This document shows positions 1-64,000 of a DNA stretch of 64,000 nt, piece by piece. The position numbers were made by a program, and so were the translations under genes. How positions within the stretch are numbered: position 1 is the stretch's first letter; the number at the start of each line of letters is the position of its first letter. This DNA is from an uncultured Oscillospiraceae bacterium (GTDB lineage Bacteria; Bacillota; Clostridia; Acetivibrionales; DTU013): contig CAZBEQ010000012.1 in assembly GCA_964490975.1 (NCBI GenBank), positions 1,559-65,558 of the forward strand, in the 5' to 3' direction. Below the pieces are notes generated by a model. That model had not been told where the DNA came from. It made no database searches and saw nothing but the letters and a program-made list of their open reading frames with translations.

Positions 1-33
1 ACACTACTACTTTATAATGGCGAGGACATACTT

Positions 34-1518
34 ATGGCTTGTACAACTATTCTGGTCGGGAAAAACGCGTCTTATGACGGCTCTACCATGATCGCACGAA
101 ACGATGATTCTGGTTCCGGTAATTTTACCACTAAAAAATTTGTAACTATACATGGCGGGGAGCAGTCTTCAACCTACAGGTCCGTGCATTCCCATGTGAC
201 GATCGAACTGCCCCAAGATCCCATGCGGTTTACGGCAGTGCCGAATGCCGTAGAGGGTAAAGGCATTTGGGCTGCCAGTGGTGTGAATGAGGCAAATGTT
301 GGCATGACGGCCACTGAAACCATTACTTCCAATCCAAGAGTACTGGGGGCTGACCCACTGGTCGAGTATCATCCGGAGCATGACGGGCAGCCTGAAGCCG
401 TTGGAGGCATTGGTGAGGAGGATATTGCTTATATTGTACTTCCTTACATCCATAGTGCTCGTGAAGGTGTTGAGAGGTTGGGAAGCTTTCTGGAAAGGTA
501 TGGCACCTATGAGATGAATGGCATTGCTTTTCAGGATGTCAATGAAATCTGGTGGTTGGAGACCATCGGTGGCCATCACTGGATCGCCAGAAAGGTGCCG
601 GATGATGTTTATGTTGTGATGCCAAATCAGCTGGGGCTTGATCGATTTGATCTGGAGGATGCACTTACCGAAAAGAATAATTATATGTGCTCACCTGATA
701 TGAAGGAGTTCATTGAGAAGAACCATTTGGATCTATCACTGAACGGAGGCATTAATCCGAGAGACGCTTTTGGAAGTCACGATGATGCGGATCATGTTTA
801 CAATACGCCACGCGCCTGGTTCATGCTTCGATATTTTAATCCCCGTTCCAAAGTATGGGACGGCCCAAATGCGGATTTTACACCGTATTCAAATGATCTG
901 CCCTGGTGCATGGTGCCGGAGAAGAAGATTACGCCGGAGGATGTAAAATACGTGCTGTCATCTCATTTTCAGGGAACACCGTATGATCCATATGAAAGGC
1001 ATGGCGATCCAGCCATGAAAGGCATCTTCCGCCCGATCGGCATCAACAGGAATGACTTTATGGCTCTGATACAAATGCGCCCGGACGTTCCGGAAGAGTT
1101 CCGCGTGGTGGAGTGGATAGCCTTTGCCTCCAACTCCTTCAATGTGCTGACACCTTTTTATGCTAATGTGTCCACAACACCGGACTATCTTGCCAATACA
1201 ACGCAGGAAATCACAACTGACAACTTTTACTGGTCCAGCCGCATGATTGCCGCTATGGCAGACGCAGCTTACGATAAATCCATATTTCATATTGAGCGAT
1301 ATCAGACTGCTGTACAGTCTAAAGGACACGCAATTATCAACCAATATGATGAAAAGCTCCGGCAGGAAGCGGATGCAGCAAAACGGGAGACCCTTCGGGA
1401 ACAGGCCAATCAAGAAATCGCGGACATGTTGAAAAAAGAAACTGCCGATACATTGGGCAAGGTTCTCTACGAACTGAGTAATCAGATGAAGAACGCCTAT
1501 TCCAGATCGGATGCTTGA
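34..1518 (+). CDS. C69-family dipeptidase (Ntn-type cysteine peptidase)
   Basis: 494-aa ORF. The N-terminus MACTTILVG places Cys3 as the predicted N-terminal nucleophile, typical of peptidase C69 / dipeptidase A. GAGGA RBS upstream. Confidence 0.85.
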   Translation: MACTTILVGKNASYDGSTMIARNDDSGSGNFTTKKFVTIHGGEQSSTYRSVHSHVTIELPQDPMRFTAVPNAVEGKGIWAASGVNEANVGMTATETITSNPRVLGADPLVEYHPEHDGQPEAVGGIGEEDIAYIVLPYIHSAREGVERLGSFLERYGTYEMNGIAFQDVNEIWWLETIGGHHWIARKVPDDVYVVMPNQLGLDRFDLEDALTEKNNYMCSPDMKEFIEKNHLDLSLNGGINPRDAFGSHDDADHVYNTPRAWFMLRYFNPRSKVWDGPNADFTPYSNDLPWCMVPEKKITPEDVKYVLSSHFQGTPYDPYERHGDPAMKGIFRPIGINRNDFMALIQMRPDVPEEFRVVEWIAFASNSFNVLTPFYANVSTTPDYLANTTQEITTDNFYWSSRMIAAMADAAYDKSIFHIERYQTAVQSKGHAIINQYDEKLRQEADAAKRETLREQANQEIADMLKKETADTLGKVLYELSNQMKNAYSRSDA

Positions 1519-1750
1519 TTGAAACACTGTGTCAACCATAAAGGTCTATAAAAAAAGCCTTATTCAGGATATGAGGAGAAGAATGCTGAGCCGATCAGTC
1601 AGGAACAAATGTAACAAAAGGTTTATTGTATTGTCCGTAAGTTTTTTATAGCATATAATTGATAAGTAATGCATTCCGATGTTCAAAGAGTAAATGAACT
1701 GCAGGCTCGGATAGCTGTTATGAAAGAGTATAAAGATATGGGATGAGATA

Positions 1751-3007
1751 ATGGAAGTAATTAAGAATAAATTAAAAGCAGCATCAAATTATGTGCTAAC
1801 GCTTATAAAGTGGACATTGATCGCGGGATGTACGGGCCTTCTTGGCGGAGCTATAGGTACGCTTTTTCATAAGAGTGTAGAATATGTCACTGACTTCAGA
1901 ACAGAGTACGGCTTTGTTTTGTGGCTTCTGCCCATCGGAGGTATTGCTATAATTACGCTGTACAAGGTATGTAAGCTGAGTGAAAATACTGGTACAAATG
2001 AAGTAATCGATTCTATACGCACAAAAAATAATGTTTCCCCAATTTTGGCTCCGCTTATTTTTATCAGTACTGTAATAACACATCTTCTGGGCGGATCGGC
2101 AGGACGTGAGGGAGCGGCCCTGCAGCTTGGGGGGAGTATCGGCTCTATAATAGGCAGAATATTCAGGCTGGATGAAAAGGATATGCACATTATCACTCTT
2201 TGCGGCATGAGCAGCGTATTTGCAGCATTATTTGGGACACCTATGACAGCTGCTGTTTTGGCACTGGAGGTTATTAGTGTAGGAGTTATTTATTATGCTG
2301 CTTTGGTTCCATGTATAGCCTCATCACTTGTAGCATACGAAATATCGCTTTTATTCGGTGCTAAACCGATGAATTTTTCAGATTTGGTTGTGCCCGGATT
2401 AACATTTGCCGTTGTTGTACAAACGGTGGCACTTGCTGCTGCTTGTGCAGTTGTAAGCATATTATTCTGTTTAGCCTTAAAGAAAACCAGGCTTCTGTTA
2501 ACAAAAGTAATCAAGAACAGTTATTTAAGGATAGCTGCAGGCGGAGCTGTGATTATCGCTTTGACATTTCTTGTGCAGACGAGAGACTATAACGGCGCCG
2601 GCATGGATGTAGTCGGGAGGGCGATAGGCGGGAGTGCAAGACCTGAGGCATTCCTGCTTAAAATTATTTTTACTGCAATTACTATTGGAGCCGGTTATAA
2701 GGGAGGAGAAATAGTTCCTACCTTCTTTATTGGCGCTACTTTTGGCTGCGTTGTGGGCAATTTTCTAGGCTTGGGAGGAAGCTTTGGCGCAGCTGTCGGA
2801 TTGATTGCTCTTTTCTGTGGCGTAGTCAACTGCCCTATAGCGTCAATAATTCTCAGCATAGAGATATTTGGATCAAGCGGACTGATTTTATTTGCCGTAG
2901 CCTGTGCTGTCAGCTATACTCTGTCAGGGTATTATGGCCTTTACAGTACGCAAAAGATTATTTATTCCAAGCTAAAAGCTGAATTTATCAACATTAACGC
3001 AAAGTAG
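1751..3007 (+). CDS. CLC-family anion channel/antiporter, CLC-F (fluoride/proton antiporter)-like
   Basis: 418-aa polytopic membrane ORF. Motifs are GTNEV (in place of GSGIPE, central Ser replaced by Asn), GSAGREGAALQLGG (GREG) and GGEIVPTFF (Glu in the third selectivity motif). I recall this combination as typical of the CLC-F clade. Confidence 0.8.
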   Translation: MEVIKNKLKAASNYVLTLIKWTLIAGCTGLLGGAIGTLFHKSVEYVTDFRTEYGFVLWLLPIGGIAIITLYKVCKLSENTGTNEVIDSIRTKNNVSPILAPLIFISTVITHLLGGSAGREGAALQLGGSIGSIIGRIFRLDEKDMHIITLCGMSSVFAALFGTPMTAAVLALEVISVGVIYYAALVPCIASSLVAYEISLLFGAKPMNFSDLVVPGLTFAVVVQTVALAAACAVVSILFCLALKKTRLLLTKVIKNSYLRIAAGGAVIIALTFLVQTRDYNGAGMDVVGRAIGGSARPEAFLLKIIFTAITIGAGYKGGEIVPTFFIGATFGCVVGNFLGLGGSFGAAVGLIALFCGVVNCPIASIILSIEIFGSSGLILFAVACAVSYTLSGYYGLYSTQKIIYSKLKAEFININAK

Positions 3008-3048
3008 CCAATATTCATTTCTGCTTATTATAACCGATAATCTCAAAC

Positions 3049-3130
3049 GGTGAATGCTCCCATAGGCAATTCGCATAGCACACAGGGCAAGACGGTGGCC
3101 TGCAGGCTGCTTATCACCTATGATTATGAA
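3049..3130 (-). pseudogene. Relic fragment resembling the C-terminal part of a sialate O-acetylesterase / SASA-type carbohydrate esterase
   Basis: The minus-strand translation reads ...FIIIGDKQPAGHRLALCAMRIAYGSIH.... This matches the remembered DKxxVGxRLAxxALxxxYG signature. There is no start codon or upstream domain, and it lies in the ClC 3' flank. Confidence 0.35.
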
Positions 3131-3207
3131 GGAAAATGAGGCTAAATGAATTGATTAGTGTAATAAAATCCTAAATAATATTTGGAAGAGAGGAAGAACA
3201 TAAAATT

Positions 3208-3861
3208 ATGCCATTTCAGATGACACACTTGCATATAGCGAAGAATCTGCATCAGCGGTTTCCTGTAACAATCAAGGATTTACCTCAATTTTATTTGGGA
3301 AATGTAGCTCCTGACGCTGTGCATAACAGAGCAGGTTATATATCAGATTATAAAAAGGTATCTCATTTATGCGTGGGAGATGCTAGTTGGGGGATGCTTA
3401 CCAATAACGATGAATGGATTGAAAACGTATTGAAATTTCTGGATAAAAATAAAAGTACAGATAACTATGATTTTATACTCGGCTACAGCTGCCATATTTT
3501 ATCAGATATATATAACAATATAGCTGTGTGGACACCATTTAGGCTGGAATATCCTAATGAAATAGCAAAAGGATATGGAGGATTATATCATCAGGAAAGT
3601 GGAAAAGTAGAAATTGAATTAGCATTGAGAAATGATAACAAGGAAAATTTCTGGGTTTATCTTGAGAAAGCTAAAGCAATAGGTCTGGATGGCATAATAT
3701 TTGCAGAGGAAATAGAGAGACATAAAGAGAACATAATTAATAATTGGTACAAGGATAAAGAACATCAGGACATATCATCAAATAAATTAATAACAATTGA
3801 AAGTACGATGACCTTTGTAGAAGATGCAACAAATTTTATTGTCAACAAATTGAGCAATTAA
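3208..3861 (+). CDS. Hypothetical protein, possibly zinc-dependent phospholipase C-like metal hydrolase
   Basis: 217-aa ORF with a GAGAGGAAG RBS region. The N-terminal His and a GNVAPDAVH motif are reminiscent of the Zn-dependent PLC family. The functional call is weak. Confidence 0.45.
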   Translation: MPFQMTHLHIAKNLHQRFPVTIKDLPQFYLGNVAPDAVHNRAGYISDYKKVSHLCVGDASWGMLTNNDEWIENVLKFLDKNKSTDNYDFILGYSCHILSDIYNNIAVWTPFRLEYPNEIAKGYGGLYHQESGKVEIELALRNDNKENFWVYLEKAKAIGLDGIIFAEEIERHKENIINNWYKDKEHQDISSNKLITIESTMTFVEDATNFIVNKLSN

Positions 3862-3965
3862 TACAGCTTCAGATAAGACTGCTAGAGCGTACTTAATTGT
3901 TTTATGACATTTAGTCAACCGTAATAATTGTTATAAAATGCGAATCTATAGAAGGAGATGGACAT

Positions 3966-4448
3966 TTGAAAACTAAATTTGTCTTGCCAATTATTTTACT
4001 TGTGGTTATAATTTCTGCATTGATTTCATACCGGTTATTCCATGTGAATATTTGGAATAATGGCTTGGCTGCTCCATATAAGATTAACCTTAACGTTCAG
4101 GGAAAGCAGAACCAAATTTTCATAGATGATAAGCATAGTCAATCTCTTATTAGAGAATTAAATAAATTAATTGTATTTGACATGCCAGATACATTAGGCC
4201 TGGATTCTCCAGCTGTTAAGAATGATGTTGAGAGCATAGAGGAATTCGCAGTAGAATATGTTTATGAGAAACCACAGAGTATCTCTGTAAACAATCCTGA
4301 GATTAAGCAGGTTCAGTTTATTAAGATGATATTCCCTCTAGACAAAAAGTGGGAGAATCAAGTTTATATAAAGACAGAAGATGATTTATATTACTTCATC
4401 GGAAATAGACCTGATTTAGACGCTCTTGTAAAATCAGCTGTTTATTAG
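3966..4448 (+). CDS. Hypothetical membrane-anchored protein
   Basis: 160-aa ORF with a TTG start after a GGAGAT RBS. It has one N-terminal TM helix (VLPIILLVVIISALISY). No recognisable domain. Confidence 0.45.
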   Translation: MKTKFVLPIILLVVIISALISYRLFHVNIWNNGLAAPYKINLNVQGKQNQIFIDDKHSQSLIRELNKLIVFDMPDTLGLDSPAVKNDVESIEEFAVEYVYEKPQSISVNNPEIKQVQFIKMIFPLDKKWENQVYIKTEDDLYYFIGNRPDLDALVKSAVY

Positions 4449-5059
4449 GAGAGTAATGCTTACTCTGTTTCGCATATACGGACAGGTTGGCTCAAAAAGG
4501 ATTATATTCAATTCCTGATTGAAAAAGTATGGAATATAAATTAGCCTCCTGAATGAGGTGAGCTATTACAAACAGGAGAATAATCTTACCTGAGCGCTAA
4601 TACTAATTCGATCAGGTCGCAGTGAGCAAAAAAACTGATACTGTGTGGATGAAGATCTAATTTTATTAATGAAAAGCTAAATAACGCAACAAAAGGCTGC
4701 ATTATGCAACTCAATCATAAGAAAATCCCCAAAACCAAATTTGTATACACACATTACTTGCAGATTTACTCACCCTCGTTTAACCAGGACGTAGTGATGG
4801 GTGTATTGGCTTATTAGCTGAACAGTAAAAAACTAAGTACATACTTGCAAAGCATTAGACAGGTAAGTGCAACTTCAGACAAGTTTGATAAGATATTGCC
4901 TGGACATAATATGAGTATTTGTTGCTATAAATCCTTATAAAAACCTTATAATCATCCTCTATACTGATAATCAGTATAAGAAAAGGGTTACTAAAGACAA
5001 CTTAAATCCAGGGCAAGTGTAGAAGCCGGCAAATATGCAGGTAATAATTTTACATTTCG

Positions 5060-5103
5060 AATGAACAATATTCATTGACTATTGTTCATTAACGTGATAT
5101 TAT
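5060..5103 (+). promoter_or_regulatory. Putative sigma-A promoter overlapped by an 11-bp inverted repeat (likely TetR operator)
   Basis: AATGAACAATA (5060-5070) and TATTGTTCATT (5080-5090) are perfect reverse complements. TTGACT (5075-5080), a 17-nt spacer and TATTAT (5098-5103) lie just upstream of the TetR gene. Confidence 0.55.
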
Positions 5104-5121
5104 AAGAATGGAGGCGATGAA

Positions 5122-5715
5122 ATGGCGGACTCAAAAACAAGGATATCAAAGCAGCCGGAAGAACGGCGGCAAGAAATGCTTGATACTGCGATGTATATTT
5201 TTACACAAAAGGGTTATGAACAAACAACCATGCGGGATATCGCAAAAGAAATGAACGTAGTACCTGGCCTTTGCTATCGGTATTTTGAATCAAAGCAAAT
5301 GCTGTATCAGACAGCGGTCAAGGAATACGCTGATGATTATTGCGCTCCTATCATTAACATTTTGAATAATGTAGAAGCAGACGTTAACGCCATACACAGC
5401 TTCCTTGTCGCACATTTTTCCCAAATAGGCGACAATGAAAAATATCACGGTTTTTTTCACAAACCGGAAAACAAGAATTTTGCCATAATGCTTAACCATA
5501 CGATTTGCGATATTCTTGCTCCGCATTTTTCAAATGTGCTTAAGCGTCTTGCCGAAGCGAAAAAAGCGACAGTTTCGGATGCGGACGCATATGCCAGGTT
5601 TCTTCTGTTTGGCTTAGCATCTGTTATGGACGATGACGCAAAACCGGTCGGGCAGCGGATTATACTGGCATCTGAGATCGCAAAAAAATTTTTAACAGCA
5701 GAAAGAAGATACTAA
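5122..5715 (+). CDS. TetR/AcrR-family transcriptional regulator
   Basis: 197 aa. The N-terminal HTH reads TTMRDIAKEMNVVPGLCYRYFESKQ. GGAGG RBS 8 nt upstream. Confidence 0.9.
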   Translation: MADSKTRISKQPEERRQEMLDTAMYIFTQKGYEQTTMRDIAKEMNVVPGLCYRYFESKQMLYQTAVKEYADDYCAPIINILNNVEADVNAIHSFLVAHFSQIGDNEKYHGFFHKPENKNFAIMLNHTICDILAPHFSNVLKRLAEAKKATVSDADAYARFLLFGLASVMDDDAKPVGQRIILASEIAKKFLTAERRY

Positions 5716-5717
5716 CT

Positions 5718-6347
5718 ATGGATTCAAAGGTAAAAACGATGCGGCATTTCAATATGACTGCCGCAGAATATAATAATTCCGGAGACGGAAAATTTGTTCA
5801 GCCGATGTATGAAGCGCTTGTTAGAGAATTGAGAAAGCTCAAAGGCGGCAAGCTGCTTGATGTGGGTTGTGGCAACGGGAATCTATTCGGACTTCTAAAG
5901 GAAGAAGAATATCAGCTTTACGGCATCGATCTGTCAGAGAACATGATTGCCGCAGCAAAGGCGGAGTACTCAGGCTGTGCTGTGTTGCATGTCGCCGACG
6001 CGGAAAAGTTACCGTTTGAAAGTGATATGTTTGATGTCTTGGTATGCAATGCCTCTTTCCATCATTATACTAAACCTGATATTGTGCTTGATGAAATGAA
6101 TCGTGTTACTAAAAACGGTGGTAAGCTCTTGATAGGAGATCCGTATATGCCGCAGCCGACGCGCTGGCTTATGAACGTGTTTACCAAGTATTCTAACGAG
6201 GGTGATTTCCATTATTACGGAATCCGCGAAATGAAACACCTTCTGGAGGCTCACGGATTTGAGATTGTGGAAAATATGCATACCGGCCATCACAAGGTTT
6301 TATTTATAGCAAGGGAAAAATATAAATACAGGAAGGATAATGTGTGA
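5718..6347 (+). CDS. Class I SAM-dependent methyltransferase
   Basis: 209 aa. SAM-binding motif LLDVGCGNGN and a later acidic loop. Starts 3 nt after the TetR stop. Confidence 0.85.
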   Translation: MDSKVKTMRHFNMTAAEYNNSGDGKFVQPMYEALVRELRKLKGGKLLDVGCGNGNLFGLLKEEEYQLYGIDLSENMIAAAKAEYSGCAVLHVADAEKLPFESDMFDVLVCNASFHHYTKPDIVLDEMNRVTKNGGKLLIGDPYMPQPTRWLMNVFTKYSNEGDFHYYGIREMKHLLEAHGFEIVENMHTGHHKVLFIAREKYKYRKDNV

Positions 6348-6787
6348 TGAAAACAGCTATCGTATATTACTCCAAACATCACGGCAACACAAAAAAGCTC
6401 TTGGACGCTATTGCGGAGCTTGGAGACGTTGACCTGATAGATGCTGAGAATTCAGCTCAGACAAATCTAGAGAGCTATGACATGATCGGATTTGCATCAG
6501 GTATCTATTATTCCAAATACAGCAAATGTGTATTAGATTTTGCGCAAAAGAATCTTCCGCAAGGGAAAAAGGTTTTCTTTATTCATACCGCAGGCGATCC
6601 GAGAGAAAACCATAACGCAGCAATCAAGGCAATTACTGACGAAAAAGGCTGTCAGTGCCTTGGTACCTATTTCTGCAAAGGCTTTAATACCTATGGACCG
6701 CTCAAGCTGGTGGGAGGCATTGCCAAAGAACACCCAAACAGTGATGAAATATCTGGCGCGGTATCGTTTTACAATGGCTTGCTGTGA
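6344..6787 (+). CDS. Flavodoxin-family protein
   Basis: 147 aa. The N-terminus TAIVYYSKHHGNTKKL is typical of flavodoxin-like fold proteins. There is a 4-nt ATGA overlap with the methyltransferase stop. Confidence 0.8.
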   Translation: MMKTAIVYYSKHHGNTKKLLDAIAELGDVDLIDAENSAQTNLESYDMIGFASGIYYSKYSKCVLDFAQKNLPQGKKVFFIHTAGDPRENHNAAIKAITDEKGCQCLGTYFCKGFNTYGPLKLVGGIAKEHPNSDEISGAVSFYNGLL

Positions 6788-6809
6788 CAGAAAAGGGAAT
6801 CTGTGCCGA

Positions 6810-7478
6810 ATGGAGATTGAATCTATGTCAAATGATAAAACAGATTTTAGGATACTAGGTCCTAAAATACCACAAAAATTAGGTGATCTTAAACTGCCTG
6901 CAAGCGTTCAGAATGAAGATGAGTTTTCAGAAGGGGCACTTTGCGATTACATTATCGAAAATCAAACAGCAGAAAAGGTAGTTCTAAGTAAAATTATCTT
7001 TAAAGATGTAGTGCTCAGGCAGGTATCATTTAAGTTCCTTGATATGACTGATGTTCAATTTGAGAACTGTGATTTATCCAATATGGATATGAGCGGAGCT
7101 GTAATTCACAGGGCTAAGTTTATCAATTGCAAGGCTGTAGGAATTAACCTAAGCAGATCAACATTGAGAAATGTATCATTTGAAAATTGCAATTGTAAGT
7201 ATGCTTCTCTTCAGTTTTCAGATTTGGGACAAGTATGGCTTGAAAATTGTTTGCTGGAGAATGCTGATTTTGGAACATCAATTTTTTCACAAGTAGGGTT
7301 TAGCTCTTCAAATTTGCAACAGGTGCAAATGTCAGGAACAAAACTTAAGGGAATAGATCTCAGCAGTAATGATATAGACGGGCTGAGCTTCAGGCTTGAA
7401 GATTTATTTGGAGCAATTGTTTCTCCCCTTCAGGCAGTTTCTCTTTCCAGGAAGATGGGGCTTGTTATAAAAGAGTGA
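6810..7478 (+). CDS. Pentapeptide-repeat protein
   Basis: Start re-set to the ATG at 6810 (AAGGGA RBS). The longer ORF from 6540 overlaps the flavodoxin gene. The body is made of A(D/N)LxX-type pentapeptide repeats (DLSNMDMSGAVIHRAKFINCKAVGINLSRSTLRNVSFENCN...). Confidence 0.8.
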   Translation: MEIESMSNDKTDFRILGPKIPQKLGDLKLPASVQNEDEFSEGALCDYIIENQTAEKVVLSKIIFKDVVLRQVSFKFLDMTDVQFENCDLSNMDMSGAVIHRAKFINCKAVGINLSRSTLRNVSFENCNCKYASLQFSDLGQVWLENCLLENADFGTSIFSQVGFSSSNLQQVQMSGTKLKGIDLSSNDIDGLSFRLEDLFGAIVSPLQAVSLSRKMGLVIKE

Positions 7479-7602
7479 TTGCATGGCTTGGTAAGTCATG
7501 TTTAACAAGGAAGCAACCAGGGAACCTGTAAGGGATGGCCCAGCCCATCTGAATCTCGACTTTGGGATATTCAGACTAATTAAATAGTGGGGGGTAAGTA
7601 TA

Positions 7603-8142
7603 TTGAAGAAGTGTATAATTGGAGTAATTGTTGTAATATTTTTTATAGCCATAGTAATCGTAGCTTATAGTAATATTAAACCAACGGCAGCAAAAGAGGA
7701 CATTACAGCTGAAGCTATACTACAAATAAATAATACTACTCATAATGAGCATAAAGAGTACCTAATGGATATAAATATCATAAAAAACAAAGACAGCCAC
7801 GTCTCTATTTATCCATATATTGAGGGTCTTGGTATGATGACTTTTAGCGATCAAGAAGAAGAAGGATACTTTGTACCTGGCTCAATTGGTAGTGACGGAA
7901 TTACAGAACCAATTGCTATAACTGAACTAAAGAATAATAATCTAATTCATAATGCAAAAGATTTATCTTTAATTGGCTTTTGGTTTCCTGACGAAGCAGG
8001 ACAATATAAAGCAAGAATTTATTTAGATAAGTTCGACAGCTTTAAGGAGATAGAAAATCCTGTTTTTGTATGTGTATATTTAGAAGAAAAGTATGGAAGG
8101 CAGCTAACGTGGTCAAAGGTCTTACCAGTAACATTAAAGTAA
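7603..8142 (+). CDS. Hypothetical secreted/membrane-anchored protein
   Basis: 179-aa ORF with a TTG start after a G-rich RBS. N-terminal TM/signal segment IIGVIVVIFFIAIVIVAY. No recognised domain. Confidence 0.45.
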   Translation: MKKCIIGVIVVIFFIAIVIVAYSNIKPTAAKEDITAEAILQINNTTHNEHKEYLMDINIIKNKDSHVSIYPYIEGLGMMTFSDQEEEGYFVPGSIGSDGITEPIAITELKNNNLIHNAKDLSLIGFWFPDEAGQYKARIYLDKFDSFKEIENPVFVCVYLEEKYGRQLTWSKVLPVTLK

Positions 8143-8219
8143 TTCGCATTCTTTATATAATGAGAACTAAGGGAGAATGGTAACTGCAACATTAAATAAT
8201 GTTATGAGAGGAGGATGCT

Positions 8220-8357
8220 TTGAAAAAGGAATTCCCGATATTGGAGTTTGATAATGCCTCGAATGCTATAATAGAACCGAAGAAGGTAATTCAGAAAATT
8301 GACTTACCTGAGCAAGTTGTAATTTGCTTTTTCAATGATGTCATCGAAAGGACGTAA
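8220..8357 (+). pseudogene. 45-codon 5' gene fragment (N-terminus reminiscent of nucleoside-phosphorylase-family proteins)
   Basis: A strong AGGAGG RBS is followed by TTG and LKKEFPILEFDNASNAIIEPKKVIQKIDLPEQVVICFFNDVIERT, then a stop. It looks like the first ~45 residues of a larger enzyme. The family assignment is from memory only. Confidence 0.3.
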
Positions 8358-8501
8358 GAGAAGCAATTTTCAAGTTGGCAGTAGAGGCTTGTCTGGAATT
8401 GCCTTAATTTATGATATAGTTGCTTGATTATGCTTATTACTAGTTGTAGAATACAATATAGAGCTTAGCTTGTTTTGTAAATTTTTGTGAGGAGATAGAC
8501 T

Positions 8502-9134
8502 GTGCTAAAGTATGAAGAAAAACTTCATTTCGATAAACACTATAACAAGCTTCAGTCAAATGGTTTTCTTAATAAAACCATTGGGCTTATATGGGGAATC
8601 ATAGGGTATGGTTTGCTTTATTATCTTATCAAATATGTTTTAACATATATTCCGGATATTCAGCCCTGGAATGATTTAAAAATATGGTTTGTTATAGGTG
8701 ATGTAAGATTTGTAAAAGTTGATTTGATATACGTCGCTTACGGACTTATACTGAACTGTTACGGTACAATTAGACTTTCAAAAATAACAGCGCAAAATCA
8801 CAGCGCAAAAAGTGAAAAAGGCTGTACACCGAATAAACTGCTGATTAGCGGCTATTATGCAAAGGTGCGTCATCCCATGTACGGAACATTTATCATATTG
8901 CAAGCAGGCTTTATGCTTTCTCTCCGTTCTTTAGCGGGTATAATCATTGCGTTGATAATCATGGGTTTTCAATATGTAAACGCGATCATCGAAGAAAAAA
9001 AGCAACTTATTCCGATTTTTAATGAAGAGTATAGTTTATATACGAATAACGTTTGTCGTATGCTTTTAACAACGTCTGAAATTATCGTCTTTATATCTGC
9101 TATACTCATTAGTGCTGTCGGATTTGCATTTTAA
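8502..9134 (+). CDS. Isoprenylcysteine carboxyl methyltransferase (ICMT/PEMT)-family membrane protein
   Basis: 210 aa with a GTG start after a GAGGAG RBS and several TM helices. Motif GYYAKVRHPMYGTFIIL...EEKKQL...Y..Y. Confidence 0.75.
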   Translation: MLKYEEKLHFDKHYNKLQSNGFLNKTIGLIWGIIGYGLLYYLIKYVLTYIPDIQPWNDLKIWFVIGDVRFVKVDLIYVAYGLILNCYGTIRLSKITAQNHSAKSEKGCTPNKLLISGYYAKVRHPMYGTFIILQAGFMLSLRSLAGIIIALIIMGFQYVNAIIEEKKQLIPIFNEEYSLYTNNVCRMLLTTSEIIVFISAILISAVGFAF

Positions 9135-9151
9135 TTTGCCGCAAGTATTAA

Positions 9152-9262
9152 AAACTTGGTGATTGCGGTTTTGAACATATTGATGAACCTAAACGACCTG
9201 CTGAACTTGGATATATATTAGCTAAAGAATATTGGAATCAAGGAAATATGTTTACCTTTGGC
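9152..9262 (+). pseudogene. Internal fragment of a GNAT-family acetyltransferase
   Basis: The in-frame translation KLGDCGFEHIDEPKRPAELGYILAKEYWNQGNM matches the GNAT beta4-alpha3 signature (aElGY.l...yWgqG). It has no start and no remainder of the domain. Confidence 0.35.
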
Positions 9263-9275
9263 ATGCAAAAACCTC

Positions 9276-9866
9276 TTATTTTTCCCCCACGACAACAAAC
9301 ATTTCGCTGTTGTCTATTTCTGCTGTTGTATTTAATCCTGCTTGTAAAAAGTAGGTTTTAATCGTGCTTATGTCGGGTAAGTTGTCTTCTGAGACTACCT
9401 CTGAAGAATTTTTGTGCAGGTTGTTTATTTCTTCTCTGCTTTGCGAATGGAAGATAACAAACTTTCCACCCTTCTTCAAGCATTTACTGATAATGCCTAT
9501 AGCCAATTGCTTATCATGAAAATGAGGAAAAACGGAATAACAAATTACAAAATCAAAGAATTCCTTTGGCAAGTCAGCCTCCAAAACATCGCCATAAACA
9601 AAGTCAGTATTTCTATATGAATATTTCTGTTGAGCTACTTCCAGCATTTTCTCGGACATATCGATTGCAATGATTTTGCCTTCTTCTCCAGCCCGTTCGG
9701 ATAAGAAAGGTATAAGTATACCCGTTCCTGTCCCTACATCAAGTATCTTTGCTCCGTTCTTAATGCTGAGCAAGTCCAAAACATATTCGATTTTATTTGC
9801 ATCATGCGTGCAAACAGTATCCCATCTATCAGCCATCAAATTAAAGAATTCCCTTTGAGAAATCAA
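9276..9866 (-). CDS. Class I SAM-dependent methyltransferase
   Basis: 196 aa with a TTG start. N-terminal REFFNLMADRWD and SAM motif ILDVGTGTGILIPFL. Confidence 0.85.
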   Translation of the reverse strand: MISQREFFNLMADRWDTVCTHDANKIEYVLDLLSIKNGAKILDVGTGTGILIPFLSERAGEEGKIIAIDMSEKMLEVAQQKYSYRNTDFVYGDVLEADLPKEFFDFVICYSVFPHFHDKQLAIGIISKCLKKGGKFVIFHSQSREEINNLHKNSSEVVSEDNLPDISTIKTYFLQAGLNTTAEIDNSEMFVVVGEK

Positions 9867-10108
9867 ACAGTAATACCTTCTCTCTTTACCACAGCCAGAT
9901 AATTTTCCTTACTATTATAGACTGATTGCTATAGAAAAAACACCATAAATTTTATTCCTCAAGATTTTCTGTGGTACCTGCCTGTATTGATATTGATGGA
10001 TCATCGAAAATACATAAGGCAGTTGTTTTCTGCATTCAAAGAATAATTGTATATGTGGGAAATTATTGATACTATTATTGCTATAATCGTTTTTTTAAAG
10101 GAGTAACT

Positions 10109-11533
10109 ATGCTTGATATCAATAAAGCTTCAATTATAGAAATTCAAAAGGAAATGGATGACGGAAACCTTTCTTCCGTTGATTTAATTATGTACTATAT
10201 TGAAAGAATCGCTAAACTTGATAAGGATGGGCCCAAGCTAAATTCTATACTTGAGCTTAATCCTGACCTGATATTTATTGCAGAGGCATTAGATGATGAA
10301 AGACGAAGAAAGGGTAAAAGGGGTCCGATGCATGGTATCCCGGTAATGATTAAGGACAATATAAATACCGGAGATAAAATGCATACCAGCGGAGGGTCAT
10401 TAGCACTTGCCGATTCATTTGCTCCTGAAGATGCTTTTGTTGTGAAGAAACTTCGTGAAGCCGGAGCAATCATCATGGGCAAATCCAATATGACGGAGTT
10501 CGCCAACTTTATGGCTGAGAATATGCCTTCCGGCTATAGTTCCAGAGGCGGACAGGTCCTTAACCCATATGATAACACAAAAGACCCCTCCGGTTCGAGT
10601 TCAGGCTCGGCTGTTGCGGTAACATCCAATTTCTGTACAGTAGCAGTTGGTACTGAAACTGATGGCTCTATTTTAAGTCCAGCGTGTGTAAATTGTATTG
10701 TAGGCATAAAACCTACAGTTGGGCTGATCAGCAGAAGCGGCATTATTCCTATCAGCCACAGCCAGGATACTGCAGGCCCTATGGCAAAAACAGTCTCGGA
10801 TGCTGCGGTTCTATTAAGCGCTATGATCGGGACAGATGAAAAAGATCCTGCTACCTGGAGAAGTGAAAGTGTTCAGCCGGAACAATTATTGGATGCTGTT
10901 AATAACCCGGATATAGAGGGCTTGCGAATTGGAGTAAGCATAGTTTATTATGAAATGGCTACTCCTGAACAGCGGCAAATACTGGATGAAGCAATAGAGG
11001 TAATGCAGCAAAAGGGAGCTGTCATTATAAAACAGGATAAGCTATCACAAGTTCTTCCGGGTGAAGAGTCATCTGTTTTAGGGCATGAGTTCAAATCAGG
11101 GATCAACTATTATTTATCAAAACTGGGACATCAAAAAATAAAAACGCTTTCCGATATTATAGAATTTAACAAAGCACATGCAGATGAGACACTTAAATAT
11201 GGACAGCAAATATTTGAATGGTCTGAGGAAACAAGTGGAACCCTTACTGAAAGCAAGTATATTAATGATAGGATACGTGATATTGATTTTACAAGAAAAA
11301 ACGGTATAGATAAATTAACGGATGAATATAAGCTGGATGCACTTATGTTTCTTGAGCCTACAAGTCTTGCGGCTGTTTCCGGCTATCCATCGATTATTGT
11401 ACCTGCCGGTATAGATAACGGTACGCCATACGGAGTTCAATTTATCGGGAAACCGTTTAGTGAACCAACAATAATTAAACTGGGCTATGTATATGAACAA
11501 GAGACAAAACACCGCATCGAACCAACGCTATAA
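10109..11533 (+). CDS. Amidase-signature family amidase
   Basis: 474 aa. The amidase signature region reads GGSSSGSAVAVTSNFCTVAVGTETDGSI, with a Ser-cisSer-Lys context. AAGGAG RBS. Confidence 0.9.
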   Translation: MLDINKASIIEIQKEMDDGNLSSVDLIMYYIERIAKLDKDGPKLNSILELNPDLIFIAEALDDERRRKGKRGPMHGIPVMIKDNINTGDKMHTSGGSLALADSFAPEDAFVVKKLREAGAIIMGKSNMTEFANFMAENMPSGYSSRGGQVLNPYDNTKDPSGSSSGSAVAVTSNFCTVAVGTETDGSILSPACVNCIVGIKPTVGLISRSGIIPISHSQDTAGPMAKTVSDAAVLLSAMIGTDEKDPATWRSESVQPEQLLDAVNNPDIEGLRIGVSIVYYEMATPEQRQILDEAIEVMQQKGAVIIKQDKLSQVLPGEESSVLGHEFKSGINYYLSKLGHQKIKTLSDIIEFNKAHADETLKYGQQIFEWSEETSGTLTESKYINDRIRDIDFTRKNGIDKLTDEYKLDALMFLEPTSLAAVSGYPSIIVPAGIDNGTPYGVQFIGKPFSEPTIIKLGYVYEQETKHRIEPTL

Positions 11534-11617
11534 TATACTTGCGGAAAGAGTATTTTTTGCTTAATTTGCGCCAGTTAAAATTTGAAAAATCTTAACTTTT
11601 TCTGTCTCTTAACTTTG

Positions 11618-11665
11618 AAACACCTCTTCATACTGGAATAAAAACCAGTGAAGAGGTGTTTTATG
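11618..11665 (+). terminator. Rho-independent terminator downstream of the amidase gene
   Basis: AAACACCTCTTCA (11618-11630) pairs with TGAAGAGGTGTTT (11649-11661) and is followed by a T-run. Confidence 0.7.
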
Positions 11666-11700
11666 TTGCAAACAAACAGAAGGCTCAATAGAAGAAGTAA

Positions 11701-12041
11701 GAGAAAAAGAAAAAATGGCTTATGGAAAACGCTCATGAATATGGCTTTATTTTGAGATATCCTAAAGATAAGTCCGAAATTACGAAAATAAGCTATGAGC
11801 CCTGGCATTATCGATATATTGGCCTTCCAAACTCGTATTACTGTTACGAAAACAATTTGTGCCTTGAAGAATATATGGATTTTTATCAAAAGGTGGCAGC
11901 TATTCTATGTCTATTGACAAAACAGACTATACTGTATATTATGCAACTGAAAACGATGGTTTAATCGATGTTCCGGCTGACAAAAGCTGCAAGGTCTTGC
12001 CCGACAACACGGACGGGTACGTTGTTATGGTAAAGGGGTGA
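11701..12041 (+). pseudogene. VanY-type D-alanyl-D-alanine carboxypeptidase (M15B), 5'-truncated and frameshifted
   Basis: The fragment starts mid-domain at KWLMENAHEYGFILRYPKDKSEITKISYEPWHYRYIG (the EPWHxRYxG motif). No N-terminal half is present, and a terminator lies directly upstream. The C-terminal tail GGSYSMSIDKTDYTVYYATENDG...VVMVKG continues in another frame from about 11892. Confidence 0.65.
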
Positions 12042-12045
12042 GTTT

Positions 12046-12498
12046 TTGGACTATAACGTATTGATATGTGATGACGACAAGGACATATTGAATGCACTGG
12101 AAATATACCTGAAGCAGGACGGATACAATGTGATAAAGGCAGAAAATGGAATACAGGCTTTGAAAATACTAAAAGTATCCGTTGTACACCTGATCCTGCT
12201 TGACGTAATGATGCCGCAAATGGATGGTATAATGACTGCCGTGAAAATCCGCGAGGACAACATCAACATACCGATCATATTTTTGAACGCGAAAAGTGAG
12301 GATACAGACCGGGTTTTAGGCCTCAATATGGGCGGAGACGATTACATAACAAAACCCTTCAATACCGTCGAACTGCTTGCCAGAGTAAAAGCGCATCTGC
12401 GGCGTTATGCCAGATTGGGCGGCCTTGCGGGACAAGCCACGGAGTCGCAAGAGTCCTGGAACATATATACAACAGGTGACCTTGTTTCAGCAGGTTGA
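12046..12498 (+). pseudogene. OmpR-family response regulator lacking its winged-helix DNA-binding domain (deletion)
   Basis: The receiver domain is complete (DDDKDI...LDVMMPQMDG...DDYITKPF...LLARVKAHLRRY). The ORF stops after about 150 aa, right at the start of the expected effector domain (..IYTTGDLV..). About 85 aa are missing. Confidence 0.6.
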
Positions 12499-13528
12499 TG
12501 AGTATGCCCATGAGAATCCTGGCGTTTCCTTTGGCAGCCTACATTCTTTTTGCATTTTGGCTTGTAAGACTGATTGTTTTCCTGCAAACAGGCAAAAAGT
12601 ACAAAAAAATATCCTGGTATAAATTCTACAAGCAGTTTCCAATCAAACAGCCTGTTTCTGTTTTTGTCACATGCATTTCACTGATGTCGTTTATATATTT
12701 GCTTTTGATATAAATGCAGGAACTATTTTTTTGACATTATCTCATTTTGTCTTAGCAACGGTATTAGCTGAATATCTGTCAAGGTTTTCGGAAGCAAGAG
12801 CCGCCCAATTTGAGAAAATCGCAGAGGACAGGCTGAAAGCAGAGAGGTTAAAAACCGAGCTTATTGCCAATGTATCTCATGATATAAAAACACCTATTAC
12901 TTCCATAATAAGCTATGCTGACCTTATCAGCAGGCAAAGTACCGAAAACGAGCTGCTGAAGGAATACACTTCGGTGATACGCACAAAGTCGTTGAGACTG
13001 AAGTCATTGATGGAGGATCTGATCGAAGCCAGCAAAGCCGGAACCGGCAATATAAAAATGACGATGGAGACCATTAATTTTTGTGAGCTTTTGGGGCAGA
13101 TCATGGGGGAGTTTGACGAGCAGATGGATAAAAATCAGCTTCAGCTCATAGCGAAAATTCCCGAGACAGCAGTGAGTATTCAAACTGATGGAAGGTATTT
13201 GTGGAGGGTCCTGGAGAATGTATTTTCCAATGCGGTCAAATACTCCATGAGCGGGACACGGGTGTATGCTGATCTGTCAAGCACAGGCGATATGCATATT
13301 TTCACATTGAAGAACATATCAAAGGACCCGTTGAATATTTCTACAGACGAACTCACCGAACAGTTCGTCAGGGGTGACCGCGCCCGTTATACCGAGGGCA
13401 ACGGACTTGGGCTTTACATTGCCAAGAGCCTGACCGAAGCAATGGGCGGACAGTTCAGCATAAACATAACCGGTGATCTGTTTGAAGTACAGATATGCTT
13501 TAAATATGCATGCTGTCGGATACATTGA
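12495..13528 (+). pseudogene. Sensor histidine kinase split by a frameshift
   Basis: The N-terminal TM part (12495-12713) and the kinase core (12671-13528) lie in different frames. The core carries the H-box ELIANVSHDIKTPITSI, the N-box NAVKYS and the G-box GNGLGLYIAKS. Joined, they would give an HK of about 344 aa. Confidence 0.6.
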
Positions 13529-13587
13529 TGATCCATTTATGCTTGTCAGCATTTTTTACCCCGGTTTGTACGACGTAATTGCCGGTA

Positions 13588-13668
13588 TCATCCCGCGAGC
13601 TCGGCGCGCCGCCTGCTGAAAAAAACTAATGAGATAAGGCATAAGATGCCTATAAATGCCGCTTTCAT
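13588..13668 (-). CDS. Candidate 26-aa hydrophobic small protein
   Basis: GGAGG (13675-13679) lies 6 nt upstream of an ATG. The translation is MKAAFIGILCLISLVFFSRRRAELAG: one TM-like segment followed by a basic tail. It is below the ORF-track cut-off, so this is speculative. Confidence 0.25.
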   Translation of the reverse strand: MKAAFIGILCLISLVFFSRRRAELAG

Positions 13669-13846
13669 ATACTGCCTCCAATCTCAATTTTATGCTTCTT
13701 ATATTCTAATACTTAGTGATATTTATCCATATTTGAAAATTGCGGACTTTCTTACAGATTATTGCTGTTTTTTGTCAAAAAAGGTATGCTTTTCACAATG
13801 AAGGCCAGCAATTGCTGGATTTGAGAAATCGCAAGCAGAGATGTGC

Positions 13847-13925
13847 TTGACTATATTCACAAAATGATATACAATACTATTGTATCATGTATACATGGTA
13901 CAATAGTATTGTATATCATTTTGTG
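13847..13925 (+). promoter_or_regulatory. Promoter of the LarA-like operon overlapped by a 68-bp near-perfect palindrome (candidate GntR operator array)
   Basis: TTGACT (13847-13852), a 17-nt spacer and TACAAT (13870-13875). The palindrome at 13858-13925 has 33 of 34 positions complementary. It contains two 15-bp sub-palindromes, TACAATACTATTGTA (13870-13884) and TACAATAGTATTGTA (13899-13913), plus a central CATGTATACATG. Confidence 0.65.
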
Positions 13926-13937
13926 AGGGTGATTTAA

Positions 13938-15212
13938 TTGCAAACAATTAGAATTCCTTATTACACATCTCATCTGGATCTACATGTTGACGAAAATAAC
14001 CTCGAAGCTGTTTTACTGCCCAAAATGCACGAATATAAAACTGAAAAGACAGAGCAGGAAATTATTCGTGATGCTTTGGCAAATCCTATCGGTTCAAAAA
14101 CATTGGTGGAAATTGCGAAAGGCAAGAAGCGCATAACATTGGTTACAAGCGATCACACAAGAGCAGTTCCGAGTAAAATCACTCTGCCGATACTACTTGA
14201 AGAAATACGTAAGGGCAGCCCGGATGCTGAGATCACTATTCTGATTGCTACCGGCCTTCACAGGGCAACTACAGAAGCCGAACAAAGAAAAATGTTCGGG
14301 GATGTAATTGTTGATAATGAGAAGATTGTCGTTCATGATGCTTTTAAAGAAGAGGACATGAGGAAAATCTGCACATTGCCATCCGGCGCAGAGTTTGTGG
14401 TTAACCATCTGGCGGTAGACTGTGATTTGCTTTTGACAGAGGGCTTTATAGAGCCACACTTTTTTGCCGGATTTTCAGGCGGAAGGAAAAGCATATTGCC
14501 GGGAATCTGTTCCAAGGAAACTGTAAATGAAAACCATTCATACAAAGCTATAGCTCATCCAAAGGCTGCCGCAGGTGTTACTGACGGGAATCCTATTCAT
14601 GAAGACATGTTATATGCCGCACGTAAGGTAAATGTTCAGTTTACATTTAATGTTGCATTGGATGGGAACAAAAAAATTATTGCTGCATTTGCAGGTGAAT
14701 TGGCCGAATCACATAAGCAGGGCAGCGAGTTTATAAGAAAATTATCGCAGGTCCGGAAGGTTACAGGAGATATAGTAGTTACCAGTAACGGAGGATACCC
14801 GCTTGACCAGAATCTTTACCAGTCACCCAAGGCTGTAGCTACTGCAGAGGTGTGCGCAGGGGATGACGGCATTATTATAATGTGTGCCTCTTGCTTTGAC
14901 GGCATTGGCGGAACACATTTTGAAGAGCTGATGCTTTCCGGCACTATTGATGAAATAACTGAAAAATTATCAAAAATCCCTCCCAGGGAAACTATCCCTG
15001 AACAGTGGTGCGCACAGATATTTTCACGCATTCTTAAAAAGCATAAAATCATACTTGTTACAACATATCTTGACCATGAGCTTGTGCGGAAGGTAAATAT
15101 GATTCCTGCATCAAGCCCTGACGAAGCTCTTGATATTGCCTACGGCATTAAGGGAAGGGATGCCCGCGTTGTTGTAATCCCTGATGGCGTAGCTGTAATG
15201 GCAGTCAATTAA
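13938..15212 (+). CDS. LarA-family nickel-pincer-nucleotide-dependent 2-hydroxyacid racemase/epimerase
   Basis: 424 aa with a TTG start after a GAGGGTG RBS. By my count, SDHTR places D72/R75, GLH places H108, and EPHFFAGFSGGRKSILPG places H174 and K184. NENHS places H200. These are the positions of the catalytic His pair, the cofactor-tethering Lys and the Ni-ligand His of L. plantarum LarA. Confidence 0.9.
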   Translation: MQTIRIPYYTSHLDLHVDENNLEAVLLPKMHEYKTEKTEQEIIRDALANPIGSKTLVEIAKGKKRITLVTSDHTRAVPSKITLPILLEEIRKGSPDAEITILIATGLHRATTEAEQRKMFGDVIVDNEKIVVHDAFKEEDMRKICTLPSGAEFVVNHLAVDCDLLLTEGFIEPHFFAGFSGGRKSILPGICSKETVNENHSYKAIAHPKAAAGVTDGNPIHEDMLYAARKVNVQFTFNVALDGNKKIIAAFAGELAESHKQGSEFIRKLSQVRKVTGDIVVTSNGGYPLDQNLYQSPKAVATAEVCAGDDGIIIMCASCFDGIGGTHFEELMLSGTIDEITEKLSKIPPRETIPEQWCAQIFSRILKKHKIILVTTYLDHELVRKVNMIPASSPDEALDIAYGIKGRDARVVVIPDGVAVMAVN

Positions 15213-15247
15213 TAAATATTAACTTATCATAAAAGGAGGTATGAAAA

Positions 15248-15565
15248 ATGGATCAGAAGCTTGCACTGAGAGTAACTTACAAGGATAACGTTGCTACAAT
15301 ATTTGCAGAAGTTTCGGCCAATACCAGTGTTGAGGTAAGGGATAAGAAAGGCAACAGCGAGGTTATAACCGCAAATGACGACATTCCGTACGGACATAAG
15401 ATTGCGGTTGTTAATATTGCAATCGGAGAAATAATTTTCAAGTATGGAGAGGAAATTGGAGTAGCAACTAAAGAAATTAAAAAAGGTGACTATGTGCATG
15501 TCCACAATCTCGACAGCATGCGCGGACGTGGAGATTTACAGGATAATAGAAAGGGGGATGAGTAG
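15248..15565 (+). CDS. UxaA/SuyA-type dehydratase small subunit (SAF domain)
   Basis: 105 aa with an AGGAGG RBS. The SAF-like N-terminal domain of altronate-dehydratase-family enzymes is encoded here as a separate polypeptide (DDIPYGHKIAV..I..GE.IFKYGE.IG.AT..I.KGDYVH.HN). Confidence 0.8.
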   Translation: MDQKLALRVTYKDNVATIFAEVSANTSVEVRDKKGNSEVITANDDIPYGHKIAVVNIAIGEIIFKYGEEIGVATKEIKKGDYVHVHNLDSMRGRGDLQDNRKGDE

Positions 15566-15567
15566 TT

Positions 15568-16731
15568 ATGCAATTTATGGGATATAAAAGGCCTAACGGG
15601 AAAGTAGGCGCCCGTAATCAAGTGGCGATTATTCCTTCTGTTGTTTGTGCAAATGATGTTGCTCAGGCTATAATGGCTCATACTAAAAACACTGTAGGTT
15701 ATTTTCATCATCAGGGCTGTTGTCAGCTTCCGCCGGATCTTGAACGTGTCACACAAACACTGATAGGTCTGGGATGCAGCCCCAATGTTGGTGCAGCTCT
15801 TGTAGTAAGTCTGGGGTGTGAAGGAACTGATCATGAACGTTTAGTTGAGGAAATAAGAAAGACAGGTAAACCGGTCGAAATCATACGTATTCAGGAATTA
15901 GGTGGTACAAGCCGTGCTATTGCGGCAGGTATTGATGAGGCGCAGAGAATGTCCATAGCTATATCCGGCCAGCAAAGAGAGCTTGTTGATATAAGCAATT
16001 TGGTTATGGCAATTAAATGCGGTGCTTCCGATGCGACTTCAGGTATGGCTTCAAATTGCGTTATCGGATATGTGGCAGATAAGATTGTTGATCTGGGCGG
16101 AACTGTGGTGTTTGGTGAGACCACTGAATTCATCGGCGCGGAGCATATATTGGCAAAAAGAGCAAGAACACCAGAAATAGGACAAAAGATCATTGATATT
16201 GTTGATAAAATGGAAGCAAGGGCAAGATCACTGGGATGTGATATGCGTAAGGGCCAGCCTACCCCGGGAAATATTGCAGGCGGATTGAGCTCCATCGAGG
16301 AAAAATCACTTGGGGCAATAGTTAAATCGGGCACAAGGACAATTGAAGGCGTACTTGAATATTCTGAAATGATTACCGACCATAAGGGGCTTTGGATTAA
16401 GGATACACCCGGACGTGAGCCTGAAATATTGACAGGTATGGCATGTACCGGTGCACAGTGCATGTTGTTTTCAACCGGAAGGGGCGCTCCCCAGGGATTC
16501 CCGACAATGCCCGTAGTAAAAATATGCGGTAATCCAAACACATATGAGAGAATGCAGCATGATATGGACATCAATGCCGGGCTCATTATAAAAGGTGAAA
16601 AGACCATTGAGCAGGTTGGTGAAGAGGCATTTGAGTATATGCTTCGTGTTTTGTCAGGCGAGACAACAAAAAATGAAACTCTCGGTTATTATGGCTCAAT
16701 AGAGATATTCCCGATTGGACCGGTAATATAA
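15568..16731 (+). CDS. UxaA/SuyB-type dehydratase large subunit
   Basis: 387 aa, starting 3 nt after the small-subunit stop. It reads as the altronate/galactarate dehydratase C-terminal catalytic domain (Cys-rich GCxxxG, IKCGASDATSG, LFSTGRGAPQG). Confidence 0.85.
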   Translation: MQFMGYKRPNGKVGARNQVAIIPSVVCANDVAQAIMAHTKNTVGYFHHQGCCQLPPDLERVTQTLIGLGCSPNVGAALVVSLGCEGTDHERLVEEIRKTGKPVEIIRIQELGGTSRAIAAGIDEAQRMSIAISGQQRELVDISNLVMAIKCGASDATSGMASNCVIGYVADKIVDLGGTVVFGETTEFIGAEHILAKRARTPEIGQKIIDIVDKMEARARSLGCDMRKGQPTPGNIAGGLSSIEEKSLGAIVKSGTRTIEGVLEYSEMITDHKGLWIKDTPGREPEILTGMACTGAQCMLFSTGRGAPQGFPTMPVVKICGNPNTYERMQHDMDINAGLIIKGEKTIEQVGEEAFEYMLRVLSGETTKNETLGYYGSIEIFPIGPVI

Positions 16732-16854
16732 TTACTTCTTTATTTTATTTTAGTTTTCTTATACAAGTGCAACATTCCAGCAATTAACACAACAGCTGTA
16801 GAACTTTTTTAAGTATAATTAAAAATACTAGGAAACTAAGAATGGAGGGTTTAT

Positions 16855-18261
16855 ATGGGTCCTGTTCCTGCTTTACTAATAGGTATTGCTTTGCTATTGA
16901 TCCTTGTTATAAAAACTAAAATTCAGGCTTTCCCTGCACTTGTGATCTCCGCTCTTGCAATAGGGCTCCTTTCAGGTCTCAGTGCTGGCGATGCTATTTC
17001 AGCAGTGACTGCCGGATTTGGCAACACAATGACCAGTATTGGTATAGTTATCGGTCTTGGCTGTGTTATGGGCAAGTTCATGGAAAAGAGCGGTGCTGCA
17101 AAGAAAATGGCACTTACTATTCTAAAGCTTGTTGGTATTAAAAAAGCTGATATTGTTTTAGGACTTACAGGTTTTTTGGTATCCATCCCTGTATTTTGTG
17201 ACTCAGGTTTTGTTATCCTTTCTTCTCTTGCAAAGGAATTTTCCAGACTTACTAAAAAATCAATGATACTAATAGGCGGAATGCTTGGCATGGGTCTTTA
17301 TATAACTCACTTCCTTGTTCCGCCAACGCCTGGTCCGCTCGCTGTTGCAAGTACATTTGGCATTGATATCGGCTTGTTTATACTTTGTGGTCTTGCTTTA
17401 TCAATTCCCTTGTTCATCGCTGCAGTCTTCTTCTTCCGATGGATATCAAAGAAATTTGAAGCCATTATCCCTGAGAGAGATGAAGAGGATCTGAAAAAGC
17501 TTTCACCTGAGCAAAGAGAAGTTCTTGCTAAAATTGAAGCTAAACAGGCAAAAGGCCTGGAGTTAACAAGTGAGGACTTTGGCGAGATGCTCAAGGACGA
17601 TACGCTTCCTCCGGCAGGCATATCCTTTGCTACATTGCTCGTTCCTGTACTTCTTATTCTTGCAAATACTATAGCAGATATCGCAAAGCTTGAAGGAACA
17701 GCAGCATATATTTTTGATCTTATCGGTACTCCTGTAACTGCAATATTTATATCGGTTCTTATATCAATATATCTGCTTTCAAGGAAACTCACAAAGGAAG
17801 AATGTATAAAGATAACTGAAGCGGCTCTTGCAGATGCTGGTCTTATAGCGTTTGTAACTGCAGCAGGCGGTTCACTTGGCAATGTTATCAAGGTAACCGG
17901 TGCAGGTACCATAATGGCGGAAGGTATTGTTTCTGCAAGTCTTCCTGTTATTTTCGTCCCATTGCTTGTCGGAACGATCCTTCGTTTCCCGCAGGGCTCA
18001 GGTACTGTTGCTATGATCACCGGTTCTGCGATCTTAGCTCCTATGCTTCCGACATTAGGCATTAACCCGGTAATCGCAGGTCTTGCAATATGTACTACTG
18101 CAATGTGCCCGTCCTATCTTAATGATTCATATTTCTGGGTTGTTACAAGGTTCAGCGGACTGCCTGTGAAAACTTCACTAAAATCGTGGTCTATTGGTAC
18201 AATTTTTATACCCATAGTAGGCTCTATAATACTCATTGCTATAAATGCATTATTCTTTTAG
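16855..18261 (+). CDS. GntP-family (gluconate:H+ symporter family) permease
   Basis: 468 aa and polytopic. The overall pattern and motifs (..FGNTMTSIGIVIGLG..MGKF.E.SGAA..) are typical of GntP permeases. Confidence 0.9.
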   Translation: MGPVPALLIGIALLLILVIKTKIQAFPALVISALAIGLLSGLSAGDAISAVTAGFGNTMTSIGIVIGLGCVMGKFMEKSGAAKKMALTILKLVGIKKADIVLGLTGFLVSIPVFCDSGFVILSSLAKEFSRLTKKSMILIGGMLGMGLYITHFLVPPTPGPLAVASTFGIDIGLFILCGLALSIPLFIAAVFFFRWISKKFEAIIPERDEEDLKKLSPEQREVLAKIEAKQAKGLELTSEDFGEMLKDDTLPPAGISFATLLVPVLLILANTIADIAKLEGTAAYIFDLIGTPVTAIFISVLISIYLLSRKLTKEECIKITEAALADAGLIAFVTAAGGSLGNVIKVTGAGTIMAEGIVSASLPVIFVPLLVGTILRFPQGSGTVAMITGSAILAPMLPTLGINPVIAGLAICTTAMCPSYLNDSYFWVVTRFSGLPVKTSLKSWSIGTIFIPIVGSIILIAINALFF

Positions 18262-18304
18262 GTTGAAAATTAAATTCAGAAGCATTTGTATAAGAGTTTC
18301 ACTT

Positions 18305-18335
18305 CTCCCCCCGGCTATGCCGGGGGGCTTTTTAT
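18305..18335. terminator. Bidirectional rho-independent terminator between the convergent GntP and GntR genes
   Basis: CCCCCCGGC (18307-18315), a TAT loop and GCCGGGGGG (18319-18327), followed by CTTTTTAT. Confidence 0.8.
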
Positions 18336-18340
18336 ATGTA

Positions 18341-19021
18341 CTAAACAGTGTGCATGCTCTTCATGCTGGACATATATTCAAGTATTTTGTCTCGTGCCAG
18401 TTGTAAATGTATTTTATTTATCCTGTCAGCTTCCATAACATCTCCCTTTAAAATGTTATGGACAATGTTAAGGTGTTCCTTTAAAGAGTCATCAAATCTT
18501 TGCTGATCCGTAAGTGAATATATCCTGAATTGCTGTGTCATTGACGATACCTTTTCATAGGTCGATTGCACAAGTAAATTGCCGCCAAGGCTAATAATCA
18601 AATTATGCAGCTTGGCATCCAGCTTTGTATATAGCTGTAGATTACTTTCATAATGGGCCTTTTTTAGATTACAAATAAACTCCAAGAAAACCTTTTTATT
18701 TTCATCGGTCAAGTTGTCGAAGGATTTTTTTATCGCATACGATTCCAGCATAACACGTAAATCGAAAATATCTTCAATGTCTTTTGGGGTTATTTCCTTT
18801 ACAAATACGCCCTTATTTGGCACGTTTATAACAAGACCATCGCTGGCAAGCTGTCGAAGCGCTTCGCGCACAGGAGAACGGCTGACGTTCAGCTCATTTG
18901 CCAGTTCATTTTCCTGCAGCCACTTACCCGGTTCATAAATCCCGTTGCATATCTGTTTTTTTAAAATCTGATATACTTGTTCTTTTATAGTATTAGCAAT
19001 AGGACGCGATAAATTTGACAT
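18341..19021 (-). CDS. GntR-family transcriptional regulator, FadR subfamily (FCD domain)
   Basis: 226 aa. The N-terminal wHTH reads LQENELANELNVSRSPVREALRQLASDGLV. The C-terminal all-helical FCD-like domain contains His residues. Confidence 0.9.
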   Translation of the reverse strand: MSNLSRPIANTIKEQVYQILKKQICNGIYEPGKWLQENELANELNVSRSPVREALRQLASDGLVINVPNKGVFVKEITPKDIEDIFDLRVMLESYAIKKSFDNLTDENKKVFLEFICNLKKAHYESNLQLYTKLDAKLHNLIISLGGNLLVQSTYEKVSSMTQQFRIYSLTDQQRFDDSLKEHLNIVHNILKGDVMEADRINKIHLQLARDKILEYMSSMKSMHTV

Positions 19022-19134
19022 ATGATTTATACCCCTGTAGTACTTTGTAATAATATCATTATAACTAAGATAATAATTAAATCAATAATCGAGATAAAGA
19101 TTACCTCTTGTGAGTAAATTTTGAGAAATTAAAA

Positions 19135-19254
19135 ATGGTAAATGGACAGGCTGAGGAAATGGATACGGAAGCGATCCTTAAAGATGGCAGGACATGTATA
19201 CCTATGAGGGCTGTAGTGCAAGCTTTGCGGTACTGCAAATATCAGGACGAGTGA
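19135..19254 (+). pseudogene. Relic of a copper-amine-oxidase-N-terminal-like (stalk) domain protein
   Basis: The 39-codon ORF MVNGQAEEMDTEAILKDGRTCIPMRAVVQALRYCKYQDE matches the remembered repeat pattern vNG....d..p.i.ngRT.vPlRav.eaLG..v.wd. It is isolated, with no signal peptide or catalytic domain. Confidence 0.35.
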
Positions 19255-19356
19255 AAAAAATAAAAAATAAAAAAGAAAAACGGTTTGAAGTCTTCTTAAG
19301 CTTGGTATAATATTAATAAATATACATCTACATAATTTTTTATAGGAGAAAACAAA

Positions 19357-20337
19357 ATGAACAATCCTGCAAAGCCGAATGGACCATTAGTGACCCATAT
19401 TTATACGGCAGATCCTTCTGCTCACGTGTTTGATGGGAAAATATACATTTATCCCTCTCACGATCTCGATTTGGATATAGCCTCAAATGACAATGGCGAT
19501 CAGTATATGATGGAAGATTATCACATATTGTCCATGGACAGTATAGATTCACCTTGTGTTGACAATGGGGAAGCGCTGAATATCAGGGATATTCCATGGG
19601 CATCTGTTCAACTATGGGCTCCTGATGCTGCTTATAAAAACAATACATATTATTTATATTTTCCGGTAAGGGACAAGAACGGAATTTTCCATCTCGGAGT
19701 TGCCACAAGCCCGAATCCGGCAGGATCTTTTGTTCCTCAGGCAGAGCCGATCCCCGGAAGCTTCAGCATAGATCCGGCTGTATTGGTTGATGATGACAAC
19801 AGAGCATATATTTATTTTGGAGGCCTCTGGGGAGGACAGCTGGAAAAGTGGAAAAACGGCAGCTTTGATCCTGAAGGCGGGGAATCGGCTGCGACAGAAC
19901 CGGCTCTGGGCCCAAGAGTAGCGGAGTTGAGTGATGACATGCTTACTTTTAAAGAGGCGCCTGCTCAGATATCCATCGTGGATGCAGACGGCAAGCCCAT
20001 TCTCGCCGGCGACGAGGAAAGAAGGTATTTTGAAGGTCCCTGGATGCATAAATATAATGGATACTATTACCTGTCCTATTCTACCGGAACGACCCATTAT
20101 ATCGTTTATGCAATCAGCAAAGATCCAAAGGGACCGTTTGTGTATAAGGGCAAAATACTTACTCCGGTAATCGGCTGGACAACACATCATTCAATAGTTG
20201 AGTTCAAGGGTAAGTGGTACCTGTTCTACCATGACAGCTCACTGTCGGGTGGACAGGACAACAAGCGCTGTGTCAAGTTTACCGAGCTGAAATACAATGA
20301 AGATGGGACCATCCAGACGATTGAACCGTATAAGTAA
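19357..20337 (+). CDS. Glycoside hydrolase family 43 (beta-xylosidase / alpha-L-arabinofuranosidase type)
   Basis: 326 aa. The N-terminus NPLVTHIYTADPSAHVFDGKIYIYPSHD carries the catalytic Asp, with later WAPDA and EGPW motifs typical of the GH43 five-bladed propeller. Confidence 0.9.
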   Translation: MNNPAKPNGPLVTHIYTADPSAHVFDGKIYIYPSHDLDLDIASNDNGDQYMMEDYHILSMDSIDSPCVDNGEALNIRDIPWASVQLWAPDAAYKNNTYYLYFPVRDKNGIFHLGVATSPNPAGSFVPQAEPIPGSFSIDPAVLVDDDNRAYIYFGGLWGGQLEKWKNGSFDPEGGESAATEPALGPRVAELSDDMLTFKEAPAQISIVDADGKPILAGDEERRYFEGPWMHKYNGYYYLSYSTGTTHYIVYAISKDPKGPFVYKGKILTPVIGWTTHHSIVEFKGKWYLFYHDSSLSGGQDNKRCVKFTELKYNEDGTIQTIEPYK

Positions 20338-20432
20338 ATCGACGTAGGGTGATTGAATCAGTAGTATTTAGAAGACTACAGGCTATGGAAAATACTTGAT
20401 AATTATTTAAAAAGCTTGTACAAGTAAACAAT

Positions 20433-20470
20433 AAATGCTATATTAACAATACAAACTTAATATAGCATTT
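20433..20470. repeat. 14-bp perfect AT-rich inverted repeat overlapping a candidate promoter
   Basis: AAATGCTATATTAA (20433-20446) and TTAATATAGCATTT (20457-20470). It overlaps the candidate promoter TTGTAC (20416-20421), 17-nt spacer, TATATT (20439-20444). It could be an operator or a weak GH43 terminator. Confidence 0.5.
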
Positions 20471-20471
20471 T

Positions 20472-20558
20472 GATAAGGGCAAATTCACTGAAAGGTGAAG
20501 ACGCAAAGCCGTGAGTCTAAAGCAGAATAATTGCCAAGATTGTCAGGTTGCCGGATAT
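20472..20558 (+). promoter_or_regulatory. c-di-GMP-I (GEMM) riboswitch aptamer
   Basis: AAGGGCAAAUUCACUGAAAGGUGAAGACGCAAAGCCGUGAGUCU...CAGGUUGCCGG. It has the conserved GGCAAA, a GAAA-tetraloop hairpin (UUCACU-GAAA-GGUGAA), the invariant GACGCAAAGCC core and the 3' GUUGCCG segment. Boundaries are approximate. Confidence 0.8.
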
Positions 20559-20566
20559 ATGTAAAT

Positions 20567-20597
20567 AAGCGGGCAAACTGTGCCTGCTTTTTTATTT
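20567..20597 (+). terminator. Intrinsic terminator forming the riboswitch expression platform
   Basis: AGCGGGCA (20568-20575), loop AACUG, then UGCCUGCU (20581-20588; 8 bp including one G-U), followed by UUUUUUAUUU. It lies 24 nt before the cheY start. Confidence 0.75.
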
Positions 20598-20620
20598 ACA
20601 CTTATTTCAGGAGGAAGAAA

Positions 20621-21004
20621 ATGAAAAATGTTCTTATTGTTGATGATGCTGCATTTATGAGGATGGCATTGAGAAAAATGCTCGAGAAGCTAGGGTTTAC
20701 GGTAGTTGCTGAAGCAGAAAATGGGGCTGAGGGAGTACGCAGATACAAAGAATTCCATCCTGAGCTGGTAACGATGGATATAACTATGCCCGAAATGGAT
20801 GGCATTAAGGCCTTGAAGGAGATCATTTCATTTGATGCAAATGCAAAGGTCATTATGGTATCGGCGCTTGGACAGGAATCGTACATAAAGGAAGCTATAA
20901 TTGCAGGCGCCAAGTATTTCATTGTAAAACCGTTCAAGGAGGAACACGTGGGTACTGTACTCAATAATGTAATAAAAGCGGAGAACAATTCCAAGCCAGC
21001 TTGA
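20621..21004 (+). CDS. cheY: CheY-like single-domain response regulator
   Basis: Start re-set to the ATG at 20621 (AGGAGG at 20609-20614). The longer ORF from 20531 would run through the terminator. 127 aa: MKNVLIVDDAAFMR...VTMDITMPEMDG...KPF. Confidence 0.9.
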   Translation: MKNVLIVDDAAFMRMALRKMLEKLGFTVVAEAENGAEGVRRYKEFHPELVTMDITMPEMDGIKALKEIISFDANAKVIMVSALGQESYIKEAIIAGAKYFIVKPFKEEHVGTVLNNVIKAENNSKPA

Positions 21005-21158
21005 CAGGTAATTACCATGCTTACGATAACCCAAAAAAAGAATGTTAATACCAAAGATAATTGTAATAGGGGGGGTGTTGCCGCAGCATGTAAGCTGTAA
21101 GACTGGATATGGTGTTAAGGTAACTAAATCTCTGAGAAACAGGAGGCGATAAAAAAGA

Positions 21159-21659
21159 ATGTCTACAGTAATTGAGAACATAATGAACACAGAAGAAGAT
21201 ACACAAATTAATCGGTTTTTAACATTCGTACTAGACAGGGAAACATATGGTATTGAGATCATGTATGTGACGGAGATAATAGGGATACAGACAATAACTG
21301 AAATTCCTGAATTGCCAGATTACATGAAGGGTATCATCAATCTTCGCGGCAAGATAGTTCCGGTAATGGATGTAAGGCTCCGCTTCAGGAAAGAACCCAG
21401 AGAGTACAATGACAGGACATGTATTATAGTGATCGATGTTAATGAAATATCTATAGGCTTGATCGTAGACAGCGTGTCAGAAGTTCTTACGATACCTGAA
21501 CAGGATATCGTAGATCCTCCGAAGGTCAATAATAACTTTGGCAGCAGGTTCATTAAGAAGATAGGGAAAGTGGACAGTAATGTAAAACTGCTGCTTGATT
21601 GTGACAAGCTCTTAACAGAAAATGAACTAAATGACTTTGCAGAAATTCTTGAAAAATAA
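21159..21659 (+). CDS. cheW: Chemotaxis coupling protein CheW
   Basis: 166 aa. CheW-like domain [22 protein letters not shown]...[15 protein letters not shown]...[11 protein letters not shown]. Confidence 0.9.
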
Positions 21660-21684
21660 ATTACAAGTAAAGGAGCAATATACT

Positions 21685-24102
21685 ATGCAATGGTTTAAAA
21701 ATTTGAAAATCGCAGCCAAACTGTTGATTGGCTTCATAATCGTAGCTATTATTGCAGCTTTTGTCGGAATTATTGGCATAGTAAATATCAATAATATTAA
21801 TGAAGCTGACACAGAGTTATATCAACTTGATACACTTGGCATTCAGTATGTAAGTGTTGCTTCACATGATTTTCAAAGACTGAGATACAACACACTTATG
21901 ATAACTGTTGTAGATGATCCCACAACACGTGAAGAAACTATCAAAACGGTTAATAATCTGTTACTTAGCATTGAAGAAGCTTTAAACAACTACAACAAAT
22001 ACTGTATCACAGATGAAGCTGACCAGGCAGCTAGTGATCTGGTAATAAGTCAATGGGGACAGTACCGTGCTTATATTCAACAGTATCAGGATTTGATCAA
22101 TGCTAATAAGTTTGATGATGCGAGAAAGATTATAATAGTTGATTCTGATTCAACTGGAGATGATTTGAGAGAAACGCTTAAAAGTATAACGACACAAAAA
22201 ACCACCGATGCTAAAAATACGTCAGAATCAAATAATAATAATGCCCGGCAAGCTGTTCTACTGATGATTATTGTGATTGCTGCTGGAGCTGTATCGGCAA
22301 TAATACTTGGAATAATTATATCCAGAATTATAAGCAAGCCGATCAATAAAATGGTCGATGCTATGGATAGAATTGCCAATGGAGATGTCGAAGTAAGTAT
22401 TGACATAGATACAAAAGAAGAGATTGGTGATCTGGCTAGTTCATGCAGAAAGACTACCGATTCAATAAGGCTATTGATACAGGAAGCAAACAAACTGACG
22501 AATGCGGCAGTGGAAGGACAACTTTCAGTCAGAGGAGATGTAGCCCAACTCAAAGGAGGATATAGAGACATCGTCAATGGTGTTAATAATACACTTGATG
22601 CTATTAATAAACCATTTATCGAATCTGAAACGGTTCTTGGAAAAATTGCTTTAAACGACTATACCCTTCAGATGACCGGACAATACAAAGGATATTTTGA
22701 AAAATTTGCAAAAATAATTAACGATGTGCGCACAAGACTGTTAAGCGTACAGGATGCATTTGAACGTGTCGGGAAAGGCGATGCCAGCAGATTGGCAGAG
22801 TTCGAGAAGGCAGGAAAACGATCAGAGAATGACAGGCTTATACCGGCTTGTATATCTGCTCTGAAGTCAATCAATGGTATCATTGCCGAAACCGGTAAAA
22901 TAGCCGATGCTGCAGCCAATGGCAATTTAAGTGTCAGGGGCGACAAGGATGCTTTTGAAGGCGGATACAAGGATATCATAGCAGGCTTTAACAGGACATT
23001 GGATACAATAGCAGAACCGGTGAGCGAATTGTCAGGTGTCATGGCGAGACTTGCTAATAACGATTTGACATTAGGTATGCAGGGCGAATATAAAGGCGAG
23101 TTTGCTAAAATGAAGGATGCTGTCAACTCAACGATCGATTCTTTAAATGTTGTAATGACTGAGATAAAATCAGCGTCAGAGCAGGTAGCATCCGGAGCCA
23201 AGCAGGTTTCCGACTCAAGCATGGCACTGTCACAGGGAGCGACCGAGCAGGCGAGCTCGATAGAAGAACTTACGGCTTCACTTGAAGAAATATCATCGCA
23301 AACTAAATTGAATGCAGATAATGCAGGCAAGGCTAATGAATTGGCTGAAAATGCAAGATCCAATGCTATAAAGGGCAATGATCAAATGAAAGATATGCTC
23401 AAGGCTATGGATGAAATCAATATTTCTTCAAGTAATATAAATAAGATAATAAAAGTAATAGACGACATAGCATTCCAAACAAATATCCTAGCTTTGAATG
23501 CAGCTGTTGAAGCAGCAAGAGCGGGACAGCACGGCAAGGGTTTTGCTGTTGTCGCTGAGGAGGTAAGGACTCTCGCGGCACGTTCCGCCAATGCAGCAAA
23601 AGAAACTACAGACCTGATTGAAGGTTCAATAAATAAGGTAGAGGCAGGTACAAAAATAGCAAAGGAAACTGCGGATGCATTGGGTAAAATTGTTTATGAG
23701 GTTGATAAGGCGGCCGATCTTGTAAACTCAATATCAACAGCATCAACTGAACAGGCAGCGGGTATCGAACAAATCAATCAAGGTATAATGCAGATATCTG
23801 AAGTAGTACAGACGAACTCAGCTACATCACAGGAAAGTGCGGCGGCAAGTGAAGAACTATCAAGCCAGGCAGAGACATTGAAGGACATTGTGGGGACGGT
23901 CAAGTTGAAAAAAGTAAACAGATCATATGGCGAGCTTGATGAAATCAGTCCAGAAGTCCTCAAAATGCTCGAAAGCATGTCAGGAAAAAGGGTTAACAAC
24001 CATGACAGCTTTAACAGTACAAAATTTGCAGGTAAAAAAAATAGCGAGCAAGTAAGAGATAAAAAGATAGCTCTTAGTGATAAGGAATTCGGAAAGTATT
24101 AA
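21685..24102 (+). CDS. Methyl-accepting chemotaxis protein with a duplicated HAMP-containing module
   Basis: Start at the ATG at 21685 (AAAGGAG RBS). N-terminal sensor flanked by two TM helices. A duplicated module of about 136 aa is present (..[34 protein letters not shown].. and ..[34 protein letters not shown]..). The C-terminal MCP signalling domain reads [34 protein letters not shown]. Confidence 0.9.
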
Positions 24103-24134
24103 TATCAAAACGATACACTTATATGATGCGAAGC

Positions 24135-24162
24135 AGGGAGCTTTTTAGCTCCCTTTCTTTTT
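24135..24162 (+). terminator. Rho-independent terminator after the MCP gene
   Basis: AGGGAGCT (24135-24142), a TTTT loop and AGCTCCCT (24147-24154), followed by TTCTTTTT. Confidence 0.8.
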
Positions 24163-24258
24163 GCTCAATACAGGCTGGATTTCCGCTGATTTTATAAGTA
24201 AGAGATTTAATTTGATGAAAACTATGATATCATAAAAACATGGAAAGAAGGAGGTAGT

Positions 24259-24609
24259 ATGACACATAGTCACGAAGCGTTTTTAATGACTGTTGTAAAT
24301 AATATTGAGGCAGATTTGATCGAAGCGATCCTGAAAAATGATGATATCCCGGTTTTGCGCAAATACCGGGAGGCTGGAGGCTACCTTACCGTTTTCATGG
24401 GCGATACTATATACGGTATAGACTTATATGTGCCGGATAAGCTGCTGGATAAGGCCAACGAGTTGATCGAGACAAGCAGGAGCGCGTCTAGTGATGAGCA
24501 GTTCCCGGATAATGTGGAACAGGATGCTCCCGTTGAAGGGCTGGATAATGCAGAACGGGATAAAGATGATAACGACAGCAGCGATCCCAAGCGAGGAGAT
24601 GCCAGATGA
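24259..24609 (+). CDS. DUF2007-like (putative signal-transducing) small protein with an acidic tail
   Basis: 116 aa with a GGAGG RBS. The core ..ADLIEAILKNDDIPV..... resembles the DUF2007 fold family. The C-terminus is Asp/Glu-rich. Confidence 0.55.
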   Translation: MTHSHEAFLMTVVNNIEADLIEAILKNDDIPVLRKYREAGGYLTVFMGDTIYGIDLYVPDKLLDKANELIETSRSASSDEQFPDNVEQDAPVEGLDNAERDKDDNDSSDPKRGDAR

Positions 24610-25094
24610 ATGATACCGGCAGGCCATCCAGACTGGCGAAGGCAGGTAAAATCATCTGGAGCATTCTTTTTGTACTATACCTCGCATTACTAGTGTACCT
24701 TACAATGTACAGCCGATATTATGGACGCGGATATGATCACCGCAGTATGAACTTTGTTCCATTAAGGACAATCACACAATATTTGAATGCAAACATCAAC
24801 AGGAACATAATAGTTACTAATCTGCTTGGAAACATAGCAGCATTTATGCCTATGGGTTTTTTGCTGCCATTGGTATCAAAAAAATTCAACGGATTCTTCA
24901 AAACTGTATTGCTATCGGCAGGATTCTCGTTTGTGATTGAAACTGTCCAATATATACTTGCGGTAGGTGCTGCAGACATTGACGATCTGATCCTCAATAC
25001 CGCTGGCGCTATAATTGGCTTTTTGATATTCTTACTATTCAGACTTGTCTTCAATTTAGCATCGTACAAAGATAATAAACATAATCGCACATAA
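24606..25094 (+). CDS. VanZ-family membrane protein
   Basis: 162 aa with a 4-nt overlap with the upstream gene. Motifs NFVPLRTI...NLLGNIAAFMPMGFLLP...ETVQY....G..DIDDLILNT are typical of the VanZ-like family. Confidence 0.85.
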   Translation: MNDTGRPSRLAKAGKIIWSILFVLYLALLVYLTMYSRYYGRGYDHRSMNFVPLRTITQYLNANINRNIIVTNLLGNIAAFMPMGFLLPLVSKKFNGFFKTVLLSAGFSFVIETVQYILAVGAADIDDLILNTAGAIIGFLIFLLFRLVFNLASYKDNKHNRT

Positions 25095-25118
25095 TTTCAA
25101 TTAGAAATGGGCAATATT

Positions 25119-25147
25119 TTGTATGATTAAGTGCGAAATGATATAAT
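25119..25147 (+). promoter_or_regulatory. Sigma-A-type promoter of the Phd-Uma2 fusion gene
   Basis: TTGTAT (25119-25124), a 17-nt spacer and TATAAT (25142-25147), 20 nt upstream of the ATG. Confidence 0.55.
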
Positions 25148-25166
25148 ATTTTTGGAGGTACATTTT

Positions 25167-25934
25167 ATGGATAAGTTAAAATACCAGGAAGGCGTTGTTG
25201 TAACTGCTACAGGGCTTAAGCAGAATCTGGGCAAATATATGGATCTGGTCGAACAGCAAAATGATGTTGTAATTACAAAAAACGGAGCAAAGATTGCGAG
25301 GTTGACTCCATATATAACGGATATCGAACAATATTTCACCGTCAGAGAAAAGGCACTGGACTACCAGTATGGCGGGAAAAAGGTTTCATATGAAGAATTC
25401 ATGTCGATATATGAAAACAGCACACTGAGGATGGAATACATCAATGGCGAGATATATCTGCTGGGCTCTCCGACCATTGGCCATCAGGATATTCTTGGAA
25501 GGCTCTATTTGATTTTTAATAAATATTTTGAAGGAAAGAAATGCAGGGTTTTTCTTGCTCCTTTCGATGCCCATTTCTGGAAGAAGGATTTCAAGGAGCC
25601 TGATGTGATGCAGCCGGATGTACTTGTAGCATGCGACCTGGAGGGCAATGTCATCGAAAAGGGGAAATACATGGGTACGCCGTCACTGGTGATCGAGATA
25701 CTGTCCGAAAGCACACGCACAAAAGATATGGTCGACAAGCTGAACACATATATGCTTTCCGGAGTAAAGGAATATTGGGTCATAGATACAAAGCAGGAAA
25801 TGATCATGATATATGATTTTGCTGACCGTGGTATCGATTATCTGAAGCTTTACAATAAGGGTGATACAGCGGCTTCAATAGCTTTCAACGGCTTGTCTGC
25901 AGACGTCGCTGCTTTGTTCAGTGATTTGTTGTAA
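25167..25934 (+). CDS. Fusion protein: N-terminal Phd/YefM-antitoxin-like domain and C-terminal Uma2-family (DUF820) PD-(D/E)xK endonuclease domain
   Basis: Start re-set to the ATG at 25167 (GGAGGT RBS). Residues ~5-60, VVTATGLKQNLGKYMDLVEQQNDVVITKNGAKIARLTPY, fit the Phd/YefM pattern. The rest (MEYINGEIYLLGSPTIGHQDI...PDVLVACD...PSLVIEILSESTRTKD...K...Y..GVKEYWVID) fits Uma2. Confidence 0.75.
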   Translation: MDKLKYQEGVVVTATGLKQNLGKYMDLVEQQNDVVITKNGAKIARLTPYITDIEQYFTVREKALDYQYGGKKVSYEEFMSIYENSTLRMEYINGEIYLLGSPTIGHQDILGRLYLIFNKYFEGKKCRVFLAPFDAHFWKKDFKEPDVMQPDVLVACDLEGNVIEKGKYMGTPSLVIEILSESTRTKDMVDKLNTYMLSGVKEYWVIDTKQEMIMIYDFADRGIDYLKLYNKGDTAASIAFNGLSADVAALFSDLL

Positions 25935-26029
25935 AGCAAAATTAAGTTAGTGGGAACAAATCAATGATCTCAAATGTCAAAAGATATATGAACCAGTACC
26001 CATATATCTTTCTGTTTGGAGGGGATCCC

Positions 26030-26533
26030 ATGAGGTCTGTAAGTAAAACAATTTTATGTATCATTGCTGTTTTCATGTCTTTGCCTGCAGCGGCCTATGC
26101 AAACTCTTCGTGGCATTGGGTCACTGTGAGCCCGATGACTGTATTCCCACTGGCGGTTATTTTGACGCTGTTGATAGAAACGTACTCAGTTACGAAATTT
26201 GGAAAGGTTGATAATCATAAAAGAGCATTAATTGTAATAGGCTTTGCAAATCTACTTTCGTTCCTTGCACCATATCTCGAAAGGGCTAACCGTTTTACAG
26301 CTGTAACTGGTGGGTTCTCACTGTCAGCCGCCTTCAACAAGGGACCATATTATATTGTTTTCTCCGGGTCTTTGTTGCTTACAGTCATAGTTGAACTGCC
26401 GGTAGTGTTTTTCCTTCTCAGGAAAAACACCATGAACAGACGAAATCTTATTCTGTCTATAATACTATCGAATATTGTAACAACAAGTCTTGTTGCAGTC
26501 ATGGAACGCCTTATCTGCATCGGCAGATGGTAA
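26030..26533 (+). CDS. Hypothetical multi-pass membrane protein with signal peptide
   Basis: Start re-set to the ATG at 26030 (GGAGGGG RBS). MRSVSKTILCIIAVFMSLPAAAYA signal-like N-terminus followed by about 4 TM helices. Confidence 0.5.
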   Translation: MRSVSKTILCIIAVFMSLPAAAYANSSWHWVTVSPMTVFPLAVILTLLIETYSVTKFGKVDNHKRALIVIGFANLLSFLAPYLERANRFTAVTGGFSLSAAFNKGPYYIVFSGSLLLTVIVELPVVFFLLRKNTMNRRNLILSIILSNIVTTSLVAVMERLICIGRW

Positions 26534-26671
26534 TGCCGATTTGATTGAGACTGAAACACATCACTAATATCCTAAATTGCAAAAAAATAAAAAATATGGA
26601 ACTTTAAAGCAACTCCTCCCGTCTGATTATATATAGAGAGAGAAATAAATATAAAAGGGAGGAAACAAAAA

Positions 26672-28459
26672 ATGAAAAAGAAAGGAAAGGCTTTACTGGC
26701 AGTAATTATGTGTGCAGCTATGGCATTTGCTATGACAGCATGCGGAGGCTCGCAAAAAAGTCCATCTACAGAGGCTTTGCGTTCAAATGAAAGTAACGTG
26801 AATTATTCCATGACAGAAGAACAGGAAATGGAAACACCTGCTGAAGCGCCGGCAGAAACACCGGCAGAAACACCTGCAGAAACACCTGCTGAAGCACTGG
26901 CAGAAGCACCGGCAGTGACGGCACCTGCGGAAACACCAGCACCTGAACTGATGAATGCACCTATGGGGGAAGTCGACAGGTTGATGAAGGTGGCAGCAGA
27001 CACAACCATGGCAGATGGAACAGCTCCTGATTTAATAACAAATGAAACGGAATTCAATACTGAAGAGTACAAAACCATAGAAGAGAACCGTTTGCAGAAA
27101 GTCAGCATGTCACCGCTTTCCACTTTTTCGATAGATGTCGACACTGCATCCTACAGCAATATGAGGCGCTATCTTGAGAATGGACAGCAGCCGCCGGCGG
27201 ATGCAGTCAGGATCGAAGAGCTGATAAATTATTTTTCTTATGATCTTCCTGAACCGGACGGTAACGTGCCGTTTTCTGTGACGACAGAGCTGGCAAAATG
27301 TCCGTGGAACGAGGACAATTACCTAGCTATGGTAGCACTCCAGGGGAAGACTGTTGACAATAAGGAACTTCCAAAGTCCAATCTGGTATTCCTGCTCGAT
27401 GTCTCCGGTTCCATGGATGAGCCGATGAAGCTGCCATTGCTGAAGTCTTCATTCAAGCTTCTGGTTGAACAGCTTGGCGAGAACGACAAGGTTTCGATCG
27501 TTGTATATGCAGGAGCTTCAGGTGTTATTCTCGAAGGTGCCCACGGTGATGAGAAGGAAATGATACTTGAGGCACTGGATGGACTTGAGGCAGGAGGCTC
27601 CACGGCAGGCGGCGAAGGAATACAGCTTGCATATAGGATAGTCAGGGATAACTTTATCACCGGTGGGAACAACCGCGTGATATTAGCCACTGACGGCGAT
27701 TTCAATGTCGGTGTCAGTAGCGAGGGCGAACTGACCAGAATGATAGAGAAAAAGAGAAAGGAAGGAATCTTTCTTAGTGTACTTGGTTTCGGTACAGGAA
27801 ACATAAAGGACAACAAGATGGAAGCGCTGGCCGACAAGGGAAATGGCAACTACGCATATATTGACAGCCTTATGGAGGCGAAAAAAGTCATGGTCAGTGA
27901 AATGGGAGCTACTCTTCTGACGATAGCCAAGGATGTGAAGATACAGGTCGAATTCAATCCTGCAAAGGTGAAGGAATACCGCCTGGCCGGCTATGACAAC
28001 CGAATGCTGCGCAATGAGGATTTTGATGATGATACCAGGGATGCGGGAGAGATAGGAGCCGGTCATAATGTCATTGCTTTCTATGAGGTGGTGCCTTGCA
28101 GGAACGGTGAGTATATAGAAAAATCTCAATTAAAGTATCAGTCAGCTGATGCTCGGCAGGAGTGGGAGAATGAATGGATGGAAGTAAGGCTCCGTTATAA
28201 GGAACCGAACTCCGATGTTAGTGAGAAAAAAGTACATACTATTACAGACCAAAATATCACAAATGATCCGTCGGATAATTTTGTATTCGCATCAGCAGTT
28301 GCCGAATTCGGACTGCTTTTACGAGACTCGCAGTATAAAGGAATAGCTTCCTTTGATAGTGTAAAAGGACGAGCTGAGAGTTCGATCGGCAATGATGCCG
28401 GGGAATACAGGAGTAATTTCCTGGAGCTTGTTGATAAAGCAAAAAGTATAATGGATTGA
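26672..28459 (+). CDS. von Willebrand factor type A domain lipoprotein (YfbK-like)
   Basis: 595 aa. Lipobox AFAMTAC, a Pro/Ala/Glu/Thr linker, and a vWA MIDAS motif LVFLLDVSGSM with later ATDGDFNVG. The C-terminal extension is typical of YfbK-type proteins. Confidence 0.85.
   Translation: MKKKGKALLAVIMCAAMAFAMTACGGSQKSPSTEALRSNESNVNYSMTEEQEMETPAEAPAETPAETPAETPAEALAEAPAVTAPAETPAPELMNAPMGEVDRLMKVAADTTMADGTAPDLITNETEFNTEEYKTIEENRLQKVSMSPLSTFSIDVDTASYSNMRRYLENGQQPPADAVRIEELINYFSYDLPEPDGNVPFSVTTELAKCPWNEDNYLAMVALQGKTVDNKELPKSNLVFLLDVSGSMDEPMKLPLLKSSFKLLVEQLGENDKVSIVVYAGASGVILEGAHGDEKEMILEALDGLEAGGSTAGGEGIQLAYRIVRDNFITGGNNRVILATDGDFNVGVSSEGELTRMIEKKRKEGIFLSVLGFGTGNIKDNKMEALADKGNGNYAYIDSLMEAKKVMVSEMGATLLTIAKDVKIQVEFNPAKVKEYRLAGYDNRMLRNEDFDDDTRDAGEIGAGHNVIAFYEVVPCRNGEYIEKSQLKYQSADARQEWENEWMEVRLRYKEPNSDVSEKKVHTITDQNITNDPSDNFVFASAVAEFGLLLRDSQYKGIASFDSVKGRAESSIGNDAGEYRSNFLELVDKAKSIMD
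26831..26944 (+). repeat. Imperfect 12-bp tandem repeats encoding (PAET/PAEA)n linker
   Basis: GAAACACCTGCT/GAAGCGCCGGCA/GAAACACCGGCA/GAAACACCTGCA... encodes ETPAEAPAETPAETPAETPAEALAEAPAVTAPAETPAP. Confidence 0.9.
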
Positions 28460-28465
28460 CGTTTT

Positions 28466-28506
28466 TAAACCCGGCTGCCCACTTTATGTGGGAGCCGGGT
28501 TTAAAA
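28466..28506 (+). terminator. Rho-independent terminator after the vWA gene
   Basis: AAACCCGGCTGCCCAC ... GTGGGAGCCGGGTTT long stem with one mismatch, flanked by A- and T-runs. Confidence 0.8.
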
Positions 28507-28619
28507 TTTAGGCAGGTTTTTTGCGTGTGTGGCAGCACTGCAACCTATGGATAAAAATATTGAAAACTGCTATAATAGTTCACATATATAATAGATGTTT
28601 AGATAAAGGTGGCTGTATT

Positions 28620-29294
28620 ATGGATAATAATTTAAAGTCAATAATTGAGAAAAGAATATCCAAAACGATAAAGAATCTTGAAAAAAACAACATGCAAGCT
28701 TTCTATGTTGAATCAAAGGCTGATGCTGTGAACAAGGTTGCAGAATTGATGAAGGAAGGCGAGACAGTTTTTTCAGGAGGTTCTATGACGCTGTTTGAAT
28801 GCGGAGTGATCGAACACCTTCGTTCAGGTAGGTACAATTTTCAGGATCGTTATGCAGAAGGCCTATCCAGAAACGAAATTGAAGAAATATACAGGAAGGC
28901 CTTTTTTGCAGACACTTACCTTTGCAGTACCAATGCGGTTACAGAGAACGGAGAGCTTTACAACGTGGATGGTAACGGCAACAGAGTTGCAGCCATTTGT
29001 TTCGGCCCCAAATCTGTGATCATAGTTGCAGGGTATAATAAGATAGTTGATGATATCGATGCCGCAGTGAGCAGGGTAAAGAGAATAGCTGCGCCTGCCA
29101 ATACTGTGAGGCTTTCGGGTAAGACTTATTGTAGCGAAAAAGGGGAGTGTATGTCACTGCAGTCGGGAGAAACCGGTATGACCAGCGGCTGCAGCAGTCC
29201 GTCACGTATTTGCTGTAGTTATGTAGTATCCGATTATCAGAAGGTGAAGGACAGGATAAAGGTTATTATTGTAGGGGAAGAGATGGGATATTAA
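28620..29294 (+). CDS. LUD-domain (LutC/YkgG-like lactate-utilisation) protein
   Basis: Start re-set to the ATG at 28620 (AAAGGTGG RBS). 224 aa. The N-terminus KRISKTIKNLEKNNMQAFYVESKADA.. and GGSMTL..CGV pattern are typical of DUF162/LUD proteins. Cys-rich C-terminus. Confidence 0.7.
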   Translation: MDNNLKSIIEKRISKTIKNLEKNNMQAFYVESKADAVNKVAELMKEGETVFSGGSMTLFECGVIEHLRSGRYNFQDRYAEGLSRNEIEEIYRKAFFADTYLCSTNAVTENGELYNVDGNGNRVAAICFGPKSVIIVAGYNKIVDDIDAAVSRVKRIAAPANTVRLSGKTYCSEKGECMSLQSGETGMTSGCSSPSRICCSYVVSDYQKVKDRIKVIIVGEEMGY

Positions 29295-29323
29295 ATTAGG
29301 CTCAAATTGCTCAGTATTTAACA

Positions 29324-29450
29324 TTGACAATATGGAAAATATGTGCAATAATACCTGGAAAGTGAGTATGCTTAGGTAAAAAACGCCTATAACGATTTTG
29401 CGGAACTGAGCAGCATAGGGACGGTACGAGTCCTACACGCAAGGCATCGA
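29324..29450 (+). promoter_or_regulatory. Orphan promoter plus structured leader (candidate cis-regulatory RNA)
   Basis: TTGACA (29324-29329), a 17-nt spacer and TGcAATAAT (29344-29352). The leader can form helix TTGCG (29398-29402) with CGCAA (29438-29442), enclosing hairpin TAGGGAC/GTCCTA (29416-29435). CGCAAGG (29438-29444) can alternatively pair with CCCTGCG (29451-29457), the terminator 5' arm. Confidence 0.35.
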
Positions 29451-29490
29451 CCCTGCGGAGTCACTCTTTTGAGTGATTTCGCGGGGTTTT
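29451..29490 (+). terminator. Rho-independent terminator ending the orphan leader
   Basis: A 16-bp stem, CCCTGCGGAGTCACTC (29451-29466) with GAGTGATTTCGCGGGG (29471-29486; includes 3 G-U pairs). TTTT loop, followed by TTTT. Confidence 0.7.
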
Positions 29491-29520
29491 CCGATTCTAT
29501 GAAAAATGTGGAGGTGGCTT

Positions 29521-29574
29521 ATGATACGTGTGTTAAACAATAGTGACAAACCGACTGTAATGGACTACATCTAG
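29521..29574 (+). pseudogene. 17-codon remnant resembling a GNAT acetyltransferase N-terminus
   Basis: A GGAGGTGG RBS is followed by MIRVLNNSDKPTVMDYI and a stop. The N-terminus resembles GNAT starts (MIR.l...D...v..fl). The family call is tentative. Confidence 0.25.
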
Positions 29575-29596
29575 AGAAATGAGACAGAGACCCCTT

Positions 29597-29625
29597 TAAA
29601 AAATTCCGGTATTATTGCCGGAAGA
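29597..29625 (-). terminator. Terminator of the chromate-transporter gene pair
   Basis: On the minus strand, TTCCGG...CCGGAA (plus coordinates 29604-29609 / 29618-29623) is followed by a T6 run. Confidence 0.55.
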
Positions 29626-29692
29626 TTATTGATATCAAGTGTTCATGTTCTTACTTCCACTGTCGTTTATGATAACTCCCAAAGAGCTGTTA

Positions 29693-30259
29693 CTATAGGA
29701 TAAATCCATATATTACAACGCCCACAGCGCCGGCAATAAGCATTACGTATATAGGGTTAAGCTTGAATTTTTTCAGCAGGAACAGGCTGACAGCAAAAAG
29801 TCCTACAGCAATAAAATTCAGATCAGATAAACTGAAATTAAAATTTTCTTTACCGAAAAAGGCAGTCAGCATTATTGAAAGCCCCGAGGTTGCTATCAGT
29901 GCAACGACTGCCGGACGAAGACCTTTTATAATTCCCTGTACCAGGGTGAGCCCCTTGAACCTGTAATACAGTATCGCAAGTATCAGTACGATGATACAAG
30001 ATGGGGTGACGCATCCTACTGTAGCGATTATTGCACCTGGTAAGCCGCCTATTTTGGTGCCGACAAAGGTGGATGCATTAATAGCGATGGGACCAGGAGT
30101 CATCTGCGATATCGTAAGAACGTCCATAAACTCTGTTGGAGTCAGCCATGAATGTATCTCGATCACCTGTTCCTGGATCAGCGGGAGGGAAGCATAGCCA
30201 CCGCCGAAGCTCAACAGTCCGACCAGAAAAAAGCTCCAGAACAATTGAAGGTATATCAA
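29693..30259 (-). CDS. Chromate transporter (CHR family), short-chain subunit 2
   Basis: 188 aa. FGGGYASLPLIQEQVI...MTPGPIAINASTFVG are typical CHR half-domain motifs. 4-nt overlap with the upstream partner. Confidence 0.85.
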   Translation of the reverse strand: MIYLQLFWSFFLVGLLSFGGGYASLPLIQEQVIEIHSWLTPTEFMDVLTISQMTPGPIAINASTFVGTKIGGLPGAIIATVGCVTPSCIIVLILAILYYRFKGLTLVQGIIKGLRPAVVALIATSGLSIMLTAFFGKENFNFSLSDLNFIAVGLFAVSLFLLKKFKLNPIYVMLIAGAVGVVIYGFIL

Positions 30260-30855
30260 TCTGATCCCTCCTTTGTGCTGGCTTTATTTTCTGTATCCGG
30301 TTTCTGCCTGGTGCGTAAAGTTGTATAGACCCCTAAAGCTCCGCATATCAGGAGGATAATTACGATATTGATATCAAATAGTGAAGCTGCTATAAATGAA
30401 AGCACCATAACTATAACGGGCAGGATGCGCTTGTCTTTTATTATCTTGGCAGCCATGCCTATTACTACATCAGCGATTACTGCAGCTACTCCTGCCTGCA
30501 TTCCTTTGAGCAGCGACTGTATTATGTGATTATCACGGAATGCTATGTAAAAAAAAGATATGATGGTAATAGTTACCAGTGGCGGAAGTACTGTACCAAA
30601 CACTGTTAGCAGTGCTCCGGGTACACCTGCCAATCTGTAGCCTACCAGGATCGATGTGTTAATGGCGATAGGACCCGGTGCTGACTGACCTATTGCAACC
30701 AGGTCAAGCATTTCATCCTCATCTATCCATTTCAGTTCCTTTACGAACCTTTTTTGCATAAGCGGTACAATAACATAGCCCCCGCCAAATGTAAATGCGC
30801 TTAATGTAAATGTCGAAAAAAACAGTTTCCAATAAAAGCGCTTGTCCTTTTTCAC
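30256..30855 (-). CDS. Chromate transporter (CHR family), short-chain subunit 1
   Basis: 199 aa with a GTG start after a GAGGAG RBS. FGGGYVIVPLMQKRFV...SAPGPIAINTSILVGY. Confidence 0.85.
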   Translation of the reverse strand: MKKDKRFYWKLFFSTFTLSAFTFGGGYVIVPLMQKRFVKELKWIDEDEMLDLVAIGQSAPGPIAINTSILVGYRLAGVPGALLTVFGTVLPPLVTITIISFFYIAFRDNHIIQSLLKGMQAGVAAVIADVVIGMAAKIIKDKRILPVIVMVLSFIAASLFDINIVIILLICGALGVYTTLRTRQKPDTENKASTKEGSD

Positions 30856-30939
30856 ACTAATTCTCCTCTGCTGTATATAAGAAACATGCTTTTATTAGTA
30901 TACTTAAAAAAACAAGCAATGCATATGCTTTTTTAAAAT

Positions 30940-30981
30940 TTAATGAACGAAGGGCAAAGAAGCTGCCACTTCGTTCATTAA
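30940..30981 (-). terminator. Hairpin immediately downstream of the ferredoxin gene
   Basis: 13-bp perfect inverted repeat TTAATGAACGAAG (30940-30952) / CTTCGTTCATTAA (30969-30981). On the minus strand it is followed by AATTTTAAAAAA. Confidence 0.55.
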
Positions 30982-30983
30982 TG

Positions 30984-31172
30984 CTACTCAACCTTTATTA
31001 CTGAGACCGGGCACCCTTCTTCAGCTTCTTTGGCGCACCCCTCAGCATCCTTCGGCACTTCATCTACATATACCTCAGCAAGTCCGTCGTCAGCCATGCG
31101 AAATACTTCGGGACAGGTGTTTGCGCAAAGCTCACAGGCGATGCAGCCTTCTCTGTCAATTGTTGCTTTCAT
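30984..31172 (-). CDS. Small [4Fe-4S]/[3Fe-4S] ferredoxin
   Basis: 62 aa. CIACELCANTCP and a distal C..P motif. Acidic, typical of mono-cluster ferredoxins. Confidence 0.85.
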   Translation of the reverse strand: MKATIDREGCIACELCANTCPEVFRMADDGLAEVYVDEVPKDAEGCAKEAEEGCPVSVIKVE

Positions 31173-31366
31173 TGGAAAACCTCCTTTAAACGGGAATTCA
31201 GCTGTTATCTCTTAACATATTATGCCGTAAATTGCGATTTTTATTTTGTATGTGGAAGAATATTATTACCAACGTTATTTAGCAATGAAACAATTTTTGT
31301 TATTATTCCGTCAATATGTTTTAGAAGTATATGTTATGACGACAATGCAGGTATAAAGAGAAAGGT

Positions 31367-32437
31367 ATGCAAATGAGAAAGAAGAGTATTGCGGTAATTG
31401 CATTAGTGATAACAGTTCTGACCTTGTCAATTATTCTTCTGTTTTTGCTCAAAGGCAATGATGGCAGGACGGGGCAGGACATAGAAGTTAGCCAGGACAC
31501 AGAAGCAGGACAGGACATAGAAGTTAGCCAGGATAGGCAACCTGCGTATGATGAGCAAGTCAAGGCTATATCACCTGAAAAAACTGCAGGAATATCAGAT
31601 AGTCGGATGGATACATCAGAAAGCGACCTGCCAACTGAAATTAACGGCGCAGACGACAGTGATTTCAGTGTGAAGGATGTTTCACTGATAAATGAGGAGG
31701 GGTTGACTGAAGCTGAGAGGATATTGCCGCCGGATGGCTTTGATCGTGTAACACTGGAAGAGGGTTCTTTCTGCGAATATTTGAGAAATTTACCGCTTAA
31801 GCCCCAAGGATCGCCTGTCAGATACTATGACGGAAGTATAAAACCATGGGATGTGCACGTTGCCGTCATTGACCTGGATGTGGGGAAAAGGGATCTGCAG
31901 CAATGTGCTGATGCAGTGATGAGGCTAAGGGCTGAGTATCTATATTCAAAAAAACTATATGATCAGATACATTTCAACTTTACCAATGGCTTTAATGCAG
32001 AGTATAAAAAATGGATGGACGGATACAGGATAAAAGTCACAGGCAATAAAGCAGTCTGGGTGAAGCAGGGGAGTAGCGGGACAGATTATGAAAGCTTCAG
32101 GAAATACCTTGATGTCGTGTTTGCTTATGCTGGCACCCTTTCTCTGTCAAAGGAGATGGAAAATATCGAACTGAAGGATATCCGTACCGGAGATGTGTTT
32201 TTAAAAGGAGGTTCTCCAGGACACTGTGTTATTGTATTGGATATGGCTGAAAATCCACAGACAGGTGAAAAGGTTTTCCTGACAGCTCAGAGTTATATGC
32301 CTGCGCAGGATATCCATATACTAAAGAATCCATCAAATGAAGGCGGAAATCCATGGTACCCGCTTGATTTCGGGGACGAACTGGTGACTCCGGAGTGGAC
32401 TTTTTCAAAGGATCAGGTTTACCGCTTCACAGACTAG
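31367..32437 (+). CDS. DUF4846-like protein with N-terminal membrane anchor
   Basis: 356 aa with a TM anchor and a repeat-containing acidic linker. The C-terminal region ...GDVFLKGGSPGHCVIVLDMAENPQTGEKVFLTAQSYMPAQDIHILKNP matches my memory of DUF4846. Confidence 0.6.
   Translation: MQMRKKSIAVIALVITVLTLSIILLFLLKGNDGRTGQDIEVSQDTEAGQDIEVSQDRQPAYDEQVKAISPEKTAGISDSRMDTSESDLPTEINGADDSDFSVKDVSLINEEGLTEAERILPPDGFDRVTLEEGSFCEYLRNLPLKPQGSPVRYYDGSIKPWDVHVAVIDLDVGKRDLQQCADAVMRLRAEYLYSKKLYDQIHFNFTNGFNAEYKKWMDGYRIKVTGNKAVWVKQGSSGTDYESFRKYLDVVFAYAGTLSLSKEMENIELKDIRTGDVFLKGGSPGHCVIVLDMAENPQTGEKVFLTAQSYMPAQDIHILKNPSNEGGNPWYPLDFGDELVTPEWTFSKDQVYRFTD
31475..31533 (+). repeat. 36-bp-period direct repeat within the coding sequence
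   Basis: The 23-nt exact repeat CAGGACATAGAAGTTAGCCAGGA occurs at 31475-31497 and 31511-31533. It encodes GQDIEVSQD twice. Confidence 0.9.
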
Positions 32438-33283
32438 CTACCCTAGCCTGTTTCTTGGAGAAGCACCGAATAATTTCTTATAGGCCCTTAAAAAATTGGA
32501 ATAATCATTGAAGCCGCAAAGCTCACTAGCCTGTGAGGATGGTGTTCCGCTCCTGATGAGGCTGTCAGCTTTAAGCAGCCTTTTCTGCTGTATGTAGCTG
32601 TGGATCGAATAGCCTGTAAGCTGCTTGAATTTATGCATAAGGTGATATCTGCTCAAGTAAAATCTGGAGGCTAATGCGTCTATCGAAAGATCGTCCCTAA
32701 TGTTACTGTTTACATAATTCATTACTTTTTTAATGTTATCATCTGTAATGATGTCATTGATCTCATTTTTTTCGCCGCTGCCTATCAATTCTCTTGTCAG
32801 TATTATCACTAGCTGCAGAAAAATAGAGTTTTTGAGTATCAAGGAGCCAAAGCCGATGCTTTTGCAGGCCTCCTCCAGTTTGTTGAGCAGTGTCTGAACG
32901 TATTTTAATTTGGAACAGTCGAGCCTTAGTAAATTATTGTTCCCATTTGTTAGCCGAAAGCAAGTGAACAGGTCGCAATCGCCGCTATGTTCGGCCAGAA
33001 ATCCGGGGTTTATCCAGATGACGATGCGCTCGTAAAGCATTGATGGATCGATCATTGGCTTGTGCACCTCGCTGCTGCTTACGAACAGGCAGTCCCAGGG
33101 CTTGAGTCTGTATGCTTTGCCTTCGATCAGATAAGTAACGCTTCCTGAAATGAATATGATTATTTTGCTGAAATCGTGATAATGGTATTCGAACTGCATA
33201 TTCTTCATATCGCTGAGGTGGAAGAATGCAAAATCGCCATTCAAATAACCCCGCTTCGAATCTCCTGATAAATTCTTATCCAT
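32438..33283 (-). CDS. AraC-family transcriptional regulator (cupin sensor plus HTH)
   Basis: 281 aa. N-terminal cupin-like domain and a C-terminal double HTH (..LSIDALASRFYLSRYHLMHKFKQLTGYSIHSYIQQKRL..A..L......S..A...GF.D.S.F.R.FK). Confidence 0.9.
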   Translation of the reverse strand: MDKNLSGDSKRGYLNGDFAFFHLSDMKNMQFEYHYHDFSKIIIFISGSVTYLIEGKAYRLKPWDCLFVSSSEVHKPMIDPSMLYERIVIWINPGFLAEHSGDCDLFTCFRLTNGNNNLLRLDCSKLKYVQTLLNKLEEACKSIGFGSLILKNSIFLQLVIILTRELIGSGEKNEINDIITDDNIKKVMNYVNSNIRDDLSIDALASRFYLSRYHLMHKFKQLTGYSIHSYIQQKRLLKADSLIRSGTPSSQASELCGFNDYSNFLRAYKKLFGASPRNRLG

Positions 33284-33323
33284 GGCCTCTTCTCCGAAAC
33301 TATATTAACACTGATCTCCTACA

Positions 33324-33357
33324 GCTATATTATGATTCCGGCTATTGTATGATTCCA
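33324..33357. promoter_or_regulatory. Tandem 17-bp direct repeats in the araC/DMT divergent region (candidate AraC half-sites)
   Basis: GCTATATTATGATTCCG (33324-33340) and GCTATTGTATGATTCCA (33341-33357) are adjacent, with 14 of 17 positions identical. Confidence 0.4.
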
Positions 33358-33583
33358 GCCATAAAATGATTACTTACTTAGTCTGAGTACTCATGCTGAA
33401 ATAAATAATCTGCTGATACCGTATTATGACAACCACACAATAAGCAAACTACAGAGCAGTATATGCCATTTATATAGTTAAAAATCTGAATACTATATAC
33501 CAACAGCAAGTCATTAAACGCTGGCATTTTAGATTATGTAAATCACAGGTATACACTAACAGCATTGTAAAGAAGGTGATTTT

Positions 33584-34543
33584 ATGAACTTCATAAAAGA
33601 GAAAAATGCAGCGGTATTTGTTCTTCTCAACGCTATAATGTGGGGTTCATCTTACATATGGTCCAAGATACTTATAGGATATCTTCCGTATTACATGATC
33701 CTGTTTTTGTACTCGCTGGGCGGGCTACTGTTTATAAGTGTGTTCTTTTTCAGAAGGCTCAGGGCACTTGATATGAAAACCCTTTTGACAGGCGCGGGGA
33801 TCGGACTGTTTTCAGTACTGAGCAATATTTCATGCATGCTGGCTTTAGGTGGCACCAGCAGTTCAAATACGGCCTTTATCGTTCAGATGTCAGTGATAAT
33901 GACGCCATTGATCATGACTGCGGCTGAAAGGAAGCTCCCTGGCAGGAGGACTGTAATGAGCTCTCTGACAGCTGTGCCGGGTTTGTTGCTCCTGACCTTT
34001 GACTTCAGGAGCTTCAGCTTCAAGCCTGGTGATTTATTTGCGCTTGCCAATGCATTGTTCTTCTCTCTATATCTTGCTTCACAGAAGTTGTTTGCCGGGA
34101 AGACAGACCCGGCAAGGTTTGCTTTTGTTCAGCATATCACAAGCACAGTGGTGTTTTTTGCAATGACAATGCTCTTCGACACTAAAAAGGCTGCCTTTGA
34201 TAAAATGGATCTAAAATCATCTTCAGTGTTGATATTGAGTATACTCATATCGGTTATCACGATTCTAATACAATCCAGCGCGCTTAAATTCATCCGGCCG
34301 GAAAAGGCGACAGTCATATATACACTTGAGCCTGTTGCTGCTGCAGTGCTGGCTTATTTTATCATAGGAGAGGGAATAAACGGTATTTCCTCGATTATCG
34401 GTTGTTTGCTAATAATTTTAGCTGTCGTAATGACGGTCAATGTGAAAGCTCCGCAAAAAAAGATTGGTACACAACCTGTGATAAAAAAGGTACAATATTA
34501 TAGACGGCAGTTTTCTGCAAATATGCTAAGGAAGGATGCCTGA
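33584..34543 (+). CDS. DMT-superfamily (EamA-type) transporter
   Basis: 319 aa with about 10 TM helices and two EamA-like halves. Divergent from the AraC regulator. Confidence 0.85.
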   Translation: MNFIKEKNAAVFVLLNAIMWGSSYIWSKILIGYLPYYMILFLYSLGGLLFISVFFFRRLRALDMKTLLTGAGIGLFSVLSNISCMLALGGTSSSNTAFIVQMSVIMTPLIMTAAERKLPGRRTVMSSLTAVPGLLLLTFDFRSFSFKPGDLFALANALFFSLYLASQKLFAGKTDPARFAFVQHITSTVVFFAMTMLFDTKKAAFDKMDLKSSSVLILSILISVITILIQSSALKFIRPEKATVIYTLEPVAAAVLAYFIIGEGINGISSIIGCLLIILAVVMTVNVKAPQKKIGTQPVIKKVQYYRRQFSANMLRKDA

Positions 34544-34593
34544 GCCGACCACGAAGAGAGCTTGGTAAGTCGGCTTGGACAAAATGAAACTTT

Positions 34594-35349
34594 ATGACAA
34601 AATTAATTTCCTGGAACGTTAATGGACTGAGAGCTTGTATTAATAAAGGCTTCATGGATTTTTTCAATTCAGTCGATGCCGATGTGGTCTGCCTGCAGGA
34701 GCCGAAGTTGTCTGAAGGTAAATTGCAGCTTGATATGGAAGGATATCATCAGTTCTGGAATCATGCTAAAAGGAGAGGATACTCCGGAACTGCCATTTTT
34801 ACAAGGATCAAGCCTTTAAGTGTCACATATGGGATCGGCATGGAGGAGCACGATAATGAAGGCAGAGTAATAACCGCCGAGTTTGAGGATTATTATCTTG
34901 TAACTGTATATGCTCCGAACTCACAAAGGGAGCTGGCGCGTCTGCCGTACAGGATGACCTGGGAGGATGCTTTCAGGTGTTATCTTCTCAAGCTTGGTTC
35001 TTCGAAGCCTGTGATCGTTTGTGGCGATATGAATGTTGCCCATAAGGAGATCGATATCAAAAACCCAGCCTCGAACAGGAAAAGTGCAGGCTTTTCCGAT
35101 GAAGAAAGGGCGAAATTCACAGAACTCCTGGATGCGGGCTTTATCGATACATATCGTTATTTTTATCCTGACAGGGAGAATGCATATACCTGGTGGTCAT
35201 ACATGTTTAATGCCCGCGAAAAAAATGTGGGCTGGCGGATAGACTATTTCTGCGTTTCACAAGCTCTGAGGGATCGCCTGACGGGAGGTGACATACATGC
35301 TGATGTATTGGGCTCTGATCATTGCCCGGTCGAGTTAAGGCTTAGCTAG
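34594..35349 (+). CDS. xth: Exodeoxyribonuclease III
   Basis: 251 aa. [14 protein letters not shown]...LQE.K...GYSG.A....[12 protein letters not shown]...WSY......N.GWRIDY...SDHCPV. Confidence 0.95.
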
Positions 35350-35351
35350 CC

Positions 35352-35380
35352 GAATCAGGGGGGACGGGGGTTTTTGATTC
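35352..35380. terminator. Hairpin between convergent xth and the helicase gene
   Basis: GAATCA...TGATTC flanks a G-run/T-run (GGGGGGACGGGGGTTTTT). It overlaps the helicase stop codon. Confidence 0.45.
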
Positions 35381-37751
35381 ATGGCCAGAAGCTGCGGAGC
35401 ACGTCTCTGAGACGGCAGCCATCGGAGGCTCTGGGAATAGGGCTCCATTCCGATGGGAGCAGCTCACGGTAAATGTGGTATGAGAACCGCTCATCGAGCA
35501 GTATCACAACGCCCATATCCTCCTCTGTACGGATAACACGGCCAGCAGCCTGCAGTACACGGTTTATGCCCGGGTATGTATAGGCGTATTCGAAACCATT
35601 TCCGGACTGCTCGTCGAAATGTCTTCGGATGATGTTTCTCTCATTACAGATCTGGGGCAGGCCTACGCCAACTACTATTGCGCCTGAAAGCCTGTCACCT
35701 GTCAGGTCGATACCTTCTCCGAAAACGCCGCCCATGACAGCAAACCCAACAAGGCTAGTCTCGCCGATGCTTTCAAACTCAAGCAGGAACGCCTGCCTTG
35801 CCGCCTCTGACATTCCGGGCGTTTGGTACAGTGTTCGTATACCATGACTTATTTCCATAAATCTGTAATAGACTGCATTCAGGTATTCAAAGGATGGGAA
35901 AAATACCATATAGTTACCGCTTTTAGCCTTGACTGTCTCAAGTACTGCTTTAGCAACGCTGTCGTAGGAGAACTGTCTTGTTTTGTATTTTGTCGATATT
36001 GAGTCGTCTATGTAAACACAAAGGTTTTCCTTTGGAAAGGGAGAAGGAATAGCCAGTGAATTTGCATCGCCGCCGCTTAACATTCCTATAAAATAATCCA
36101 TTGGTGATAAAGTCGCTGAAAACAACACTGAAGCCTTGCCCCTGTTCATTGCGTCCCGAAGCAGCTTTGACGGGTCTATGCAGAATAGCTTGATCTTGAA
36201 ATCAGATGAAGACTTGTCAAAGCATGTGACATATCTTTCATCATACAGCTCTGTTATCTTCATAAAGTGAAGGCTGTCATAATAGATATCCAGAAGAGTA
36301 TCCATAAATGATACCGGAGGGTTCCTTGACAGCCAGTTATCCAGAATGCCTGTAAAGCCTTCCAAAAGACTGTGGAGCTCATCGGGCCGGGCCCTTCTTA
36401 CACGGTAAAAGCCCTTTCCCTGGTCGTCGTCTTCTTCGGTCATAGATTTAGAGAGTTCAAGAAAATACCTGTATATCCTGTCCACTGTATCATATATTTC
36501 CGGGAGCTCTTCCTTTGCGGCTTTTTTAAGCCTGAAGAACGAGCGCTTTGAAAGCTCAGCCGAATACATGTCCCTTGCCCTGTCCACCAGGTTGTGCGCT
36601 TCGTCTACCAGAAAGCAATAGTCGCCTTTCTTTGTAAAATACCTTTTCAGATATACCCTGGGGTCAAAGAGATAGTTATAGTCACAGATAATAACGTCAC
36701 AAAGGAGGGACAGATCAAGTGACAGTTCGAACGGACAGACCTCATGTTTCTTTGCGTACCTTTCTATAGTCTGCCTGTCCAGAGAGTCCTCCTGCAATGC
36801 ATCTGCGACCGCTTTTTTTATCTTGCCGAAATAATTTCTCGTGTATTCGCAGTTATCTGCATTGCATATCTGTTCACTGCAAAAGCAGACCTTTTCTTTT
36901 GCGGTTATGGTCACTGACTTTATGCTCAAACCCTTTGCCCTCATGTCGGCAAGGGATTTTTCTGCAAGTCCCCTCGTCGTTGTTTTGGCGGTCAGATAGA
37001 ATATCTTTGATACAAGGCCGTCTCCAAGCGCCTTGACGGCAGGGTATAAGGATGCGATCGTCTTGCCTGTGCCGGTAGGGGCCTGGGCAAATAACAGCTC
37101 GCTGTTTTCAATAGTATCGTATACATTCTCTATAAGCTCCAGCTGATCCTGCCTGTATGAGGCATATGGAAAGTCCAGCCGGCTGATGGAGCTGTCCCTG
37201 ACGATGCCTTGATTGTTTATAGCTTCCTGCCATGCGAGGAAGTCTCTGACCATAGGCATGAAAAACTCTTCCAGGGAATCAAAGCTATAAAGGTCTATAA
37301 AGGATTTCTCCTGTTTGTTGTCCAGCTGAAAATAGGTAAGGCGTATGGCAACATATTCAAGCCCGCTTATCCGGGACAGCATATATGCGTAGCATTTGGC
37401 CTGCGCCCAGTGGAGTGGATTGTAATCATGCTCAATGCTGTCCAGGGGGAGAGTTGTAGTTTTTATCTCATGTATCGTGATACCGGAGGCATCCTTCAGC
37501 AAGCCGTCTATCCTGCCGCTAACCTCCAGAAGCAATTGGGTGCCCTCCAGCCGGAAGGAAACAGGCACTTCGGCCTCATAAGTGTCATTACCTGAAAGAC
37601 CTTCCTTTACCAGCTTTCTGACAGCAGCATGACCTCTTGTACCTTCAACAGCTCTTGACGGTGAATAACCGCCTGCCGTAAGGTCGCCTGACTGGAGTGA
37701 GTATTCGATCAACTCCTGGACTGAGACGCTAATTGTTTTTTTGTTTTCCAT
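35379..37751 (-). CDS. DinG/Rad3-like ATP-dependent DNA helicase with N-terminal PD-(D/E)xK (RecB/Cas4-like) nuclease domain
   Basis: Start re-set to the ATG at 37751 (MENKKTISVS...; AAGGTG RBS). N-terminal nuclease motif GRIDGLL....ITIHEIKTT, Walker A AQAPTGTGKT, a DEAH box (LVDEAHNL) and a C-terminal helicase_C_2-like region. Confidence 0.85.
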   Translation of the reverse strand: MENKKTISVSVQELIEYSLQSGDLTAGGYSPSRAVEGTRGHAAVRKLVKEGLSGNDTYEAEVPVSFRLEGTQLLLEVSGRIDGLLKDASGITIHEIKTTTLPLDSIEHDYNPLHWAQAKCYAYMLSRISGLEYVAIRLTYFQLDNKQEKSFIDLYSFDSLEEFFMPMVRDFLAWQEAINNQGIVRDSSISRLDFPYASYRQDQLELIENVYDTIENSELLFAQAPTGTGKTIASLYPAVKALGDGLVSKIFYLTAKTTTRGLAEKSLADMRAKGLSIKSVTITAKEKVCFCSEQICNADNCEYTRNYFGKIKKAVADALQEDSLDRQTIERYAKKHEVCPFELSLDLSLLCDVIICDYNYLFDPRVYLKRYFTKKGDYCFLVDEAHNLVDRARDMYSAELSKRSFFRLKKAAKEELPEIYDTVDRIYRYFLELSKSMTEEDDDQGKGFYRVRRARPDELHSLLEGFTGILDNWLSRNPPVSFMDTLLDIYYDSLHFMKITELYDERYVTCFDKSSSDFKIKLFCIDPSKLLRDAMNRGKASVLFSATLSPMDYFIGMLSGGDANSLAIPSPFPKENLCVYIDDSISTKYKTRQFSYDSVAKAVLETVKAKSGNYMVFFPSFEYLNAVYYRFMEISHGIRTLYQTPGMSEAARQAFLLEFESIGETSLVGFAVMGGVFGEGIDLTGDRLSGAIVVGVGLPQICNERNIIRRHFDEQSGNGFEYAYTYPGINRVLQAAGRVIRTEEDMGVVILLDERFSYHIYRELLPSEWSPIPRASDGCRLRDVLRSFWP

Positions 37752-37860
37752 GGCGCACCTTAAAAAGAAGTAATTATTCATTTGCATTATACAAACCTGT
37801 ATTTTCAAGTATAATATACTTGTTGGCCAATGAAAAGGTAAAATAAGGAGAGAATATATC

Positions 37861-38478
37861 GTGGATATAAACAAGGCAAGATACGAGCTTACAGCAGTGA
37901 AGCCCGACCAGTATCCCACAGTGGAAATACCTGAGATAGCATTCGTAGGCAGGTCAAATGTAGGAAAATCATCTATTATCAACACACTTTTGAACAGGAG
38001 AGGTCTTGCGAGGGTTTCGTCAGAACCCGGAAAGACGAGAGGGATCAACTTTTACAATATCGATGACACAATGTATTTTGTTGACTTGCCGGGCTATGGC
38101 TTTGCAAAGGTCTCAAAGGATGAAAAAGCCTCATGGGGCAGGATGATCGAAACTTACCTTAATCAAAGAAAGCAGTTGAAAATGGTATTGATGCTTGTAG
38201 ATATCAGGCACCAGCCGACAGCTGATGACAGGATGATGTATGATTGGATAGCCGAAAGAGGCTTGACTCATCTTGTTATTGCTACGAAAGCAGACAAGAT
38301 ATCACGCGGACAGGTACAAGGCAAACTGTCCGAAATAAGAAAGGCGCTGCAAATCAAGGCCGGTGCGGGACTTGTCGCATATTCTTCGGAAACGAAGCAG
38401 GGAAGGGATCAGGTTTGGAATGAGCTTGAAAGGGCTACTATTGAACAGGCTGTGCTCACTCCTCCCGCTATTGATTAG
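37861..38478 (+). CDS. engB: Ribosome-biogenesis GTPase EngB/YsxC
   Basis: 205 aa with a GTG start after AAGGAG. G1 GRSNVGKSS, DLPGYG and TKADK motifs. Confidence 0.95.
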   Translation: MDINKARYELTAVKPDQYPTVEIPEIAFVGRSNVGKSSIINTLLNRRGLARVSSEPGKTRGINFYNIDDTMYFVDLPGYGFAKVSKDEKASWGRMIETYLNQRKQLKMVLMLVDIRHQPTADDRMMYDWIAERGLTHLVIATKADKISRGQVQGKLSEIRKALQIKAGAGLVAYSSETKQGRDQVWNELERATIEQAVLTPPAID

Positions 38479-38526
38479 CATGGAATAACCGTTATGGAAT
38501 GACTGGCCTAAAGTGACCAGTGTAGA

Positions 38527-39039
38527 ATGATGATTATGAAGATATATTCGTTTGACCCTATAGCTGATAAAAACTGCAAAGTACTCATCCTTGGAACGAT
38601 GCCGGGCGTTATGTCGCTTAAAAAGCAACAGTATTACGGCTTTGAGCGGAATGCGTTCTGGAGGATAGTTTACAAGCTGTTTGATTGCGAACCGGATGAG
38701 GATTACCGGATGCGAAAAGAATTTCTACTAAGGCACGGTATTGCATTGTGGGATGTACTTAAAGCGTGTGAGCGTGAGGGCAGCAGCGACAGCGATATAA
38801 GAAACCCGGAGCCAAACGATTTTAAAGGCTTATATAAAATGTATCCTTCAATAAAGCATGTGTGTTTCAACGGCGGACCCGCTGCCAGACTATATCAACG
38901 CAATATTATATTTAACGGGGTAGCGGCGGAGCAAGAATTGATATTTTACAATTTGCCATCAACGAGTCCGGCTTATACGATACCATTTGAAAAAAAGCTT
39001 GAACAGTGGAAGTTGGTACGAAGCCTTTTGGGTAATTAA
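38527..39039 (+). CDS. Family-6 uracil-DNA-glycosylase superfamily protein (DNA-deoxyinosine / hypoxanthine glycosylase type)
   Basis: 170 aa. ILILGTMPGVMSLKKQQYYGFERNAFW and ..SPA motifs. The start is uncertain (ATG at 38527, 38530 or 38536). Confidence 0.75.
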   Translation: MMIMKIYSFDPIADKNCKVLILGTMPGVMSLKKQQYYGFERNAFWRIVYKLFDCEPDEDYRMRKEFLLRHGIALWDVLKACEREGSSDSDIRNPEPNDFKGLYKMYPSIKHVCFNGGPAARLYQRNIIFNGVAAEQELIFYNLPSTSPAYTIPFEKKLEQWKLVRSLLGN

Positions 39040-39186
39040 AGTTGAACCCTCTAGTCAAATGGCTGATAATGTCATCTATTTTTAAGGATTCTGTAACCAA
39101 AAACCACCAAGTTTTTGTTATAATTAAAATAGCTATAAATTTTATGTACATAAGCTTACCGTTTACAAATGAGAAGGAGGTAAGAC

Positions 39187-39759
39187 ATGAAACTCAGATT
39201 TAAAATTGCAACTACTGCGCTTATTGCTCTTCTTGTAATTTCATTGAGTATCAATATTGTATCTGCAGTAAACCAGTCGGCCGTTCCGGGCTCCGATCAG
39301 GATCCTATAGTGAGTAAGAGCTATGTGGATGCTGCTTTTAAAGAGTTATCCACCCAAATTCAGACGCTCATTGAACAAAATGATATATTAAAAAGTCAAA
39401 ATACTCAATTAACGGCAGAATTGGCTAATCAACAAAAAACAATAAAGACACTTCAGGATGAGATCAATGCATTGAAATCCAGCACAGCGTCGGCCAGCTC
39501 CGGTACTTCCACCGGGAGCGGAACAGGCGAAGCACAAACACCTGCAGCCCAGAAACCTGCGGCTTCATTGGGCAAGGGAGTTATAAATACGGCTGTGCTC
39601 AATTTGAGATCCAAGCCTAATACCACTTCATCGATCCTAGGTAAACTTCTGAAAAATGATACTGTCACTATTGTTTCAAAAAGTGATGGTTGGTACAAAA
39701 TAACCACATCAAAAGGAAAGTCCGGATATGTTATGGCCACATTTGTGACTGCGAAGTAA
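39187..39759 (+). CDS. Secreted SH3b-domain protein with coiled-coil region
   Basis: 190 aa. Signal/TM N-terminus, a Q/L-rich coiled coil, an S/T/G linker and a C-terminal bacterial SH3 (GVINTAVLNLRSKPNTTSSILGKLLKNDTVTIVSKSDGWYKI...GKSGYV). Confidence 0.7.
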   Translation: MKLRFKIATTALIALLVISLSINIVSAVNQSAVPGSDQDPIVSKSYVDAAFKELSTQIQTLIEQNDILKSQNTQLTAELANQQKTIKTLQDEINALKSSTASASSGTSTGSGTGEAQTPAAQKPAASLGKGVINTAVLNLRSKPNTTSSILGKLLKNDTVTIVSKSDGWYKITTSKGKSGYVMATFVTAK

Positions 39760-39777
39760 AGGCAGGCGAAGAATGCC

Positions 39778-40401
39778 TTGGATGGATTAAGGGAAATCAA
39801 GGTAATATCAAGAGTAAAAAGGAAGTCAATATACAAGAGAGTACTTTTTGTACTGTTTGCCGTTTTCATTTTACTGTCTCTGCTTGTGATTAGCCTTATG
39901 GTGCTTGGAGGCACTCCGGATAATGAAGTAAAAACGGATTATATGCTTATACTTGGCGCGGGGCTGGATGGAGAAGCCCCCTCACTTTCGCTGCTTGAGA
40001 GGCTAAAGACAGGTTGTTCCTATTTGAAAAAATATCCGGACACTATAGTAATAGTTTCGGGAGGACAAGGTACAGCAGAGAGTATAACTGAAGCCGAGGC
40101 CATGAAACGTTACCTTATCAAAAACGGTGTAGAAAAAAATAGAATCGTAATGGAAACTAAGGCAACGAGTACCATGGAGAATTTCAGGTATACCAGACAA
40201 CTGATCGAAGAGAGGTCCGGCGGAAATATTGCTGAGATAACCTTCGTAACAAATAGGTTTCATATTTTCCGTTCGAGGATGCTTGCAAAAAGAAATGGTT
40301 TAAGAGTAGCTGCACTTGCCTGCTCTGACTTTCCGGGCATCGAATCAAAGTATTTACGTGAGTATTTTGCGATTTTAAAATCTTTAATCTTCGACTGGTA
40401 A
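39778..40401 (+). CDS. YdcF/ElyC-family (DUF218) protein
   Basis: 207 aa with a probable TTG start and a TM anchor. Motif MLILGAGLDG...P...L..RL.......YPD..IIVSGGQG...ITEAEAM..YL. Confidence 0.75.
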   Translation: MDGLREIKVISRVKRKSIYKRVLFVLFAVFILLSLLVISLMVLGGTPDNEVKTDYMLILGAGLDGEAPSLSLLERLKTGCSYLKKYPDTIVIVSGGQGTAESITEAEAMKRYLIKNGVEKNRIVMETKATSTMENFRYTRQLIEERSGGNIAEITFVTNRFHIFRSRMLAKRNGLRVAALACSDFPGIESKYLREYFAILKSLIFDW

Positions 40402-40934
40402 CTCAACATTCGCTCGGCTGAACAGTAATGGAACTTAAGTAAGTTGTATTTGATTTTACAATATAGCACAAAGGACTGTGAAACGAAGAAATGGTAAGTA
40501 GAAAGTGTAAGATGAGGTGTGGATGGAGGAAGTGGACCACGCTACTCGTTATTTCGATTTTAGGACACTATTTTGAGGGAAAAGTCTTGTTTCATAGATG
40601 TTTGGTCATAAAACAGGCATTTTTACAGTATGACTCCGCCCTAAAGTTGCAATAATGTGTAGTGCGGTGCGTACAATTGAAAGTGCAATTGATGGTACAA
40701 TTGAAGGTGAGAGTATAATTTCTCATCGCTTGCCATAATTCAGGCTGTGGAGAAGGCGACCAGCCGGAATGTCATCGCGTCGGACCAACGAGAAGCCCAT
40801 CATTTCAAGCTGGGTAAGTTAAGTTGGAAAGTATAATTTAACAAATTGTTCAAAAAAAATTCGTAATTATAGAATAGAATATAATTAGTAACAGTTCCAG
40901 AGTATTATAGTGTATCTTGCAGGAGGTGGATAGT

Positions 40935-42233
40935 ATGGATAACAACTTTAAGTACTACAGTTTTGATAATTATGAGAGTAAGCCGCCCAAAAATAAGAGC
41001 AGTATTATGAAGTACATAGCGATCATACTTGTAACATCAATTGTCAGCAGTTCAACTGTCGGCGTAATTCTTTACAACAAATTTTCCGCAGATCTAAAGC
41101 AGGCTGCTTTAACTGCAATGAATGCGCCTGTGATGAACGAACTGGAAGAGGGTGATCAGCAGCAAGCTGCGGCAACAGCAGGCGTTGAACAGACAGCGCA
41201 GGAAGGACCAGCTTTGAAGGATTCACTGTATGGGGACGGTAGCAGTACAAAAAATATTAAAACGACAGCTTTGACAAAAGGCTCTGATGTAACGGCTATC
41301 GCAAAAGAGGCAGGCCCAGCTATTGTTGGTATCAGGATGACTATATCCGGGACCAGGTATAATTACTTCGGCAGTACTAATACCCAGGTAGGAGAAGGCT
41401 CTGGTATAATCATAAGAAAAGATGGTTATATAATGACAAATTATCATGTGGTTTATGGAGCAGACCCGAAGAACGGTACCAGTAGCAAAACGATACTCGA
41501 AGTTTTTCTGCCGGATGGAAGGGAAGCAAAGGCCGAGTTTAAAGGCGGCGATGAGAAAACAGATCTTGCGGTTATTAAGATAGATCTGGAAAACCTTCCC
41601 ACGGCTGAAATCGGGGATTCCTCGAAGCTGCAGGTAGGAGAACTGGCAGTAGCAATAGGAAATCCATTAGGCATGGAGTTCGCAGGCTCTGTAACTGTAG
41701 GTGTGATCAGTGCCCTTAACAGAACTATGGAGGTTGATGACAGGACACTTAACCTTATACAAACTGATGCGGCTATAAATGAAGGCAATAGTGGAGGAGC
41801 CCTTTTGAACTCTCAGGGCCAGGTGATAGGCATCAATTCGGTCAAAGTAGCGGCGTCAGGAGTTGAGGGACTCGGATTTGCTATCCCGGTCAATGATGCA
41901 TGGCCGATAGTTGAGCAGCTGATCAAATATGGCTATGTAAAGGGAAGACCGCTTATTGGGATTTCCGGTAGGGAGATATCCAGTGTATATGCGAGCTATT
42001 ATGGCCTGACGGAGGGTATCTATATAACGGATGTAACAATAGGAAGCGGAGCAGATAAAGCCGGTATCAAACCAGGAGACATTATTGTCTCTATGGCGGG
42101 GAAAACGATCGAGACTATCAATGATCTGGATAAGGTAAAGGAAGCCTATAAGCCGGGTGACACCGTGACGGTCGTAGTAAACCGCGATGGTAAAAAGATT
42201 AGTATGAAACTTACTTTTAGTGAGGAAATATAA
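40935..42233 (+). CDS. htrA: HtrA/DegP-family serine protease (S1C) with PDZ domain
   Basis: Start at the ATG at 40935 (AGGAGGTGG RBS). TM anchor. Catalytic triad context TNYHVV...DLAVIK...GNSGGAL. C-terminal PDZ (GIKPGDIIVSMAGKTI). Confidence 0.9.
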   Translation: MDNNFKYYSFDNYESKPPKNKSSIMKYIAIILVTSIVSSSTVGVILYNKFSADLKQAALTAMNAPVMNELEEGDQQQAAATAGVEQTAQEGPALKDSLYGDGSSTKNIKTTALTKGSDVTAIAKEAGPAIVGIRMTISGTRYNYFGSTNTQVGEGSGIIIRKDGYIMTNYHVVYGADPKNGTSSKTILEVFLPDGREAKAEFKGGDEKTDLAVIKIDLENLPTAEIGDSSKLQVGELAVAIGNPLGMEFAGSVTVGVISALNRTMEVDDRTLNLIQTDAAINEGNSGGALLNSQGQVIGINSVKVAASGVEGLGFAIPVNDAWPIVEQLIKYGYVKGRPLIGISGREISSVYASYYGLTEGIYITDVTIGSGADKAGIKPGDIIVSMAGKTIETINDLDKVKEAYKPGDTVTVVVNRDGKKISMKLTFSEEI

Positions 42234-42244
42234 AAAACAATAAA

Positions 42245-42271
42245 AAACCCCGGGGTCAGACCTCGGGGTTT
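42245..42271. terminator. Bidirectional terminator between htrA and the murA-like gene
   Basis: AAACCCCG (42245-42252) ... CGGGGTTT (42264-42271), flanked by an A-run and a T-run. Confidence 0.8.
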
Positions 42272-42305
42272 AAATTCGCCTTTATTTTATTTTTTTGAGG
42301 CTTGA

Positions 42306-43589
42306 CTAAATCATTGCTTCGCTTTCGTTCATATTTTCGCCTGCCAGCATAGAAATATCAGCGCCAAGCTGTTTGAAATCCCTTACGATATCTTCATAGC
42401 CACGCTCTATATGCTCGACCCCTGTGATCCTTGTGGTACCTTCTGCCATAAGTCCGGCAAGCACCAGCGCAGTTCCGGCCCTGATGTCACCGGCATGTAC
42501 CCAGGTTCCCGAAAGCTGCCTGTGACTGTTGATCCTGGCAATGCCGTTCTTTACTGCTATATCTGCACCCATTCTGTTGAGCTGGTCGCAGTGATTGAAG
42601 CGTTTTGGATAAATACGGTCGGATATGGTGCTTCTGCCCATGGCTTTGAGCAGCAGAACTGTTACGGGCTGCTGAAAATCACTTTCAAACATTGGGTATT
42701 TGCCTGTGCGTATCCTTGTGGCTTTTATCCTGCCTTGACCATATGCTGTTATACTGCTTTCGGTCTGTTCAAAAGAAAGCCCTATTTCTGTCAGCTTGGC
42801 CATACATGGTTCAAGATGCTCAGGCAGGACATCCTCGAGAATAATTGTACTGCCTGTTATACCGGCGCCTATCAGATATGCCCCGGCTATGAGCCTGTCA
42901 GGGGCGCAGGAGTGAACACAGCCGCCGAGCTGACGCACTCCATGGATGCGTATCGTATCCGTACCTGCCCCGTATACTCTGGCACCCATTTTATTTAGCA
43001 TGACTGCAGTATCTACGACTTCAGGGTCCTTTGCCGCATTGTAAAGTGTGGTCTTGCCGTTGGCAAGGACTGCTGCGAGCATTACATTGATCGTAGCTCC
43101 GCAGGTGACTACATCAAAAAATATCTCAGCCCCGGTTAAGCTGTCAGCTTCGAGCAGATAATGATCCTCATACATTTCCGCCTTTGCTCCAAGAGCCTTC
43201 AGACCTTTAAGATGCTGATCTATTGGCCGGGACACAAAATTATCTCCACCGGGATAACCTATTGATACCTTGTGGTGCTTTGCCAGTAAAGCGCCGGCAA
43301 AATAGTAGGCTGCACGGAAGGAGGATGAAAGCTTCGGTTCGATCTGCGCCGTATGAATACTACGGGGATCAATAATATATGTTCCTTCTGCTTTTTCATA
43401 TGTAGCGCCAATACTGCTTAATATCTGAAATACGATCCTTATATCTGAAATTTCTGGTATGTTTGAAATATGTACAGGTTCATCAGCCAGGCAACTGGCT
43501 GCCAGCAATGCAAGCGAGCTGTTTTTTGAACCGGGGGCTTTGATCCTGCCATTTAGTGGTTTGGAGCTGTTTACTTCAAGCCATCTCAT
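42306..43589 (-). CDS. murA: UDP-N-acetylglucosamine 1-carboxyvinyltransferase (MurA) paralogue with Asp at the catalytic Cys position
   Basis: Start re-set to the ATG at 43589 (MRWLEVNSSKPLNGRIKAPGSKNSSL...). The fold is EPSP-synthase/MurA-like throughout. The active-site loop YPGGDNFVSRPIDQH aligns to E. coli LPGGCTIGARPVDLH. Confidence 0.85.
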   Translation of the reverse strand: MRWLEVNSSKPLNGRIKAPGSKNSSLALLAASCLADEPVHISNIPEISDIRIVFQILSSIGATYEKAEGTYIIDPRSIHTAQIEPKLSSSFRAAYYFAGALLAKHHKVSIGYPGGDNFVSRPIDQHLKGLKALGAKAEMYEDHYLLEADSLTGAEIFFDVVTCGATINVMLAAVLANGKTTLYNAAKDPEVVDTAVMLNKMGARVYGAGTDTIRIHGVRQLGGCVHSCAPDRLIAGAYLIGAGITGSTIILEDVLPEHLEPCMAKLTEIGLSFEQTESSITAYGQGRIKATRIRTGKYPMFESDFQQPVTVLLLKAMGRSTISDRIYPKRFNHCDQLNRMGADIAVKNGIARINSHRQLSGTWVHAGDIRAGTALVLAGLMAEGTTRITGVEHIERGYEDIVRDFKQLGADISMLAGENMNESEAMI

Positions 43590-43632
43590 TTGTTTTCCCG
43601 CTTTCTTTTTGATAATAGTGTAACTAACTTTT

Positions 43633-43661
43633 ATTATACCCGTAATCATTGAAAATGTTAA
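43633..43661 (-). promoter_or_regulatory. Sigma-A-type promoter of the murA-like gene
   Basis: On the minus strand: TTAACA (plus 43656-43661), a 17-nt spacer and TATAAT (plus 43633-43638). Confidence 0.5.
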
Positions 43662-43690
43662 ACATATTTTTTACATAATACTCAAAAAAG

Positions 43691-43710
43691 TGCTAGAAAA
43701 TGCTAGAAAA
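43691..43710. repeat. Perfect 10-bp tandem duplication TGCTAGAAAA x2
   Basis: Read directly at 43691-43700 and 43701-43710. It lies between the Memo-like stop and the murA-like promoter. Confidence 0.9.
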
Positions 43711-43728
43711 ACATGGCAAAACGTAATT

Positions 43729-44778
43729 TCAATCCGGCACCCTGAAAAACATAGTATAATAGCTGGTCGTATAGTCGTATCCACCGCCTGTGATCCTTGA
43801 AGAATTGCTGTGCCCTGTCACCTCGATGTCTGTTGCGCCTATTGTATCCATGGCTGACAGCAGTGATATTATAGAAGGCGGTGAATCCAGATTGTCATTT
43901 CCCATTTTGCTTAATTTATCGATGTCCCAGGAATTTATCGCATCAAGCGATATCTCATCCATTTTGTCAGCTTGAGCAACTTCAAGATAATGCGAAAAAT
44001 CGATAGAAGCCAGGATAAAGATATCAGGCCTTTCCAAAACTATTTCAGACAGAAGGGCGCCGAGCTTTTCGGACTGTTCACGTGTATAGCTGCCATACAG
44101 TGTTATAGGTACTATCTTTGTATCCGGCATGTAATATTTTATATACGGCACCAGCGCTGATATTGAATGCTCATTCTCAATCAGCTTATTACTTTCAGAT
44201 GCTTTTGTTTTCTCCATTAATATTCCTGTAAGCTCACGATCAGCCTCCAGTGTACCGTAGGCTGTGCTCCAGCCGGTAGATGAGGTTTGGATCGAATTTA
44301 TGCCGGTCAGCTTGTGGTTAGGGCCTATCATTATAATTGTTGCCGGAGGATCCAGCGAAAGCTCTTTGAAAAATGAAGCGATCATTTTAGCTGCCAAAAG
44401 GTGATGAGGCAAAATGCCGCCCTTTACCGTCCCATACGATGACCTGGCAGCTTTATTGCTGTTGTTTGCAGCGTTGATCTCAGCCTGATTTACTGATTTG
44501 AGGAAATCCTTTTCGTTGAAATAGGGACATTTATGCAGAGGGACGATACTTTCTGATGATGATGCTTTATCCGGCACATCATTGTTCGTGGCCTCCGGAG
44601 CTTGGGCAGCTTGCCCGGCGGCTGTTGATTCAGCGTTTCCGGCCGGAGCTTTGTCAGATGCTTCAGCCGGAGCATCTGCGGTTGAGGACCTTAAACCGAG
44701 TATGACTGTGCCTGCTGAAAAAAGGCAAAGTACGGCTGCAATTATTATAAGCAACATTTTGCAGCCATGCTTTTTCAT
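43729..44778 (-). CDS. Memo-like protein (AmmeMemoRadiSam system protein B family) with N-terminal membrane anchor/signal
   Basis: 349 aa with a GGAGG RBS. MKKHGCKMLLIIIAAVLCLFSAG anchor, an Ala/Pro-rich linker and a core GGILPHHLLAAKMIASFF...IIMIGPNH...FSHY typical of the MEMO1/dioxygenase-B-like family. Confidence 0.75.
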   Translation of the reverse strand: MKKHGCKMLLIIIAAVLCLFSAGTVILGLRSSTADAPAEASDKAPAGNAESTAAGQAAQAPEATNNDVPDKASSSESIVPLHKCPYFNEKDFLKSVNQAEINAANNSNKAARSSYGTVKGGILPHHLLAAKMIASFFKELSLDPPATIIMIGPNHKLTGINSIQTSSTGWSTAYGTLEADRELTGILMEKTKASESNKLIENEHSISALVPYIKYYMPDTKIVPITLYGSYTREQSEKLGALLSEIVLERPDIFILASIDFSHYLEVAQADKMDEISLDAINSWDIDKLSKMGNDNLDSPPSIISLLSAMDTIGATDIEVTGHSNSSRITGGGYDYTTSYYTMFFRVPD

Positions 44779-44827
44779 TCGTTTCCTCCATTCAGCTAAT
44801 ACCTTGATATTTACTGTTATCTGTGTT

Positions 44828-47800
44828 TTATTTGTTAATCGTCACCTTTACTTTTTTTGAGAAGCTTGCAATATCTTTATCGGTGTGGCGTATAGCTGCA
44901 CTGTCAGCAGTATATATACCGGGCGAAACAACCTTTGCATAATACTGTATCGTTTTATCATTGTCGGTGAGTGGATAGTTTTTATTGTAATAATATCCGA
45001 ATACGGCCTTTTGGCCAGTTACTTCATTTGCATAGTTCCAGTTGTTTTCAGTGCCTTCCTGACCGTATACAGGCTGAATATACCTAAGGCCTGCAGGCAG
45101 TATGTCAGTAACCTCATAATAGCCATCCGGAGCATTCTCTTCAAAGTCAACTGTCAACGTTACTCTTACGATTTCAGAGCGGTTAAAGGCTCTTACAGGC
45201 CCCTTTCTGCTTCCTGTATCGTAGGCTCGGTCGATACTTAAAAGATCAGAGTTGTTTTTCATTTGCTCACTTATTGGTGTTGTATATGAAGAAGCTACCT
45301 GTATATTGCCCGTTATTCCGCTGAATTTAACTGCTGCCAGCCTCTCGGGTGTGAGTATCATACTGAAGGAGCTGCCCTTTTGCAATTCCACCTGCTTTTT
45401 TTCGCCATCCAGTTCGTATGTAAAGCTGCTGACCAGGGATGCATCCTTGATGTAGTTAGTCACAAATATCATCCGTTCCAGATTTACAAGGAGCTTGGAG
45501 GTTGAGTTGGATTCTATATAATTTAGCAACTTGATTTTTTCGGGAGCATTTATTTTCATCGCTATCAATGTGCTTATCGCAGTTGCGTCTATGCTGTCAT
45601 CCCTGCTTCCATTTTCGATCCATGCAAAGGTATCGGTGGCTTTCACTGAGTCCTTCATTGCAGCCTTGTATACTTCAGCAGCACCTTGATGGTCACCTGC
45701 TTCGGCAAGTGCAGCTCCAAGCACAAGCTTAGATTTCAGATCCAGGCCTTCCTCCTTGAGCATGGAACGTATATCAAGCAATACCGGCTCTTTAAGAGCT
45801 GCAAGACCCCAATATGCATAGATTACATCCTCCGGCGCAGTTTCTTCACTTTCGATAAGACTTCTGAAATAGAAGGCAAGGGCACCGCGGTCTATGCTAT
45901 CCGCTGCCAGCGAGCACATTTTTGCCGATAATTCCGGACTGCTGCTGTCATAGGGGAGCAGTGCAAGACCGCCATCGCCCATCTGATACTCTGATAGGTC
46001 AGGTTCGTCGAAGCTGTACATGCTCTCATTGAAATAATTCTGCAGCAATTTACCCGATATTTTTCTTGAAAGTACCTGGTCAAGCCTTTGTCCCCAGCTC
46101 CAGTAAAGCTGATGCAGTTCGTTATAAAGAACAGAGGAGTCTTCATTGTAGAATACCAGAGTAGTAAGTCCCTTTGTTCCATTTGTAACAGAAGTGCTTT
46201 CAGAAAGCTTTGTATAGTCTGTTACGGTGGTTTCGAGCATACTGTCAGACACAGTGAAACTGCGTTCCATAGCATCAGAAAGACTGCCGCAGGAGCCTTC
46301 GATCCTCACTGTATAAGTGCCCTGAGCCAATTCATCAAGCTGCAGCTCGTGGTAGAGGTTTGAAGCACCCTTTGTTATATATGAGCCTCTGCTCCGCCCA
46401 TTGATATCGGTAATTGTGACTTTAAAGCTTACTTCATCACCCGCTTTGAGCTCATTGCCATTTGCACTGACCATTATTGAAGGTGTGTCTCCTGTCAGGA
46501 AACGCTTATTGAATATACTGTCAACGAAAAATGGCAGCTTGGAGGAAATATTGATAGTGTTGCTTCCGGCACATACATCTTTAGTCACAGCTTGAGTAGT
46601 TACTCTCCAGGATGTAAGATTGTCAGGCATTTTGAAGGTTACTTCAGTTTTTCCGTCTGTGCCGGTATTAACTGTGGTGAAGAGTGCAGTGTCCTTAAAA
46701 TCCTTTCTGACACTTTCATTACCGCCTTCTCCGCCCATCTCGGCCATCGGAGAGCCAAATTCATCCATTGCTTTGAATGAAAGATATTCTGAGAGAAGTC
46801 CGGAAGATACTGACTGTTCATATAATGATGAAAGAGTATCGGTATATTGCGGATAAAGTGCAAAGAATGCTTCGTCTACAAGGCTGATATTGACCTCTGA
46901 AGCAACGGGCTTTCCTGAGCCGTCCTTTACCAGAACTGTGAGCTTGACCTCATCGCCGGGCTTATAGCTTTCCTTATCAGACTTTATATCTATATCAAGT
47001 TTTTTCTCGCTCATGTCAAATTTATACATTGCAATGCCGGCATCGTATATACCGTTACCGTCAAAACACAGCGCTTTTACATAGAGATTTGGTATAAATT
47101 CTTTGTCGAAACTGAAGTTGTATACTGCATTCTCAGAAACATTACAATCCAGTATACCGCTTCTCATCCGAACGAACAGGTATTTCCGGCTGTCTCCGGT
47201 ATAGGGCTCTTCTTTGTTATACCTGACTTCTGCGGTGATCTGCTCGCCGGTTTTATATTGCCTCTGCCAATCTGTTGTTATAGTATAAGCATCTTTGTAA
47301 TATGGGTCAAAACTATCCCAGTTATATACATAGATGGAATCTGATATCGGACGGCCTTTAGAGTCGTTTGCGAATATTTCGGCCACATATTGCTTATCCG
47401 AATCGGATTCATATTGTAAGGTATATTTCCCATTCTCCGTATTAAAGATATATTCCTTTACAAGGTTCTGTACTTCATAATACTCATAGGTGTCACGCCT
47501 TACCTTGTTGATGTAATCATAGTAATCGCCTGTTTTCTTTTTCTCATAGTGCTTTTCGTAAAGCTTCACTGACAACGGTATATTGACTTTTTCACCTCTG
47601 TAGTCATCCTCCAGATAATAGCTTTTATCCAGATCCTTCAGCTTTGATATGTCGATCCTGCTGGTAGTGAAGGTTATATTGCCGATGCCGTTCTCTGTCT
47701 TTGTTTCAGTCTCTATCATGGTATCCTTTGGAAATACACTAATATTGGTGTATTCACTTGTCTGCTGTTCCTGAGCGTCGCTGTTGCTTACATCAAAAGA

Positions 47801-49825
47801 CAGACTGACCGGTCTCCAGCCAGCATCGGGGGTCGTTCCCTTTACAGACAGCTTAGCCTTTCCGTTACTGTCACAGACAAGAGTCCCGTTTACAGGATTT
47901 ATATAGGAAATCGATTGTGTATAGTCAAGATAGATTCCTGAAGCGGGTGTGCCTTCGAAGAAAGAGGAGGTAATGTCGAAATTCACAGTATCCCAGGCAT
48001 ACATACAGTTTTTGTCGGGTTTTACATCAATTCTGTATACAGGTTTTGTATAATCCATTATCTGCAGATAACGCGTGAGCATGACCTTGCCGCCGACTTT
48101 CAGACGGACTTCATATGATCCGGGATTGTAGTTGTTGATCTTCAGGCTGCCCGCGTAAGTACCATCAGGAGAAATTGTAACGCTTTGTGAGGTTAAAACA
48201 GAAGTACTGTCATCATTCGAAGAATAGTAATTATAACTGATTAGTTCAAGCTCTGCCTCGGTTTCGGTGACAGCAGTGTTTCTTGGCTTGAGGATGCCCC
48301 ACACATTTATAGTATCGCTCGTCAGGTATACGCTCCTGTCAAGATATATGTAAGACCAGTAATTATCAACAAACGAAGAATCATAATTGTTATACATTGA
48401 GTAGTATGTATCGTATCGAACGCATGCAACAAACGGAAGTCCTGTTTTTGGCTTAATAGTAAAGTAATTCGCTGAGGTGTCGGATTGCACAGGTGTATTG
48501 TCAAGTTCAGCTAGGCCATTGCTGTCCGTTTCTGAAGATGCGCCCTGGTCGAGTGTGAAGGAAGCCCCGGAAATAGGCTTGCCGCTTAAAGTATCGTTCA
48601 ACCATAATAAACTCTTATCCTTTGTGGTCATGATGTACACTGAAGCGGTATTGACCTGCAGCTGAACGAAATATTTTTCACCGTCTATTTCGGTTACTGC
48701 CAGGTAGTAGCCTTCAGCCAACTGGGAGGGGAACAGCAGATAATTATTACTCCAGTAGGAGGATGTCTTATGTTGTATGATCTGTCCCTGAAAGGAAGAT
48801 ATTTTTGCCAGCCTGGTCAGATCATAAATATCCTTTCTGTTATCGGTTGCCCAACTGGGGCCTGATTCAGCTTTCTTGAGATCATTCATGAAGCTTTCAG
48901 TATCGGGGTAGCTGTATATTTCTACGGGAAGCTCCTGGTTAATAAGGCTTTCCTGTGTATATACTTCAAGCGCAGGAACTGTTTGCGGTGTGAAGTTATA
49001 CATGTTATCTGAAAATGAGAAATAAATACCGGATTCATCAGCGTTTTCAGACACGGTCTGGAATCTGAAGGAGTAGTCGTTTTGGAGCTCATCCTTGCTT
49101 CCGGCCACTCTAAGGCCTTTTTTTATTGTTACGGTATAAATGGTATCTGCATCAAGATCATTTTCAGGAACAAAAACAAGTGTCTTTTTATTCCATTCGA
49201 AACGACCGTTGACTTTTGGAGATATTTCAAAATATCTGTCGGCGTTTTCCAGACCGTCATTGCTGAAGGTTATCTCTATGCCTGAGTTTAGTGGTATACC
49301 TACCGATTTATCACGGGGCATGGTTCGGATGACCCTGAACTGTCTTTTGGTCTGGAAGGCCCAGGATTTTTTTTCGCCGGTATTTTTATCGTTGAGTGAA
49401 ACATTATATATGCTGTCACTTTTTAGAGGCTTATCAAATTTCATTGAAAATTCTTTATCAGAAAGCTTTTTTATACTGAATGCCTGTGCAGGTTCAACGA
49501 TCAATGAGGCAGCAAGGGCCTGTTCATCGGCAGCTTTGCTGAATAGCAGCCTGAATGCCGAGGTTGTGCTGACACCAAGACTGTCTGATTCATTGGCCGA
49601 TATGTCTACGACTGACTCCATAAGGCCGGACAGGGCATTTGGGTCTATAGCCACATCCTGTTGCATATCTGTGCTGGCTGGTGTAGTGGGTTCCTCTGCT
49701 CTTCCGAGGTTACCGAATACTCCCGTCAGTGCTGCTATAACAATTGCCGCCAGCAGTACTACGGCTGATATTGATATTATCACTGCCGCCTTGCTTTTAA
49801 ATAACCCCTTAAACCCATTAATCAT
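44828..49825 (-). CDS. Alpha-2-macroglobulin-family giant protein, membrane-anchored, no thioester motif
   Basis: Start re-set to the ATG at 49825 (GGTGAGG RBS). About 1665 aa with an N-terminal TM helix and many Ig-like/MG-type beta-domains. The A2M_N_2-like segment reads EVNISLVDEAFFAL. No CxEQ thioester motif appears anywhere in the translation. Confidence 0.75.
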   Translation of the reverse strand: MINGFKGLFKSKAAVIISISAVVLLAAIVIAALTGVFGNLGRAEEPTTPASTDMQQDVAIDPNALSGLMESVVDISANESDSLGVSTTSAFRLLFSKAADEQALAASLIVEPAQAFSIKKLSDKEFSMKFDKPLKSDSIYNVSLNDKNTGEKKSWAFQTKRQFRVIRTMPRDKSVGIPLNSGIEITFSNDGLENADRYFEISPKVNGRFEWNKKTLVFVPENDLDADTIYTVTIKKGLRVAGSKDELQNDYSFRFQTVSENADESGIYFSFSDNMYNFTPQTVPALEVYTQESLINQELPVEIYSYPDTESFMNDLKKAESGPSWATDNRKDIYDLTRLAKISSFQGQIIQHKTSSYWSNNYLLFPSQLAEGYYLAVTEIDGEKYFVQLQVNTASVYIMTTKDKSLLWLNDTLSGKPISGASFTLDQGASSETDSNGLAELDNTPVQSDTSANYFTIKPKTGLPFVACVRYDTYYSMYNNYDSSFVDNYWSYIYLDRSVYLTSDTINVWGILKPRNTAVTETEAELELISYNYYSSNDDSTSVLTSQSVTISPDGTYAGSLKINNYNPGSYEVRLKVGGKVMLTRYLQIMDYTKPVYRIDVKPDKNCMYAWDTVNFDITSSFFEGTPASGIYLDYTQSISYINPVNGTLVCDSNGKAKLSVKGTTPDAGWRPVSLSFDVSNSDAQEQQTSEYTNISVFPKDTMIETETKTENGIGNITFTTSRIDISKLKDLDKSYYLEDDYRGEKVNIPLSVKLYEKHYEKKKTGDYYDYINKVRRDTYEYYEVQNLVKEYIFNTENGKYTLQYESDSDKQYVAEIFANDSKGRPISDSIYVYNWDSFDPYYKDAYTITTDWQRQYKTGEQITAEVRYNKEEPYTGDSRKYLFVRMRSGILDCNVSENAVYNFSFDKEFIPNLYVKALCFDGNGIYDAGIAMYKFDMSEKKLDIDIKSDKESYKPGDEVKLTVLVKDGSGKPVASEVNISLVDEAFFALYPQYTDTLSSLYEQSVSSGLLSEYLSFKAMDEFGSPMAEMGGEGGNESVRKDFKDTALFTTVNTGTDGKTEVTFKMPDNLTSWRVTTQAVTKDVCAGSNTINISSKLPFFVDSIFNKRFLTGDTPSIMVSANGNELKAGDEVSFKVTITDINGRSRGSYITKGASNLYHELQLDELAQGTYTVRIEGSCGSLSDAMERSFTVSDSMLETTVTDYTKLSESTSVTNGTKGLTTLVFYNEDSSVLYNELHQLYWSWGQRLDQVLSRKISGKLLQNYFNESMYSFDEPDLSEYQMGDGGLALLPYDSSSPELSAKMCSLAADSIDRGALAFYFRSLIESEETAPEDVIYAYWGLAALKEPVLLDIRSMLKEEGLDLKSKLVLGAALAEAGDHQGAAEVYKAAMKDSVKATDTFAWIENGSRDDSIDATAISTLIAMKINAPEKIKLLNYIESNSTSKLLVNLERMIFVTNYIKDASLVSSFTYELDGEKKQVELQKGSSFSMILTPERLAAVKFSGITGNIQVASSYTTPISEQMKNNSDLLSIDRAYDTGSRKGPVRAFNRSEIVRVTLTVDFEENAPDGYYEVTDILPAGLRYIQPVYGQEGTENNWNYANEVTGQKAVFGYYYNKNYPLTDNDKTIQYYAKVVSPGIYTADSAAIRHTDKDIASFSKKVKVTINK

Positions 49826-50059
49826 GTCCAACCTCACCTTTCGCAGCAATTATGTCACAGCTGCAACAAATATCTGATAATGTCCGATGACCCACCGGTT
49901 ACTAATGCCATAGCTTACCTGCATACCTACTGTATATTTTACCATTAATCTCTAAGACGTAGAATACATATATTTTGTTTCAAAAACCCTAAATTTCTAT
50001 AGTCAATTGTGTTAAAATATGTATGCTTGTGGTCAATATCATTGGGAAGGAAATTAAGA

Positions 50060-51418
50060 ATGCATACTATCGAACCGCCAAAGGAAGTTATGCATATCAT
50101 TGGAATACTTGAAGAGTATGGCTATGAATCGTACGCAGTAGGTGGCTGTGTACGCGACCTGGTCATGGGAAGGATGCCAAAAGACTGGGACATCACCACT
50201 AGTGCATGCCCGGAAACGGTGAAGGGGCTATTTGAAAGGACCCTGGACACCGGATTGAAGCATGGTACTGTGACAGTATTGATAGACAAGGCCGGCTATG
50301 AAGTCACGACATTTCGTATCGACGGTAATTATGAGGACGGCAGACATCCGGAATATGTGGAGTTCACAGGGAGTATTGAGGAGGATCTTCGGCGGAGGGA
50401 TTTTACCATCAATTCGATGGCATGGAATCCCGAAAGCGGAATCATAGACCTATTCGGAGGTATGAGAGATATAGCAGCAGGAATAGTACGAGCTGTGGGA
50501 GATCCGGCGGAGAGATTCAGGGAAGACGCGCTCCGCATGCTGCGAGCGGTGAGATTTGCTGCAAGGCTGGGATTTGATATAGAGTCTGGCACCTTTGATG
50601 CTATTAAAGACAACAGCTGCCTTATACAAAAAGTCAGTGCTGAGAGGATCAGGGAAGAACTTACAGGTATACTGATGTCAGAAAAGCCTGCAAAATTTAG
50701 CATTTTGATGGAAACCGGGCTTTTGGAACATATTTTATCACATTTCCAGTATTCATATGATTTACCAGCTGTAGGAGGACTTTGTGAAGGCTCTGTCGAA
50801 TCTAGTTTAAATGCTATTGCTGCTGTTGAAGCTGACATATGCTTAAGGTGGACAATGCTGCTGCGATACCTTGGAAAATATTTCGCAGGAGAAGCTTTCC
50901 CAAAATGTTGTGAAGCTGCAGGATGTGTTGGTGATATGCCCGGTAAAAATGTGGAAAGTATAGTGTTGGCAGAAGCTATACTGCGCAAGTTGAAATTCAG
51001 CAATAAAAATGCTGACAGGATACTGTGTCTGCTGAGATATTCAGATATGTATATCGGGACTGGACCGGGCGATGTTGCAAGGGCTGTATTTGAGGTTGGA
51101 GATGATATCTTTACCGACCTGCTTAAAGTCAAAAGGGCAGATGCTCAGATAAATGAAACATCATTTATATCTGATGCTGTAAGCTATATCGATGGGATCG
51201 AAAAAATCTACTGTGATTTACTTGCCTCCGGATGTTGTATGAAGCTGAAGGACCTGGCTGTGAATGGGGAGGATTTGATGCGAATCGGATTTAGTGAAGG
51301 CAGCGATATCGGAAGTACGCTGTCATATCTGCTTGATTGTGTTATGCAGGCACCTTGGCTGAATGTGAAGGATACTCTGGAGAAAATGGCGTTGGAATTA
51401 CTCGAAGCCCGGTCATAA
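50060..51418 (+). CDS. cca: CCA-adding tRNA nucleotidyltransferase / poly(A) polymerase-family enzyme
   Basis: Start re-set to the ATG at 50060. YAVGGCVRDLVMGRMPKDWDITT and RRDFTINSMA motifs, plus a C-terminal extension. Confidence 0.85.
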   Translation: MHTIEPPKEVMHIIGILEEYGYESYAVGGCVRDLVMGRMPKDWDITTSACPETVKGLFERTLDTGLKHGTVTVLIDKAGYEVTTFRIDGNYEDGRHPEYVEFTGSIEEDLRRRDFTINSMAWNPESGIIDLFGGMRDIAAGIVRAVGDPAERFREDALRMLRAVRFAARLGFDIESGTFDAIKDNSCLIQKVSAERIREELTGILMSEKPAKFSILMETGLLEHILSHFQYSYDLPAVGGLCEGSVESSLNAIAAVEADICLRWTMLLRYLGKYFAGEAFPKCCEAAGCVGDMPGKNVESIVLAEAILRKLKFSNKNADRILCLLRYSDMYIGTGPGDVARAVFEVGDDIFTDLLKVKRADAQINETSFISDAVSYIDGIEKIYCDLLASGCCMKLKDLAVNGEDLMRIGFSEGSDIGSTLSYLLDCVMQAPWLNVKDTLEKMALELLEARS

Positions 51419-51456
51419 AGCAAACTCAGCCGGCTTTACGGGCACTAAACGGCTGC

Positions 51457-51485
51457 TTGACAGCCGCAATAGGCAAGAATATAAA
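51457..51485 (+). promoter_or_regulatory. Sigma-A-type promoter of fabI
   Basis: TTGACA (51457-51462), a 17-nt spacer and TATAAA (51480-51485). Confidence 0.5.
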
Positions 51486-51508
51486 AAGATTAGAAAGGAA
51501 GGTATTAG

Positions 51509-52279
51509 ATGGGAGATCTACTTAGAAACAGAAACATTATAATAATGGGTGTGAGGAATAAATGGAGTATTGCCTGGGGAATAGCTGAGGCTGCTCACAG
51601 GGAAGGGGCATCGCTTATATTCACATATCTTGGTGAACGAGAAAAAGCCGATGTCGAACGCCTTGCAAATGAACTCGGAAATGTGGAGACTTTCCAGATG
51701 GATGTCACATCTGATGAGGATATCGACAAATTTTTTGACGAAATAAAGGGAAAATACGGAGTGATACATGGCCTTGTTCATGCGGTTGCATATGCAAAGG
51801 CAGAGGATCTGCGTGACAGTTTTCTGAACACCTCCAGGGAAGGGTATGCGCTGGCACTCGATATAAGCGCCTACTCACTCGTCGCCGTCAGCAGGAGAGC
51901 AAGCGGGCTGATGACAGATGGCGGAAGTATTGTGACATTGACATATATGGGCGCGGAAAAGGTATTTACGGGCTACAATGTAATGGGTGTAGCTAAGGCA
52001 GCTCTTGAGGCAGGGGTAAGATATCTGGCAAGTGATATGGGCCCTATGGGGATAAGGATAAATGCCATATCGGCCGGCGCAGTCAAGACGCTGTCTGCCA
52101 AAGGAGTGAAGGATTTCAGCTCGATCCTTAAGCATACCCAGGAGAAGGCACCGTTGAGGAGGAACGTTGAAACAGGAGAAATAGGTAATACGGCTGTATT
52201 CCTTCTCAGCGATATGTCGGCAGGCACCACCGGTGAGATAATCCATGTGGATGCGGGTATTAATATAATGGGTATATAA
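51509..52279 (+). CDS. fabI: Enoyl-[acyl-carrier-protein] reductase (NADH), FabI type
   Basis: 256 aa. GVRNKWSIAWGIA..., Y-x6-K context (YNVMGVAKAALE) and INAISAGAVKT. Confidence 0.9.
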   Translation: MGDLLRNRNIIIMGVRNKWSIAWGIAEAAHREGASLIFTYLGEREKADVERLANELGNVETFQMDVTSDEDIDKFFDEIKGKYGVIHGLVHAVAYAKAEDLRDSFLNTSREGYALALDISAYSLVAVSRRASGLMTDGGSIVTLTYMGAEKVFTGYNVMGVAKAALEAGVRYLASDMGPMGIRINAISAGAVKTLSAKGVKDFSSILKHTQEKAPLRRNVETGEIGNTAVFLLSDMSAGTTGEIIHVDAGINIMGI

Positions 52280-52280
52280 C

Positions 52281-52328
52281 GGGGCGGCGAGGATATCTCC
52301 TGCGTCGTTGAAACAAAGTGTTATAAAC
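52281..52328 (+). repeat. Dispersed intergenic repeat, copy A
   Basis: GGGGCGGCGAGGATATCTCCTGCGTCGTTGAAAC followed by AAAGTGTTATAAAC. It shares the G-run, ATATCT and CGCNTCGTT(A/G)(T/A)AAC blocks with the copies at 56280, 62857(rc) and 62919. Confidence 0.7.
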
Positions 52329-52329
52329 A

Positions 52330-52370
52330 AAAGGGACATGGGTTTTGATTTTCTTTACCCATGTCCCTTT
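52330..52370. terminator. Bidirectional terminator between fabI and the SPT-like gene
   Basis: AAAGGGACATGGGT (52330-52343) pairs perfectly with ACCCATGTCCCTTT (52357-52370). Confidence 0.85.
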
Positions 52371-52400
52371 AATTCTTTGACTGATTATCTGATTATCTCA

Positions 52401-53585
52401 TTATCCCAGTTTCTCGAAGACCCTTTTGAAGGCTTCCAGCGTGTAATCCAACTGATCCTTTGTATGAGTTGCGGTGTAACTGGTCCTGATCCTGCATAGA
52501 CCGGGCTTGACAGCAGGTGATATTACAGGATTAACATAAACTCCCTCTTCGCGCAGCATTTTCGTTACCACGAGAGTAGGTTCATTTTCATATGTCATTA
52601 CAGGAACTATCGGTGTGATATCACTATTAGCTTCGTAAATCGGAATGTCAAGCTTTTTGAAGCCCTGTCTCATATATTGTGATATTTCTCTGAGCTTTTG
52701 GATGCGCTCCGGCTCGGCCTGGATTATTTCGAGCGCCGCAATGGCTGCCGCAGCGTTTGATGGCGGTATGGAAGCCGAGAAAATGAACGGCCTTGAATTA
52801 TGTTTTATGAAGTCAATAACATCCTGGCTTCCTGCAACGAAGCCACCAAGGCTGGCAAGTGATTTACTGAAGGTGCTCATTATCAAGTCGACTTCATCTT
52901 CGAGACCGAAGTGTTCTGCCGTACCTCTGCCATGATCACCCAATATGCCGAAGGAGTGGGCATCATCAACCATGACCCTGGCACCGTATTTCTTTGCGAG
53001 CCGTACTATGGAAGGCAGATCCGCGATATCTCCCTCCATGCTGAATATACCGTCTACAACAATGAGCTTTCCGTGGTTTTCATCAATCTTGGACAGAAGC
53101 CTTTCAAGATCCTCCATATCGTTATGTTCGAATTTGAGTGTCTTTGCAAAGCTGAGCCTGCAGGCGTCAACTATACTGGCATGATTTTCACAGTCACAGA
53201 GGATATAATCATTTCTGCCTGCTATAGCAGTTATGATTCCGAGATTTGTCTGGAAACCTGTACTGAAGGTGATAGCAGCATCTTTTTTAACAAATTCAGC
53301 CAGCTTTTTCTCCAACTCCAGGTGAAGAGTAAGCGTACCGTTGAGGAACCTTGATCCTGAGCAGCCTGAGCCGAATTTTTCTACTGCTTCTATTGCGGCC
53401 TTTTTTACTCTGGGATCAGAAGTGAGTCCGAGGTAATTGTTGGATCCTACCATTACGGTTTTTATTCCTTCTATAATAACTTCAGTATCCTGTCCTGATT
53501 CAAGCGCATGAAAATAAGGATAAAGGCCGGCTGCTAATACTTCTTTGTAATCAGTGTAATTAAAACATTTTTCAAAGATATCCAT
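52401..53585 (-). CDS. PLP-dependent alpha-oxoamine synthase, serine-palmitoyltransferase-like
   Basis: 394 aa. GSNNYLGLT, KFGSGCSGSRFLNGT, NHASIVD, DDAHSFG, STFSKSLASLGGFV (PLP Lys) and RPFIFSASIPPS. This motif set is closer to my recollection of bacterial SPT (KFGSGTNGSRMLNGT, RPYIFTASLPPS) than of Kbl or BioF. Confidence 0.8.
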   Translation of the reverse strand: MDIFEKCFNYTDYKEVLAAGLYPYFHALESGQDTEVIIEGIKTVMVGSNNYLGLTSDPRVKKAAIEAVEKFGSGCSGSRFLNGTLTLHLELEKKLAEFVKKDAAITFSTGFQTNLGIITAIAGRNDYILCDCENHASIVDACRLSFAKTLKFEHNDMEDLERLLSKIDENHGKLIVVDGIFSMEGDIADLPSIVRLAKKYGARVMVDDAHSFGILGDHGRGTAEHFGLEDEVDLIMSTFSKSLASLGGFVAGSQDVIDFIKHNSRPFIFSASIPPSNAAAAIAALEIIQAEPERIQKLREISQYMRQGFKKLDIPIYEANSDITPIVPVMTYENEPTLVVTKMLREEGVYVNPVISPAVKPGLCRIRTSYTATHTKDQLDYTLEAFKRVFEKLG

Positions 53586-53955
53586 AGCTAAGTAATCTCT
53601 CCTTCACATTTGTCTGGCAAAATAAAACTTAAACCTCAAATATTTTATCACATAATATCCAATAAGTATATATTACATCTTAGGCAAAATATGATAGGAT
53701 GAAGTATTATTAATCAAGCACGCTTGACATTTTTTCAACTAGGGTGCAAATTTATGTGCATAATTGTGTATAATAGCCATTACGGTAAACGGATTGATAT
53801 GATAATGTGATCGATTGTATTGTTATGTAACTTTTGTGCACCGAAGTTGATTTTTTGTCATTATCTATAGACGCGATCGTATTTATGCTTTATGTTTAAT
53901 CTATTGAGTTTCTGTGATAAAATGTAAAAAAAGAAATGAGATCGGGAGAAGCAAA

Positions 53956-54783
53956 ATGAAAAAGTATTATGGCAATGTTGTACTTATTACAGGGGCATCC
54001 TCCGGCATCGGAAAATCATGCGCTGAATATATAGCTGGCCTGGGCTACAAGGTCTATGGCACCTCTAGGAAGGCTCCTGAAAATGAGTTTGAAGTCAGGG
54101 AAAATGAGATAACCATGATCCGGATGGATGTATGCAGCGATGATTCCGTTAGTGCGGCAATTGAGAGGATCATTGAACTCGAAGGTGAGATAGGTATCGT
54201 TGTCAATAATGCCGGTATGGGGATCGCGGGCGCTGTTGAAGATACATCTCCGCAAGAGGCTTTTTTACAGATGGATACCAACTTTTTCGGAGTACACAGG
54301 GTCATACGGCAGGTGCTTCCGCATATGAGGAAGAAGGGCAGAGGGCTGATCATTAATATGTCATCTGTCGGAGCGCTTTTTCCGATACCTTATCAGTCCA
54401 TGTATGTAGCAGCCAAGGCTGCTGTCGAAGGAATGACAGGAGCATTGAGGAATGAACTGAGACCATTTGGCATAAAAGTTGCATTTGTTGAACCCGGAGA
54501 TACAAAAACCGGCTTTACAGGCAGCAGGATAATGACAAGCGAAAGCGGAGAGGAATCTGCATATAGCGAATATTGTAAAAAGTCCATTGCTGTTATGGAA
54601 AGGGATGAAACCAACGGCCCAGATCCGATTGTTGTCGCAAGGGTTATCGGAAGGCTGGCAAAGAGAAAAAACCCTCCTGTTTGCATAACAGTCGGGCTTC
54701 AGTACAAAATACTCGTATTTTTCAAAAGGCTTATTCCAAAATCTTTGGAATCCTATGTTTTATCAAAAATGTACAAAGGTTGA
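53956..54783 (+). CDS. Short-chain dehydrogenase/reductase (classical SDR)
   Basis: Start re-set to the ATG at 53956. TGASSGIGK cofactor motif, NNAG and the S...YxxxK catalytic set (SSVG...YVAAK). Confidence 0.85.
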   Translation: MKKYYGNVVLITGASSGIGKSCAEYIAGLGYKVYGTSRKAPENEFEVRENEITMIRMDVCSDDSVSAAIERIIELEGEIGIVVNNAGMGIAGAVEDTSPQEAFLQMDTNFFGVHRVIRQVLPHMRKKGRGLIINMSSVGALFPIPYQSMYVAAKAAVEGMTGALRNELRPFGIKVAFVEPGDTKTGFTGSRIMTSESGEESAYSEYCKKSIAVMERDETNGPDPIVVARVIGRLAKRKNPPVCITVGLQYKILVFFKRLIPKSLESYVLSKMYKG

Positions 54784-54789
54784 TCGATG

Positions 54790-56100
54790 CTATCTGAGGA
54801 GAGGGGAGTAATGCCTCTCCATTTTTCCTGTTGCAAGGACCTCCATGATCTTGCTTGCGCCGAGTTTTCTTGCATAAAGGAAGCCATCCCAGGCTGCAAG
54901 CGAGAGCTTGCCATCTACAAGGTAATCGGTGATCCATTCACTACAGTACTGAGGATCAGACTGGTGAAGACCGGCGCCGAGATCACGCAGCCAGCGCTGA
55001 TTGTAGACTTCGTGAGGACCTATTGGCGGGGCGATTATGATCGGTATCCCAAGGCCGCAGTAGAAGGAAAGCTCTGATGGTTTGGTCCACAAAATGTCGG
55101 TATCTCTCATAATTTCATTGAACTGCCGGAAGTATTCGTTTTTATCCTTATTAAAAATTATCCGGATTCCATCTGACATAGCTAATCCATATTTCTGTAT
55201 AAGCTTTTCGAAATAGTCATTAACTTCCTGCCTGTGAGCAGCGATAAGATTCAAGCGGATCTTGCCTTCTTTGATCATGTTTGACAGACTTTTCACGGCA
55301 CTGCCCGCGATCTCAGCCTGAGCTCCGGCTCCGCCGACTGCATATGTCAATGTTATAGGGCCTGCTTCTTCGTTAGGATCCCAATCGTCACCAAGATAGT
55401 ATCTGACCTCTTCGCCGTGGATTACTCTGAAACGCTTTGTGGGATCGAGCCGGATCAATCTTTTTGCCAGATCCCTTCGCAGTATGCCCATATTTTTTCC
55501 TATATTCTCCTGTGGTAGAGGAAAGCCGGTCAGAAAGATCCTTTCATCCGGTACGCCATATTCCTTCAGACGCCGCATAGCGTTGCCGCAGGGGGCAAAA
55601 TATACGATCCTGCTCTCATGTGATCTTTCTGCTACCCAAACTCGGTTTATATCAGCATCACAAATAATACAGTAGACAGGAAGGTCAGTAAGCTCTTCCG
55701 CTGCTATTGCCGCAGCATAGAACGATGTAACAACAGGCAGCCGCTGGGTGTCGAGCTTCAGGCTCATTCCCTTTCCCATACCGCGGTCGATAAGCGTATA
55801 AAGTGATTTTACCTGCAGGGACGGTCCTGATTGATCGCGTCTGGGATAATAAGGCGAAATATTCTGGAGCTTTTCAAGGAAACTGAATAAATATGAACCG
55901 ATGAGAGGAAGCCTTCTGATTCTTGATAAGGACTCATAGGAGTTCTGGAATATTTTCCATTGCCTCTTCTCCTTTTTTTGACACATTTCATCTTCGCCGA
56001 ATAGCTGAACACCGCCATAGGCCAGATCCCTCAAAGGATATGTTGCTCTCTGATGGCCCAAGCCCATATTCGCAGATATGATCCATGCACTGTTTTCCAT
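54790..56100 (-). CDS. GT-B-fold glycosyltransferase-like protein (MGDG-synthase/MurG-like N-terminus)
   Basis: Start re-set to the ATG at 56100 (GGAGG RBS). 436 aa. N-terminal IISANMGLGHQRA resembles the G-x-GH motif of GT28-type lipid glycosyltransferases. The functional call is tentative. Confidence 0.45.
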   Translation of the reverse strand: MENSAWIISANMGLGHQRATYPLRDLAYGGVQLFGEDEMCQKKEKRQWKIFQNSYESLSRIRRLPLIGSYLFSFLEKLQNISPYYPRRDQSGPSLQVKSLYTLIDRGMGKGMSLKLDTQRLPVVTSFYAAAIAAEELTDLPVYCIICDADINRVWVAERSHESRIVYFAPCGNAMRRLKEYGVPDERIFLTGFPLPQENIGKNMGILRRDLAKRLIRLDPTKRFRVIHGEEVRYYLGDDWDPNEEAGPITLTYAVGGAGAQAEIAGSAVKSLSNMIKEGKIRLNLIAAHRQEVNDYFEKLIQKYGLAMSDGIRIIFNKDKNEYFRQFNEIMRDTDILWTKPSELSFYCGLGIPIIIAPPIGPHEVYNQRWLRDLGAGLHQSDPQYCSEWITDYLVDGKLSLAAWDGFLYARKLGASKIMEVLATGKMERHYSPLLR

Positions 56101-56198
56101 ACGCCGCCTCCAGTAACAAAGGTTATGTAAGCATATAAATATTTTAGCAGATATTGACGGAGTATGAAAGATAAATACTGAAATGATGCAAGCTTGAT

Positions 56199-56234
56199 AA
56201 AAACAAAAAGAGATAAGCAACTAAGCCTATCTCT
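56199..56234 (-). terminator. Terminator downstream of the PspC-domain gene
   Basis: On the minus strand, AGAGATA...TATCTCT (plus 56209-56215 / 56228-56234) is followed by TTTTTGTTTTT. Confidence 0.7.
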
Positions 56235-56242
56235 CGACTAAC

Positions 56243-56311
56243 GTTATAACACTTCGGTTCAAAGAAAACTTTTCGAGAAGTGGGGGACATTTTTGACGCC
56301 TCGTTATAAAC
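56243..56311 (+). repeat. Dispersed intergenic repeat, copy D (both modules)
   Basis: GTTATAACACTTCGGTTCAAAGAAAACT (56243-56270) matches the reverse complement of 62837-62864, with 25 of the first 26 nt identical. GTGGGGGACATTTTTGACGCCTCGTTATAAAC (56280-56311) matches the reverse complement of 62857-62885. Confidence 0.75.
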
Positions 56312-56317
56312 AGTTTT

Positions 56318-56524
56318 TTACCAATTGTTATATTTGCAGCTGCTGCGTCTGGGTATCACTATCCAGGCTATGAAATATGCAAGTAGTCCGACCCCTTCCA
56401 GGAAAATCGAAAGGAACCAGAGCAGCCTGACGATCGTAGGGTCTATTCCAAAGTATTCTCCAATACCTCCGCATACGCCACCAATTTTTCTATTGGAATC
56501 AGATAAGTAAATTCTTCTATCCAT
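56318..56524 (-). CDS. PspC-domain small membrane protein
   Basis: Start at the ATG at 56524 (AAGGAG RBS 8 nt upstream). MDRRIYLSDSNRKIGGVCGGIGEYFGIDPTIVRLLW.. is the canonical PspC domain. Confidence 0.8.
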   Translation of the reverse strand: MDRRIYLSDSNRKIGGVCGGIGEYFGIDPTIVRLLWFLSIFLEGVGLLAYFIAWIVIPRRSSCKYNNW

Positions 56525-56629
56525 ATCATACACTCCTTTTACAAATGATCTCTTTCAGCAATTTATGTTTTACATTAAATCATACGTATTGAAGGTGTAC
56601 GTGTCTGATTTTATTTTCGCATTTTTATG

Positions 56630-57301
56630 TCAAGTTCTGATGAGGTCAGAAATCTTATTTTTCAGGATCATATCGGCAAAGCCTCCCGGCTTGATCCGTT
56701 CCTGGACTATGATACCGCCTCTTGTCTCATCACCATATCTGTGAAAGTCTGAACCGGACAGCATTTTCAGTTTGTTGTCCCGGGCAAATTCAAGGGCTAG
56801 ATGGTTTGCTGAATCATGCCTCGGATTGCCATTATACACTTCGACTCCGTCAATGAGCTCAGGTGCGGCAGTTACCATGTTTGCCCGGAAGGGGTGAGCC
56901 TGGACGATCACGATGCCGTTGCCTGCGGTTAGCTTCCGAAAGTTCTTCAGTCCGAGCTTGTATAGCTTTTTGTTCGCTTTGAGGAATTCCTCGTCAAAGC
57001 CATATATCAGATAGTCATTTGGATTCTCATCAAAACGCAGTTCCATACCAAGATGGATGTCCACACCGAGTTTTTGTCCCTCTTCAAGCGCACAATGATA
57101 GCCTTCCAGATAAAAGCCGATTTTTCTCTCCCATTTGCTCAATGGATACATATCAAAGAATCGCCTGGAATAATGGTCGGTTACAACAATACCTGTATAC
57201 CCAGCTTCATGGTAAAGCCTTACTGCCGCGGCCGCAGGCACTTTCCCGCAGGGACTGGTTTCATTGGTGTGAAAATGTGTTTCGTATTTATATATATCCA
57301 T
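56630..57301 (-). CDS. PHP-domain metal-dependent phosphoesterase
   Basis: About 223 aa. N-terminal ETHFHTNETSPCG and later VVTDH, QAHPFR and SGSDFH motifs. The start is uncertain (ATG at 57301 or GTG at 57310). Confidence 0.75.
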   Translation of the reverse strand: MDIYKYETHFHTNETSPCGKVPAAAAVRLYHEAGYTGIVVTDHYSRRFFDMYPLSKWERKIGFYLEGYHCALEEGQKLGVDIHLGMELRFDENPNDYLIYGFDEEFLKANKKLYKLGLKNFRKLTAGNGIVIVQAHPFRANMVTAAPELIDGVEVYNGNPRHDSANHLALEFARDNKLKMLSGSDFHRYGDETRGGIIVQERIKPGGFADMILKNKISDLIRT

Positions 57302-57441
57302 AAAGTCCACTCTTAAGGCAAGTTTTTTCTGATTATAGCATATTTTTATTTAAATGTATTTATCGGGATGAATATTATTATATAATATTTATTGGGAATG
57401 GCATGGAAAGTTAAGGCAAATTGGTAAGGGAGGACTTTTGT

Positions 57442-58638
57442 ATGATCAGGGAGGGTATTTTACGTTTCATATACCAGGCTGCCAGTATGCAGCGGTGGAA
57501 TGATCATATCAGGCCGGGTAAAGGCTTTACCGAACTGGATAAGCAGGCGCATAAGCTCTTCTATGCGTATATTCTTGGAAAGCTTGAGGAGGAGACCTGC
57601 CCTGTTGACTGGATAAAGCTGATGGAAGGTGCAATATTCGAGTTCCTCCACAGGATATTGCTTACTGATATAAAACCAGCAATATTCCATATGCTTATGG
57701 AAAAGCATGGACAGCAGCTAAACAAGCTAGTGATGGACAGGCTTGCAGAGATCGGCATAAATGATATACCAAGGGGCTTCGGAAAGAGAATGGAACAGTA
57801 CCTCTTGGATCCTGAGTACAGCTTGCATGAAAAAAAGATACTCAATGCATCGCACTATATGGTGACCAACTGGGAGTTTGACATAATATATCGTATGAAC
57901 GAAGGCCTTTACGGAATTGAGGAGACAAAAAGGAATCTGCAGAAGCAGTTGGAGGAACACCAGAATATTGATGGCGTCCGTAAGCTTGTTTTCAACCAGG
58001 GAGCGTCGGATTTTCTCAACCTGATAGGACAGCTGAGGTTCCAGCAGAGATGGGCGCAGACACAGAGGATACCTGAGACCTCGGTAGCAGGTCACATGTT
58101 GATAGTGGCGTTGTTTTCATATATATTGACTCTGGAGTTCGACGCGTGCGACAAGCGGAGGTATAATAATTTCTTTGCAGGCTTGTTCCATGACCTGCCG
58201 GAGGTTTTGACAAGAGATATAATATCGCCTGTGAAAAATTCTATTGATGGTCTGGGAGAGCTGATAAAGACGATCGAGGATATGCAGATGGAAGAGATGC
58301 TGCTCCCGTTACTGCCTGAAAAATGGAGGCAGGAGATACGATATTTTACTGAGGATGAATTTACATGCAAGATAGTTCTGGATGATAAAATCATACAGGT
58401 CAGCACTGATAAAATAAATGAATACTACAATGAGGATTTGTTTTCTCCTGTGGATGGCAGTATAATAGAGTTCTGTGACAAGTTTGCCGCATATATGGAG
58501 GCATATCTGTCAATTAAGCATGGCATTTCTTCTAAAAATCTGGTTGATGGGCACAAGGATCTTTACAGCAGGTTCGCAAGGACTAATATTGCAGGCATTG
58601 ATGCAGGTGTCCTGTTTGACTATTTCCGTCTGGACTAA
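57442..58638 (+). CDS. Tandem YfbR-like HD-domain protein (degenerate N-terminal copy, intact C-terminal HD)
   Basis: Start at the ATG at 57442 (AAGGGAGGA RBS). The C-terminal half reads QRWAQTQRIPETSVAGHMLIVAL...GLFHDLPEVLTRDIISPVK and matches the YfbR 5'-deoxynucleotidase pattern. The N-terminal half, MQRWNDHIRP...ELDKQAHK...FLHRILLTDIKP, has HR in place of HD. Confidence 0.7.
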   Translation: MIREGILRFIYQAASMQRWNDHIRPGKGFTELDKQAHKLFYAYILGKLEEETCPVDWIKLMEGAIFEFLHRILLTDIKPAIFHMLMEKHGQQLNKLVMDRLAEIGINDIPRGFGKRMEQYLLDPEYSLHEKKILNASHYMVTNWEFDIIYRMNEGLYGIEETKRNLQKQLEEHQNIDGVRKLVFNQGASDFLNLIGQLRFQQRWAQTQRIPETSVAGHMLIVALFSYILTLEFDACDKRRYNNFFAGLFHDLPEVLTRDIISPVKNSIDGLGELIKTIEDMQMEEMLLPLLPEKWRQEIRYFTEDEFTCKIVLDDKIIQVSTDKINEYYNEDLFSPVDGSIIEFCDKFAAYMEAYLSIKHGISSKNLVDGHKDLYSRFARTNIAGIDAGVLFDYFRLD

Positions 58639-58675
58639 TGAAAGGGTCGGAGCTTTTGTTCTGAATGAGGATCGC

Positions 58676-59308
58676 ATGAATAAGCTTATGGGGTTTTATG
58701 AGTTGAAGAGTTTAAATATTCCTACAGTGCCGTGGAAGCTTTTCAGCACCGATACTGTGCTGGATCCTGACCTGCTGTGGACTGTAAGGGTAGCTACTAC
58801 AGCCGGAAGCGACCTCAATCTGCCCAGAGCTGTTGGAGTGGGTGCCGATGAGGCTTATTTGAAGGGCAAGGCATTTCTTAAGGAATTTGCTTATAAAGGC
58901 ATTGTTATATATTATCCCTACTTTATAGCTGAAAAGAGCGGAGTGCTGGATTTGAACAGCCAAAGGACCGTAATAGAGGCAGTTGAAAGGGATCTTTGGA
59001 ATCTTGTGACCTATGGCAGAAAAAATGTTACTGTGATAGCGCAAACCGCCCAACCGCAAAGCGCAGGTGTACAAAGCGCAGCCGGAGATCTTCAATTTTC
59101 AGGAGATGAAGCCTTTCTCCTGCCTGATGAAATAAAGGAGCTTATTAGGTATGGTGCTTTAATACGCGGCAGATATAGGGATGAAATAAATGTGGGGGGC
59201 TCGATCCTTGCCGAGTGGAGCTATGCATACAACACTGATAGAAGTCACATGCCCGTCGGGGACAGATATCTGGTTTTCTATGAACTAAGAGGGCTCCCTG
59301 TGCTTTGA
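58676..59308 (+). CDS. Hypothetical protein, weak ATP-grasp / PPDK-N-like resemblance
   Basis: Start re-set to the ATG at 58676 (GAGGA RBS). 210 aa. ..LNIPTVPW....WTVRVA...NLPRAVGV....IVIYYPYFIAEKSGVLDL....TVIEAV..DLW. It lies 38 nt after the HD gene. Confidence 0.45.
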   Translation: MNKLMGFYELKSLNIPTVPWKLFSTDTVLDPDLLWTVRVATTAGSDLNLPRAVGVGADEAYLKGKAFLKEFAYKGIVIYYPYFIAEKSGVLDLNSQRTVIEAVERDLWNLVTYGRKNVTVIAQTAQPQSAGVQSAAGDLQFSGDEAFLLPDEIKELIRYGALIRGRYRDEINVGGSILAEWSYAYNTDRSHMPVGDRYLVFYELRGLPVL

Positions 59309-60018
59309 TGTTTTTTGCCAGATGCAAAAGGCAGGTACAATAGTATGAATAATACCAGTGCCACTGCCTCAAGAGATAATATGTACCATGGCCAGGGACC
59401 GAGCAGGTCCAGCAACGAACCGTCGGGTTTCCGGCTAAGGAAGAGGTAGTTCCCGCCTGTCAGTTTATTTATCGGTATAATGATGGCAGCGTAGGCGTTT
59501 GTGATCAGGAATGTTCTGATGACTGATCTGCTGGATGGCCTGAATTTTTCAATTGCCAGTATATATACGCAGACAAACAGGATAGCCCAGTGGGATATGA
59601 AGTACTGGTAATATACAAAGTGGGGGAAGGTATAAGGGCCTATTGAGGGAGTAAGCAGTGCCTGTGTCGCGCCTCCAAATCCCCAGTAGTAAAGCAGCTC
59701 CGACAACAGCTGTTTTTTTGTCAGCAGGACTGCTATTGTCAGGAAAAGTGAAAGATCGCACAGCTGCAGCGGAAGTGTGATCTCCAGTGACCACTCGCCA
59801 GCCGCTGTATACCAAATATAAATAGAAGCCTGCTGTATAGTAATAAATGCTGTAAGTATATATCTGAATGTTTTTTTTGCTTTGTCAGCTATTATAAGTT
59901 TTCGGAAAAAAACTAATGCTAAACACAAAATAACTGTGATTATCAGTGGTATTGTGTGATGCCACGAGTAAGGCACCATATTTCCATTGCTTTCGCCAAA
60001 GATGATCCGGTTTTCCAT
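59278..60018 (-). CDS. TIGR02206/YwaF-family (TMEM164-like) membrane protein
   Basis: Start at the ATG at 60018 (GGGAGG RBS). 246 aa and polytopic. LPLQLCDLSLFL...YYWGFGGATQALLTP...PHFVYYQYFISHW. Confidence 0.7.
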   Translation of the reverse strand: MENRIIFGESNGNMVPYSWHHTIPLIITVILCLALVFFRKLIIADKAKKTFRYILTAFITIQQASIYIWYTAAGEWSLEITLPLQLCDLSLFLTIAVLLTKKQLLSELLYYWGFGGATQALLTPSIGPYTFPHFVYYQYFISHWAILFVCVYILAIEKFRPSSRSVIRTFLITNAYAAIIIPINKLTGGNYLFLSRKPDGSLLDLLGPWPWYILSLEAVALVLFILLYLPFASGKKHQSTGSPLSS

Positions 60019-60201
60019 TTTATGGCCAGCCTCCCTTTCTGATATTTCTAACATATTCCATTATATCAATAAATATGTGATGGCGACAGGTTTCAGTAAA
60101 ACGAACAGGTGAATATATTGATATTGACGTTACTATCCGTTTTCATTAGATACTAAAGTGATGGATGGTAAAAAACCCCTGACTGGTCAGTGAGGAATAG
60201 T

Positions 60202-61176
60202 ATGGACAGGAAAAATGCAGATGAGGGTACAAAGCCAAAACATATGAAGAAAAATTCAGTTAAAAAGAATCATATGTCGGAATATGTAACATCACAGCTT
60301 CCTGATGGTGCGGTGATCGACTTTATTTTTTATGAGGATTTCGATAATGATAGCCGGAAGGAGGCTGTCATTGGTATTACCAGGTTTTCTCCTTTTCCGC
60401 CGGACTCTGCTGTTCTCATAATAAAAAAGGGAAAGCGGGGAGAAATAGGTCATGTTTGGCTAACATTACAGAATGAAGGCGCGGAGTGCGATGAAGCCGG
60501 TGTGTTCGATAATGCTGCAGTTGCCGACATAGATGGTGACGGACTGCCGGAGCTTGTGATTTCCCGTGTTATAAGCCATGAACATGATATTGAGATACTG
60601 GTTGTTGACTGGATGGTACAAACCGCATATTTAGCGTGGCGCAGCGAAAGAACATTTTTTCATGGCAGCATGGAGGTGGATGACATCGATAATGATGGAA
60701 TGAGCGAAATAATAGCTGAGTGTGGCACACAGGACGGCAATGATGTATTGTCATTGGAGAATGGCTGTTATCACGTCAGGGAAAGTTATCTGTACAAATG
60801 GGATGGAACAGGGCTCTTTTCCAGACCATACAACGTGAGCATGCCATATGTCAGCTACAATATTGCTGTGGATTTCTTGAAAATGTTATGGAAGCGCGAT
60901 TTTAAACGAGCGTATGAGATGGTGATCCTACCTTCTTTTTTAGGCCTTGCCGGATTGGATGACAGCGGCGTGCAGGCATTCAAAAATTATATCGAGAAAA
61001 GAATTTACCCTGCTCTGTCACGCAACATCATTAATGGGAAACTGATTCCTGCCGAACCCTATGATACCTGCTGCCGGTTTTCAGGTGTGGAGGATGATTT
61101 TACAATAGAGCTTATAAAGACCGGAAGCACTGCAAAAGTATGCAGCCTGATAATTTCAAAGAAAAATGTTGAGTAG
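60202..61176 (+). CDS. Hypothetical protein with FG-GAP/VCBS-like Asp-rich repeats
   Basis: Start at the ATG at 60202. Repeats ADIDGDGLPELVISR and DDIDNDGMSEIIAECG suggest calcium-binding beta-propeller blades. Confidence 0.5.
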   Translation: MDRKNADEGTKPKHMKKNSVKKNHMSEYVTSQLPDGAVIDFIFYEDFDNDSRKEAVIGITRFSPFPPDSAVLIIKKGKRGEIGHVWLTLQNEGAECDEAGVFDNAAVADIDGDGLPELVISRVISHEHDIEILVVDWMVQTAYLAWRSERTFFHGSMEVDDIDNDGMSEIIAECGTQDGNDVLSLENGCYHVRESYLYKWDGTGLFSRPYNVSMPYVSYNIAVDFLKMLWKRDFKRAYEMVILPSFLGLAGLDDSGVQAFKNYIEKRIYPALSRNIINGKLIPAEPYDTCCRFSGVEDDFTIELIKTGSTAKVCSLIISKKNVE

Positions 61177-61341
61177 AATGTTATCAAATTATGGAACATT
61201 ACATGATATTTATTCGTCATATATCAAAGAATGACTTTTATTGAATACAAATCCTTGATATGATATTATGTTATTGGAATCATACATTTCATTTCATGTA
61301 TTCTTTTTAAGTGTTCTTACGGAAGATAAGGAGGTATAAAT

Positions 61342-62703
61342 ATGGGAAATACCGCAAAGATATCTTTCTCCGCAGTTACTCGCTTAGGTTCATCTTGTAC
61401 GGTAAACAACGACAGGATTTTTGCTAACGGCAGATTTTTACGTCCAAGTGTAGCAGATTATGCACAAATATCACTTGACGTTGTCGACACGAAGTTCCTT
61501 TTTTCATTATCAGGGAATATGGAAGATGATGAATCAGGCGTTTCTTTGACAAACGACTTGAAAAAATTTCAACAGAAGGCAATGTCAAGTTCGAAGGATA
61601 TCCATATCAAGCTCGATGAGTTGGTACAGTGTGTTGAACAGTCAAGTAATCTGATACATAGCCTTTCACTTGGAGAGAACGATTTCGGAAACAGGAAGCC
61701 TTCCTTTGCAGGTATCCTGGTCGATCAGGGCAATATTGCCGCTGTCAATCTTGGCAGCTACAGAATATATAAACTGGAAGGCGATACCTTCAAGCTGCTT
61801 GTCAATGACTATAAGAGAGCGGAAAGACTGCTCAAAATGGGTATCTTGAACAATGAACAGGCAGAGATGCTGTCCAGTCAGCAAAAAGTATCGGTTGATG
61901 AAGGCAGGTCTACTGTCAAAAAGTCAGATGTAAATACGGTAAAGCCGGGCATTACATACCTGATATGCAGTACAGGACTCACAAATTCTGTGAATGAGGA
62001 TCAGATGTATGATATACTTGCTGAGAATCCTGAACCGGATGCAGCTGCAGGTGAGCTTATCGCAGAAGCTGCCAGGAATGGAGCTGAAGAAGATGCGAGT
62101 GCGGTAGTGATCAAAATCCTGGAAGTCGGTGATCAACAGATCCAGACTCCCGGTCCCAGGACAGTCCAGACCAGGTCAGCCTCTGGAAAAGCTGTACATA
62201 GATATTCGTCGAATTCTGCAACAAAGCGGGATAGATCCATTGATATTGGGAAGATAGTATCGCTGGTGGTGCTTTTATTCCTTGCGGCAGCTGTTTTGTT
62301 CGGTGGTTACAAGCTGTGGACCATGGTTAGGCCTCAGGCGCAGCAGGTATCATCCGGACAGGAGGACACAGATACTGTTGATAATGGAAATGACATCGCA
62401 GATCCTTCTTCATCTGTAAGCGAAAATACTGAGGATGCCGTTAAGCCTGAAGACAGCGCCCCATCAGCCGATGAACAGAACAATAGTGAAACCGCTCCGG
62501 ATACAACTCCGGATGAAACGACGGATGTTGTTGGGACAGAAGGTACGACATACACGGTCAAATCGGGCGATATGCTGATGGTTATAGCAAAAAAATTCTA
62601 TGGGGACGAAAATAAGTACAAGCTCATAATGGATGCTAATGGAATCACAGATCCAAATAAGATTGCTGTTGGACAGACATTGAAAATACCGCCTGTGGAA
62701 TAA
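61342..62703 (+). CDS. Degenerate PP2C-like domain, TM helix, low-complexity linker and LysM domain protein
   Basis: 453 aa with an AAGGAGG RBS. The PP2C-like architecture has metal-binding positions substituted. The TM helix is IVSLVVLLFLAAAVLFGGY. C-terminal LysM: YTVKSGDMLMVIAKKFYGDENKYKLIMDANGITDPNKIAVGQTLKIP. Confidence 0.7.
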   Translation: MGNTAKISFSAVTRLGSSCTVNNDRIFANGRFLRPSVADYAQISLDVVDTKFLFSLSGNMEDDESGVSLTNDLKKFQQKAMSSSKDIHIKLDELVQCVEQSSNLIHSLSLGENDFGNRKPSFAGILVDQGNIAAVNLGSYRIYKLEGDTFKLLVNDYKRAERLLKMGILNNEQAEMLSSQQKVSVDEGRSTVKKSDVNTVKPGITYLICSTGLTNSVNEDQMYDILAENPEPDAAAGELIAEAARNGAEEDASAVVIKILEVGDQQIQTPGPRTVQTRSASGKAVHRYSSNSATKRDRSIDIGKIVSLVVLLFLAAAVLFGGYKLWTMVRPQAQQVSSGQEDTDTVDNGNDIADPSSSVSENTEDAVKPEDSAPSADEQNNSETAPDTTPDETTDVVGTEGTTYTVKSGDMLMVIAKKFYGDENKYKLIMDANGITDPNKIAVGQTLKIPPVE

Positions 62704-62733
62704 GTACTAAAGAATTATTTCTAGTAAGGATGG

Positions 62734-62773
62734 AAAGGTTGCGTTGCAATAGGCTGCGCAGCCTTTATTTTTT
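62734..62773 (+). terminator. Rho-independent terminator after the LysM gene
   Basis: AAAGGTTGCG (62734-62743) pairs with CGCAGCCTTT (62757-62766; one G-U), followed by ATTTTTT. Confidence 0.7.
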
Positions 62774-62836
62774 ATGCGCCACTCATTAATACTTCTGCTA
62801 AGTGTAATTTGCGAAGCAAATTATAGCGTAACGAAA

Positions 62837-62885
62837 GATTTTCTTTGAAACGAAGTGTTATAACGAGGCGATAGATATCCCCCAC
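62837..62885 (-). repeat. Dispersed intergenic repeat, copy C (both modules, inverted orientation)
   Basis: The reverse complement reads GTGGGGGATATCTATCGCCTCGTTATAACACTTCGTTTCAAAGAAAATC. It forms an imperfect inverted pair with copy B, 33 nt away. Confidence 0.75.
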
Positions 62886-62918
62886 TTTTATAAGTGGCTG
62901 GTACCGATTTGCCTTTAA

Positions 62919-62961
62919 GGGGGCGGATATATCTCCCGCATCGTTGAAACACTGCTATAGC
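62919..62961 (+). repeat. Dispersed intergenic repeat, copy B
   Basis: GGGGGCGGATATATCTCCCGCATCGTTGAAAC followed by ACTGCTATAGC. It aligns with copy A (52281-52314). Confidence 0.75.
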
Positions 62962-63055
62962 ATAAGAATTTCCTTTGGAAATTTTATGCTTGGGTAAGAA
63001 AGTTTTTCTACAAACAAACAAACAAATCTCCATACCGAAGTGTTATAATAGGAGT

Positions 63056-63520
63056 ATGAAAGAATTGGATTTACAGGGGGTATTTATGAGTTGGCTTTTT
63101 ATGATATTTTGTAATGCATTCGGCTGGATTATTTTTAGCTGTATTGATTATATTGAAGAAACGTGGAATCAGGATTTTATTGATCCAATTTGTATCATAC
63201 TTCCATTTATGGCAGCAATCATATATGCTGTAAGAGAAAATATTCACAGGAAGCAGAAGCCGGTTACATTAAAAGAGATGTTTATATTTTCAATAAAATG
63301 GATTGTAACAGGAGTTATATTTGCATTACCAATTAGTTATCTGGCACTTAGTAATAATTGGATTGTTAAACAGGCGTCAGAAGGCTGGGAACACTTTTTA
63401 AATGGATTTGAATATGTCGTGTTTAGCTTTTTCTTTATCATTGGAGCATTGCTTATTATCATTATATGGAATGCTGTCAAATGGATTTATTCAAAAAATA
63501 AAAGAATTAAAGAGTCATGA
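63056..63520 (+). CDS. Hypothetical four-TM membrane protein
   Basis: Start re-set to the ATG at 63056 (AGGAG RBS). 154 aa, hydrophobic. It is preceded directly by a third copy of the 13-mer CGAAGTGTTATAA (63036-63048). Confidence 0.5.
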   Translation: MKELDLQGVFMSWLFMIFCNAFGWIIFSCIDYIEETWNQDFIDPICIILPFMAAIIYAVRENIHRKQKPVTLKEMFIFSIKWIVTGVIFALPISYLALSNNWIVKQASEGWEHFLNGFEYVVFSFFFIIGALLIIIIWNAVKWIYSKNKRIKES

Positions 63521-63720
63521 GATTCCAATTTATCAAATAATTCATTTTTCCAGAAAGTTGTTGATTTTTTCATACAGCAGAGTATAATAGTAGATAGGTC
63601 AAGGAAAGTCAAAGTCAGCACATAAGATTTGCAGATTACAGATTTGAGAACAGATACATAATATAGATAATGCGATAATAAGGTATTGCGGCTTTGAACA
63701 AACCTTTGCGAGGTGATTGT

Positions 63721-64000
63721 ATGAAATACAGGGATTATTATGAGATCCTGGGAGTCGATAAAAAAGCATCAGCTGATGAGATAAAAAAGGCATATAGAAA
63801 AATGGCGAAAAAGTACCATCCGGATGCACATCCCGGCGATAAGGCGGCTGAGGACAAGTTCAAGGAGGCAAATGAAGCGTACGAAGTCCTCGGGGACATT
63901 GAAAAAAGAAAGAAGTATGACCAATTTGGAAGGGATGGACAGTTTTATAACGGAGCGGATTTTGATCCTTCGAAGTACGGTTTTGAAAATGGGACCAGAT
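63721..64000 (+). CDS. J-domain protein (DnaJ/CbpA-like), 3'-truncated by the window edge
   Basis: Not in the ORF track because it runs off the end. ATG at 63721 after a [69 protein letters not shown] contains the HPD motif. Confidence 0.85.

Follow-up and report, generated by a model that had tools for sequence, protein, structure and literature searches.

The operon analysed here, in a window of 64,000 nucleotides from an uncultured Oscillospiraceae bacterium, is probably a GntR-repressed catabolic operon for a C3-C4 2-hydroxy carboxylic acid with a leaving group at C3. Its first three genes, a LarA homologue followed by the small and large subunits of a UxaA/GarD-family dehydratase, form a triad that recurs in distant phyla. 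The features of the locus are:

13847-13875, plus strand: putative operon promoter, -35 TTGACT (13847-13852), 17-nt spacer, -10 TACAAT (13870-13875); consensus scan, 10/12 matches
13858-13925, unstranded: perfect palindrome of 68 nt over the -10 and the transcript start; its core CATGTATACATG (13886-13897) is the probable GntR/FCD operator, judged from sequence
13938-15212, plus strand: LarA homologue, 424 aa, TTG start; Pfam Lar_N and LarA_C
15248-15565, plus strand: SAF small subunit, 105 aa; Pfam SAF
15568-16731, plus strand: dehydratase large subunit, 387 aa; Pfam GD_AH_second and GD_AH_C
16855-18261, plus strand: GntP-family permease, presumed substrate importer, 468 aa; Pfam GntP_permease, 338 bits
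18307-18327, plus strand: predicted intrinsic terminator hairpin between the convergent permease and regulator genes, 9 GC pairs, loop TAT, then CTTTTTAT
18341-19021, minus strand: GntR/FCD (FadR-type) regulator, presumed operon repressor, 226 aa; Pfam GntR and FCD
19058-19085, minus strand: promoter-like site of the regulator gene, TTGATT-16-TATAAT; consensus scan, 10/12 matches

ORF, Pfam and consensus scans confirmed the positions of the five genes, the promoter and the hairpin that had been proposed in a sequence-only reading. The four-gene arrangement is real and probably a repressor-controlled operon, with the GntR protein as presumed repressor; operon structure, repression and terminator are predictions from consensus matches. 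The genes had been called tightly spaced, which holds for the first three (gaps of 35 and 2 nt), but the permease gene follows after 123 nt and is therefore coupled less tightly than had been assumed; a TATAAT upstream of it (16814-16819) may be part of an internal promoter. Likewise, the hairpin does lie between convergent genes, but its T-tract is on the plus side only, so that the bidirectional terminator proposed earlier is demonstrated only in part.

The operon promoter carries the only exact copy of the 10-mer ATGTATACAT in the whole window. About 30 related loci from Clostridia, Spirochaetes and Desulfobacteraceae have it as well, some 30-100 nt ahead of the LarA gene and usually as the sole copy per locus. 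This palindrome is probably the operator of the FCD-type GntR protein, of which about 40 of 80 genome loci have a homologue beside the triad, in one orientation or the other.

The LarA homologue has D72 and R75 (in SDHTR, residues 71-75), H108, H174, K184 and H200 at exactly the numbers given in the sequence-only reading, and Y294, Q295 and K298 are likewise retained; the alignment with LarA of L. plantarum (5HUQ) is free of gaps up to about residue 334. The complete catalytic set supports the prediction of a real nickel-pincer nucleotide (NPN) enzyme. The protein had been taken as an unplaced member of the LarA superfamily, but it passes the lactate racemase equivalog model NF033504 (582 bits, cutoff 460) and is 45% identical to L. 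plantarum LarA, 49% to T. thermosaccharolyticum LarA and 67% to LarAH42 of Enterocloster asparagiformis. By these comparisons it is a member of the lactate-racemase branch and, by the 67% identity together with synteny, an orthologue of LarAH42. It shares the fold of the lactate racemases (5HUQ, 2YJG), and the catalytic, NPN-tethering, Ni-ligand and carboxylate-binding residues are identical; the difference is in the side-chain pocket, where Cys358 and Pro297 replace Thr or Glu, and Val. The families of AIRC, DUF111 and PP-loop proteins had no match among the scanned ORFs of the window, which were nearly all non-overlapping ORFs of at least 180 aa, with the 1673-aa ORF at 44828-49849 excepted; for 5122-6347, 9276-9866 and 10109-13528 the Pfam labels were taken from the gene table only. 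Within this scope the earlier statement that larB, larC and larE are not in the window stands.

In vitro assays of LarAH42 have been published (Urdiain-Arraiza et al. 2024, J Biol Chem, PMC11770544), and the LarA gene of the E. asparagiformis DSM 15981 locus, which has the same triad, matches both cloning primers. The purified enzyme requires NPN and has kcat/KM values of 610 M-1 s-1 for 2-hydroxybutyrate, 200 for lactate and 12 for glycerate (PMC11770544). It disfavours hydroxylated side chains, glycerate and 2,3-dihydroxybutanoates being the worst substrates; gluconate, mannonate, malate and tartrate are absent from its listed substrates (PMC11770544). Since LarAH42 is weak on lactate, 2-hydroxybutyrate and glycerate, its native substrate is probably outside the assayed set. 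The window protein resembles it not only in identity but also in the selectivity residues F, F, W and C, in the gene order LarA, SAF subunit, large subunit, and as a predicted NPN-dependent racemase of small 2-hydroxy acids. The surroundings differ: the E. asparagiformis triad ends a long cluster with TctCBA, aconitase-family, PrpD, Lyase_1 and enolase-superfamily genes and is without the GntP and GntR genes seen in the window. The LarAH42 paper leaves the physiological role open and does not use the word dehydratase (PMC11770544).

The subclade of the LarA homologue has Cys358 and Pro297 in its side-chain pocket, whereas true lactate racemases have Glu or Gln, and Val. The equivalent of residue 358 touches the C-alpha substituent of the substrate in LarA co-crystal structures (PMC11851776) and belongs to the four positions that have been named for selectivity (PMC11770544). 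In one-per-species genomes, all but two (one V, one S) of the 68 LarA relatives with SAF and large subunit downstream carry C358, and the eight without the dehydratase pair carry E, Q or N; P297 versus V297 is a second, near-perfect signature. Selection of the loci in part by the peptide EQWCAQIF inflates the share of Cys358 but not its correlation with the dehydratase. In a neighbour-joining tree the dehydratase-paired sequences form one clade, in which two N358/V297 sequences without dehydratase are the only nested exceptions. The C358/P297 clade reaches Clostridia, Desulfovibrio, Synergistaceae and Spirochaetes.

SAF and UxaA-type large subunit directly follow LarA in 68/68 signature-bearing genome loci with enough sequence, and, in the reverse direction, LarA is directly upstream in 62 of 64 metagenome loci found via the dehydratase. 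This near-obligate, two-way pairing across phyla supports a functional tie, as seen from gene order, and the triad is a widespread module of gut bacteria and anaerobes. The proposal that LarA and the split dehydratase act as a pair is thus strengthened by a linkage that co-varies with the pocket signature, although its SuyAB type and its hexonate substrate are not. Alternatively, the proteins could have independent functions on one transcript, with an ordinary lactate racemase, as annotated by NCBI, beside a dehydratase for an unrelated acid. The NF033504 score, the retention of all lactate-binding residues and the racemisation of lactate by LarAH42 with a KM of 4-7 mM (PMC11770544) would fit, but the adjacency in distant phyla and the loss of C358/P297 exactly in the two nested sequences without dehydratase argue against it, as do the low efficiency of LarAH42 on lactate, which true lactate racemases surpass about 500-fold (PMC11770544), and the absence of the neighbours typical of group 1 (lactate permease, larBCE, lactate dehydrogenase/ETF). 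We regard this as very unlikely; in contrast to the lactate racemases, the window locus has an obligate dehydratase partner, and its surroundings are free of larBCE and of genes for lactate permease or lactate oxidation.

The two dehydratase ORFs jointly span the galactarate dehydratase profile TIGR03248: the small subunit aligns to positions 2-79 and the large one to positions 107-506, with 230 bits, far under the cutoff of 730.85. E. coli GarD (6U7L) is the sole PDB relative of the large subunit, which has 64-92% identity to its homologues in other phyla. With UxaA and GarD the dehydratase shares the three-domain family and the predicted abstraction of the alpha-proton and beta-elimination to a 2-oxo acid, but it is split into two polypeptides, is without a uronate or aldarate pathway context and, by profile score, is not an equivalog of either. 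The earlier label SuyAB-type reduces to the common split architecture, since identity to the Paracoccus versutus pair, itself called SuyAB from an adjoining sulfate-exporter-family gene, reaches only 37% for the large and 35% for the small subunit, no closer than for unrelated family members. SuyAB orthology was rejected for this low identity and because sulfite-handling genes are not conserved nearby.

It is tempting to consider 3-sulfolactate, the example favoured in the sequence-only reading, as substrate nevertheless. LarA would racemise the (S) and (R) forms, in place of the two-dehydrogenase SlcC/ComC system, and a SuyAB-like sulfo-lyase would release pyruvate and sulfite. Subunits of about 100 and 390 aa match SuyAB, which accepts the R form only, and a racemising step is needed in the known pathways; an orthologue bears the name "(2R)-sulfolactate sulfo-lyase subunit beta" in one source, an anionic group escapes a clash where Cys stands at 358 instead of an acidic residue or an amide, and the triad is found in a Desulfovibrio MAG. 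The SlcC/ComC-SuyAB route of Chromohalobacter and Paracoccus is similar in that an inverting step supplies a stereospecific UxaA-family lyase of two subunits, with pyruvate as product, and in P. versutus a GntR gene adjoins the lyase pair. There, however, two NAD(P) dehydrogenases invert via the keto acid, no NPN enzyme takes part, and a sulfite or sulfate exporter stands beside suyAB, which is not so in the window locus. Moreover, across 160 loci neither a sulfite exporter nor a sulfite reductase is a recurrent neighbour, Trp357 is kept and no basic residue gained, whereas malate racemases bind the second anionic group with H/Q and K, LarA is competitively inhibited by sulfite, and the carriers of the triad are mostly fermenters. 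This route appears unlikely.

Equally doubtful is a route in which LarA epimerises a tetronate, pentonate or hexonate at C2, like GntE (mannonate/gluconate), and the dehydratase forms a 2-keto-3-deoxy sugar acid for enzymes encoded elsewhere. Hexonates and hexarates are the substrates of UxaA and GarD, the best equivalog-type NCBIfam match of the GntP-family permease is PRK09821 (with TIGR00791 it scores 282.6, slightly under the cutoff of 292.75), and a roseobacter plasmid has a fused UxaA, a LarA-like gene and LarC amid pentonate genes. A GH43 gene adjoins the regulator gene, but it is a transcription unit of its own and not conserved. A hexonate was rejected as unlikely because the pocket is small and lactate-racemase-like (F, F, W and C), whereas gluconate epimerases have E, V, A and H; hexonate-epimerase models of NCBIfam give only 42-56 bits, and LarAH42 was inactive on gluconate and mannonate, which are not listed among its substrates. 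The conserved neighbours of the triad include neither a kinase or aldolase of the kdgK/kdgA type, as required for a 2-keto-3-deoxy sugar acid, nor a uronate isomerase.

Besides the triad, the recurrent partners in the operon are a carrier and a regulator only. GntP is directly 3' of the dehydratase in 29/52 metagenome loci; elsewhere TctABC or NhaC-type carriers stand in for it. Some loci adjoin TctABC together with aconitase, PrpD, fumarase/ADSL-family and malic enzyme genes, and this speaks against a simple C3 monocarboxylate. The pair could accordingly act on tartrate stereoisomers or a related hydroxy-dicarboxylate to give oxaloacetate, and the same might hold for the COG2721-linked LarAH group 5 (Mar1) clade, in which 100% of LarAHs occur with altronate-dehydratase genes and 26% with TctC/TctA (PMC7583248). 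Group 5 is, however, another LarA clade with a malate-type H/Q-K pocket. The window protein has no such H/Q and K pair, as found in malate- and tartrate-active LarAHs, and scores 287 with NF052595 (LarAH5; cutoff 462); neither malate nor tartrate is among the LarAH42 substrates, and the carrier in the window is GntP. We consider this most improbable. The group 5 link had already been tabulated by Desguin et al. in 2020 (Table S1, PMC7583248), without comment or test; a characterised pair of LarA with UxaA or SuyAB, of which the sequence-only reading knew none, was indeed not found in the searchable papers.

In the catabolic operon that we favour, the FCD-type GntR protein would sit on the palindrome over the promoter and be released on binding the substrate or a derivative, and the GntP permease would bring the acid into the cell. 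The LarA-type enzyme, with a covalently tethered NPN made elsewhere in the genome, would invert C2 via transient hydride abstraction and thus interconvert both stereoisomers. The metal-dependent two-subunit dehydratase would take one C2 configuration only, pull the C2 proton and expel the C3 substituent, that is, water or possibly a thiol or other group; the resulting enol would tautomerise to a 2-oxo acid. The likeliest products, pyruvate and 2-oxobutyrate, could join central metabolism without a further dedicated enzyme. We infer this direction of flow, as well as the stereospecificity of the dehydratase. Recurrent neighbours that yield pyruvate or 2-oxobutyrate are an enzyme of the Cys/Met PLP lyase family, serine dehydratase alpha and beta, alanine racemase and an aminotransferase. 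Going by the size of the pocket, the kinetics of LarAH42 and the neighbouring genes, we judge acids of the glycerate/2,3-dihydroxybutanoate type and thiol or thioether lactates such as 3-mercaptolactate to be about equal as candidate substrates, followed by sulfolactate and then by tartrate and hexonates; the poor activity of LarAH42 with glycerate and 2,3-dihydroxybutanoates weakens the most obvious of these. Altogether, the module probably feeds both mirror forms of a small hydroxy acid into central metabolism as a keto acid.

The operon at 13847-19021 contains the complete gene set that had been read from the sequence, four co-directional ORFs and a convergent GntR/FCD gene. Its features are:

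13847-13875, plus strand: sigma-70-like promoter, TTGACT-17-TACAAT (consensus match)
13858-13925: perfect palindrome of 68 nt overlapping the −10 hexamer, core CATGTATACATG
13887-13896: candidate operator 10-mer ATGTATACAT, within the 68-nt palindrome
13938-15212, plus strand: LarA homologue, 424 aa, TTG start
15248-15565, plus strand: SAF-domain protein, 105 aa, co-directional with the LarA homologue
15568-16731, plus strand: UxaA/GarD-type large subunit, 387 aa, co-directional with the LarA homologue
16855-18261, plus strand: GntP permease, 468 aa, co-directional with the LarA homologue
18307-18327, plus strand: GC-rich hairpin between the convergent permease and regulator genes, T-tract on the plus side only
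18341-19021, minus strand: GntR/FCD regulator, 226 aa, convergent to the operon

The tight spacing claimed for the four genes does not extend to the permease, which starts 123 nt after the dehydratase. This gap (16732-16854) holds a TATAAT (16814-16819) without a good −35 element, from which the permease may possibly have its own transcript. Of the bidirectional terminator that had been suggested, the hairpin between the convergent genes stands, with a T-tract confined to one side.

The LarA homologue carries the domains of the LarA superfamily over its full length (PF09861, 223.8 bits; PF21113, 177.4 bits) and shares 45% of its residues with L. plantarum LarA and 49% with the T. thermosaccharolyticum enzyme. 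It aligns to 5HUQ (L. plantarum) without gaps up to about residue 334, and the numbering of D72, R75, H108, H174, K184 and H200 that had been counted from the sequence is indeed identical in both proteins. D72 is kept, and so are the catalytic H108 and H174, the NPN-tethering K184, the Ni ligand H200 and the carboxylate-binding R75, Y294, Q295 and K298; these last eight are conserved in 67-69 of the 69 clade members. The NCBIfam lactate racemase equivalog NF033504 is exceeded (582.4 bits, cutoff 460), and for this reason annotation pipelines will name the protein, like its relatives, a lactate racemase.

Lactate racemases "usually exhibit F, F, W and E/Q" at positions 175, 176, 358 and 359 of LarA1 (PMC11770544). 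F175, F176 and W357 are kept here, but the fourth residue is Cys358, and V297 is replaced by Pro. The counterparts of residue 358 are T359 in LarA1 and Gln357 in the Isosphaera enzyme; this position is one of four published selectivity positions (PMC11770544) and lines the pocket for the substituent at the C-alpha of the substrate (PMC11851776). Compared to lactate racemases, the pocket in this clade is small and less polar. The genomic context of group 1 LarA homologues, that is lactate permease, larBCE and FAD-dependent lactate dehydrogenase/ETF (PMC7583248), is absent around the LarA gene of the window; its actual neighbors are the SAF/UxaA pair, GntP and GntR.

The sequence-only reading had left the LarA homologue without a place in the superfamily. 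It not only passes NF033504 but is also 67% identical to LarAH42, a homologue from [Clostridium] asparagiforme DSM 15981 that was studied in 2024 in purified, NPN-loaded form, with inversion at C2 reported after addition of NPN (PMC11770544). The LarA gene of this genome (L026) matches both published LarAH42 cloning primers and is directly followed by the SAF and large-subunit genes. LarAH42 had a kcat/KM of 610 M−1 s−1 with 2-hydroxybutyrate, 200 with lactate, 12 with glycerate and 3-5 with dihydroxybutyrates, and thus favors an ethyl side chain over hydroxylated ones; true lactate racemases reach about 1e5 M−1 s−1 on lactate (PMC11770544). The authors remarked on Cys357 and left the physiological role open, and the word "dehydratase" is absent from their paper (PMC11770544).

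The order LarA, SAF small subunit, large subunit (hereafter the triad) recurs in Clostridia and beyond. A contig scan with one genome per species returned 80 loci. In all 68 loci of sufficient length in which the dehydratase pair came after the LarA gene, residue 358 was Cys, except for one Val and one Ser; in eight LarA relatives without the dehydratase pair it was Glu, Gln or Asn. Residue 297 was Pro in the paired set and Val in nearly all unpaired relatives. The peptide EQWCAQIF was among the search peptides and Cys358 sequences are therefore over-sampled, but the correlation of Cys with the dehydratase is independent of that. In a neighbor-joining tree the paired LarA sequences formed one clade, except for two nested Asn358/Val297 sequences, which are also without a dehydratase. 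These come from an Agathobaculum MAG (L028) and an Oscillospiraceae MAG (L038); with no dehydratase downstream, they look like cases of secondary loss of the partner along with a change of the pocket. The clade covers Clostridia, a Desulfovibrio MAG, Synergistaceae, Spirochaetes, an Atopobiaceae MAG and a Dehalococcoidia MAG. Arg361, present in spirochaete and Desulfobacteraceae members, was considered as a marker of the carrier type and rejected, as it follows phylogeny instead.

The linkage also holds in reverse. Among metagenome loci fetched via the dehydratase, LarA lies directly upstream in 62 of the 64 that have room for it. In the two exceptions (L111, 2249-4063, and L140, 4300-6000), the LarA position is taken in one by a group II intron reverse transcriptase/maturase and in the other by about 1.4 kb of AT-rich non-coding DNA. 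Across phyla, the dehydratase orthologues of the triad are 64-92% identical and thus more conserved than their LarA partner.

SAF, GD_AH_second and GD_AH_C domains, which define the UxaA/GarD family, are divided between the two adjoining dehydratase ORFs. The two ORFs cover positions 2-79 and 107-506 of the GarD profile TIGR03248 and jointly make up one complete enzyme in two chains; the match in the PDB is 6U7L (E = 8e-53). Although the family is clear, the dehydratase matches none of UxaA, GarD and SuyAB, against which it was to be placed. TIGR03248 scores only 230.2 bits against a cutoff of 730.85, and there is no uronate or aldarate context: genes like uxaB, uxaC, kdgK or kdgA are not conserved near triad loci, and it is on this context that the comparison with UxaA was made. 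The sequence-only reading had named a UxaA/SuyAB type, and the split architecture of SuyAB is indeed alike, with 105 + 387 aa here and 96 + 393 aa in P. versutus. The plasmid pair of P. versutus adjoins a sulfate-exporter-family gene, a hisD-like gene and a GntR gene, the arrangement to be expected for suyAB-suyZ. However, the window dehydratase is only 36.8% (large subunit) and 34.5% (small subunit) identical to this pTAV3 pair, which itself is SuyAB by context only, and 42-49% identical to other family members to which no function is assigned. A tblastn search for a reference SuyB with a subunit of the second split pair of a Desulfovibrio MAG gave generically named matches only. Neither a sulfite exporter nor a sulfite reductase recurs near triad loci; sulfite is a competitive inhibitor of LarA (PMC11851776). 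Judged from profiles, identities and gene context, the predicted dehydratase is not SuyAB, UxaA or GarD.

No match to the larB, larC or larE families was found among the scanned ORFs of the 64-kb window, which comprise nearly all non-overlapping ORFs of 180 aa or more other than the largest one (1673 aa, 44828-49849, minus strand); within this scope, their claimed absence was borne out. Nor were they recognized in the conserved neighbor clusters of related loci. LarA genes without the dehydratase pair have amidase/GatB, tRNA synthetase, EamA and other genes as neighbors, and no lar genes.

The region just upstream of the operon (11722-13528) holds three apparent gene remnants: an 80-aa ORF that by eye resembles the C-terminal end of a VanY-type D-Ala-D-Ala carboxypeptidase, a response regulator of 150 aa that consists of the receiver domain alone, and a histidine kinase that seems to be broken into a membrane piece (72 aa) and a HisKA/HATPase piece (285 aa). 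Taken as a group, they resemble a two-component cluster in decay. Downstream (19357-24102), a GH43 glycosidase gene precedes genes for a receiver of the CheY type and CheW (both by Pfam) and, by eye, a putative methyl-accepting chemotaxis protein of 823 aa; none of the four is conserved beside the triad in the other genomes compared. Further on, one ORF (25131-25934) combines a Phd/YefM antitoxin-like N-terminus with a Uma2 putative restriction-endonuclease domain, and an isolated LUD-domain gene (LutC-like, lactate utilization; 28521-29294) adjoins neither LutA nor LutB.

The recurring companions of the triad are a carrier and a regulator only. The permease is a member of the GntP family (PF02447, 337.8 bits; TIGR00791, 282.6 bits, just below the cutoff of 292.75), but all substrate-specific equivalog models stay far below cutoff. 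GntP is the carrier in about half of the triad loci; the others have TctABC or an NhaC-type protein. The regulator has the domains of the FadR subfamily, PF00392 (GntR) and PF07729 (FCD), and a gene of this type adjoins the triad in roughly half of the genome loci. Operators of FadR-type regulators are palindromes of the t.GT...AC.a type. ATGTATACAT has a single exact occurrence in the window; in about 30 related loci it lies 30-100 nt ahead of LarA, mostly as the sole copy per locus. The natural reading is that the GntR/FCD protein would repress the operon at the putative ATGTATACAT operator.

A sugar acid as substrate, as had been suggested, finds no support, as neither a kinase nor an aldolase for a 2-keto-3-deoxy sugar acid is conserved among triad loci; for the same reason, central metabolism probably takes up the product without further steps. 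Some Oscillospiraceae loci have a PLP enzyme of the Cys/Met family directly downstream and, close by, serine dehydratase subunits, alanine racemase and an aminotransferase, all of which produce pyruvate or 2-oxobutyrate. In other loci, that of LarAH42 among them, the triad is surrounded by TctCBA, aconitase-family, PrpD, Lyase_1, enolase-superfamily, malic enzyme and fumarase genes. These mixed neighbors, together with the small, less polar pocket and the preference of LarAH42 for an ethyl side chain, let us commit only to a predicted class of substrate, namely C3-C4 2-hydroxy acids that carry a leaving group at C3. From the chemistry, glycerate and 2,3-dihydroxybutanoate suggest themselves, though both are poor substrates of LarAH42. 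For thiol or thioether lactates, the fit to the pocket is the one argument. Against sulfolactate, hexonates and tartrate there is specific evidence in each case.

The earlier idea that an inverting NPN enzyme would deliver the substrate to a stereospecific lyase thus survives in outline, stripped of SuyAB, of sugar acids and of an unplaced LarA. A more far-reaching reading is tentative and rather doubtful: the Cys358/Pro297 LarA and its obligate split UxaA partner could form an unrecognized two-enzyme route that converts both enantiomers of a small C3-substituted lactate to pyruvate, or of a C4 analog to 2-oxobutyrate, a specificity new to both families. This could be a racemase/dehydratase pair for glycerate or 2,3-dihydroxybutanoate, or a C-S lyase of the 3-mercaptolactate type that frees H2S or a thiol in gut anaerobes.

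Literature searches for combinations of LarA with UxaA, altronate dehydratase or sulfolactate found nothing relevant, in line with the earlier statement that no such pairing is known to have been characterized. However, "COG2721 altronate dehydratase" is listed without comment as 100% associated with LarAH group 5, the Mar1 clade (PMC7583248, Table S1), the pocket of which is malate-type, unlike that of the window LarA clade. On plasmid pSPTER of Sporomusa termitida (L084, 4335-7974), a divergent "lactate racemase domain" protein without SDHTR precedes a split dehydratase pair, SAF plus a large subunit 49% identical to that of the window, with TctCBA upstream and GntR convergent; by its gene content, this is an independent LarA-like/UxaA pairing. 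Its LarA-like gene was considered as the malate racemase LarAH62 and rejected, as the primers mismatch and the SDHTR motif is absent. On plasmid P6 of the roseobacter Pseudosulfitobacter pseudonitzschiae (L082, 5788-10708), genes for GntR, an altronate-dehydratase-family protein fused into a single chain of 515 aa, a LarA-like protein and the nickel-insertion protein LarC stand in a row, beside genes of L-arabinonate dehydratase and the DapA family. Thus, the pairing is recurrent and partly on record already, with no characterized example among those found.

Two further loci show variations. In a Desulfovibrio sp. MAG (L013, 3844-12764), the triad is immediately preceded by a second, divergent SAF/large-subunit pair (38% identical) together with TctC-TctB-TctA, giving two split dehydratases and one LarA in a single cluster. 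An Escherichia albertii plasmid (L085, 5657-10324) has a split pair 46% identical to that of the window, a KdgT-type permease and a sigma-54 regulator, and no LarA; as predicted from this gene content, a related subfamily operates without a racemase.

Since LarA-like and UxaA-like proteins are paired in at least four separate lineages (the window clade, group 5, the Sporomusa plasmid and the roseobacter plasmid), an NPN epimerase that supplies a stereospecific dehydratase may represent a general principle of hydroxy-acid breakdown. The operon described here is an uncharacterized, widespread variant assembled from known enzyme families. Thousands of genes from anaerobes of the gut, of digesters and of sediments carry the annotation "nickel-dependent lactate racemase", a name that is probably wrong for the Cys358 subclade; a single dehydratase orthologue occurred on 632 contigs. 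The practical value lies in a corrected annotation and a direct experimental route to the missing substrate: the strict pairing with the dehydratase gives a concrete and cheap handle on the native substrate of LarAH42, via a coupled assay that reads the 2-oxo acid. Finding the substrate would give the first function for a large, highly conserved split UxaA-type subfamily and, if the proposed route is true, the first physiological role besides lactate racemization for an NPN enzyme of the lactate-racemase branch.

Follow-up and report, generated by a model that had tools for sequence, protein, structure and literature searches.

The window, by which we mean the whole 64,000-nucleotide stretch of DNA analysed here, encodes a 255-residue protein that joins an N-terminal domain of the Phd/YefM antitoxin fold to a Uma2 (COG4636/DUF820) domain of the PD-(D/E)xK nuclease class. 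This covalent fusion in a single ORF, first proposed from the letters of the sequence alone, is confirmed at the level of profile (HMM) and fold comparisons. It belongs to a wide family of mostly solitary genes, and the promoters of this family carry a GTAC-core palindrome that is new here. The probable, though by no means certain, explanation is that the protein is an autorepressed single-chain nuclease of the 'solo toxin' type reusing the repressor module of an antitoxin. According to this explanation, the Phd/YefM-fold domain would dimerise and bind the GTAC-core palindromes over its own promoter, which are placed as the sites of YefM/Phd/Axe antitoxins are on their operons, and this binding would hold down expression of the attached Uma2 nuclease; the latter, acting on nucleic acid without a separate antitoxin, would be the payload, a 'solo toxin' of the selfish or defence type. 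The fusion itself would derive from a type II antitoxin whose toxin-binding tail gave way to the nuclease.

Gene, start codon and promoter

The ORF listing for the window opens this gene at a GTG codon (25131..25934, 267 aa). The ATG codon at 25167 is nevertheless the better start, because the Shine-Dalgarno sequence GGAGG (25154..25158, + strand) sits 8 nt before it and because the resulting product of 255 aa has the modal length of its homologues; the coding sequence then runs from ATG to TAA at 25167..25934 on the + strand. A -10 box, TATAAT (25142..25147), and a -35 box, TTGTAT (25119..25124), can likewise be read directly from the + strand, with a 17-nt spacer between them. The first-pass annotation spoke of a canonical promoter and ribosome-binding site; this holds for the perfect -10 box, the spacer and GGAGG, but is overstated for the -35 box, which agrees with TTGACA at only 3/6 positions and for that reason escaped a consensus scan. 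No Rfam matches were found within 24000-27000.

The neighbouring genes in the window encode a DUF2007 protein, VanZ, a membrane protein without family assignment, a vWA/YfbK lipoprotein and a LUD-domain protein. As had been claimed, no partner toxin gene is adjacent: none of the cognate toxins (Doc, YoeB, RelE, PIN etc.) is encoded directly downstream in the window, and in place of the separate, co-transcribed toxin and antitoxin of a two-gene type II module there is one gene with its own promoter.

An antitoxin-type DNA-binding domain without its neutralising tail

Pfam, TIGRFAM, the structural model and Foldseek place the Phd/YefM-fold DNA-binding/dimerisation domain at aa 9-49 (25191..25313, + strand). 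In a Pfam profile search, PhdYeFM (PF02604) matched with E=1e-6 and 28.8 bits, just under its gathering score of 29.8, and TIGR01552 (phd_fam) reached 28.9 bits, above its cutoff of 20.8; moreover, PF02604 and the Uma2 Pfam domain are both precomputed on 120/120 of the homologues listed. A search of PDB sequences with the N-domain profile of the family returned weak matches only (3k6q, E=0.003), hence the need for a fold search. The AF2 model, which had a pLDDT of 69 when built from a shallow alignment of 74-82% identity and of 86 once representatives of 34-45% identity were included, describes a monomer and so covers domain contacts within one chain. Its N-domain (pLDDT 78-90) is ordered strand-helix-helix-strand-strand by DSSP, and Foldseek superimposed 38-42 residues of it on the N-domains of Phd-fold antitoxins with a probability of 1.0 and an rmsd of 0.7-1.6 Å. 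These matches comprised VapB46 (6jqy), Phd (3hs2/4zlx/4zm0), 4zm2, 2odk, 3g5o and 3k33, with RelB2 N-domains among them, the best being the N-domain of VapB46 from M. tuberculosis. The Phd/YefM assignment made earlier is thus upheld by HMM and fold evidence alike, which contradicts the alternative that this region is an N-extension unlike Phd.

Two basic residues, K18 and K38, vary hardly at all in the close family and line up with R10 and R31 of YefM in an hhalign comparison of the N-domain profile with the single E. coli YefM sequence, which scored a probability of 0.9% and was used for its alignment register alone. In YefM, R10 and R31 are required for operator binding (PMC4803016). DNA binding by the N-domain is very probable. 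As judged from the PF02604 match, in which aa 11-49 correspond to profile positions 3-42 of 74 and positions 43-74 are unmatched, only the DNA-binding/dimerisation half of Phd is present, and the C-terminal toxin-binding/neutralising tail is absent.

An intact-looking Uma2 domain

The Uma2 domain occupies aa 74-251 (25386..25919, + strand) and is recognised by Pfam, by PDB sequence matches and by fold. The match to PF05685 spans the whole profile (aa 76-247 against positions 2-171 of 172; E=4.5e-27, 95.1 bits versus a gathering score of 27), and the motifs on which the original Uma2 assignment was based (EYINGE, SP..H, PDVLV, LVIEILSEST and GVKEYWVID) are all found. This part of the AF2 model has a pLDDT >89 and, as a predicted structure, resembles 6okh (E=1e-15, TM 0.89), 9y1l, 3ot2 and 1wdj in Foldseek, the TM values of 0.77-0.89 being normalised to the target.

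The predicted catalytic set consists of H106 (25482-84), D151 (25617-19), E177 (25695-97) and K191 (25737-39), all on the + strand and all in invariant columns: neither 47 sequences of 34-82% identity nor 109 family members vary at H106, P150-D151, E177-I-L-S and K191, and the four residues remain unchanged across clusters that are only 34-45% identical. The H...PD...EXX...K site, with its migrated lysine, has been defined for COG4636 (PMC551604), and the active site of the fusion looks intact, with the full predicted signature kept. In addition, C126 and C156 form an invariant Cys pair that is specific to this clade. Is the domain, then, a nuclease? The literature searched contains no demonstration of nuclease activity for any Uma2 protein. 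It does contain the proposal that Uma2, which occurs in cassettes of paralogues, is a 'likely solo toxin' (PMC2701414), the observation that Uma2/COG4636 accounts for >2% of Gloeobacter genes (PMC551604) and a reading of the family as a selfish element (PMC2701414, PMC551604). The Uma2 part of the fusion also matches the PADLOC candidate PDC-S03 (PDLC04832; E=1.8e-53, aa 71-252 against positions 7-187 of 188), a model that excludes the N-domain.

Family spread, relatives and the connector

Homologues number >1,000, and the N-domain is found in ~50 of the best 150 clusters formed at 50% identity; the hosts of the fusion are Clostridia, Halanaerobiales, and Syntrophomonas and its relatives, and the gene is present, for example, in the genomes of Formimonas warabiya (CP017634) and Metallumcola ferriviriculae. 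The gene is almost always solitary, with tandem paralogues at 9/80 loci, and it is this combination that corresponds to the pattern reported for Uma2 as a solo toxin. When the ORFs within 6 kb were clustered for the 80 loci, no conserved neighbour gene emerged, and a conserved partner gene was rejected as a candidate, what recurred being either generic (ABC ATPase, 14 loci) or a matter of local synteny (VanZ, 5). Neighbours at the other loci are mostly housekeeping genes, with a few toxin-antitoxin genes among them, and the surroundings in the window (chemotaxis receptor, VanZ, vWA lipoprotein) are no defence island either. A cognate methyltransferase or protective partner was neither adjacent in the window nor conserved across the loci. 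In phage and plasmid collections no full-length fusion was found, the matches there being to Uma2-only relatives. Public records label the homologues 'type II toxin-antitoxin system Phd/YefM family antitoxin', which is misleading given that they have no toxin partner and no neutralising tail. In keeping with what the first-pass annotation had supposed, the literature searched holds no published characterisation of this architecture.

Sister Uma2 proteins carry other DNA-binding domains (Xre HTH_3 and HTH_17/MerR) in the same N-terminal position, and one HTH_17-Uma2 fusion has an inverted repeat of its own around the -10 box. In the fusion studied here, the two domains are linked by the connector ITDIEQYFTVREKALDYQYGGKKV (aa 50-73; 25314..25385, + strand), which is conserved within the family to a degree (0.82) on par with the domains themselves and has a pLDDT <50 at aa 53-66 in the monomer model. 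Residues 58-75 belong to an N-extension that is common to Uma2 relatives with other N-domains, and the connector pattern V-R-E-x-A-x-x-Y ... K-x-S-Y likewise precedes Uma2 in Xre-fused and tandem-Uma2 relatives.

Could the Phd-like domain or the connector block the Uma2 active site, either within one chain or between the chains of an oligomer, until a trigger such as a phage protein, a protease acting on the connector or titrating DNA relieves the block? Such a one-polypeptide toxin-antitoxin would be in line with the proposed role of Uma2 as a solo toxin and with its match to PDC-S03, and a connector that is conserved and of low pLDDT would fit folding on a partner surface. It would also be compatible with autorepression, such that both could coexist. 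On the other hand, the neutralising tail of Phd/YefM is absent, which weakens the direct analogy to antitoxin neutralisation that underlay the earlier suggestion of a self-inhibited nuclease. Furthermore, the linkers between the DNA-binding domain and Uma2 are long, variable and of low complexity in the relatives P0173, P0184, P0248 and P0255, and unrelated DNA-binding domains have been swapped in among relatives, the latter feature arguing against a specific inhibitory interface. Nor does the monomer model, with its pTM of 0.70 and low-confidence connector, give any sign of a docked N-domain. Taking these points together, we regard a block of this kind as unlikely.

Phased palindromes in the family promoters

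The family palindrome is 8 bp long, has a GTAC core and reads TCGTACGA, with a wider consensus of wwATCGTACGAtat. It occupies three phased positions, one upstream of the -35 box, one within the spacer and one at the start of transcription. With at most one mismatch allowed, TCGTACGA is found 1.68 times per 150 nt in 79 family promoters versus 0.024 elsewhere in the same 769 kb; its exact copies fall into family promoters in 69/78 cases, and most of the other copies likewise lie at family promoters, ones that the ORF caller mis-started or missed. Relative to the -10 centre the site positions are fixed (+8..+11, -12..-9 and -44/-36), the -12..-9 class being the commonest with 45 sites across the 74 promoters scored, and the distances between sites are most often 21 bp or 29-32 bp. 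One or more sites are present in 73/74 promoters and all three in 34/74, counts that do not represent independent events because the 80 loci are related. The family promoters also contain 7 copies of a variant, TCATACGA. A more divergent Phd-Uma2 protein (P0126, 44-45% identity) has AT-rich inverted repeats only, and no TCGTACGA, upstream of its gene.

Other interpretations of the motif were considered and rejected. A mobile element with terminal repeats does not agree with the motif lying upstream of the gene only and never downstream, and an intragenic operator, suggested by TCGTACGA within the VSYEE codons of 3 homologues, is about what codon chance would give. When metagenomes were searched in reverse for two perfect sites separated by 12-14 nt, 75/80 of the stretches returned were unrelated and came mostly from G+C-rich contigs; given the very large size of the collection, chance probably accounts for them.

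By sequence, the family has palindromic operators over its own promoter, to which the N-domain would bind. Since the palindromes are conserved in the family promoters, the fusion protein most likely represses its own gene, even though a host factor could occupy them instead of the fused domain. Confinement to the own promoter in phase with the -35 box, the -10 box and +1 speaks for autorepression and not for the guidance of a nuclease to genomic targets. The DNA-targeting domain envisaged in the first-pass annotation can be retained as a very probable DNA-binding domain, but the location of the conserved sites favours another use.

The same evidence bears on the idea of a modular site-specific endonuclease, in which the Phd-fold domain would deliver Uma2 to cleavage targets of the TCGTACGA type, for instance in foreign DNA, much as in nucleases whose recognition and cleavage domains are distinct. 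A DNA-binding domain is indeed joined to a PD-(D/E)xK domain whose predicted site is intact, and its replacement in relatives is what modular specificity would predict. However, with nearly all exact sites in 769 kb lying in its own promoter, the gene would be its own main target, there is no methyltransferase or protective partner nearby, and the same sites serve a toxin-antitoxin module that contains no such nuclease (see below). This makes cleavage at these sites a very improbable function. Perhaps, conversely, catalysis has been lost, and the protein is a transcription factor that employs Uma2 for oligomerisation or ligand sensing? The operator architecture would suit such a factor, as would the silence of the literature searched on Uma2 nuclease activity. 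Against it stand the invariance of H106, D151, E177 and K191 across clusters of only 34-45% identity and the restriction of the sites to the family's own promoters, which leaves no regulon to control; we hold it to be hardly probable at all.

An independent link between domain and operator comes from a two-gene module at the metagenome loci L089, L100, L109 and L162, which amount to about two independent examples. Its antitoxin, a Phd-fold protein of 71 aa, shares 56% identity with aa 12-49 of the fusion, and its toxin is of the PIN_3 (VapC-like) type; Uma2 is absent, and AATCGTACGATT is found just upstream of the -35 box and again in the spacer. That a related domain recurs here together with the same operator makes 'an antitoxin that captured a nuclease', as the architecture had been described, a fair evolutionary description. 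It also suggests that antitoxin repressor domains are recycled, one domain-operator pair serving both a Phd-fold/PIN pair and a nuclease fusion.

Operator-like sites at the window copy

Four operator-like sites precede the gene in the window. Site A, TCGTACAA (25062..25069, + strand), matches TCGTACGA at 7/8 positions, falls within the 3'-terminal part of the VanZ gene upstream and forms a 10-nt inverted repeat with 25118-25127. Site B, TCGCACAT (25085..25092, + strand), overlaps the VanZ stop codon and contains the half-site TCGCAC, which is also part of the TCGCACGA sites of the closest relatives; three relatives (L002, L004 and L007) have ATCGCACGA at comparable positions. Site C, TCATACAA (25119-25126, - strand; 6/8), overlies the -35 box, and site D, TCGCACTT (25129..25136, - strand), lies in the -35/-10 spacer with its centre 12 bp upstream of the -10 centre. 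Of the 20 TCGYAC sites in the 64-kb window, three lie inside a 75-nt stretch immediately upstream of the gene, and one of the three is in the -35/-10 spacer. Because the window sites are degenerate, agreeing at 5-7 of 8 positions and never forming a perfect palindrome, and because the +1/SD site typical of the larger subgroup is absent from this promoter, autorepression of the window copy may be weak.

How might repression and nuclease be coupled? It is conceivable, if rather unlikely, that the gene by itself is a switch for addiction or abortive infection, whose toxin doubles as its own co-repressor, parked inactive on the promoter and released from it as a nuclease. Phd-fold dimers would then sit on three operators on one face of the DNA, ~21 and ~30 bp apart, Uma2 dimerisation would bridge them, and the few molecules made would remain inactive on the promoter until cleavage of the connector, conserved yet unstructured, or competing invading DNA freed the active nuclease. 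If this were true, the Xre-, MerR- and Phd-Uma2 fusions of Bacillota would represent a new class of single-chain, DNA-tethered toxin systems and would offer a first way into the function of the Uma2 family, which is very large.

Comparison with known systems

Uma2/COG4636 is among the largest bacterial protein families without known function and is a listed phage-defence candidate. The fusion resembles other members (1wdj TT1808, 3ot2, 6okh and 9y1l) in Pfam domain, fold, H...PD...EXX...K signature, solitary genes and paralogue cassettes, and differs from them by the added N-terminal Phd-fold domain with its dedicated promoter/operator architecture, by the C126/C156 pair, absent from 9y1l and 6okh, and by its anaerobic Bacillota hosts as opposed to cyanobacteria or Thermus. 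The clade provides Uma2 with a recognisable regulatory module and a sharply defined putative operator, which turns a vague prediction into simple experiments.

CapRel(SJ46) and EzeT are fused single-chain toxin-antitoxins in which the antitoxin part is the neutralising element. Like them, the fusion combines an antitoxin-derived part and a toxic enzyme (here predicted) in one polypeptide from a solitary gene; unlike them, it has only the repressor half of the antitoxin, and the enzyme classes differ. Controller (C) proteins are small dimeric DNA-binding modules that act at palindromic promoter boxes to control the expression of PD-(D/E)xK restriction endonucleases. The arrangement proposed for the fusion is similar, but it is without a methyltransferase, its regulator is fused to the nuclease and the regulator has a Phd fold instead of an Xre-type HTH, although some relatives are indeed Xre-Uma2 fusions.

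With the YefM/Phd/Axe autorepressors, the fusion shares the N-terminal fold, the HMM match and basic residues at the positions of YefM R10/R31, but it is without the toxin-binding tail and without a downstream toxin gene, and has a covalently joined nuclease. The YefM operator is a pair of TGTACA-core palindromes that overlies the promoter (PMC1802561); multiple palindromes with a GTAC core in this location are thus common to both, TGTACA in YefM and TCGTACGA in the fusion family, whereas the spacing differs, with two sites 12 bp apart for YefM and three sites ~21 and ~30 bp apart for the fusion family. The Phd-fold/PIN_3 module has a related DNA-binding domain and the same AATCGTACGATT sites, but it is a conventional bicistronic pair, its antitoxin ending in a toxin-binding tail of 30 aa and its PIN toxin being a protein of its own, where the fusion has an in-frame Uma2 domain in place of both tail and toxin.

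The fusion gene and its surroundings

The fusion ORF is read from the forward strand and closes with TAA at 25932-25934. The ORF caller started it at GTG 25131 (267 aa), but ATG 25167 is the better choice because it lies 8 nt past a forward-strand GGAGG (25154-25158), a Shine-Dalgarno sequence, and yields 255 aa, the modal homologue length. A promoter of its own can likewise be read directly in the forward strand, with TTGTAT (25119-25124) as -35 and, 17 nt further on, TATAAT (25142-25147) as -10; it had been described as canonical, which is overstated for the -35, as this box agrees with TTGACA at only 3/6 positions, which also explains its absence from the consensus-scan list.

Upstream, in order, are genes for a methyl-accepting chemotaxis protein, a DUF2007 protein and a VanZ-like protein; downstream come a membrane protein without family assignment, a vWA/YfbK lipoprotein and a LUD-domain protein. 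None of these window neighbours is toxin-like, in keeping with the earlier remark that no partner toxin gene is adjacent. The DUF2007-like ORF (a weak profile match, 22.8 bits vs a gathering score of 25.7) and the VanZ-family gene occupy 24259-25094, the former overlapping the VanZ start by 4 nt, and VanZ adjoins the fusion gene, up- or downstream, in four further loci of the closest relatives (L001, L004 and L008 included). The lipoprotein gene (26672-28459, forward strand) carries a low-complexity PAETPAETPAETPAE... repeat near 26840-26940, in the N-terminal part of the protein and after a lipobox-like signal sequence.

Domains and predicted structure

The Uma2 domain is complete in Pfam (PF05685, aa 76-247, E=4.5e-27). 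The PhdYeFM_antitox match is partial: PF02604 scores 28.8 bits (E=1e-6), below its gathering score of 29.8, and spans aa 11-49, corresponding to profile positions 3-42 of 74 only, while TIGR01552 (phd_fam, NCBIfam) exceeds its cutoff of 20.8 with 28.9 bits. AF2 gave a weak model from a shallow alignment (pLDDT 69); a second run, on the homologue alignment enlarged with 34-45% identity representatives (A3), reached pLDDT 86.3 and an overall pTM of 0.70, with pLDDT >89 in the Uma2 domain, 78-90 in the N-domain (strand-helix-helix-strand-strand, aa 10-46) and low confidence in the connector (aa 53-66). In Foldseek searches of the PDB, the C-domain matched four Uma2 structures (6okh, TM 0.89 on target; 9y1l; 3ot2; 1wdj), and the N-domain matched the N-domains of Phd-fold antitoxins with probability 1.0, among them VapB46 (6jqy, rmsd 0.7-1.0 A), Phd (3hs2, 4zlx and the DNA-bound 4zm0/4zm2), 2odk, RelB2 (3g5o) and Phd-Doc (3k33). 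Given these profile and fold matches, both domain assignments of the first-pass annotation hold; according to the model, the N-domain corresponds to one half only of the antitoxin fold, the one for DNA binding and dimerisation.

In 109 family members, the commonest residue of a column is shared, on average, by a fraction of 0.77 of the sequences in the Phd core, 0.82 in the connector and 0.74 in Uma2. Among 47 sequences reaching down to 34% identity, E90, G94, P102, H106, Q107, C126, P132, P150, D151, C156, D157, Y168, P172, E177, S180, K191, E202 and S237 are invariant. Feder and Bujnicki (PMC551604) defined the COG4636 site as H...PD...EXX...K with a migrated lysine; since H106, D151, E177 and K191 reproduce this pattern, the nuclease site looks intact. 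That the protein might act purely as a transcription factor, its nuclease domain being dead, is accordingly hard to credit, the predicted catalytic residues being invariant. C126 (25542-25544, KKC-RVF) and C156 (25632-25634, LVA-C-D), the latter five residues past the predicted catalytic D151, are invariant across Phd-, Xre-, PIN- and tandem-Uma2 Bacillota relatives in A3, whereas the solved Uma2 proteins 9y1l and 6okh lack these cysteines; in these anaerobes the pair may bind a metal or act as a redox switch.

Distribution and architectures

A word-indexed search returned 1,287 homologue matches, the best 120 of which are all 252-263 aa long, 74-82% identical and equipped with both Pfam domains, many being labelled 'Phd/YefM family antitoxin' by NCBI and JGI. 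A search run exhaustively over 50%-identity representatives found 10,075 matches at E<=1e-3; among the best 150 of these, an HMM of the family N-terminus found the N-domain in 50, about 36 of them full length. In species-representative genomes, 126 stretches bearing relatives were confirmed, the best 80 forming the loci set, and they belong to Oscillospiraceae, Hungateiclostridiaceae, Ruminiclostridium, Halanaerobiales, Syntrophomonas, Thermincola, Desulfitobacterium, Dethiobacter and Formimonas, some genomes carrying several copies. Phage and plasmid collections contained Uma2-only proteins and no full-length relatives. Family members also occur on short contigs of non-Bacillota MAGs (L031, Desulfovibrionaceae; L037, Bacteroidales), for which binning error is a more likely explanation than horizontal transfer.

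Clustering of all ORFs within 6 kb across the 80 loci found no conserved partner gene; the fusion gene is mostly solitary, flanked by unrelated genes. Paralogues in tandem or nearby occur in 9/80 loci and include Uma2-only proteins, one divergent Phd-Uma2 and two HTH_17/MerR-Uma2 fusions (L071:1187-1999; L078:6124-6909, minus strand). Many Xre (HTH_3)-Uma2 fusions are found among the 50%-identity representatives, as are a protein with a PIN_3 toxin domain N-terminal to Uma2 (P0253, 337 aa) and four with two complete tandem Uma2 domains (P0145, P0148, P0162 and P0177; 435-493 aa). All these proteins carry a short motif, V-R-E-x-A-x-x-Y ... K-x-[ST]-Y-x-[ED]-[FY], ahead of the Uma2 core, in the tandem ones ahead of each Uma2 domain, so aa 58-75 are a Uma2 extension and not the missing Phd half. 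Could the protein nevertheless be a fused toxin-antitoxin inhibited in cis? This reading is compatible with autorepression, but we consider it unlikely, for the neutralising tail is missing and relatives swap domains and have variable linkers.

Palindromic sites in the family promoters

When the 110 nt upstream of family genes were aligned on start codons, repeated copies of an 8-bp palindrome with a GTAC core, TCGTACGA, emerged in AT-rich flanks together with the close variants TCGCACGA, TCGTGCGA, TCATACGA and CCGTACGA. Seventy-nine family promoters hold 69 exact and 64 one-mismatch copies, i.e. 1.68 per 150 nt vs 0.024 outside promoters in the same 769 kb. The 150-nt promoter stretches thus contain 69/78 exact copies in these 769 kb, and most of the other 9 are also at family promoters whose ORF was over-extended or missed by the ORF caller. 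Relative to an independently located -10, the sites fall into three sharp classes: at +8..+11, at the transcription start and abutting the GAGGTG ribosome-binding site; at -12..-9, within the spacer; and at -44/-36, directly upstream of the -35. At least one site is present in 73/74 promoters and all three classes in 34/74. The distances between sites cluster at 21 bp, close to two helical turns, and at 29 and 32 bp, close to three. Judged from sequence, this layout is that of a repressor operator, one undescribed as far as our literature searches show. Perfect intragenic copies in three homologues (L031:1238, L039:6190, L080:6190) were rejected as operators: they encode V-S-Y-E-E as GTA TCG TAC GAA/G at about the frequency expected from codon usage, and are probably due to chance.

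The window copy has four degenerate sites: A (TCGTACAA, 25062-25069), B (TCGCACAT, 25085-25092), C (TCATACAA, 25119-25126, minus strand, over the -35) and D (TCGCACTT, 25129-25136, minus strand, in the spacer, the commonest position class of the family). In the whole 64 kb there are just 20 copies of the half-site TCGYAC, 3/20 falling inside the 75 nt that hold sites A-D, and site A forms a 10-nt inverted repeat with the -35 region. Since these sites are degenerate and the family's transcription-start site is absent from the window promoter, regulation may be weaker here than in the consensus family. The window protein has G16 (25212-25214) at a position that is Glu in at least 90% of close homologues (ITATELK); this replacement and the degenerate operators suggest that its DNA-binding function may be drifting.

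Does the operator belong to the fusion gene or to its DNA-binding domain? A metagenome scan for pairs of perfect sites separated by 12-14 nt gave 80 matches, 75 of them on unrelated contigs, many G+C-rich, and probably due to chance given the great size of the collection. It also brought up a further fusion gene, L141, as well as a conventional two-gene module in four copies (L089, L100, L109:2907-3626, L162), about two of which are independent. In this module the gene of a 71-aa Phd-fold antitoxin, 56% identical to aa 12-49 of the fusion protein and of the same DNA-binding-domain clade, overlaps with its stop codon the start of the gene for a PIN_3 toxin. The module promoter bears two perfect AATCGTACGATT sites, one directly upstream of the -35 (TTGCTA) and one in the spacer before TATAAT. 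A 552-aa ORF (L109:3998-5656, minus strand) adjoins this operon. Module locus and fusion locus share the DNA-binding domain alone, and the operator accompanies it, which provides independent support for the predicted link between domain and operator. Weaker hints of the same link come from two fusion genes with ITKNNKK in place of ITKNGKK, which have CCGAACGA or TTGAACG sites instead, and from a divergent Phd-Uma2 (L080:5176-5919), with other repeats (CTAAGAT x3). As the -10 of the HTH_17/MerR-Uma2 copy of L071 is flanked by an inverted repeat particular to that gene (TACCTGATATAA / TTATACCAGGTA), other fusions of DNA-binding domains with Uma2 may also be self-regulated via different operators. 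The alternative that the N-domain directs the nuclease to the palindromes is improbable: hardly any of the sites lie outside the gene's own promoter, and the PIN module uses them too.

A probable autorepressed nuclease and its closest known kinds

On balance, we favour the view that the fusion is probably an autorepressed single-chain nuclease, in which an antitoxin-derived repressor module would control transcription of its fused Uma2 'payload' without a separate antitoxin. Neither a functional study of Uma2 nor any mention of a Phd-Uma2 fusion came up in full-text literature searches (Uma2, DUF820, COG4636, PDC-S03), bearing out the initial impression that the architecture lacks characterisation; it is not 'unknown', being visible in databases and automatically annotated, but it is uncharacterised, and the solved Uma2 structures are structural-genomics deposits. 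The main value of the fusion lies in the tractable way it offers into a very large orphan family.

The known kinds to which it relates are Uma2 solo nucleases and Phd/YefM autorepressors. Earlier work regarded Uma2 proteins as solo toxins or selfish elements that form paralogue cassettes (PMC2701414; PMC551604), and PADLOC matches the protein to the defence candidate PDC-S03; an autorepressed nuclease would fit both. On the antitoxin side, R10 and R31 are required for DNA binding by YefM (PMC4803016), and in the hhalign register they align with K18 and K38 of the fusion protein, nearly invariant in the close family. The YefM operator consists of paired palindromes that cover the promoter and have TGTACA as their core (PMC1802561), and the palindromes of the fusion family similarly sit over their own promoter.

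Follow-up and report, generated by a model that had tools for sequence, protein, structure and literature searches.

We propose that a divergently transcribed gene pair in clostridial DNA encodes an Spt-KdsR module giving sphinganine-type bases, and on sequence comparison we put the probability of this reading at about two in three. The pair lies in a 64,000-nucleotide stretch, here called the window, and consists of a 394-aa PLP enzyme of the serine palmitoyltransferase (SPT) type, an alpha-oxoamine synthase (AOS; positions 52401-53585, minus strand), and a 275-aa KdsR-like classical SDR (53956-54783, plus strand). Since the conserved pair closely resembles the first two enzymes of Bacteroides-type sphingolipid synthesis, some Clostridia probably make sphingoid-base lipids. 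The module is of a known kind but in an unexpected phylum, in a Gram-positive anaerobe of the class Clostridia. Our literature search found no report of sphingoid-base lipid production by Clostridia, and the prediction is open to test in cultured relatives, among which Fonticella tunisiensis carries the pair. SPT-like genes are no guarantee of sphingolipids: Nostoc punctiforme is reported to make none (PMC8895605).

The initial annotation had described a cluster of FabI, AOS, SDR and a glycosyltransferase-like gene, not all co-directional, in a Clostridia-like genome. All four genes were found where it had placed them and in the same orientations; the closest loci belong to Acetivibrionales/Hungateiclostridiaceae-type MAGs, many of them from anaerobic digesters. 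The outer genes encode the enoyl-ACP reductase FabI (256 aa, 51509-52279, plus strand) and a DUF6938 protein with a GT-B fold (436 aa, 54790-56100, minus strand). FabI/AOS and SDR/DUF6938 are convergent and AOS/SDR divergent; in the window the four genes form four separate transcription units and no two are co-transcribed. The SDR reading frame spans 53914-54783, and its start was assigned to 53956 because an identical public protein (P0241) has 275 aa; likewise, the DUF6938 frame reaches 56220 and its start was set at 56100 because the identical protein P0121 has 436 aa. One terminator-like and one promoter-like site lie just upstream of the latter start. The AOS/SDR intergenic region (53586-53955, no strand assigned) matches no Rfam family, and a conserved stretch within it (53642-53672, minus strand; TATATACTTATTGGATATTATGTGATAAAAT) resembles a promoter for the AOS gene. 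This element occurs once in the window and can be aligned in most of 17 related loci compared, reaching those whose AOS is 70-76% identical (L039, L085, L090, L091); it is faint or missing in L037, L040 and L041.

The proposal that the AOS is closer to SPT than to Kbl or BioF is borne out in four ways: by the family models, by comparison with solved structures, in a tree and at the active site. Its best NCBIfam model is NF047600 (SPT, CFB type) at 562.8 bits, which stays under the equivalog cut-off of 640, followed by TIGR01825 (413), Kbl (401), bioF (397), ALAS (272) and CqsA (216). In a PDB sequence search the best solved structure is SPT of Sphingobacterium multivorum (SmSPT, 457 bits), ahead of ThAOS (303), S. 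paucimobilis SPT (SpSPT, 293), Kbl (281), cysteate acyltransferase chains (253-264) and CqsA-type chains (122). Sequence identity falls in a similar order: SmSPT 55%, ThAOS 42%, SpSPT 40%, Kbl 36% and BioF 34%. A phylogeny, suggested earlier as a check, joins the AOS to SmSPT and leaves Kbl, ThAOS, BioF and SpSPT outside, with a bootstrap of only 60% in what is a small neighbor-joining tree of few reference sequences. By homology, then, the AOS is a serine-palmitoyltransferase-type enzyme.

The motifs quoted in the initial annotation are all present exactly: GSNNYLGLT (residues 47-55), KFGSGCSGSRFLNGT (70-84), STFSKS (237-242), GGFV (247-250) and RPFIFSASIPPS (265-276). The predicted Schiff-base residue, Lys241, is encoded at 52863-52865. 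Substrate-specifying residues, also named earlier as worth checking, point the same way. With residue roles taken from work on SmSPT (PMC10196870), 20 of 21 active-site residues are identical in the AOS, and those that contact serine or line the acyl tunnel are all retained. The identical set is N52, G80, S81, F83, L84, N85, F114, H138, S185, D210, A212, H213, T241, S243, K244, F272, S273 and A274, together with Y27 and F28 of the acyl-tunnel wall (SmSPT numbering). The sole changed site is M271, where the AOS and SpSPT both have Ile. The SmSPT active-site residues are near-invariant across 86 related locus sequences. Kbl departs from SmSPT at nine of these positions, and the AOS matches SPT at all nine. 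SulA and Spt are one active-site residue apart, Ala at SmSPT position 274 marking Spt and Lys marking SulA (PMC9304779); the corresponding Ala271 of the AOS is of the Spt type.

For the SDR, the suggestion that it is the type expected to reduce a 3-keto product holds as well, KdsR being its best family and its linkage to the AOS persisting across rearrangements. The top NCBIfam match is NF049977 (KdsR), aligned from model position 4 to the end (267 of 267) at 288 bits, under the equivalog cut-off of 400 bits. The next-best family, among the generic neighbors PRK06179 and PRK06182, scores 246 bits and, because the two scores are close, the assignment leans on gene linkage. The protein carries TGASSGIG (12-19), TSRK (36-39), NNAG (84-87), Ser136/137 and YVAAK (150-154), and is probably an NADPH-dependent 3-ketodihydrosphingosine reductase. 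In six other AOS-adjacent SDRs, whose genes are divergent from the AOS or, running in its direction, lie before or after it, KdsR is also the top match (194-306 bits).

About 30 syntenic loci have a KdsR-like SDR adjoining the AOS, as do 10 or more contexts that are rearranged or not syntenic. The adjacency exceeds chance, and the coincidence allowed for in the initial annotation is thus disfavored. The pair recurs in many Clostridia with the SDR divergent, upstream or downstream, and is kept amid unrelated neighbors (L036, L037, L040, L041, L057, L085 and L088, the last from F. tunisiensis). In L032 the divergent SDR is missing and a different KdsR-like SDR sits 9 bp after the AOS. Some relatives sit in a lipid-related setting, the gene order being accD-accA-degV-AOS in L042 and PAP2-NTP transferase-SDR-AOS in L045. 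Many rumen Clostridiales relatives have no adjacent SDR. The AOS of Caldicoprobacter is 72-73% identical, and the gene after it encodes a 405-aa Zn-dependent dehydrogenase in place of the SDR.

If this reading is correct, L-serine would displace Lys241 to form an external aldimine on the PLP of the AOS and condense with a long-chain acyl thioester, with loss of CO2, to give 3-ketodihydrosphingosine. The thioester in a Clostridium would most likely be a FASII acyl-ACP; acyl-ACP has been argued to be the likely physiological donor for bacterial Spt as well as SulA (PMC9304779). This reaction is predicted from homology and active-site identity. The KdsR-like SDR would then turn this ketone into dihydrosphingosine (sphinganine) by reduction at the 3-keto group, NADPH being the probable reductant, as in the "reduce first" route of Bacteroides; the best family match and the conserved gene linkage point to this step. 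The base might subsequently be N-acylated to dihydroceramide, receive a head group or be exported. No N-acyltransferase or ceramide synthase, bCerS-type enzymes included, was found in the window or the clostridial loci. A TMEM164-related integral-membrane acyltransferase (258 aa, 59278-60054, minus strand; Pfam TMEM164; TIGR02206 203.8 bits, cut-off 75) is at most a candidate for the missing N-acylation step: its gene lies about 3 kb past the DUF6938 gene, within the same synteny block, and is syntenic only in L002, L003, L011, L015, L019 and L032.

The pair might instead make a different long-chain amino-ketone or amino-alcohol that is not a membrane sphingolipid precursor, such as a base of shorter chain length, a 1-deoxy-sphingoid base built on alanine or glycine, or a diffusible signal like that of the CqsA/CAI-1 route, where a reductase acts further on what the AOS has made. 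Both AOS and SDR score under their equivalog cut-offs, no ceramide synthase was found nearby, and a small ACT-domain protein, possibly an amino-acid sensor, recurs beside the AOS in other lineages. EamA and MFS transporters border the pair in L090/L091, which would suit an exported product. As SulA and Spt illustrate, the amino-acid and acyl substrates can vary within one AOS clade (PMC9304779). However, every serine-contacting and acyl-tunnel residue of SmSPT is retained, SmSPT itself takes alanine and glycine only poorly (PMC10196870), and CqsA-type matches are far weaker in both NCBIfam and the PDB. We regard a different product as rather unlikely. A housekeeping role, with the AOS either degrading threonine as a Kbl (glycine C-acetyltransferase) together with a dehydrogenase or serving biotin synthesis as a BioF, seems far less probable. 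Close homologues do carry the public name BioF ("8-amino-7-oxononanoate synthase"), the Kbl and bioF models still reach about 400 bits, and the Zn-dependent dehydrogenase of Caldicoprobacter has tdh models as its best NCBIfam matches; yet that match is weak (threonine dehydrogenase, 152 bits, cut-off 458). The AOS itself scores below the cut-offs for Kbl (401 versus 460; 321 versus 493) and bioF (397 versus 426), far under its SPT score, with identities of merely 34-36%, and its nine SPT-like positions differ from Kbl. Its partner is a classical KdsR-like SDR and not Tdh. Moreover, Pfam and NCBIfam scans (42306-61176) turned up no bio or tdh genes for about 8 kb to each side of the AOS. At the sequence level the housekeeping alternative is largely refuted.

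The Spt-KdsR reading concerns two genes. A wider reading, along the lines of the initial annotation, would couple all four: FabI would provide an acyl chain dedicated to the pathway, AOS and SDR the base, and DUF6938 the sugar of a glycosyl-sphingolipid. The DUF6938 protein (Pfam DUF6938, 61 bits) bears the GLGH motif noted earlier at residues 13-16 (encoded at 56053-56064), and His16 of this GxGH is invariant in 31 homologues. Weak sequence matches are to diglucosyl-DAG synthase and processive DAG glucosyltransferase. In a Foldseek search its AF2 model (pLDDT 81.9, pTM 0.82) is closest to the Arabidopsis galactolipid synthase MGD1 (E 6.5e-8). It shares the two-Rossmann GT-B fold of GT28-type lipid glycosyltransferases (plant MGD1; Firmicute UgtP/YpfP) but differs from them in that a Pfam scan found neither MGDG_synth nor Glyco_tran_28_C, and the Foldseek matches have only 12-14% identity and TM-scores of 0.44-0.58. 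We found no paper naming DUF6938. It is thus a putative GT28/MGD1-like lipid glycosyltransferase, and its membership in the pathway is uncertain: it could add sugar to the base or to a ceramide, or could just as well be a diacylglycerol glycolipid synthase whose gene only happens to share a synteny block. The gene adjoins the pair in 24 loci and forms a co-directional GT-AOS-SDR string in L032, and FabI is no more than a few kb away from the AOS in L037, in L090/L091 and throughout the Acetivibrionales block, often with intervening genes. However, the 24 loci all belong to one order-level synteny block, within which EamA takes the place of DUF6938 in L090/L091. In MAG DUMB01 the contig with the pair (L036) is not the one with DUF6938 (L086), which there lies by PBP5 and LtaS; L084 has DUF6938 with no AOS nearby, and more distant AOS-SDR pairs have neither GT nor FabI. 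FabI itself (NF006369 358 bits, cut-off 370; Pfam adh_short_C2 283 bits) is probably an ordinary housekeeping fatty-acid enoyl-ACP reductase, at most an acyl-ACP supplier. With the window genes also in separate transcription units, coupling of all four appears distinctly unlikely. Of the neighborhood drawn in the initial annotation, the AOS-SDR linkage is widely kept, and the glycosyltransferase-like fold and the proximity of FabI stand, whereas pathway roles for DUF6938 and FabI are weakly supported; a glycosylated derivative remains speculation because the DUF6938 adjacency is confined to one block and elsewhere replaced or unlinked.

Among characterized enzymes the AOS most resembles SmSPT (PDB 3A2B, 8GUH), of the Bacteroidota CFB SPT family NF047600. 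Fold and length agree, the 55% identity is full-length, the PLP-, serine- and acyl-tunnel residues are identical save Met271 to Ile, and both are of the stand-alone, soluble homodimeric type with no fused ACP or membrane domain. They differ in that the AOS stays below the family cut-off (563 versus 640 bits), its gene is divergently paired with the presumed reductase, and it comes from a monoderm Clostridium, SmSPT from a diderm member of the Bacteroidota. SulA, the cysteate acyl-ACP transferase of Alistipes sulfonolipids (PDB 7U7H), shares the AOS superfamily and catalytic cycle but has the diagnostic Lys281 where the AOS has Ala271, and matches at 253-264 bits versus 457 for SmSPT.

The Caulobacter-type Spt-bCerS-CerR cluster also starts with Spt (Stankeviciute et al. 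2022, cited through PMC11087976 and PMC11334938). Nitrospirota members of the AOS clade (57-59% identical) have an NDUFA9/epimerase-family reductase on one side and a 368-aa GNAT on the other, a likeness to CerR and bCerS in protein class only. In the window we found no GNAT/bCerS-like and no epimerase-type gene; a classical SDR stands there instead, which implies reduction before acylation. Like the 3-ketosphinganine reductase BT_0972/KdsR of Bacteroides thetaiotaomicron (NF049977; PMC9278070), the SDR is a classical one with a Gly-rich NAD(P) motif and YxxxK. It matches the KdsR model over its full length, including the C-terminal segment, which implies a "reduce the base first" route, although its score stays under the family cut-off. 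The B. thetaiotaomicron genes BT_0870 (SPT) and BT_0972 are presumably nonadjacent, whereas in Clostridia the reductase gene is tightly linked to the SPT gene.

The locus comprises four neighbouring genes, FabI (51509-52279, + strand, 256 aa), the alpha-oxoamine synthase or AOS (52401-53585, - strand, 394 aa), a classical SDR (53956-54783, + strand, 275 aa) and a DUF6938 protein (54790-56100, - strand, 436 aa), arranged as four separate transcription units. All four genes of the initial annotation were confirmed, and the motifs it quoted were found where it had placed them. The open reading frame of the SDR opens already at 53914 and that of the DUF6938 protein reaches 56220; in both cases the shorter form is identical to a public protein (P0241 and P0121, respectively). 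Directly upstream of 56100 there is one terminator-like and one promoter-like site, from scans that overall did not rise above background. The GC content is flat over the region (0.42-0.46), so that there is no sign of recent insertion. The nearest relatives, with AOS identities of 85-95%, are Acetivibrionales/Hungateiclostridiaceae-type MAGs, many of them from anaerobic digesters. On the FabI side, the - strand at 43729-49849 encodes a 1673-aa alpha-2-macroglobulin-like protein (A2M bait region, MG2, A2M and Big_5 domains) and then, on the same strand, a Memo-like protein; this pair adjoins the CCA-adding enzyme and is kept in related loci. Upstream of the AOS start, by ~57-87 bp, lies a 31-bp element, TATATACTTATTGGATATTATGTGATAAAAT (53642-53672, - strand), consisting of an extended -10-like TGTGATAAAAT and a conserved box ATATATACTTAT. 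It aligns nearly unchanged out to AOS relatives that are 70-76% identical (loci L039, L085, L090 and L091), and possibly it represents a shared promoter or operator. An Rfam scan of 49.5-60.5 kb of the window found no riboswitch or other RNA element.

The AOS has the features of fold-type I PLP-dependent enzymes of this family, the Schiff-base Lys and the His/Asp/His triad, and matches Pfam Aminotran_1_2 with 198.7 bits. Among the NCBIfam models, the Bacteroidota (CFB) type SPT, NF047600, comes first with 562.8 bits and leads every other model by 150 bits, the closest being TIGR01825 (413 bits, cut-off 535.4), with the beta-proteobacterial SPT further down (398 bits, cut-off 500). Yet even the leading score is below its equivalog cut-off of 640, and the enzyme is therefore called SPT-type here, not a certified member of the family. 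Comparison with PDB chains gave the same order, with 457 bits for the Sphingobacterium multivorum SPT (SmSPT), 303 for the Thermus AOS (ThAOS), 293 for the Sphingomonas SPT (SpSPT) and 281 for Kbl; sequence identity is 55% to SmSPT, 42% to ThAOS and 40% to SpSPT. In a neighbour-joining tree of the window AOS, 26 relatives and five references (SulA, HemA and CqsA not among them), the window AOS and its relatives fall into a single clade together with SmSPT, apart from SpSPT, Kbl, ThAOS and BioF, with few references and a bootstrap of only 60%.

The active site agrees with this placement. When SmSPT residues described from high-resolution structures (PMC10196870) are mapped onto the AOS, the PLP residues K244, H138, D210 and H213 align with K241, H135, D207 and H210 of the window enzyme. 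Identical in the two are N52, G80, S81, F83, L84, N85, F114, H138, S185, D210, A212, H213, T241, S243, K244, F272, S273 and A274 (SmSPT numbering), as well as Y27 and F28 of the acyl-tunnel wall. A check of substrate-specifying residues had been proposed; the serine-binding and acyl-tunnel residues are kept except for M271, which is Ile in the window AOS and also in the S. paucimobilis SPT. The SPT active-site residues are near-invariant in 86 related locus sequences. Taken together, family models, structures, identity and active site bear out the view that the AOS resembles SPT rather than Kbl or BioF, although it falls short of the equivalog cut-off, and there is good support at the sequence level for an SPT-type enzyme predicted to convert L-serine and a long-chain acyl thioester to 3-ketodihydrosphingosine.

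The main alternative for the AOS was a housekeeping function of Kbl or BioF type. The close homologues of the enzyme do carry such public names (BioF or a generic "aminotransferase class I/II"), and the bioF model comes within some 30 bits of its cut-off (397 vs 426), but scores, identity, residues and neighbouring genes all oppose this reading. The two Kbl models give 401 vs 460 and 321 vs 493 bits, the E. coli enzymes Kbl and BioF are 36% and 34% identical to the AOS, and E. coli Kbl departs from the SmSPT active-site set at nine positions. No bio genes (bioA, bioB, bioD) and no tdh partner were found among the genes scanned against family libraries in the ~8 kb that flank the AOS on each side. 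A cysteate acyltransferase is a further candidate of the same superfamily. The residue that marks SulA is Lys281, in place of which Spt has Ala (PMC9304779), and the corresponding position in the window AOS is Ala271; in addition, the cysteate acyltransferase chains of the PDB reach 253-264 bits, where SPT reaches 457. CqsA (216 bits, cut-off 428) and ALAS (272 bits, cut-off 338.55) drop out on scores. As far as sequence tells, scores, residues and scanned neighbours lead to rejection of the Kbl, BioF, SulA and CqsA readings.

If the AOS produces a 3-keto product, a reductase would be expected, and the divergent SDR had been suggested for this role. The protein matches Pfam adh_short (155 bits) and carries the classical-SDR signature (TGxxxGxG, NNAG and the Ser-Tyr-Lys catalytic residues), with TGASSGIG at 12-19, NNAG at 84-87, MSSVG at 135-139 and YVAAK at 150-154; a basic TSRK follows the second strand, which would be typical of NADP(H) users. 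Its top NCBIfam is NF049977, KdsR (288.2 bits, model positions 4-267 of 267; the cut-off of 400 is missed), followed 42 bits below by the generic PRK06179 (246 bits). NF049977 is the 3-ketodihydrosphingosine reductase family defined by BT_0972 (PMC9278070). The margin is modest on its own, and gene linkage is the stronger argument for the assignment. Across 80 genome loci encoding AOS relatives, the AOS has a KdsR-like SDR as its divergent neighbour throughout the Acetivibrionales block. The SDR keeps this position in remote loci that have nothing else in common, namely L036, L037, L039 and L040 (AOS 70-73% identical) and L041 (Christensenellaceae), L044 and L057 (AOS 62-64%). Elsewhere it is co-directional with the AOS, either downstream (L032, L043, L056) or upstream (L045, L066). 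In L032 the divergent SDR has been lost and another KdsR-like SDR, 34% identical, starts 9 bp after the AOS. In the cultured Fonticella tunisiensis the divergent pair is set among Rnf and SIR2 genes, the AOS being 73% identical to the window AOS and 51% to SmSPT, and the SDR 59% to that of the window. All six AOS-adjacent SDRs that were scanned have KdsR as their top family (194-306 bits). In L043 and L056, GC-rich reverse-frame ORFs located 3' of the SDR were considered not to be genes.

Adjacency by chance, which the initial annotation had allowed for since the genes are not co-directional, would hardly account for this pattern. The linkage is repeated, rearranged and independent of context, as a two-step pathway predicts and chance does not. 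Together with KdsR as the top family, and with the score still under the cut-off, the linkage upholds the SDR as a 3-keto reductase of the expected type. Neighbourhood conservation itself is mixed: the AOS-SDR pair recurs across Clostridia, whereas adjacency of the glycosyltransferase-like gene is confined to one synteny block.

The linkage has its exceptions. In Caldicoprobacter guelmensis (L001, 1794-3005) and C. oshimai (L035, 1716-2924), the AOS, 72-73% identical to that of the window, is followed by a co-directional 405-aa Zn-dependent dehydrogenase that replaces the KdsR-like SDR. Its best matches are tdh models (152 bits vs a cut-off of 458). This is the main discordant observation; the dehydrogenase may be a reductase that is not orthologous to the SDR, or it may point to chemistry of another kind. 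In rumen Clostridiales, many AOS relatives have no adjacent SDR and a small ACT_7 protein instead. The ACT_7 protein (~126-140 aa), absent from the window, directly adjoins the SPT-like AOS in two Clostridial lineages that are distant from each other, being downstream of the AOS in ten loci (L049, L050, L054, L055, L064, L073, L074, L075, L078 and L080) and on the SDR side in L009, L016 and L018; it is a possible amino-acid-sensing partner. Two further contexts of the AOS are of lipid type. L042 (7451-11173) has accD, accA, degV and the AOS all co-directional, and L045 (6507-9780) encodes a PAP2 phosphatase, a MobA-like NTP transferase, the KdsR-like SDR and the AOS, a set that could serve a phospho-head-group pathway.

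The third member proposed for the pathway was a lipid glycosyltransferase. By sequence, the DUF6938 protein matches only its own Pfam family (61 bits), with weak partial matches to diglucosyl-DAG synthase and processive DAG glucosyltransferase and no significant match to the MGDG_synth and Glyco_tran_28_C models; the PRK13609 model gives 31 bits vs a cut-off of 500. The AlphaFold (AF2) model, built with 31 homologues as input (pLDDT 81.9, pTM 0.82), has a predicted GT-B fold. The top Foldseek match is the Arabidopsis galactolipid synthase MGD1 (E 6.5e-8, TM-score 0.44-0.58), followed by HepE, WaaG, MshA and SdgB, so that the top matches are all GT-B enzymes. In the N-terminal GLGH, residues G13, G15 and H16 are invariant among the 31 homologues, and the His is presumably catalytic, as in MGD1. 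Given the weak matches to DAG enzymes, the GT-B model, MGD1 as the best structural match and the invariant His16, "lipid-glycosyltransferase-like" seems a fair label for the predicted protein.

Whether it belongs with the AOS-SDR pair is another matter. The gene adjoins the pair in 24 loci, and in L032 there is a co-directional string of the glycosyltransferase-like gene, AOS and SDR, which speaks for membership; all these loci, however, are within one synteny block. Even within that block, in L090 (8155-13200) and L091 (8144-13204; AOS 76% identical), an EamA transporter takes its place beside the SDR, and the AOS and FabI are separated by an inserted MFS transporter. In MAG DUMB01 the AOS-SDR pair (L036) and the DUF6938 gene (L086) are on different contigs, the latter (8001-14052) lying upstream of a rhomboid protein, a PBP5-type carboxypeptidase and the lipoteichoic-acid synthase LtaS, a context that hints at a role in a cell-envelope glycolipid. 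L084 has the gene and no AOS nearby, and the family is large (6820 proteins at E below 1e-5). A role in diacylglycerol glycolipids, for instance a lipoteichoic-acid anchor, is thus at least as likely as one in sphingolipids. Of the proposal of a lipid glycosyltransferase in the pathway, the enzyme type stands on fold and GLGH motif, whereas membership is weakened by an adjacency that is block-limited and replaced or unlinked in relatives. In the long-read MAG locus L039 (7551-8869), DUF6938 is frameshifted into ORFs of 198 and 241 aa, either as a pseudogene or through an assembly indel.

Other neighbours add little to the pathway. FabI (model score 358, cut-off 370) lies no more than a few kb from the AOS in Acetivibrionales and L037, often with intervening genes, and we regard it as housekeeping. 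Proteobacterial SPT clusters include a dedicated ACP or acyl-ACP synthetase; a search for either yielded only an 86-aa PP-binding ORF in L085, which adjoins DUF6938 and does not recur. No ceramide synthase candidate was found in the window or the Clostridial loci. A TMEM164-related integral-membrane acyltransferase (59278-60054, - strand; TIGR02206, 204 bits, above cut-off) is kept in the synteny block of the window in six related loci, and nothing links it functionally to the AOS-SDR pair. The stretch between the DUF6938 gene and this gene (56630-58638) encodes two proteins, one of 226 aa with a PHP domain and one of 405 aa with a YfbR-like HD domain, both conserved within the synteny block and with no evident lipid role.

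Our main proposal is a two-step core. In the first step, the AOS would join serine and an acyl thioester into 3-ketodihydrosphingosine, which the SDR would then reduce with NADPH to sphinganine; speculatively, the product might afterwards be N-acylated, glycosylated or exported. Judging from the genes, we give such a sphinganine-making core a probability of roughly 0.7. A more far-reaching possibility, which we consider unlikely, is that true sphingolipids are made by monoderm Clostridia, among them digester Acetivibrionales, Fonticella, Christensenellales and lineages of the rumen, through a set of enzymes that is new in part. In that case Spt-KdsR would supply sphinganine, the DUF6938 GT-B family would represent a new glycosyltransferase acting on sphingolipids or sphingoid bases, and the N-acyl chain would be added by an enzyme unrelated to bCerS and eukaryotic CerS, e.g. 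the syntenic TMEM164-like acyltransferase; glycosyl-(dihydro)ceramides would then be present in the cytoplasmic membrane of a Gram-positive organism.

Discussion of sphingolipids in bacteria usually centres on diderms such as Bacteroidota, Sphingomonads, Caulobacter and Myxococcota, which carry them in the outer membrane or use them in place of some of its components; those of gut bacteria modulate host immunity. Our literature search found no paper that reports sphingolipids or SPT for Clostridia or Bacillota, and the Gram-positive producers named in reviews are small groups only (PMC11087976). A Black Sea survey inferred Spt-like genes by phylogeny in 38 phyla (PMC11334938), so that the spread of Spt to more phyla is no longer very surprising; its supplements make no mention of Firmicutes/Bacillota. 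A preprint reports abundant sphingolipids in gut cultures enriched in Clostridia, with SPT found in E. coli and B. thetaiotaomicron only (10.1101/2025.09.11.675017). If the two-step core is real, sphingoid-base synthesis extends to monoderm Clostridia, rumen and gut-type lineages included, and Spt and the Bacteroides-type reductase KdsR travel together as a unit of two genes. A widespread misannotation would also be corrected, since the present names of close AOS homologues hide these genes from metagenomic surveys of the capacity to make sphingolipids. The claim is directly testable in the cultured F. tunisiensis, with C. oshimai and C. guelmensis offering a second test of the AOS.

The ceramide synthase bCerS is reportedly of the GNAT class. 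Its partner CerR is NDUFA9-like (PMC11087976). In Nitrospirota, AOS relatives 57-59% identical to that of the window (L060, L062, L063, L069, L070 and L072, ~9000-12400) belong to a conserved trio of an epimerase/NDUFA9-family reductase, the SPT-like AOS and a 368-aa GNAT, which by protein class resembles the CerR-Spt-bCerS ceramide cluster; in the PDB, the relatives of this GNAT are generic GNATs only. The window differs from the Caulobacter-type Spt-bCerS-CerR system in having no GNAT-type ceramide synthase and no epimerase/NDUFA9-type reductase near spt, and a tblastn search that took the GNAT and the epimerase from the Nitrospirota neighbourhoods as queries gave no match in the window or the Clostridial loci. 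The chemistry proposed for the window pair is instead the known one of the Bacteroidota Spt-plus-KDSR route. What is new is the host group, monoderm Clostridia, the close coupling of Spt and KdsR in a two-gene unit, and the use within one Spt clade of different partners, which in Clostridia is a reductase of KdsR type and in Nitrospirota a set of CerR/GNAT type.
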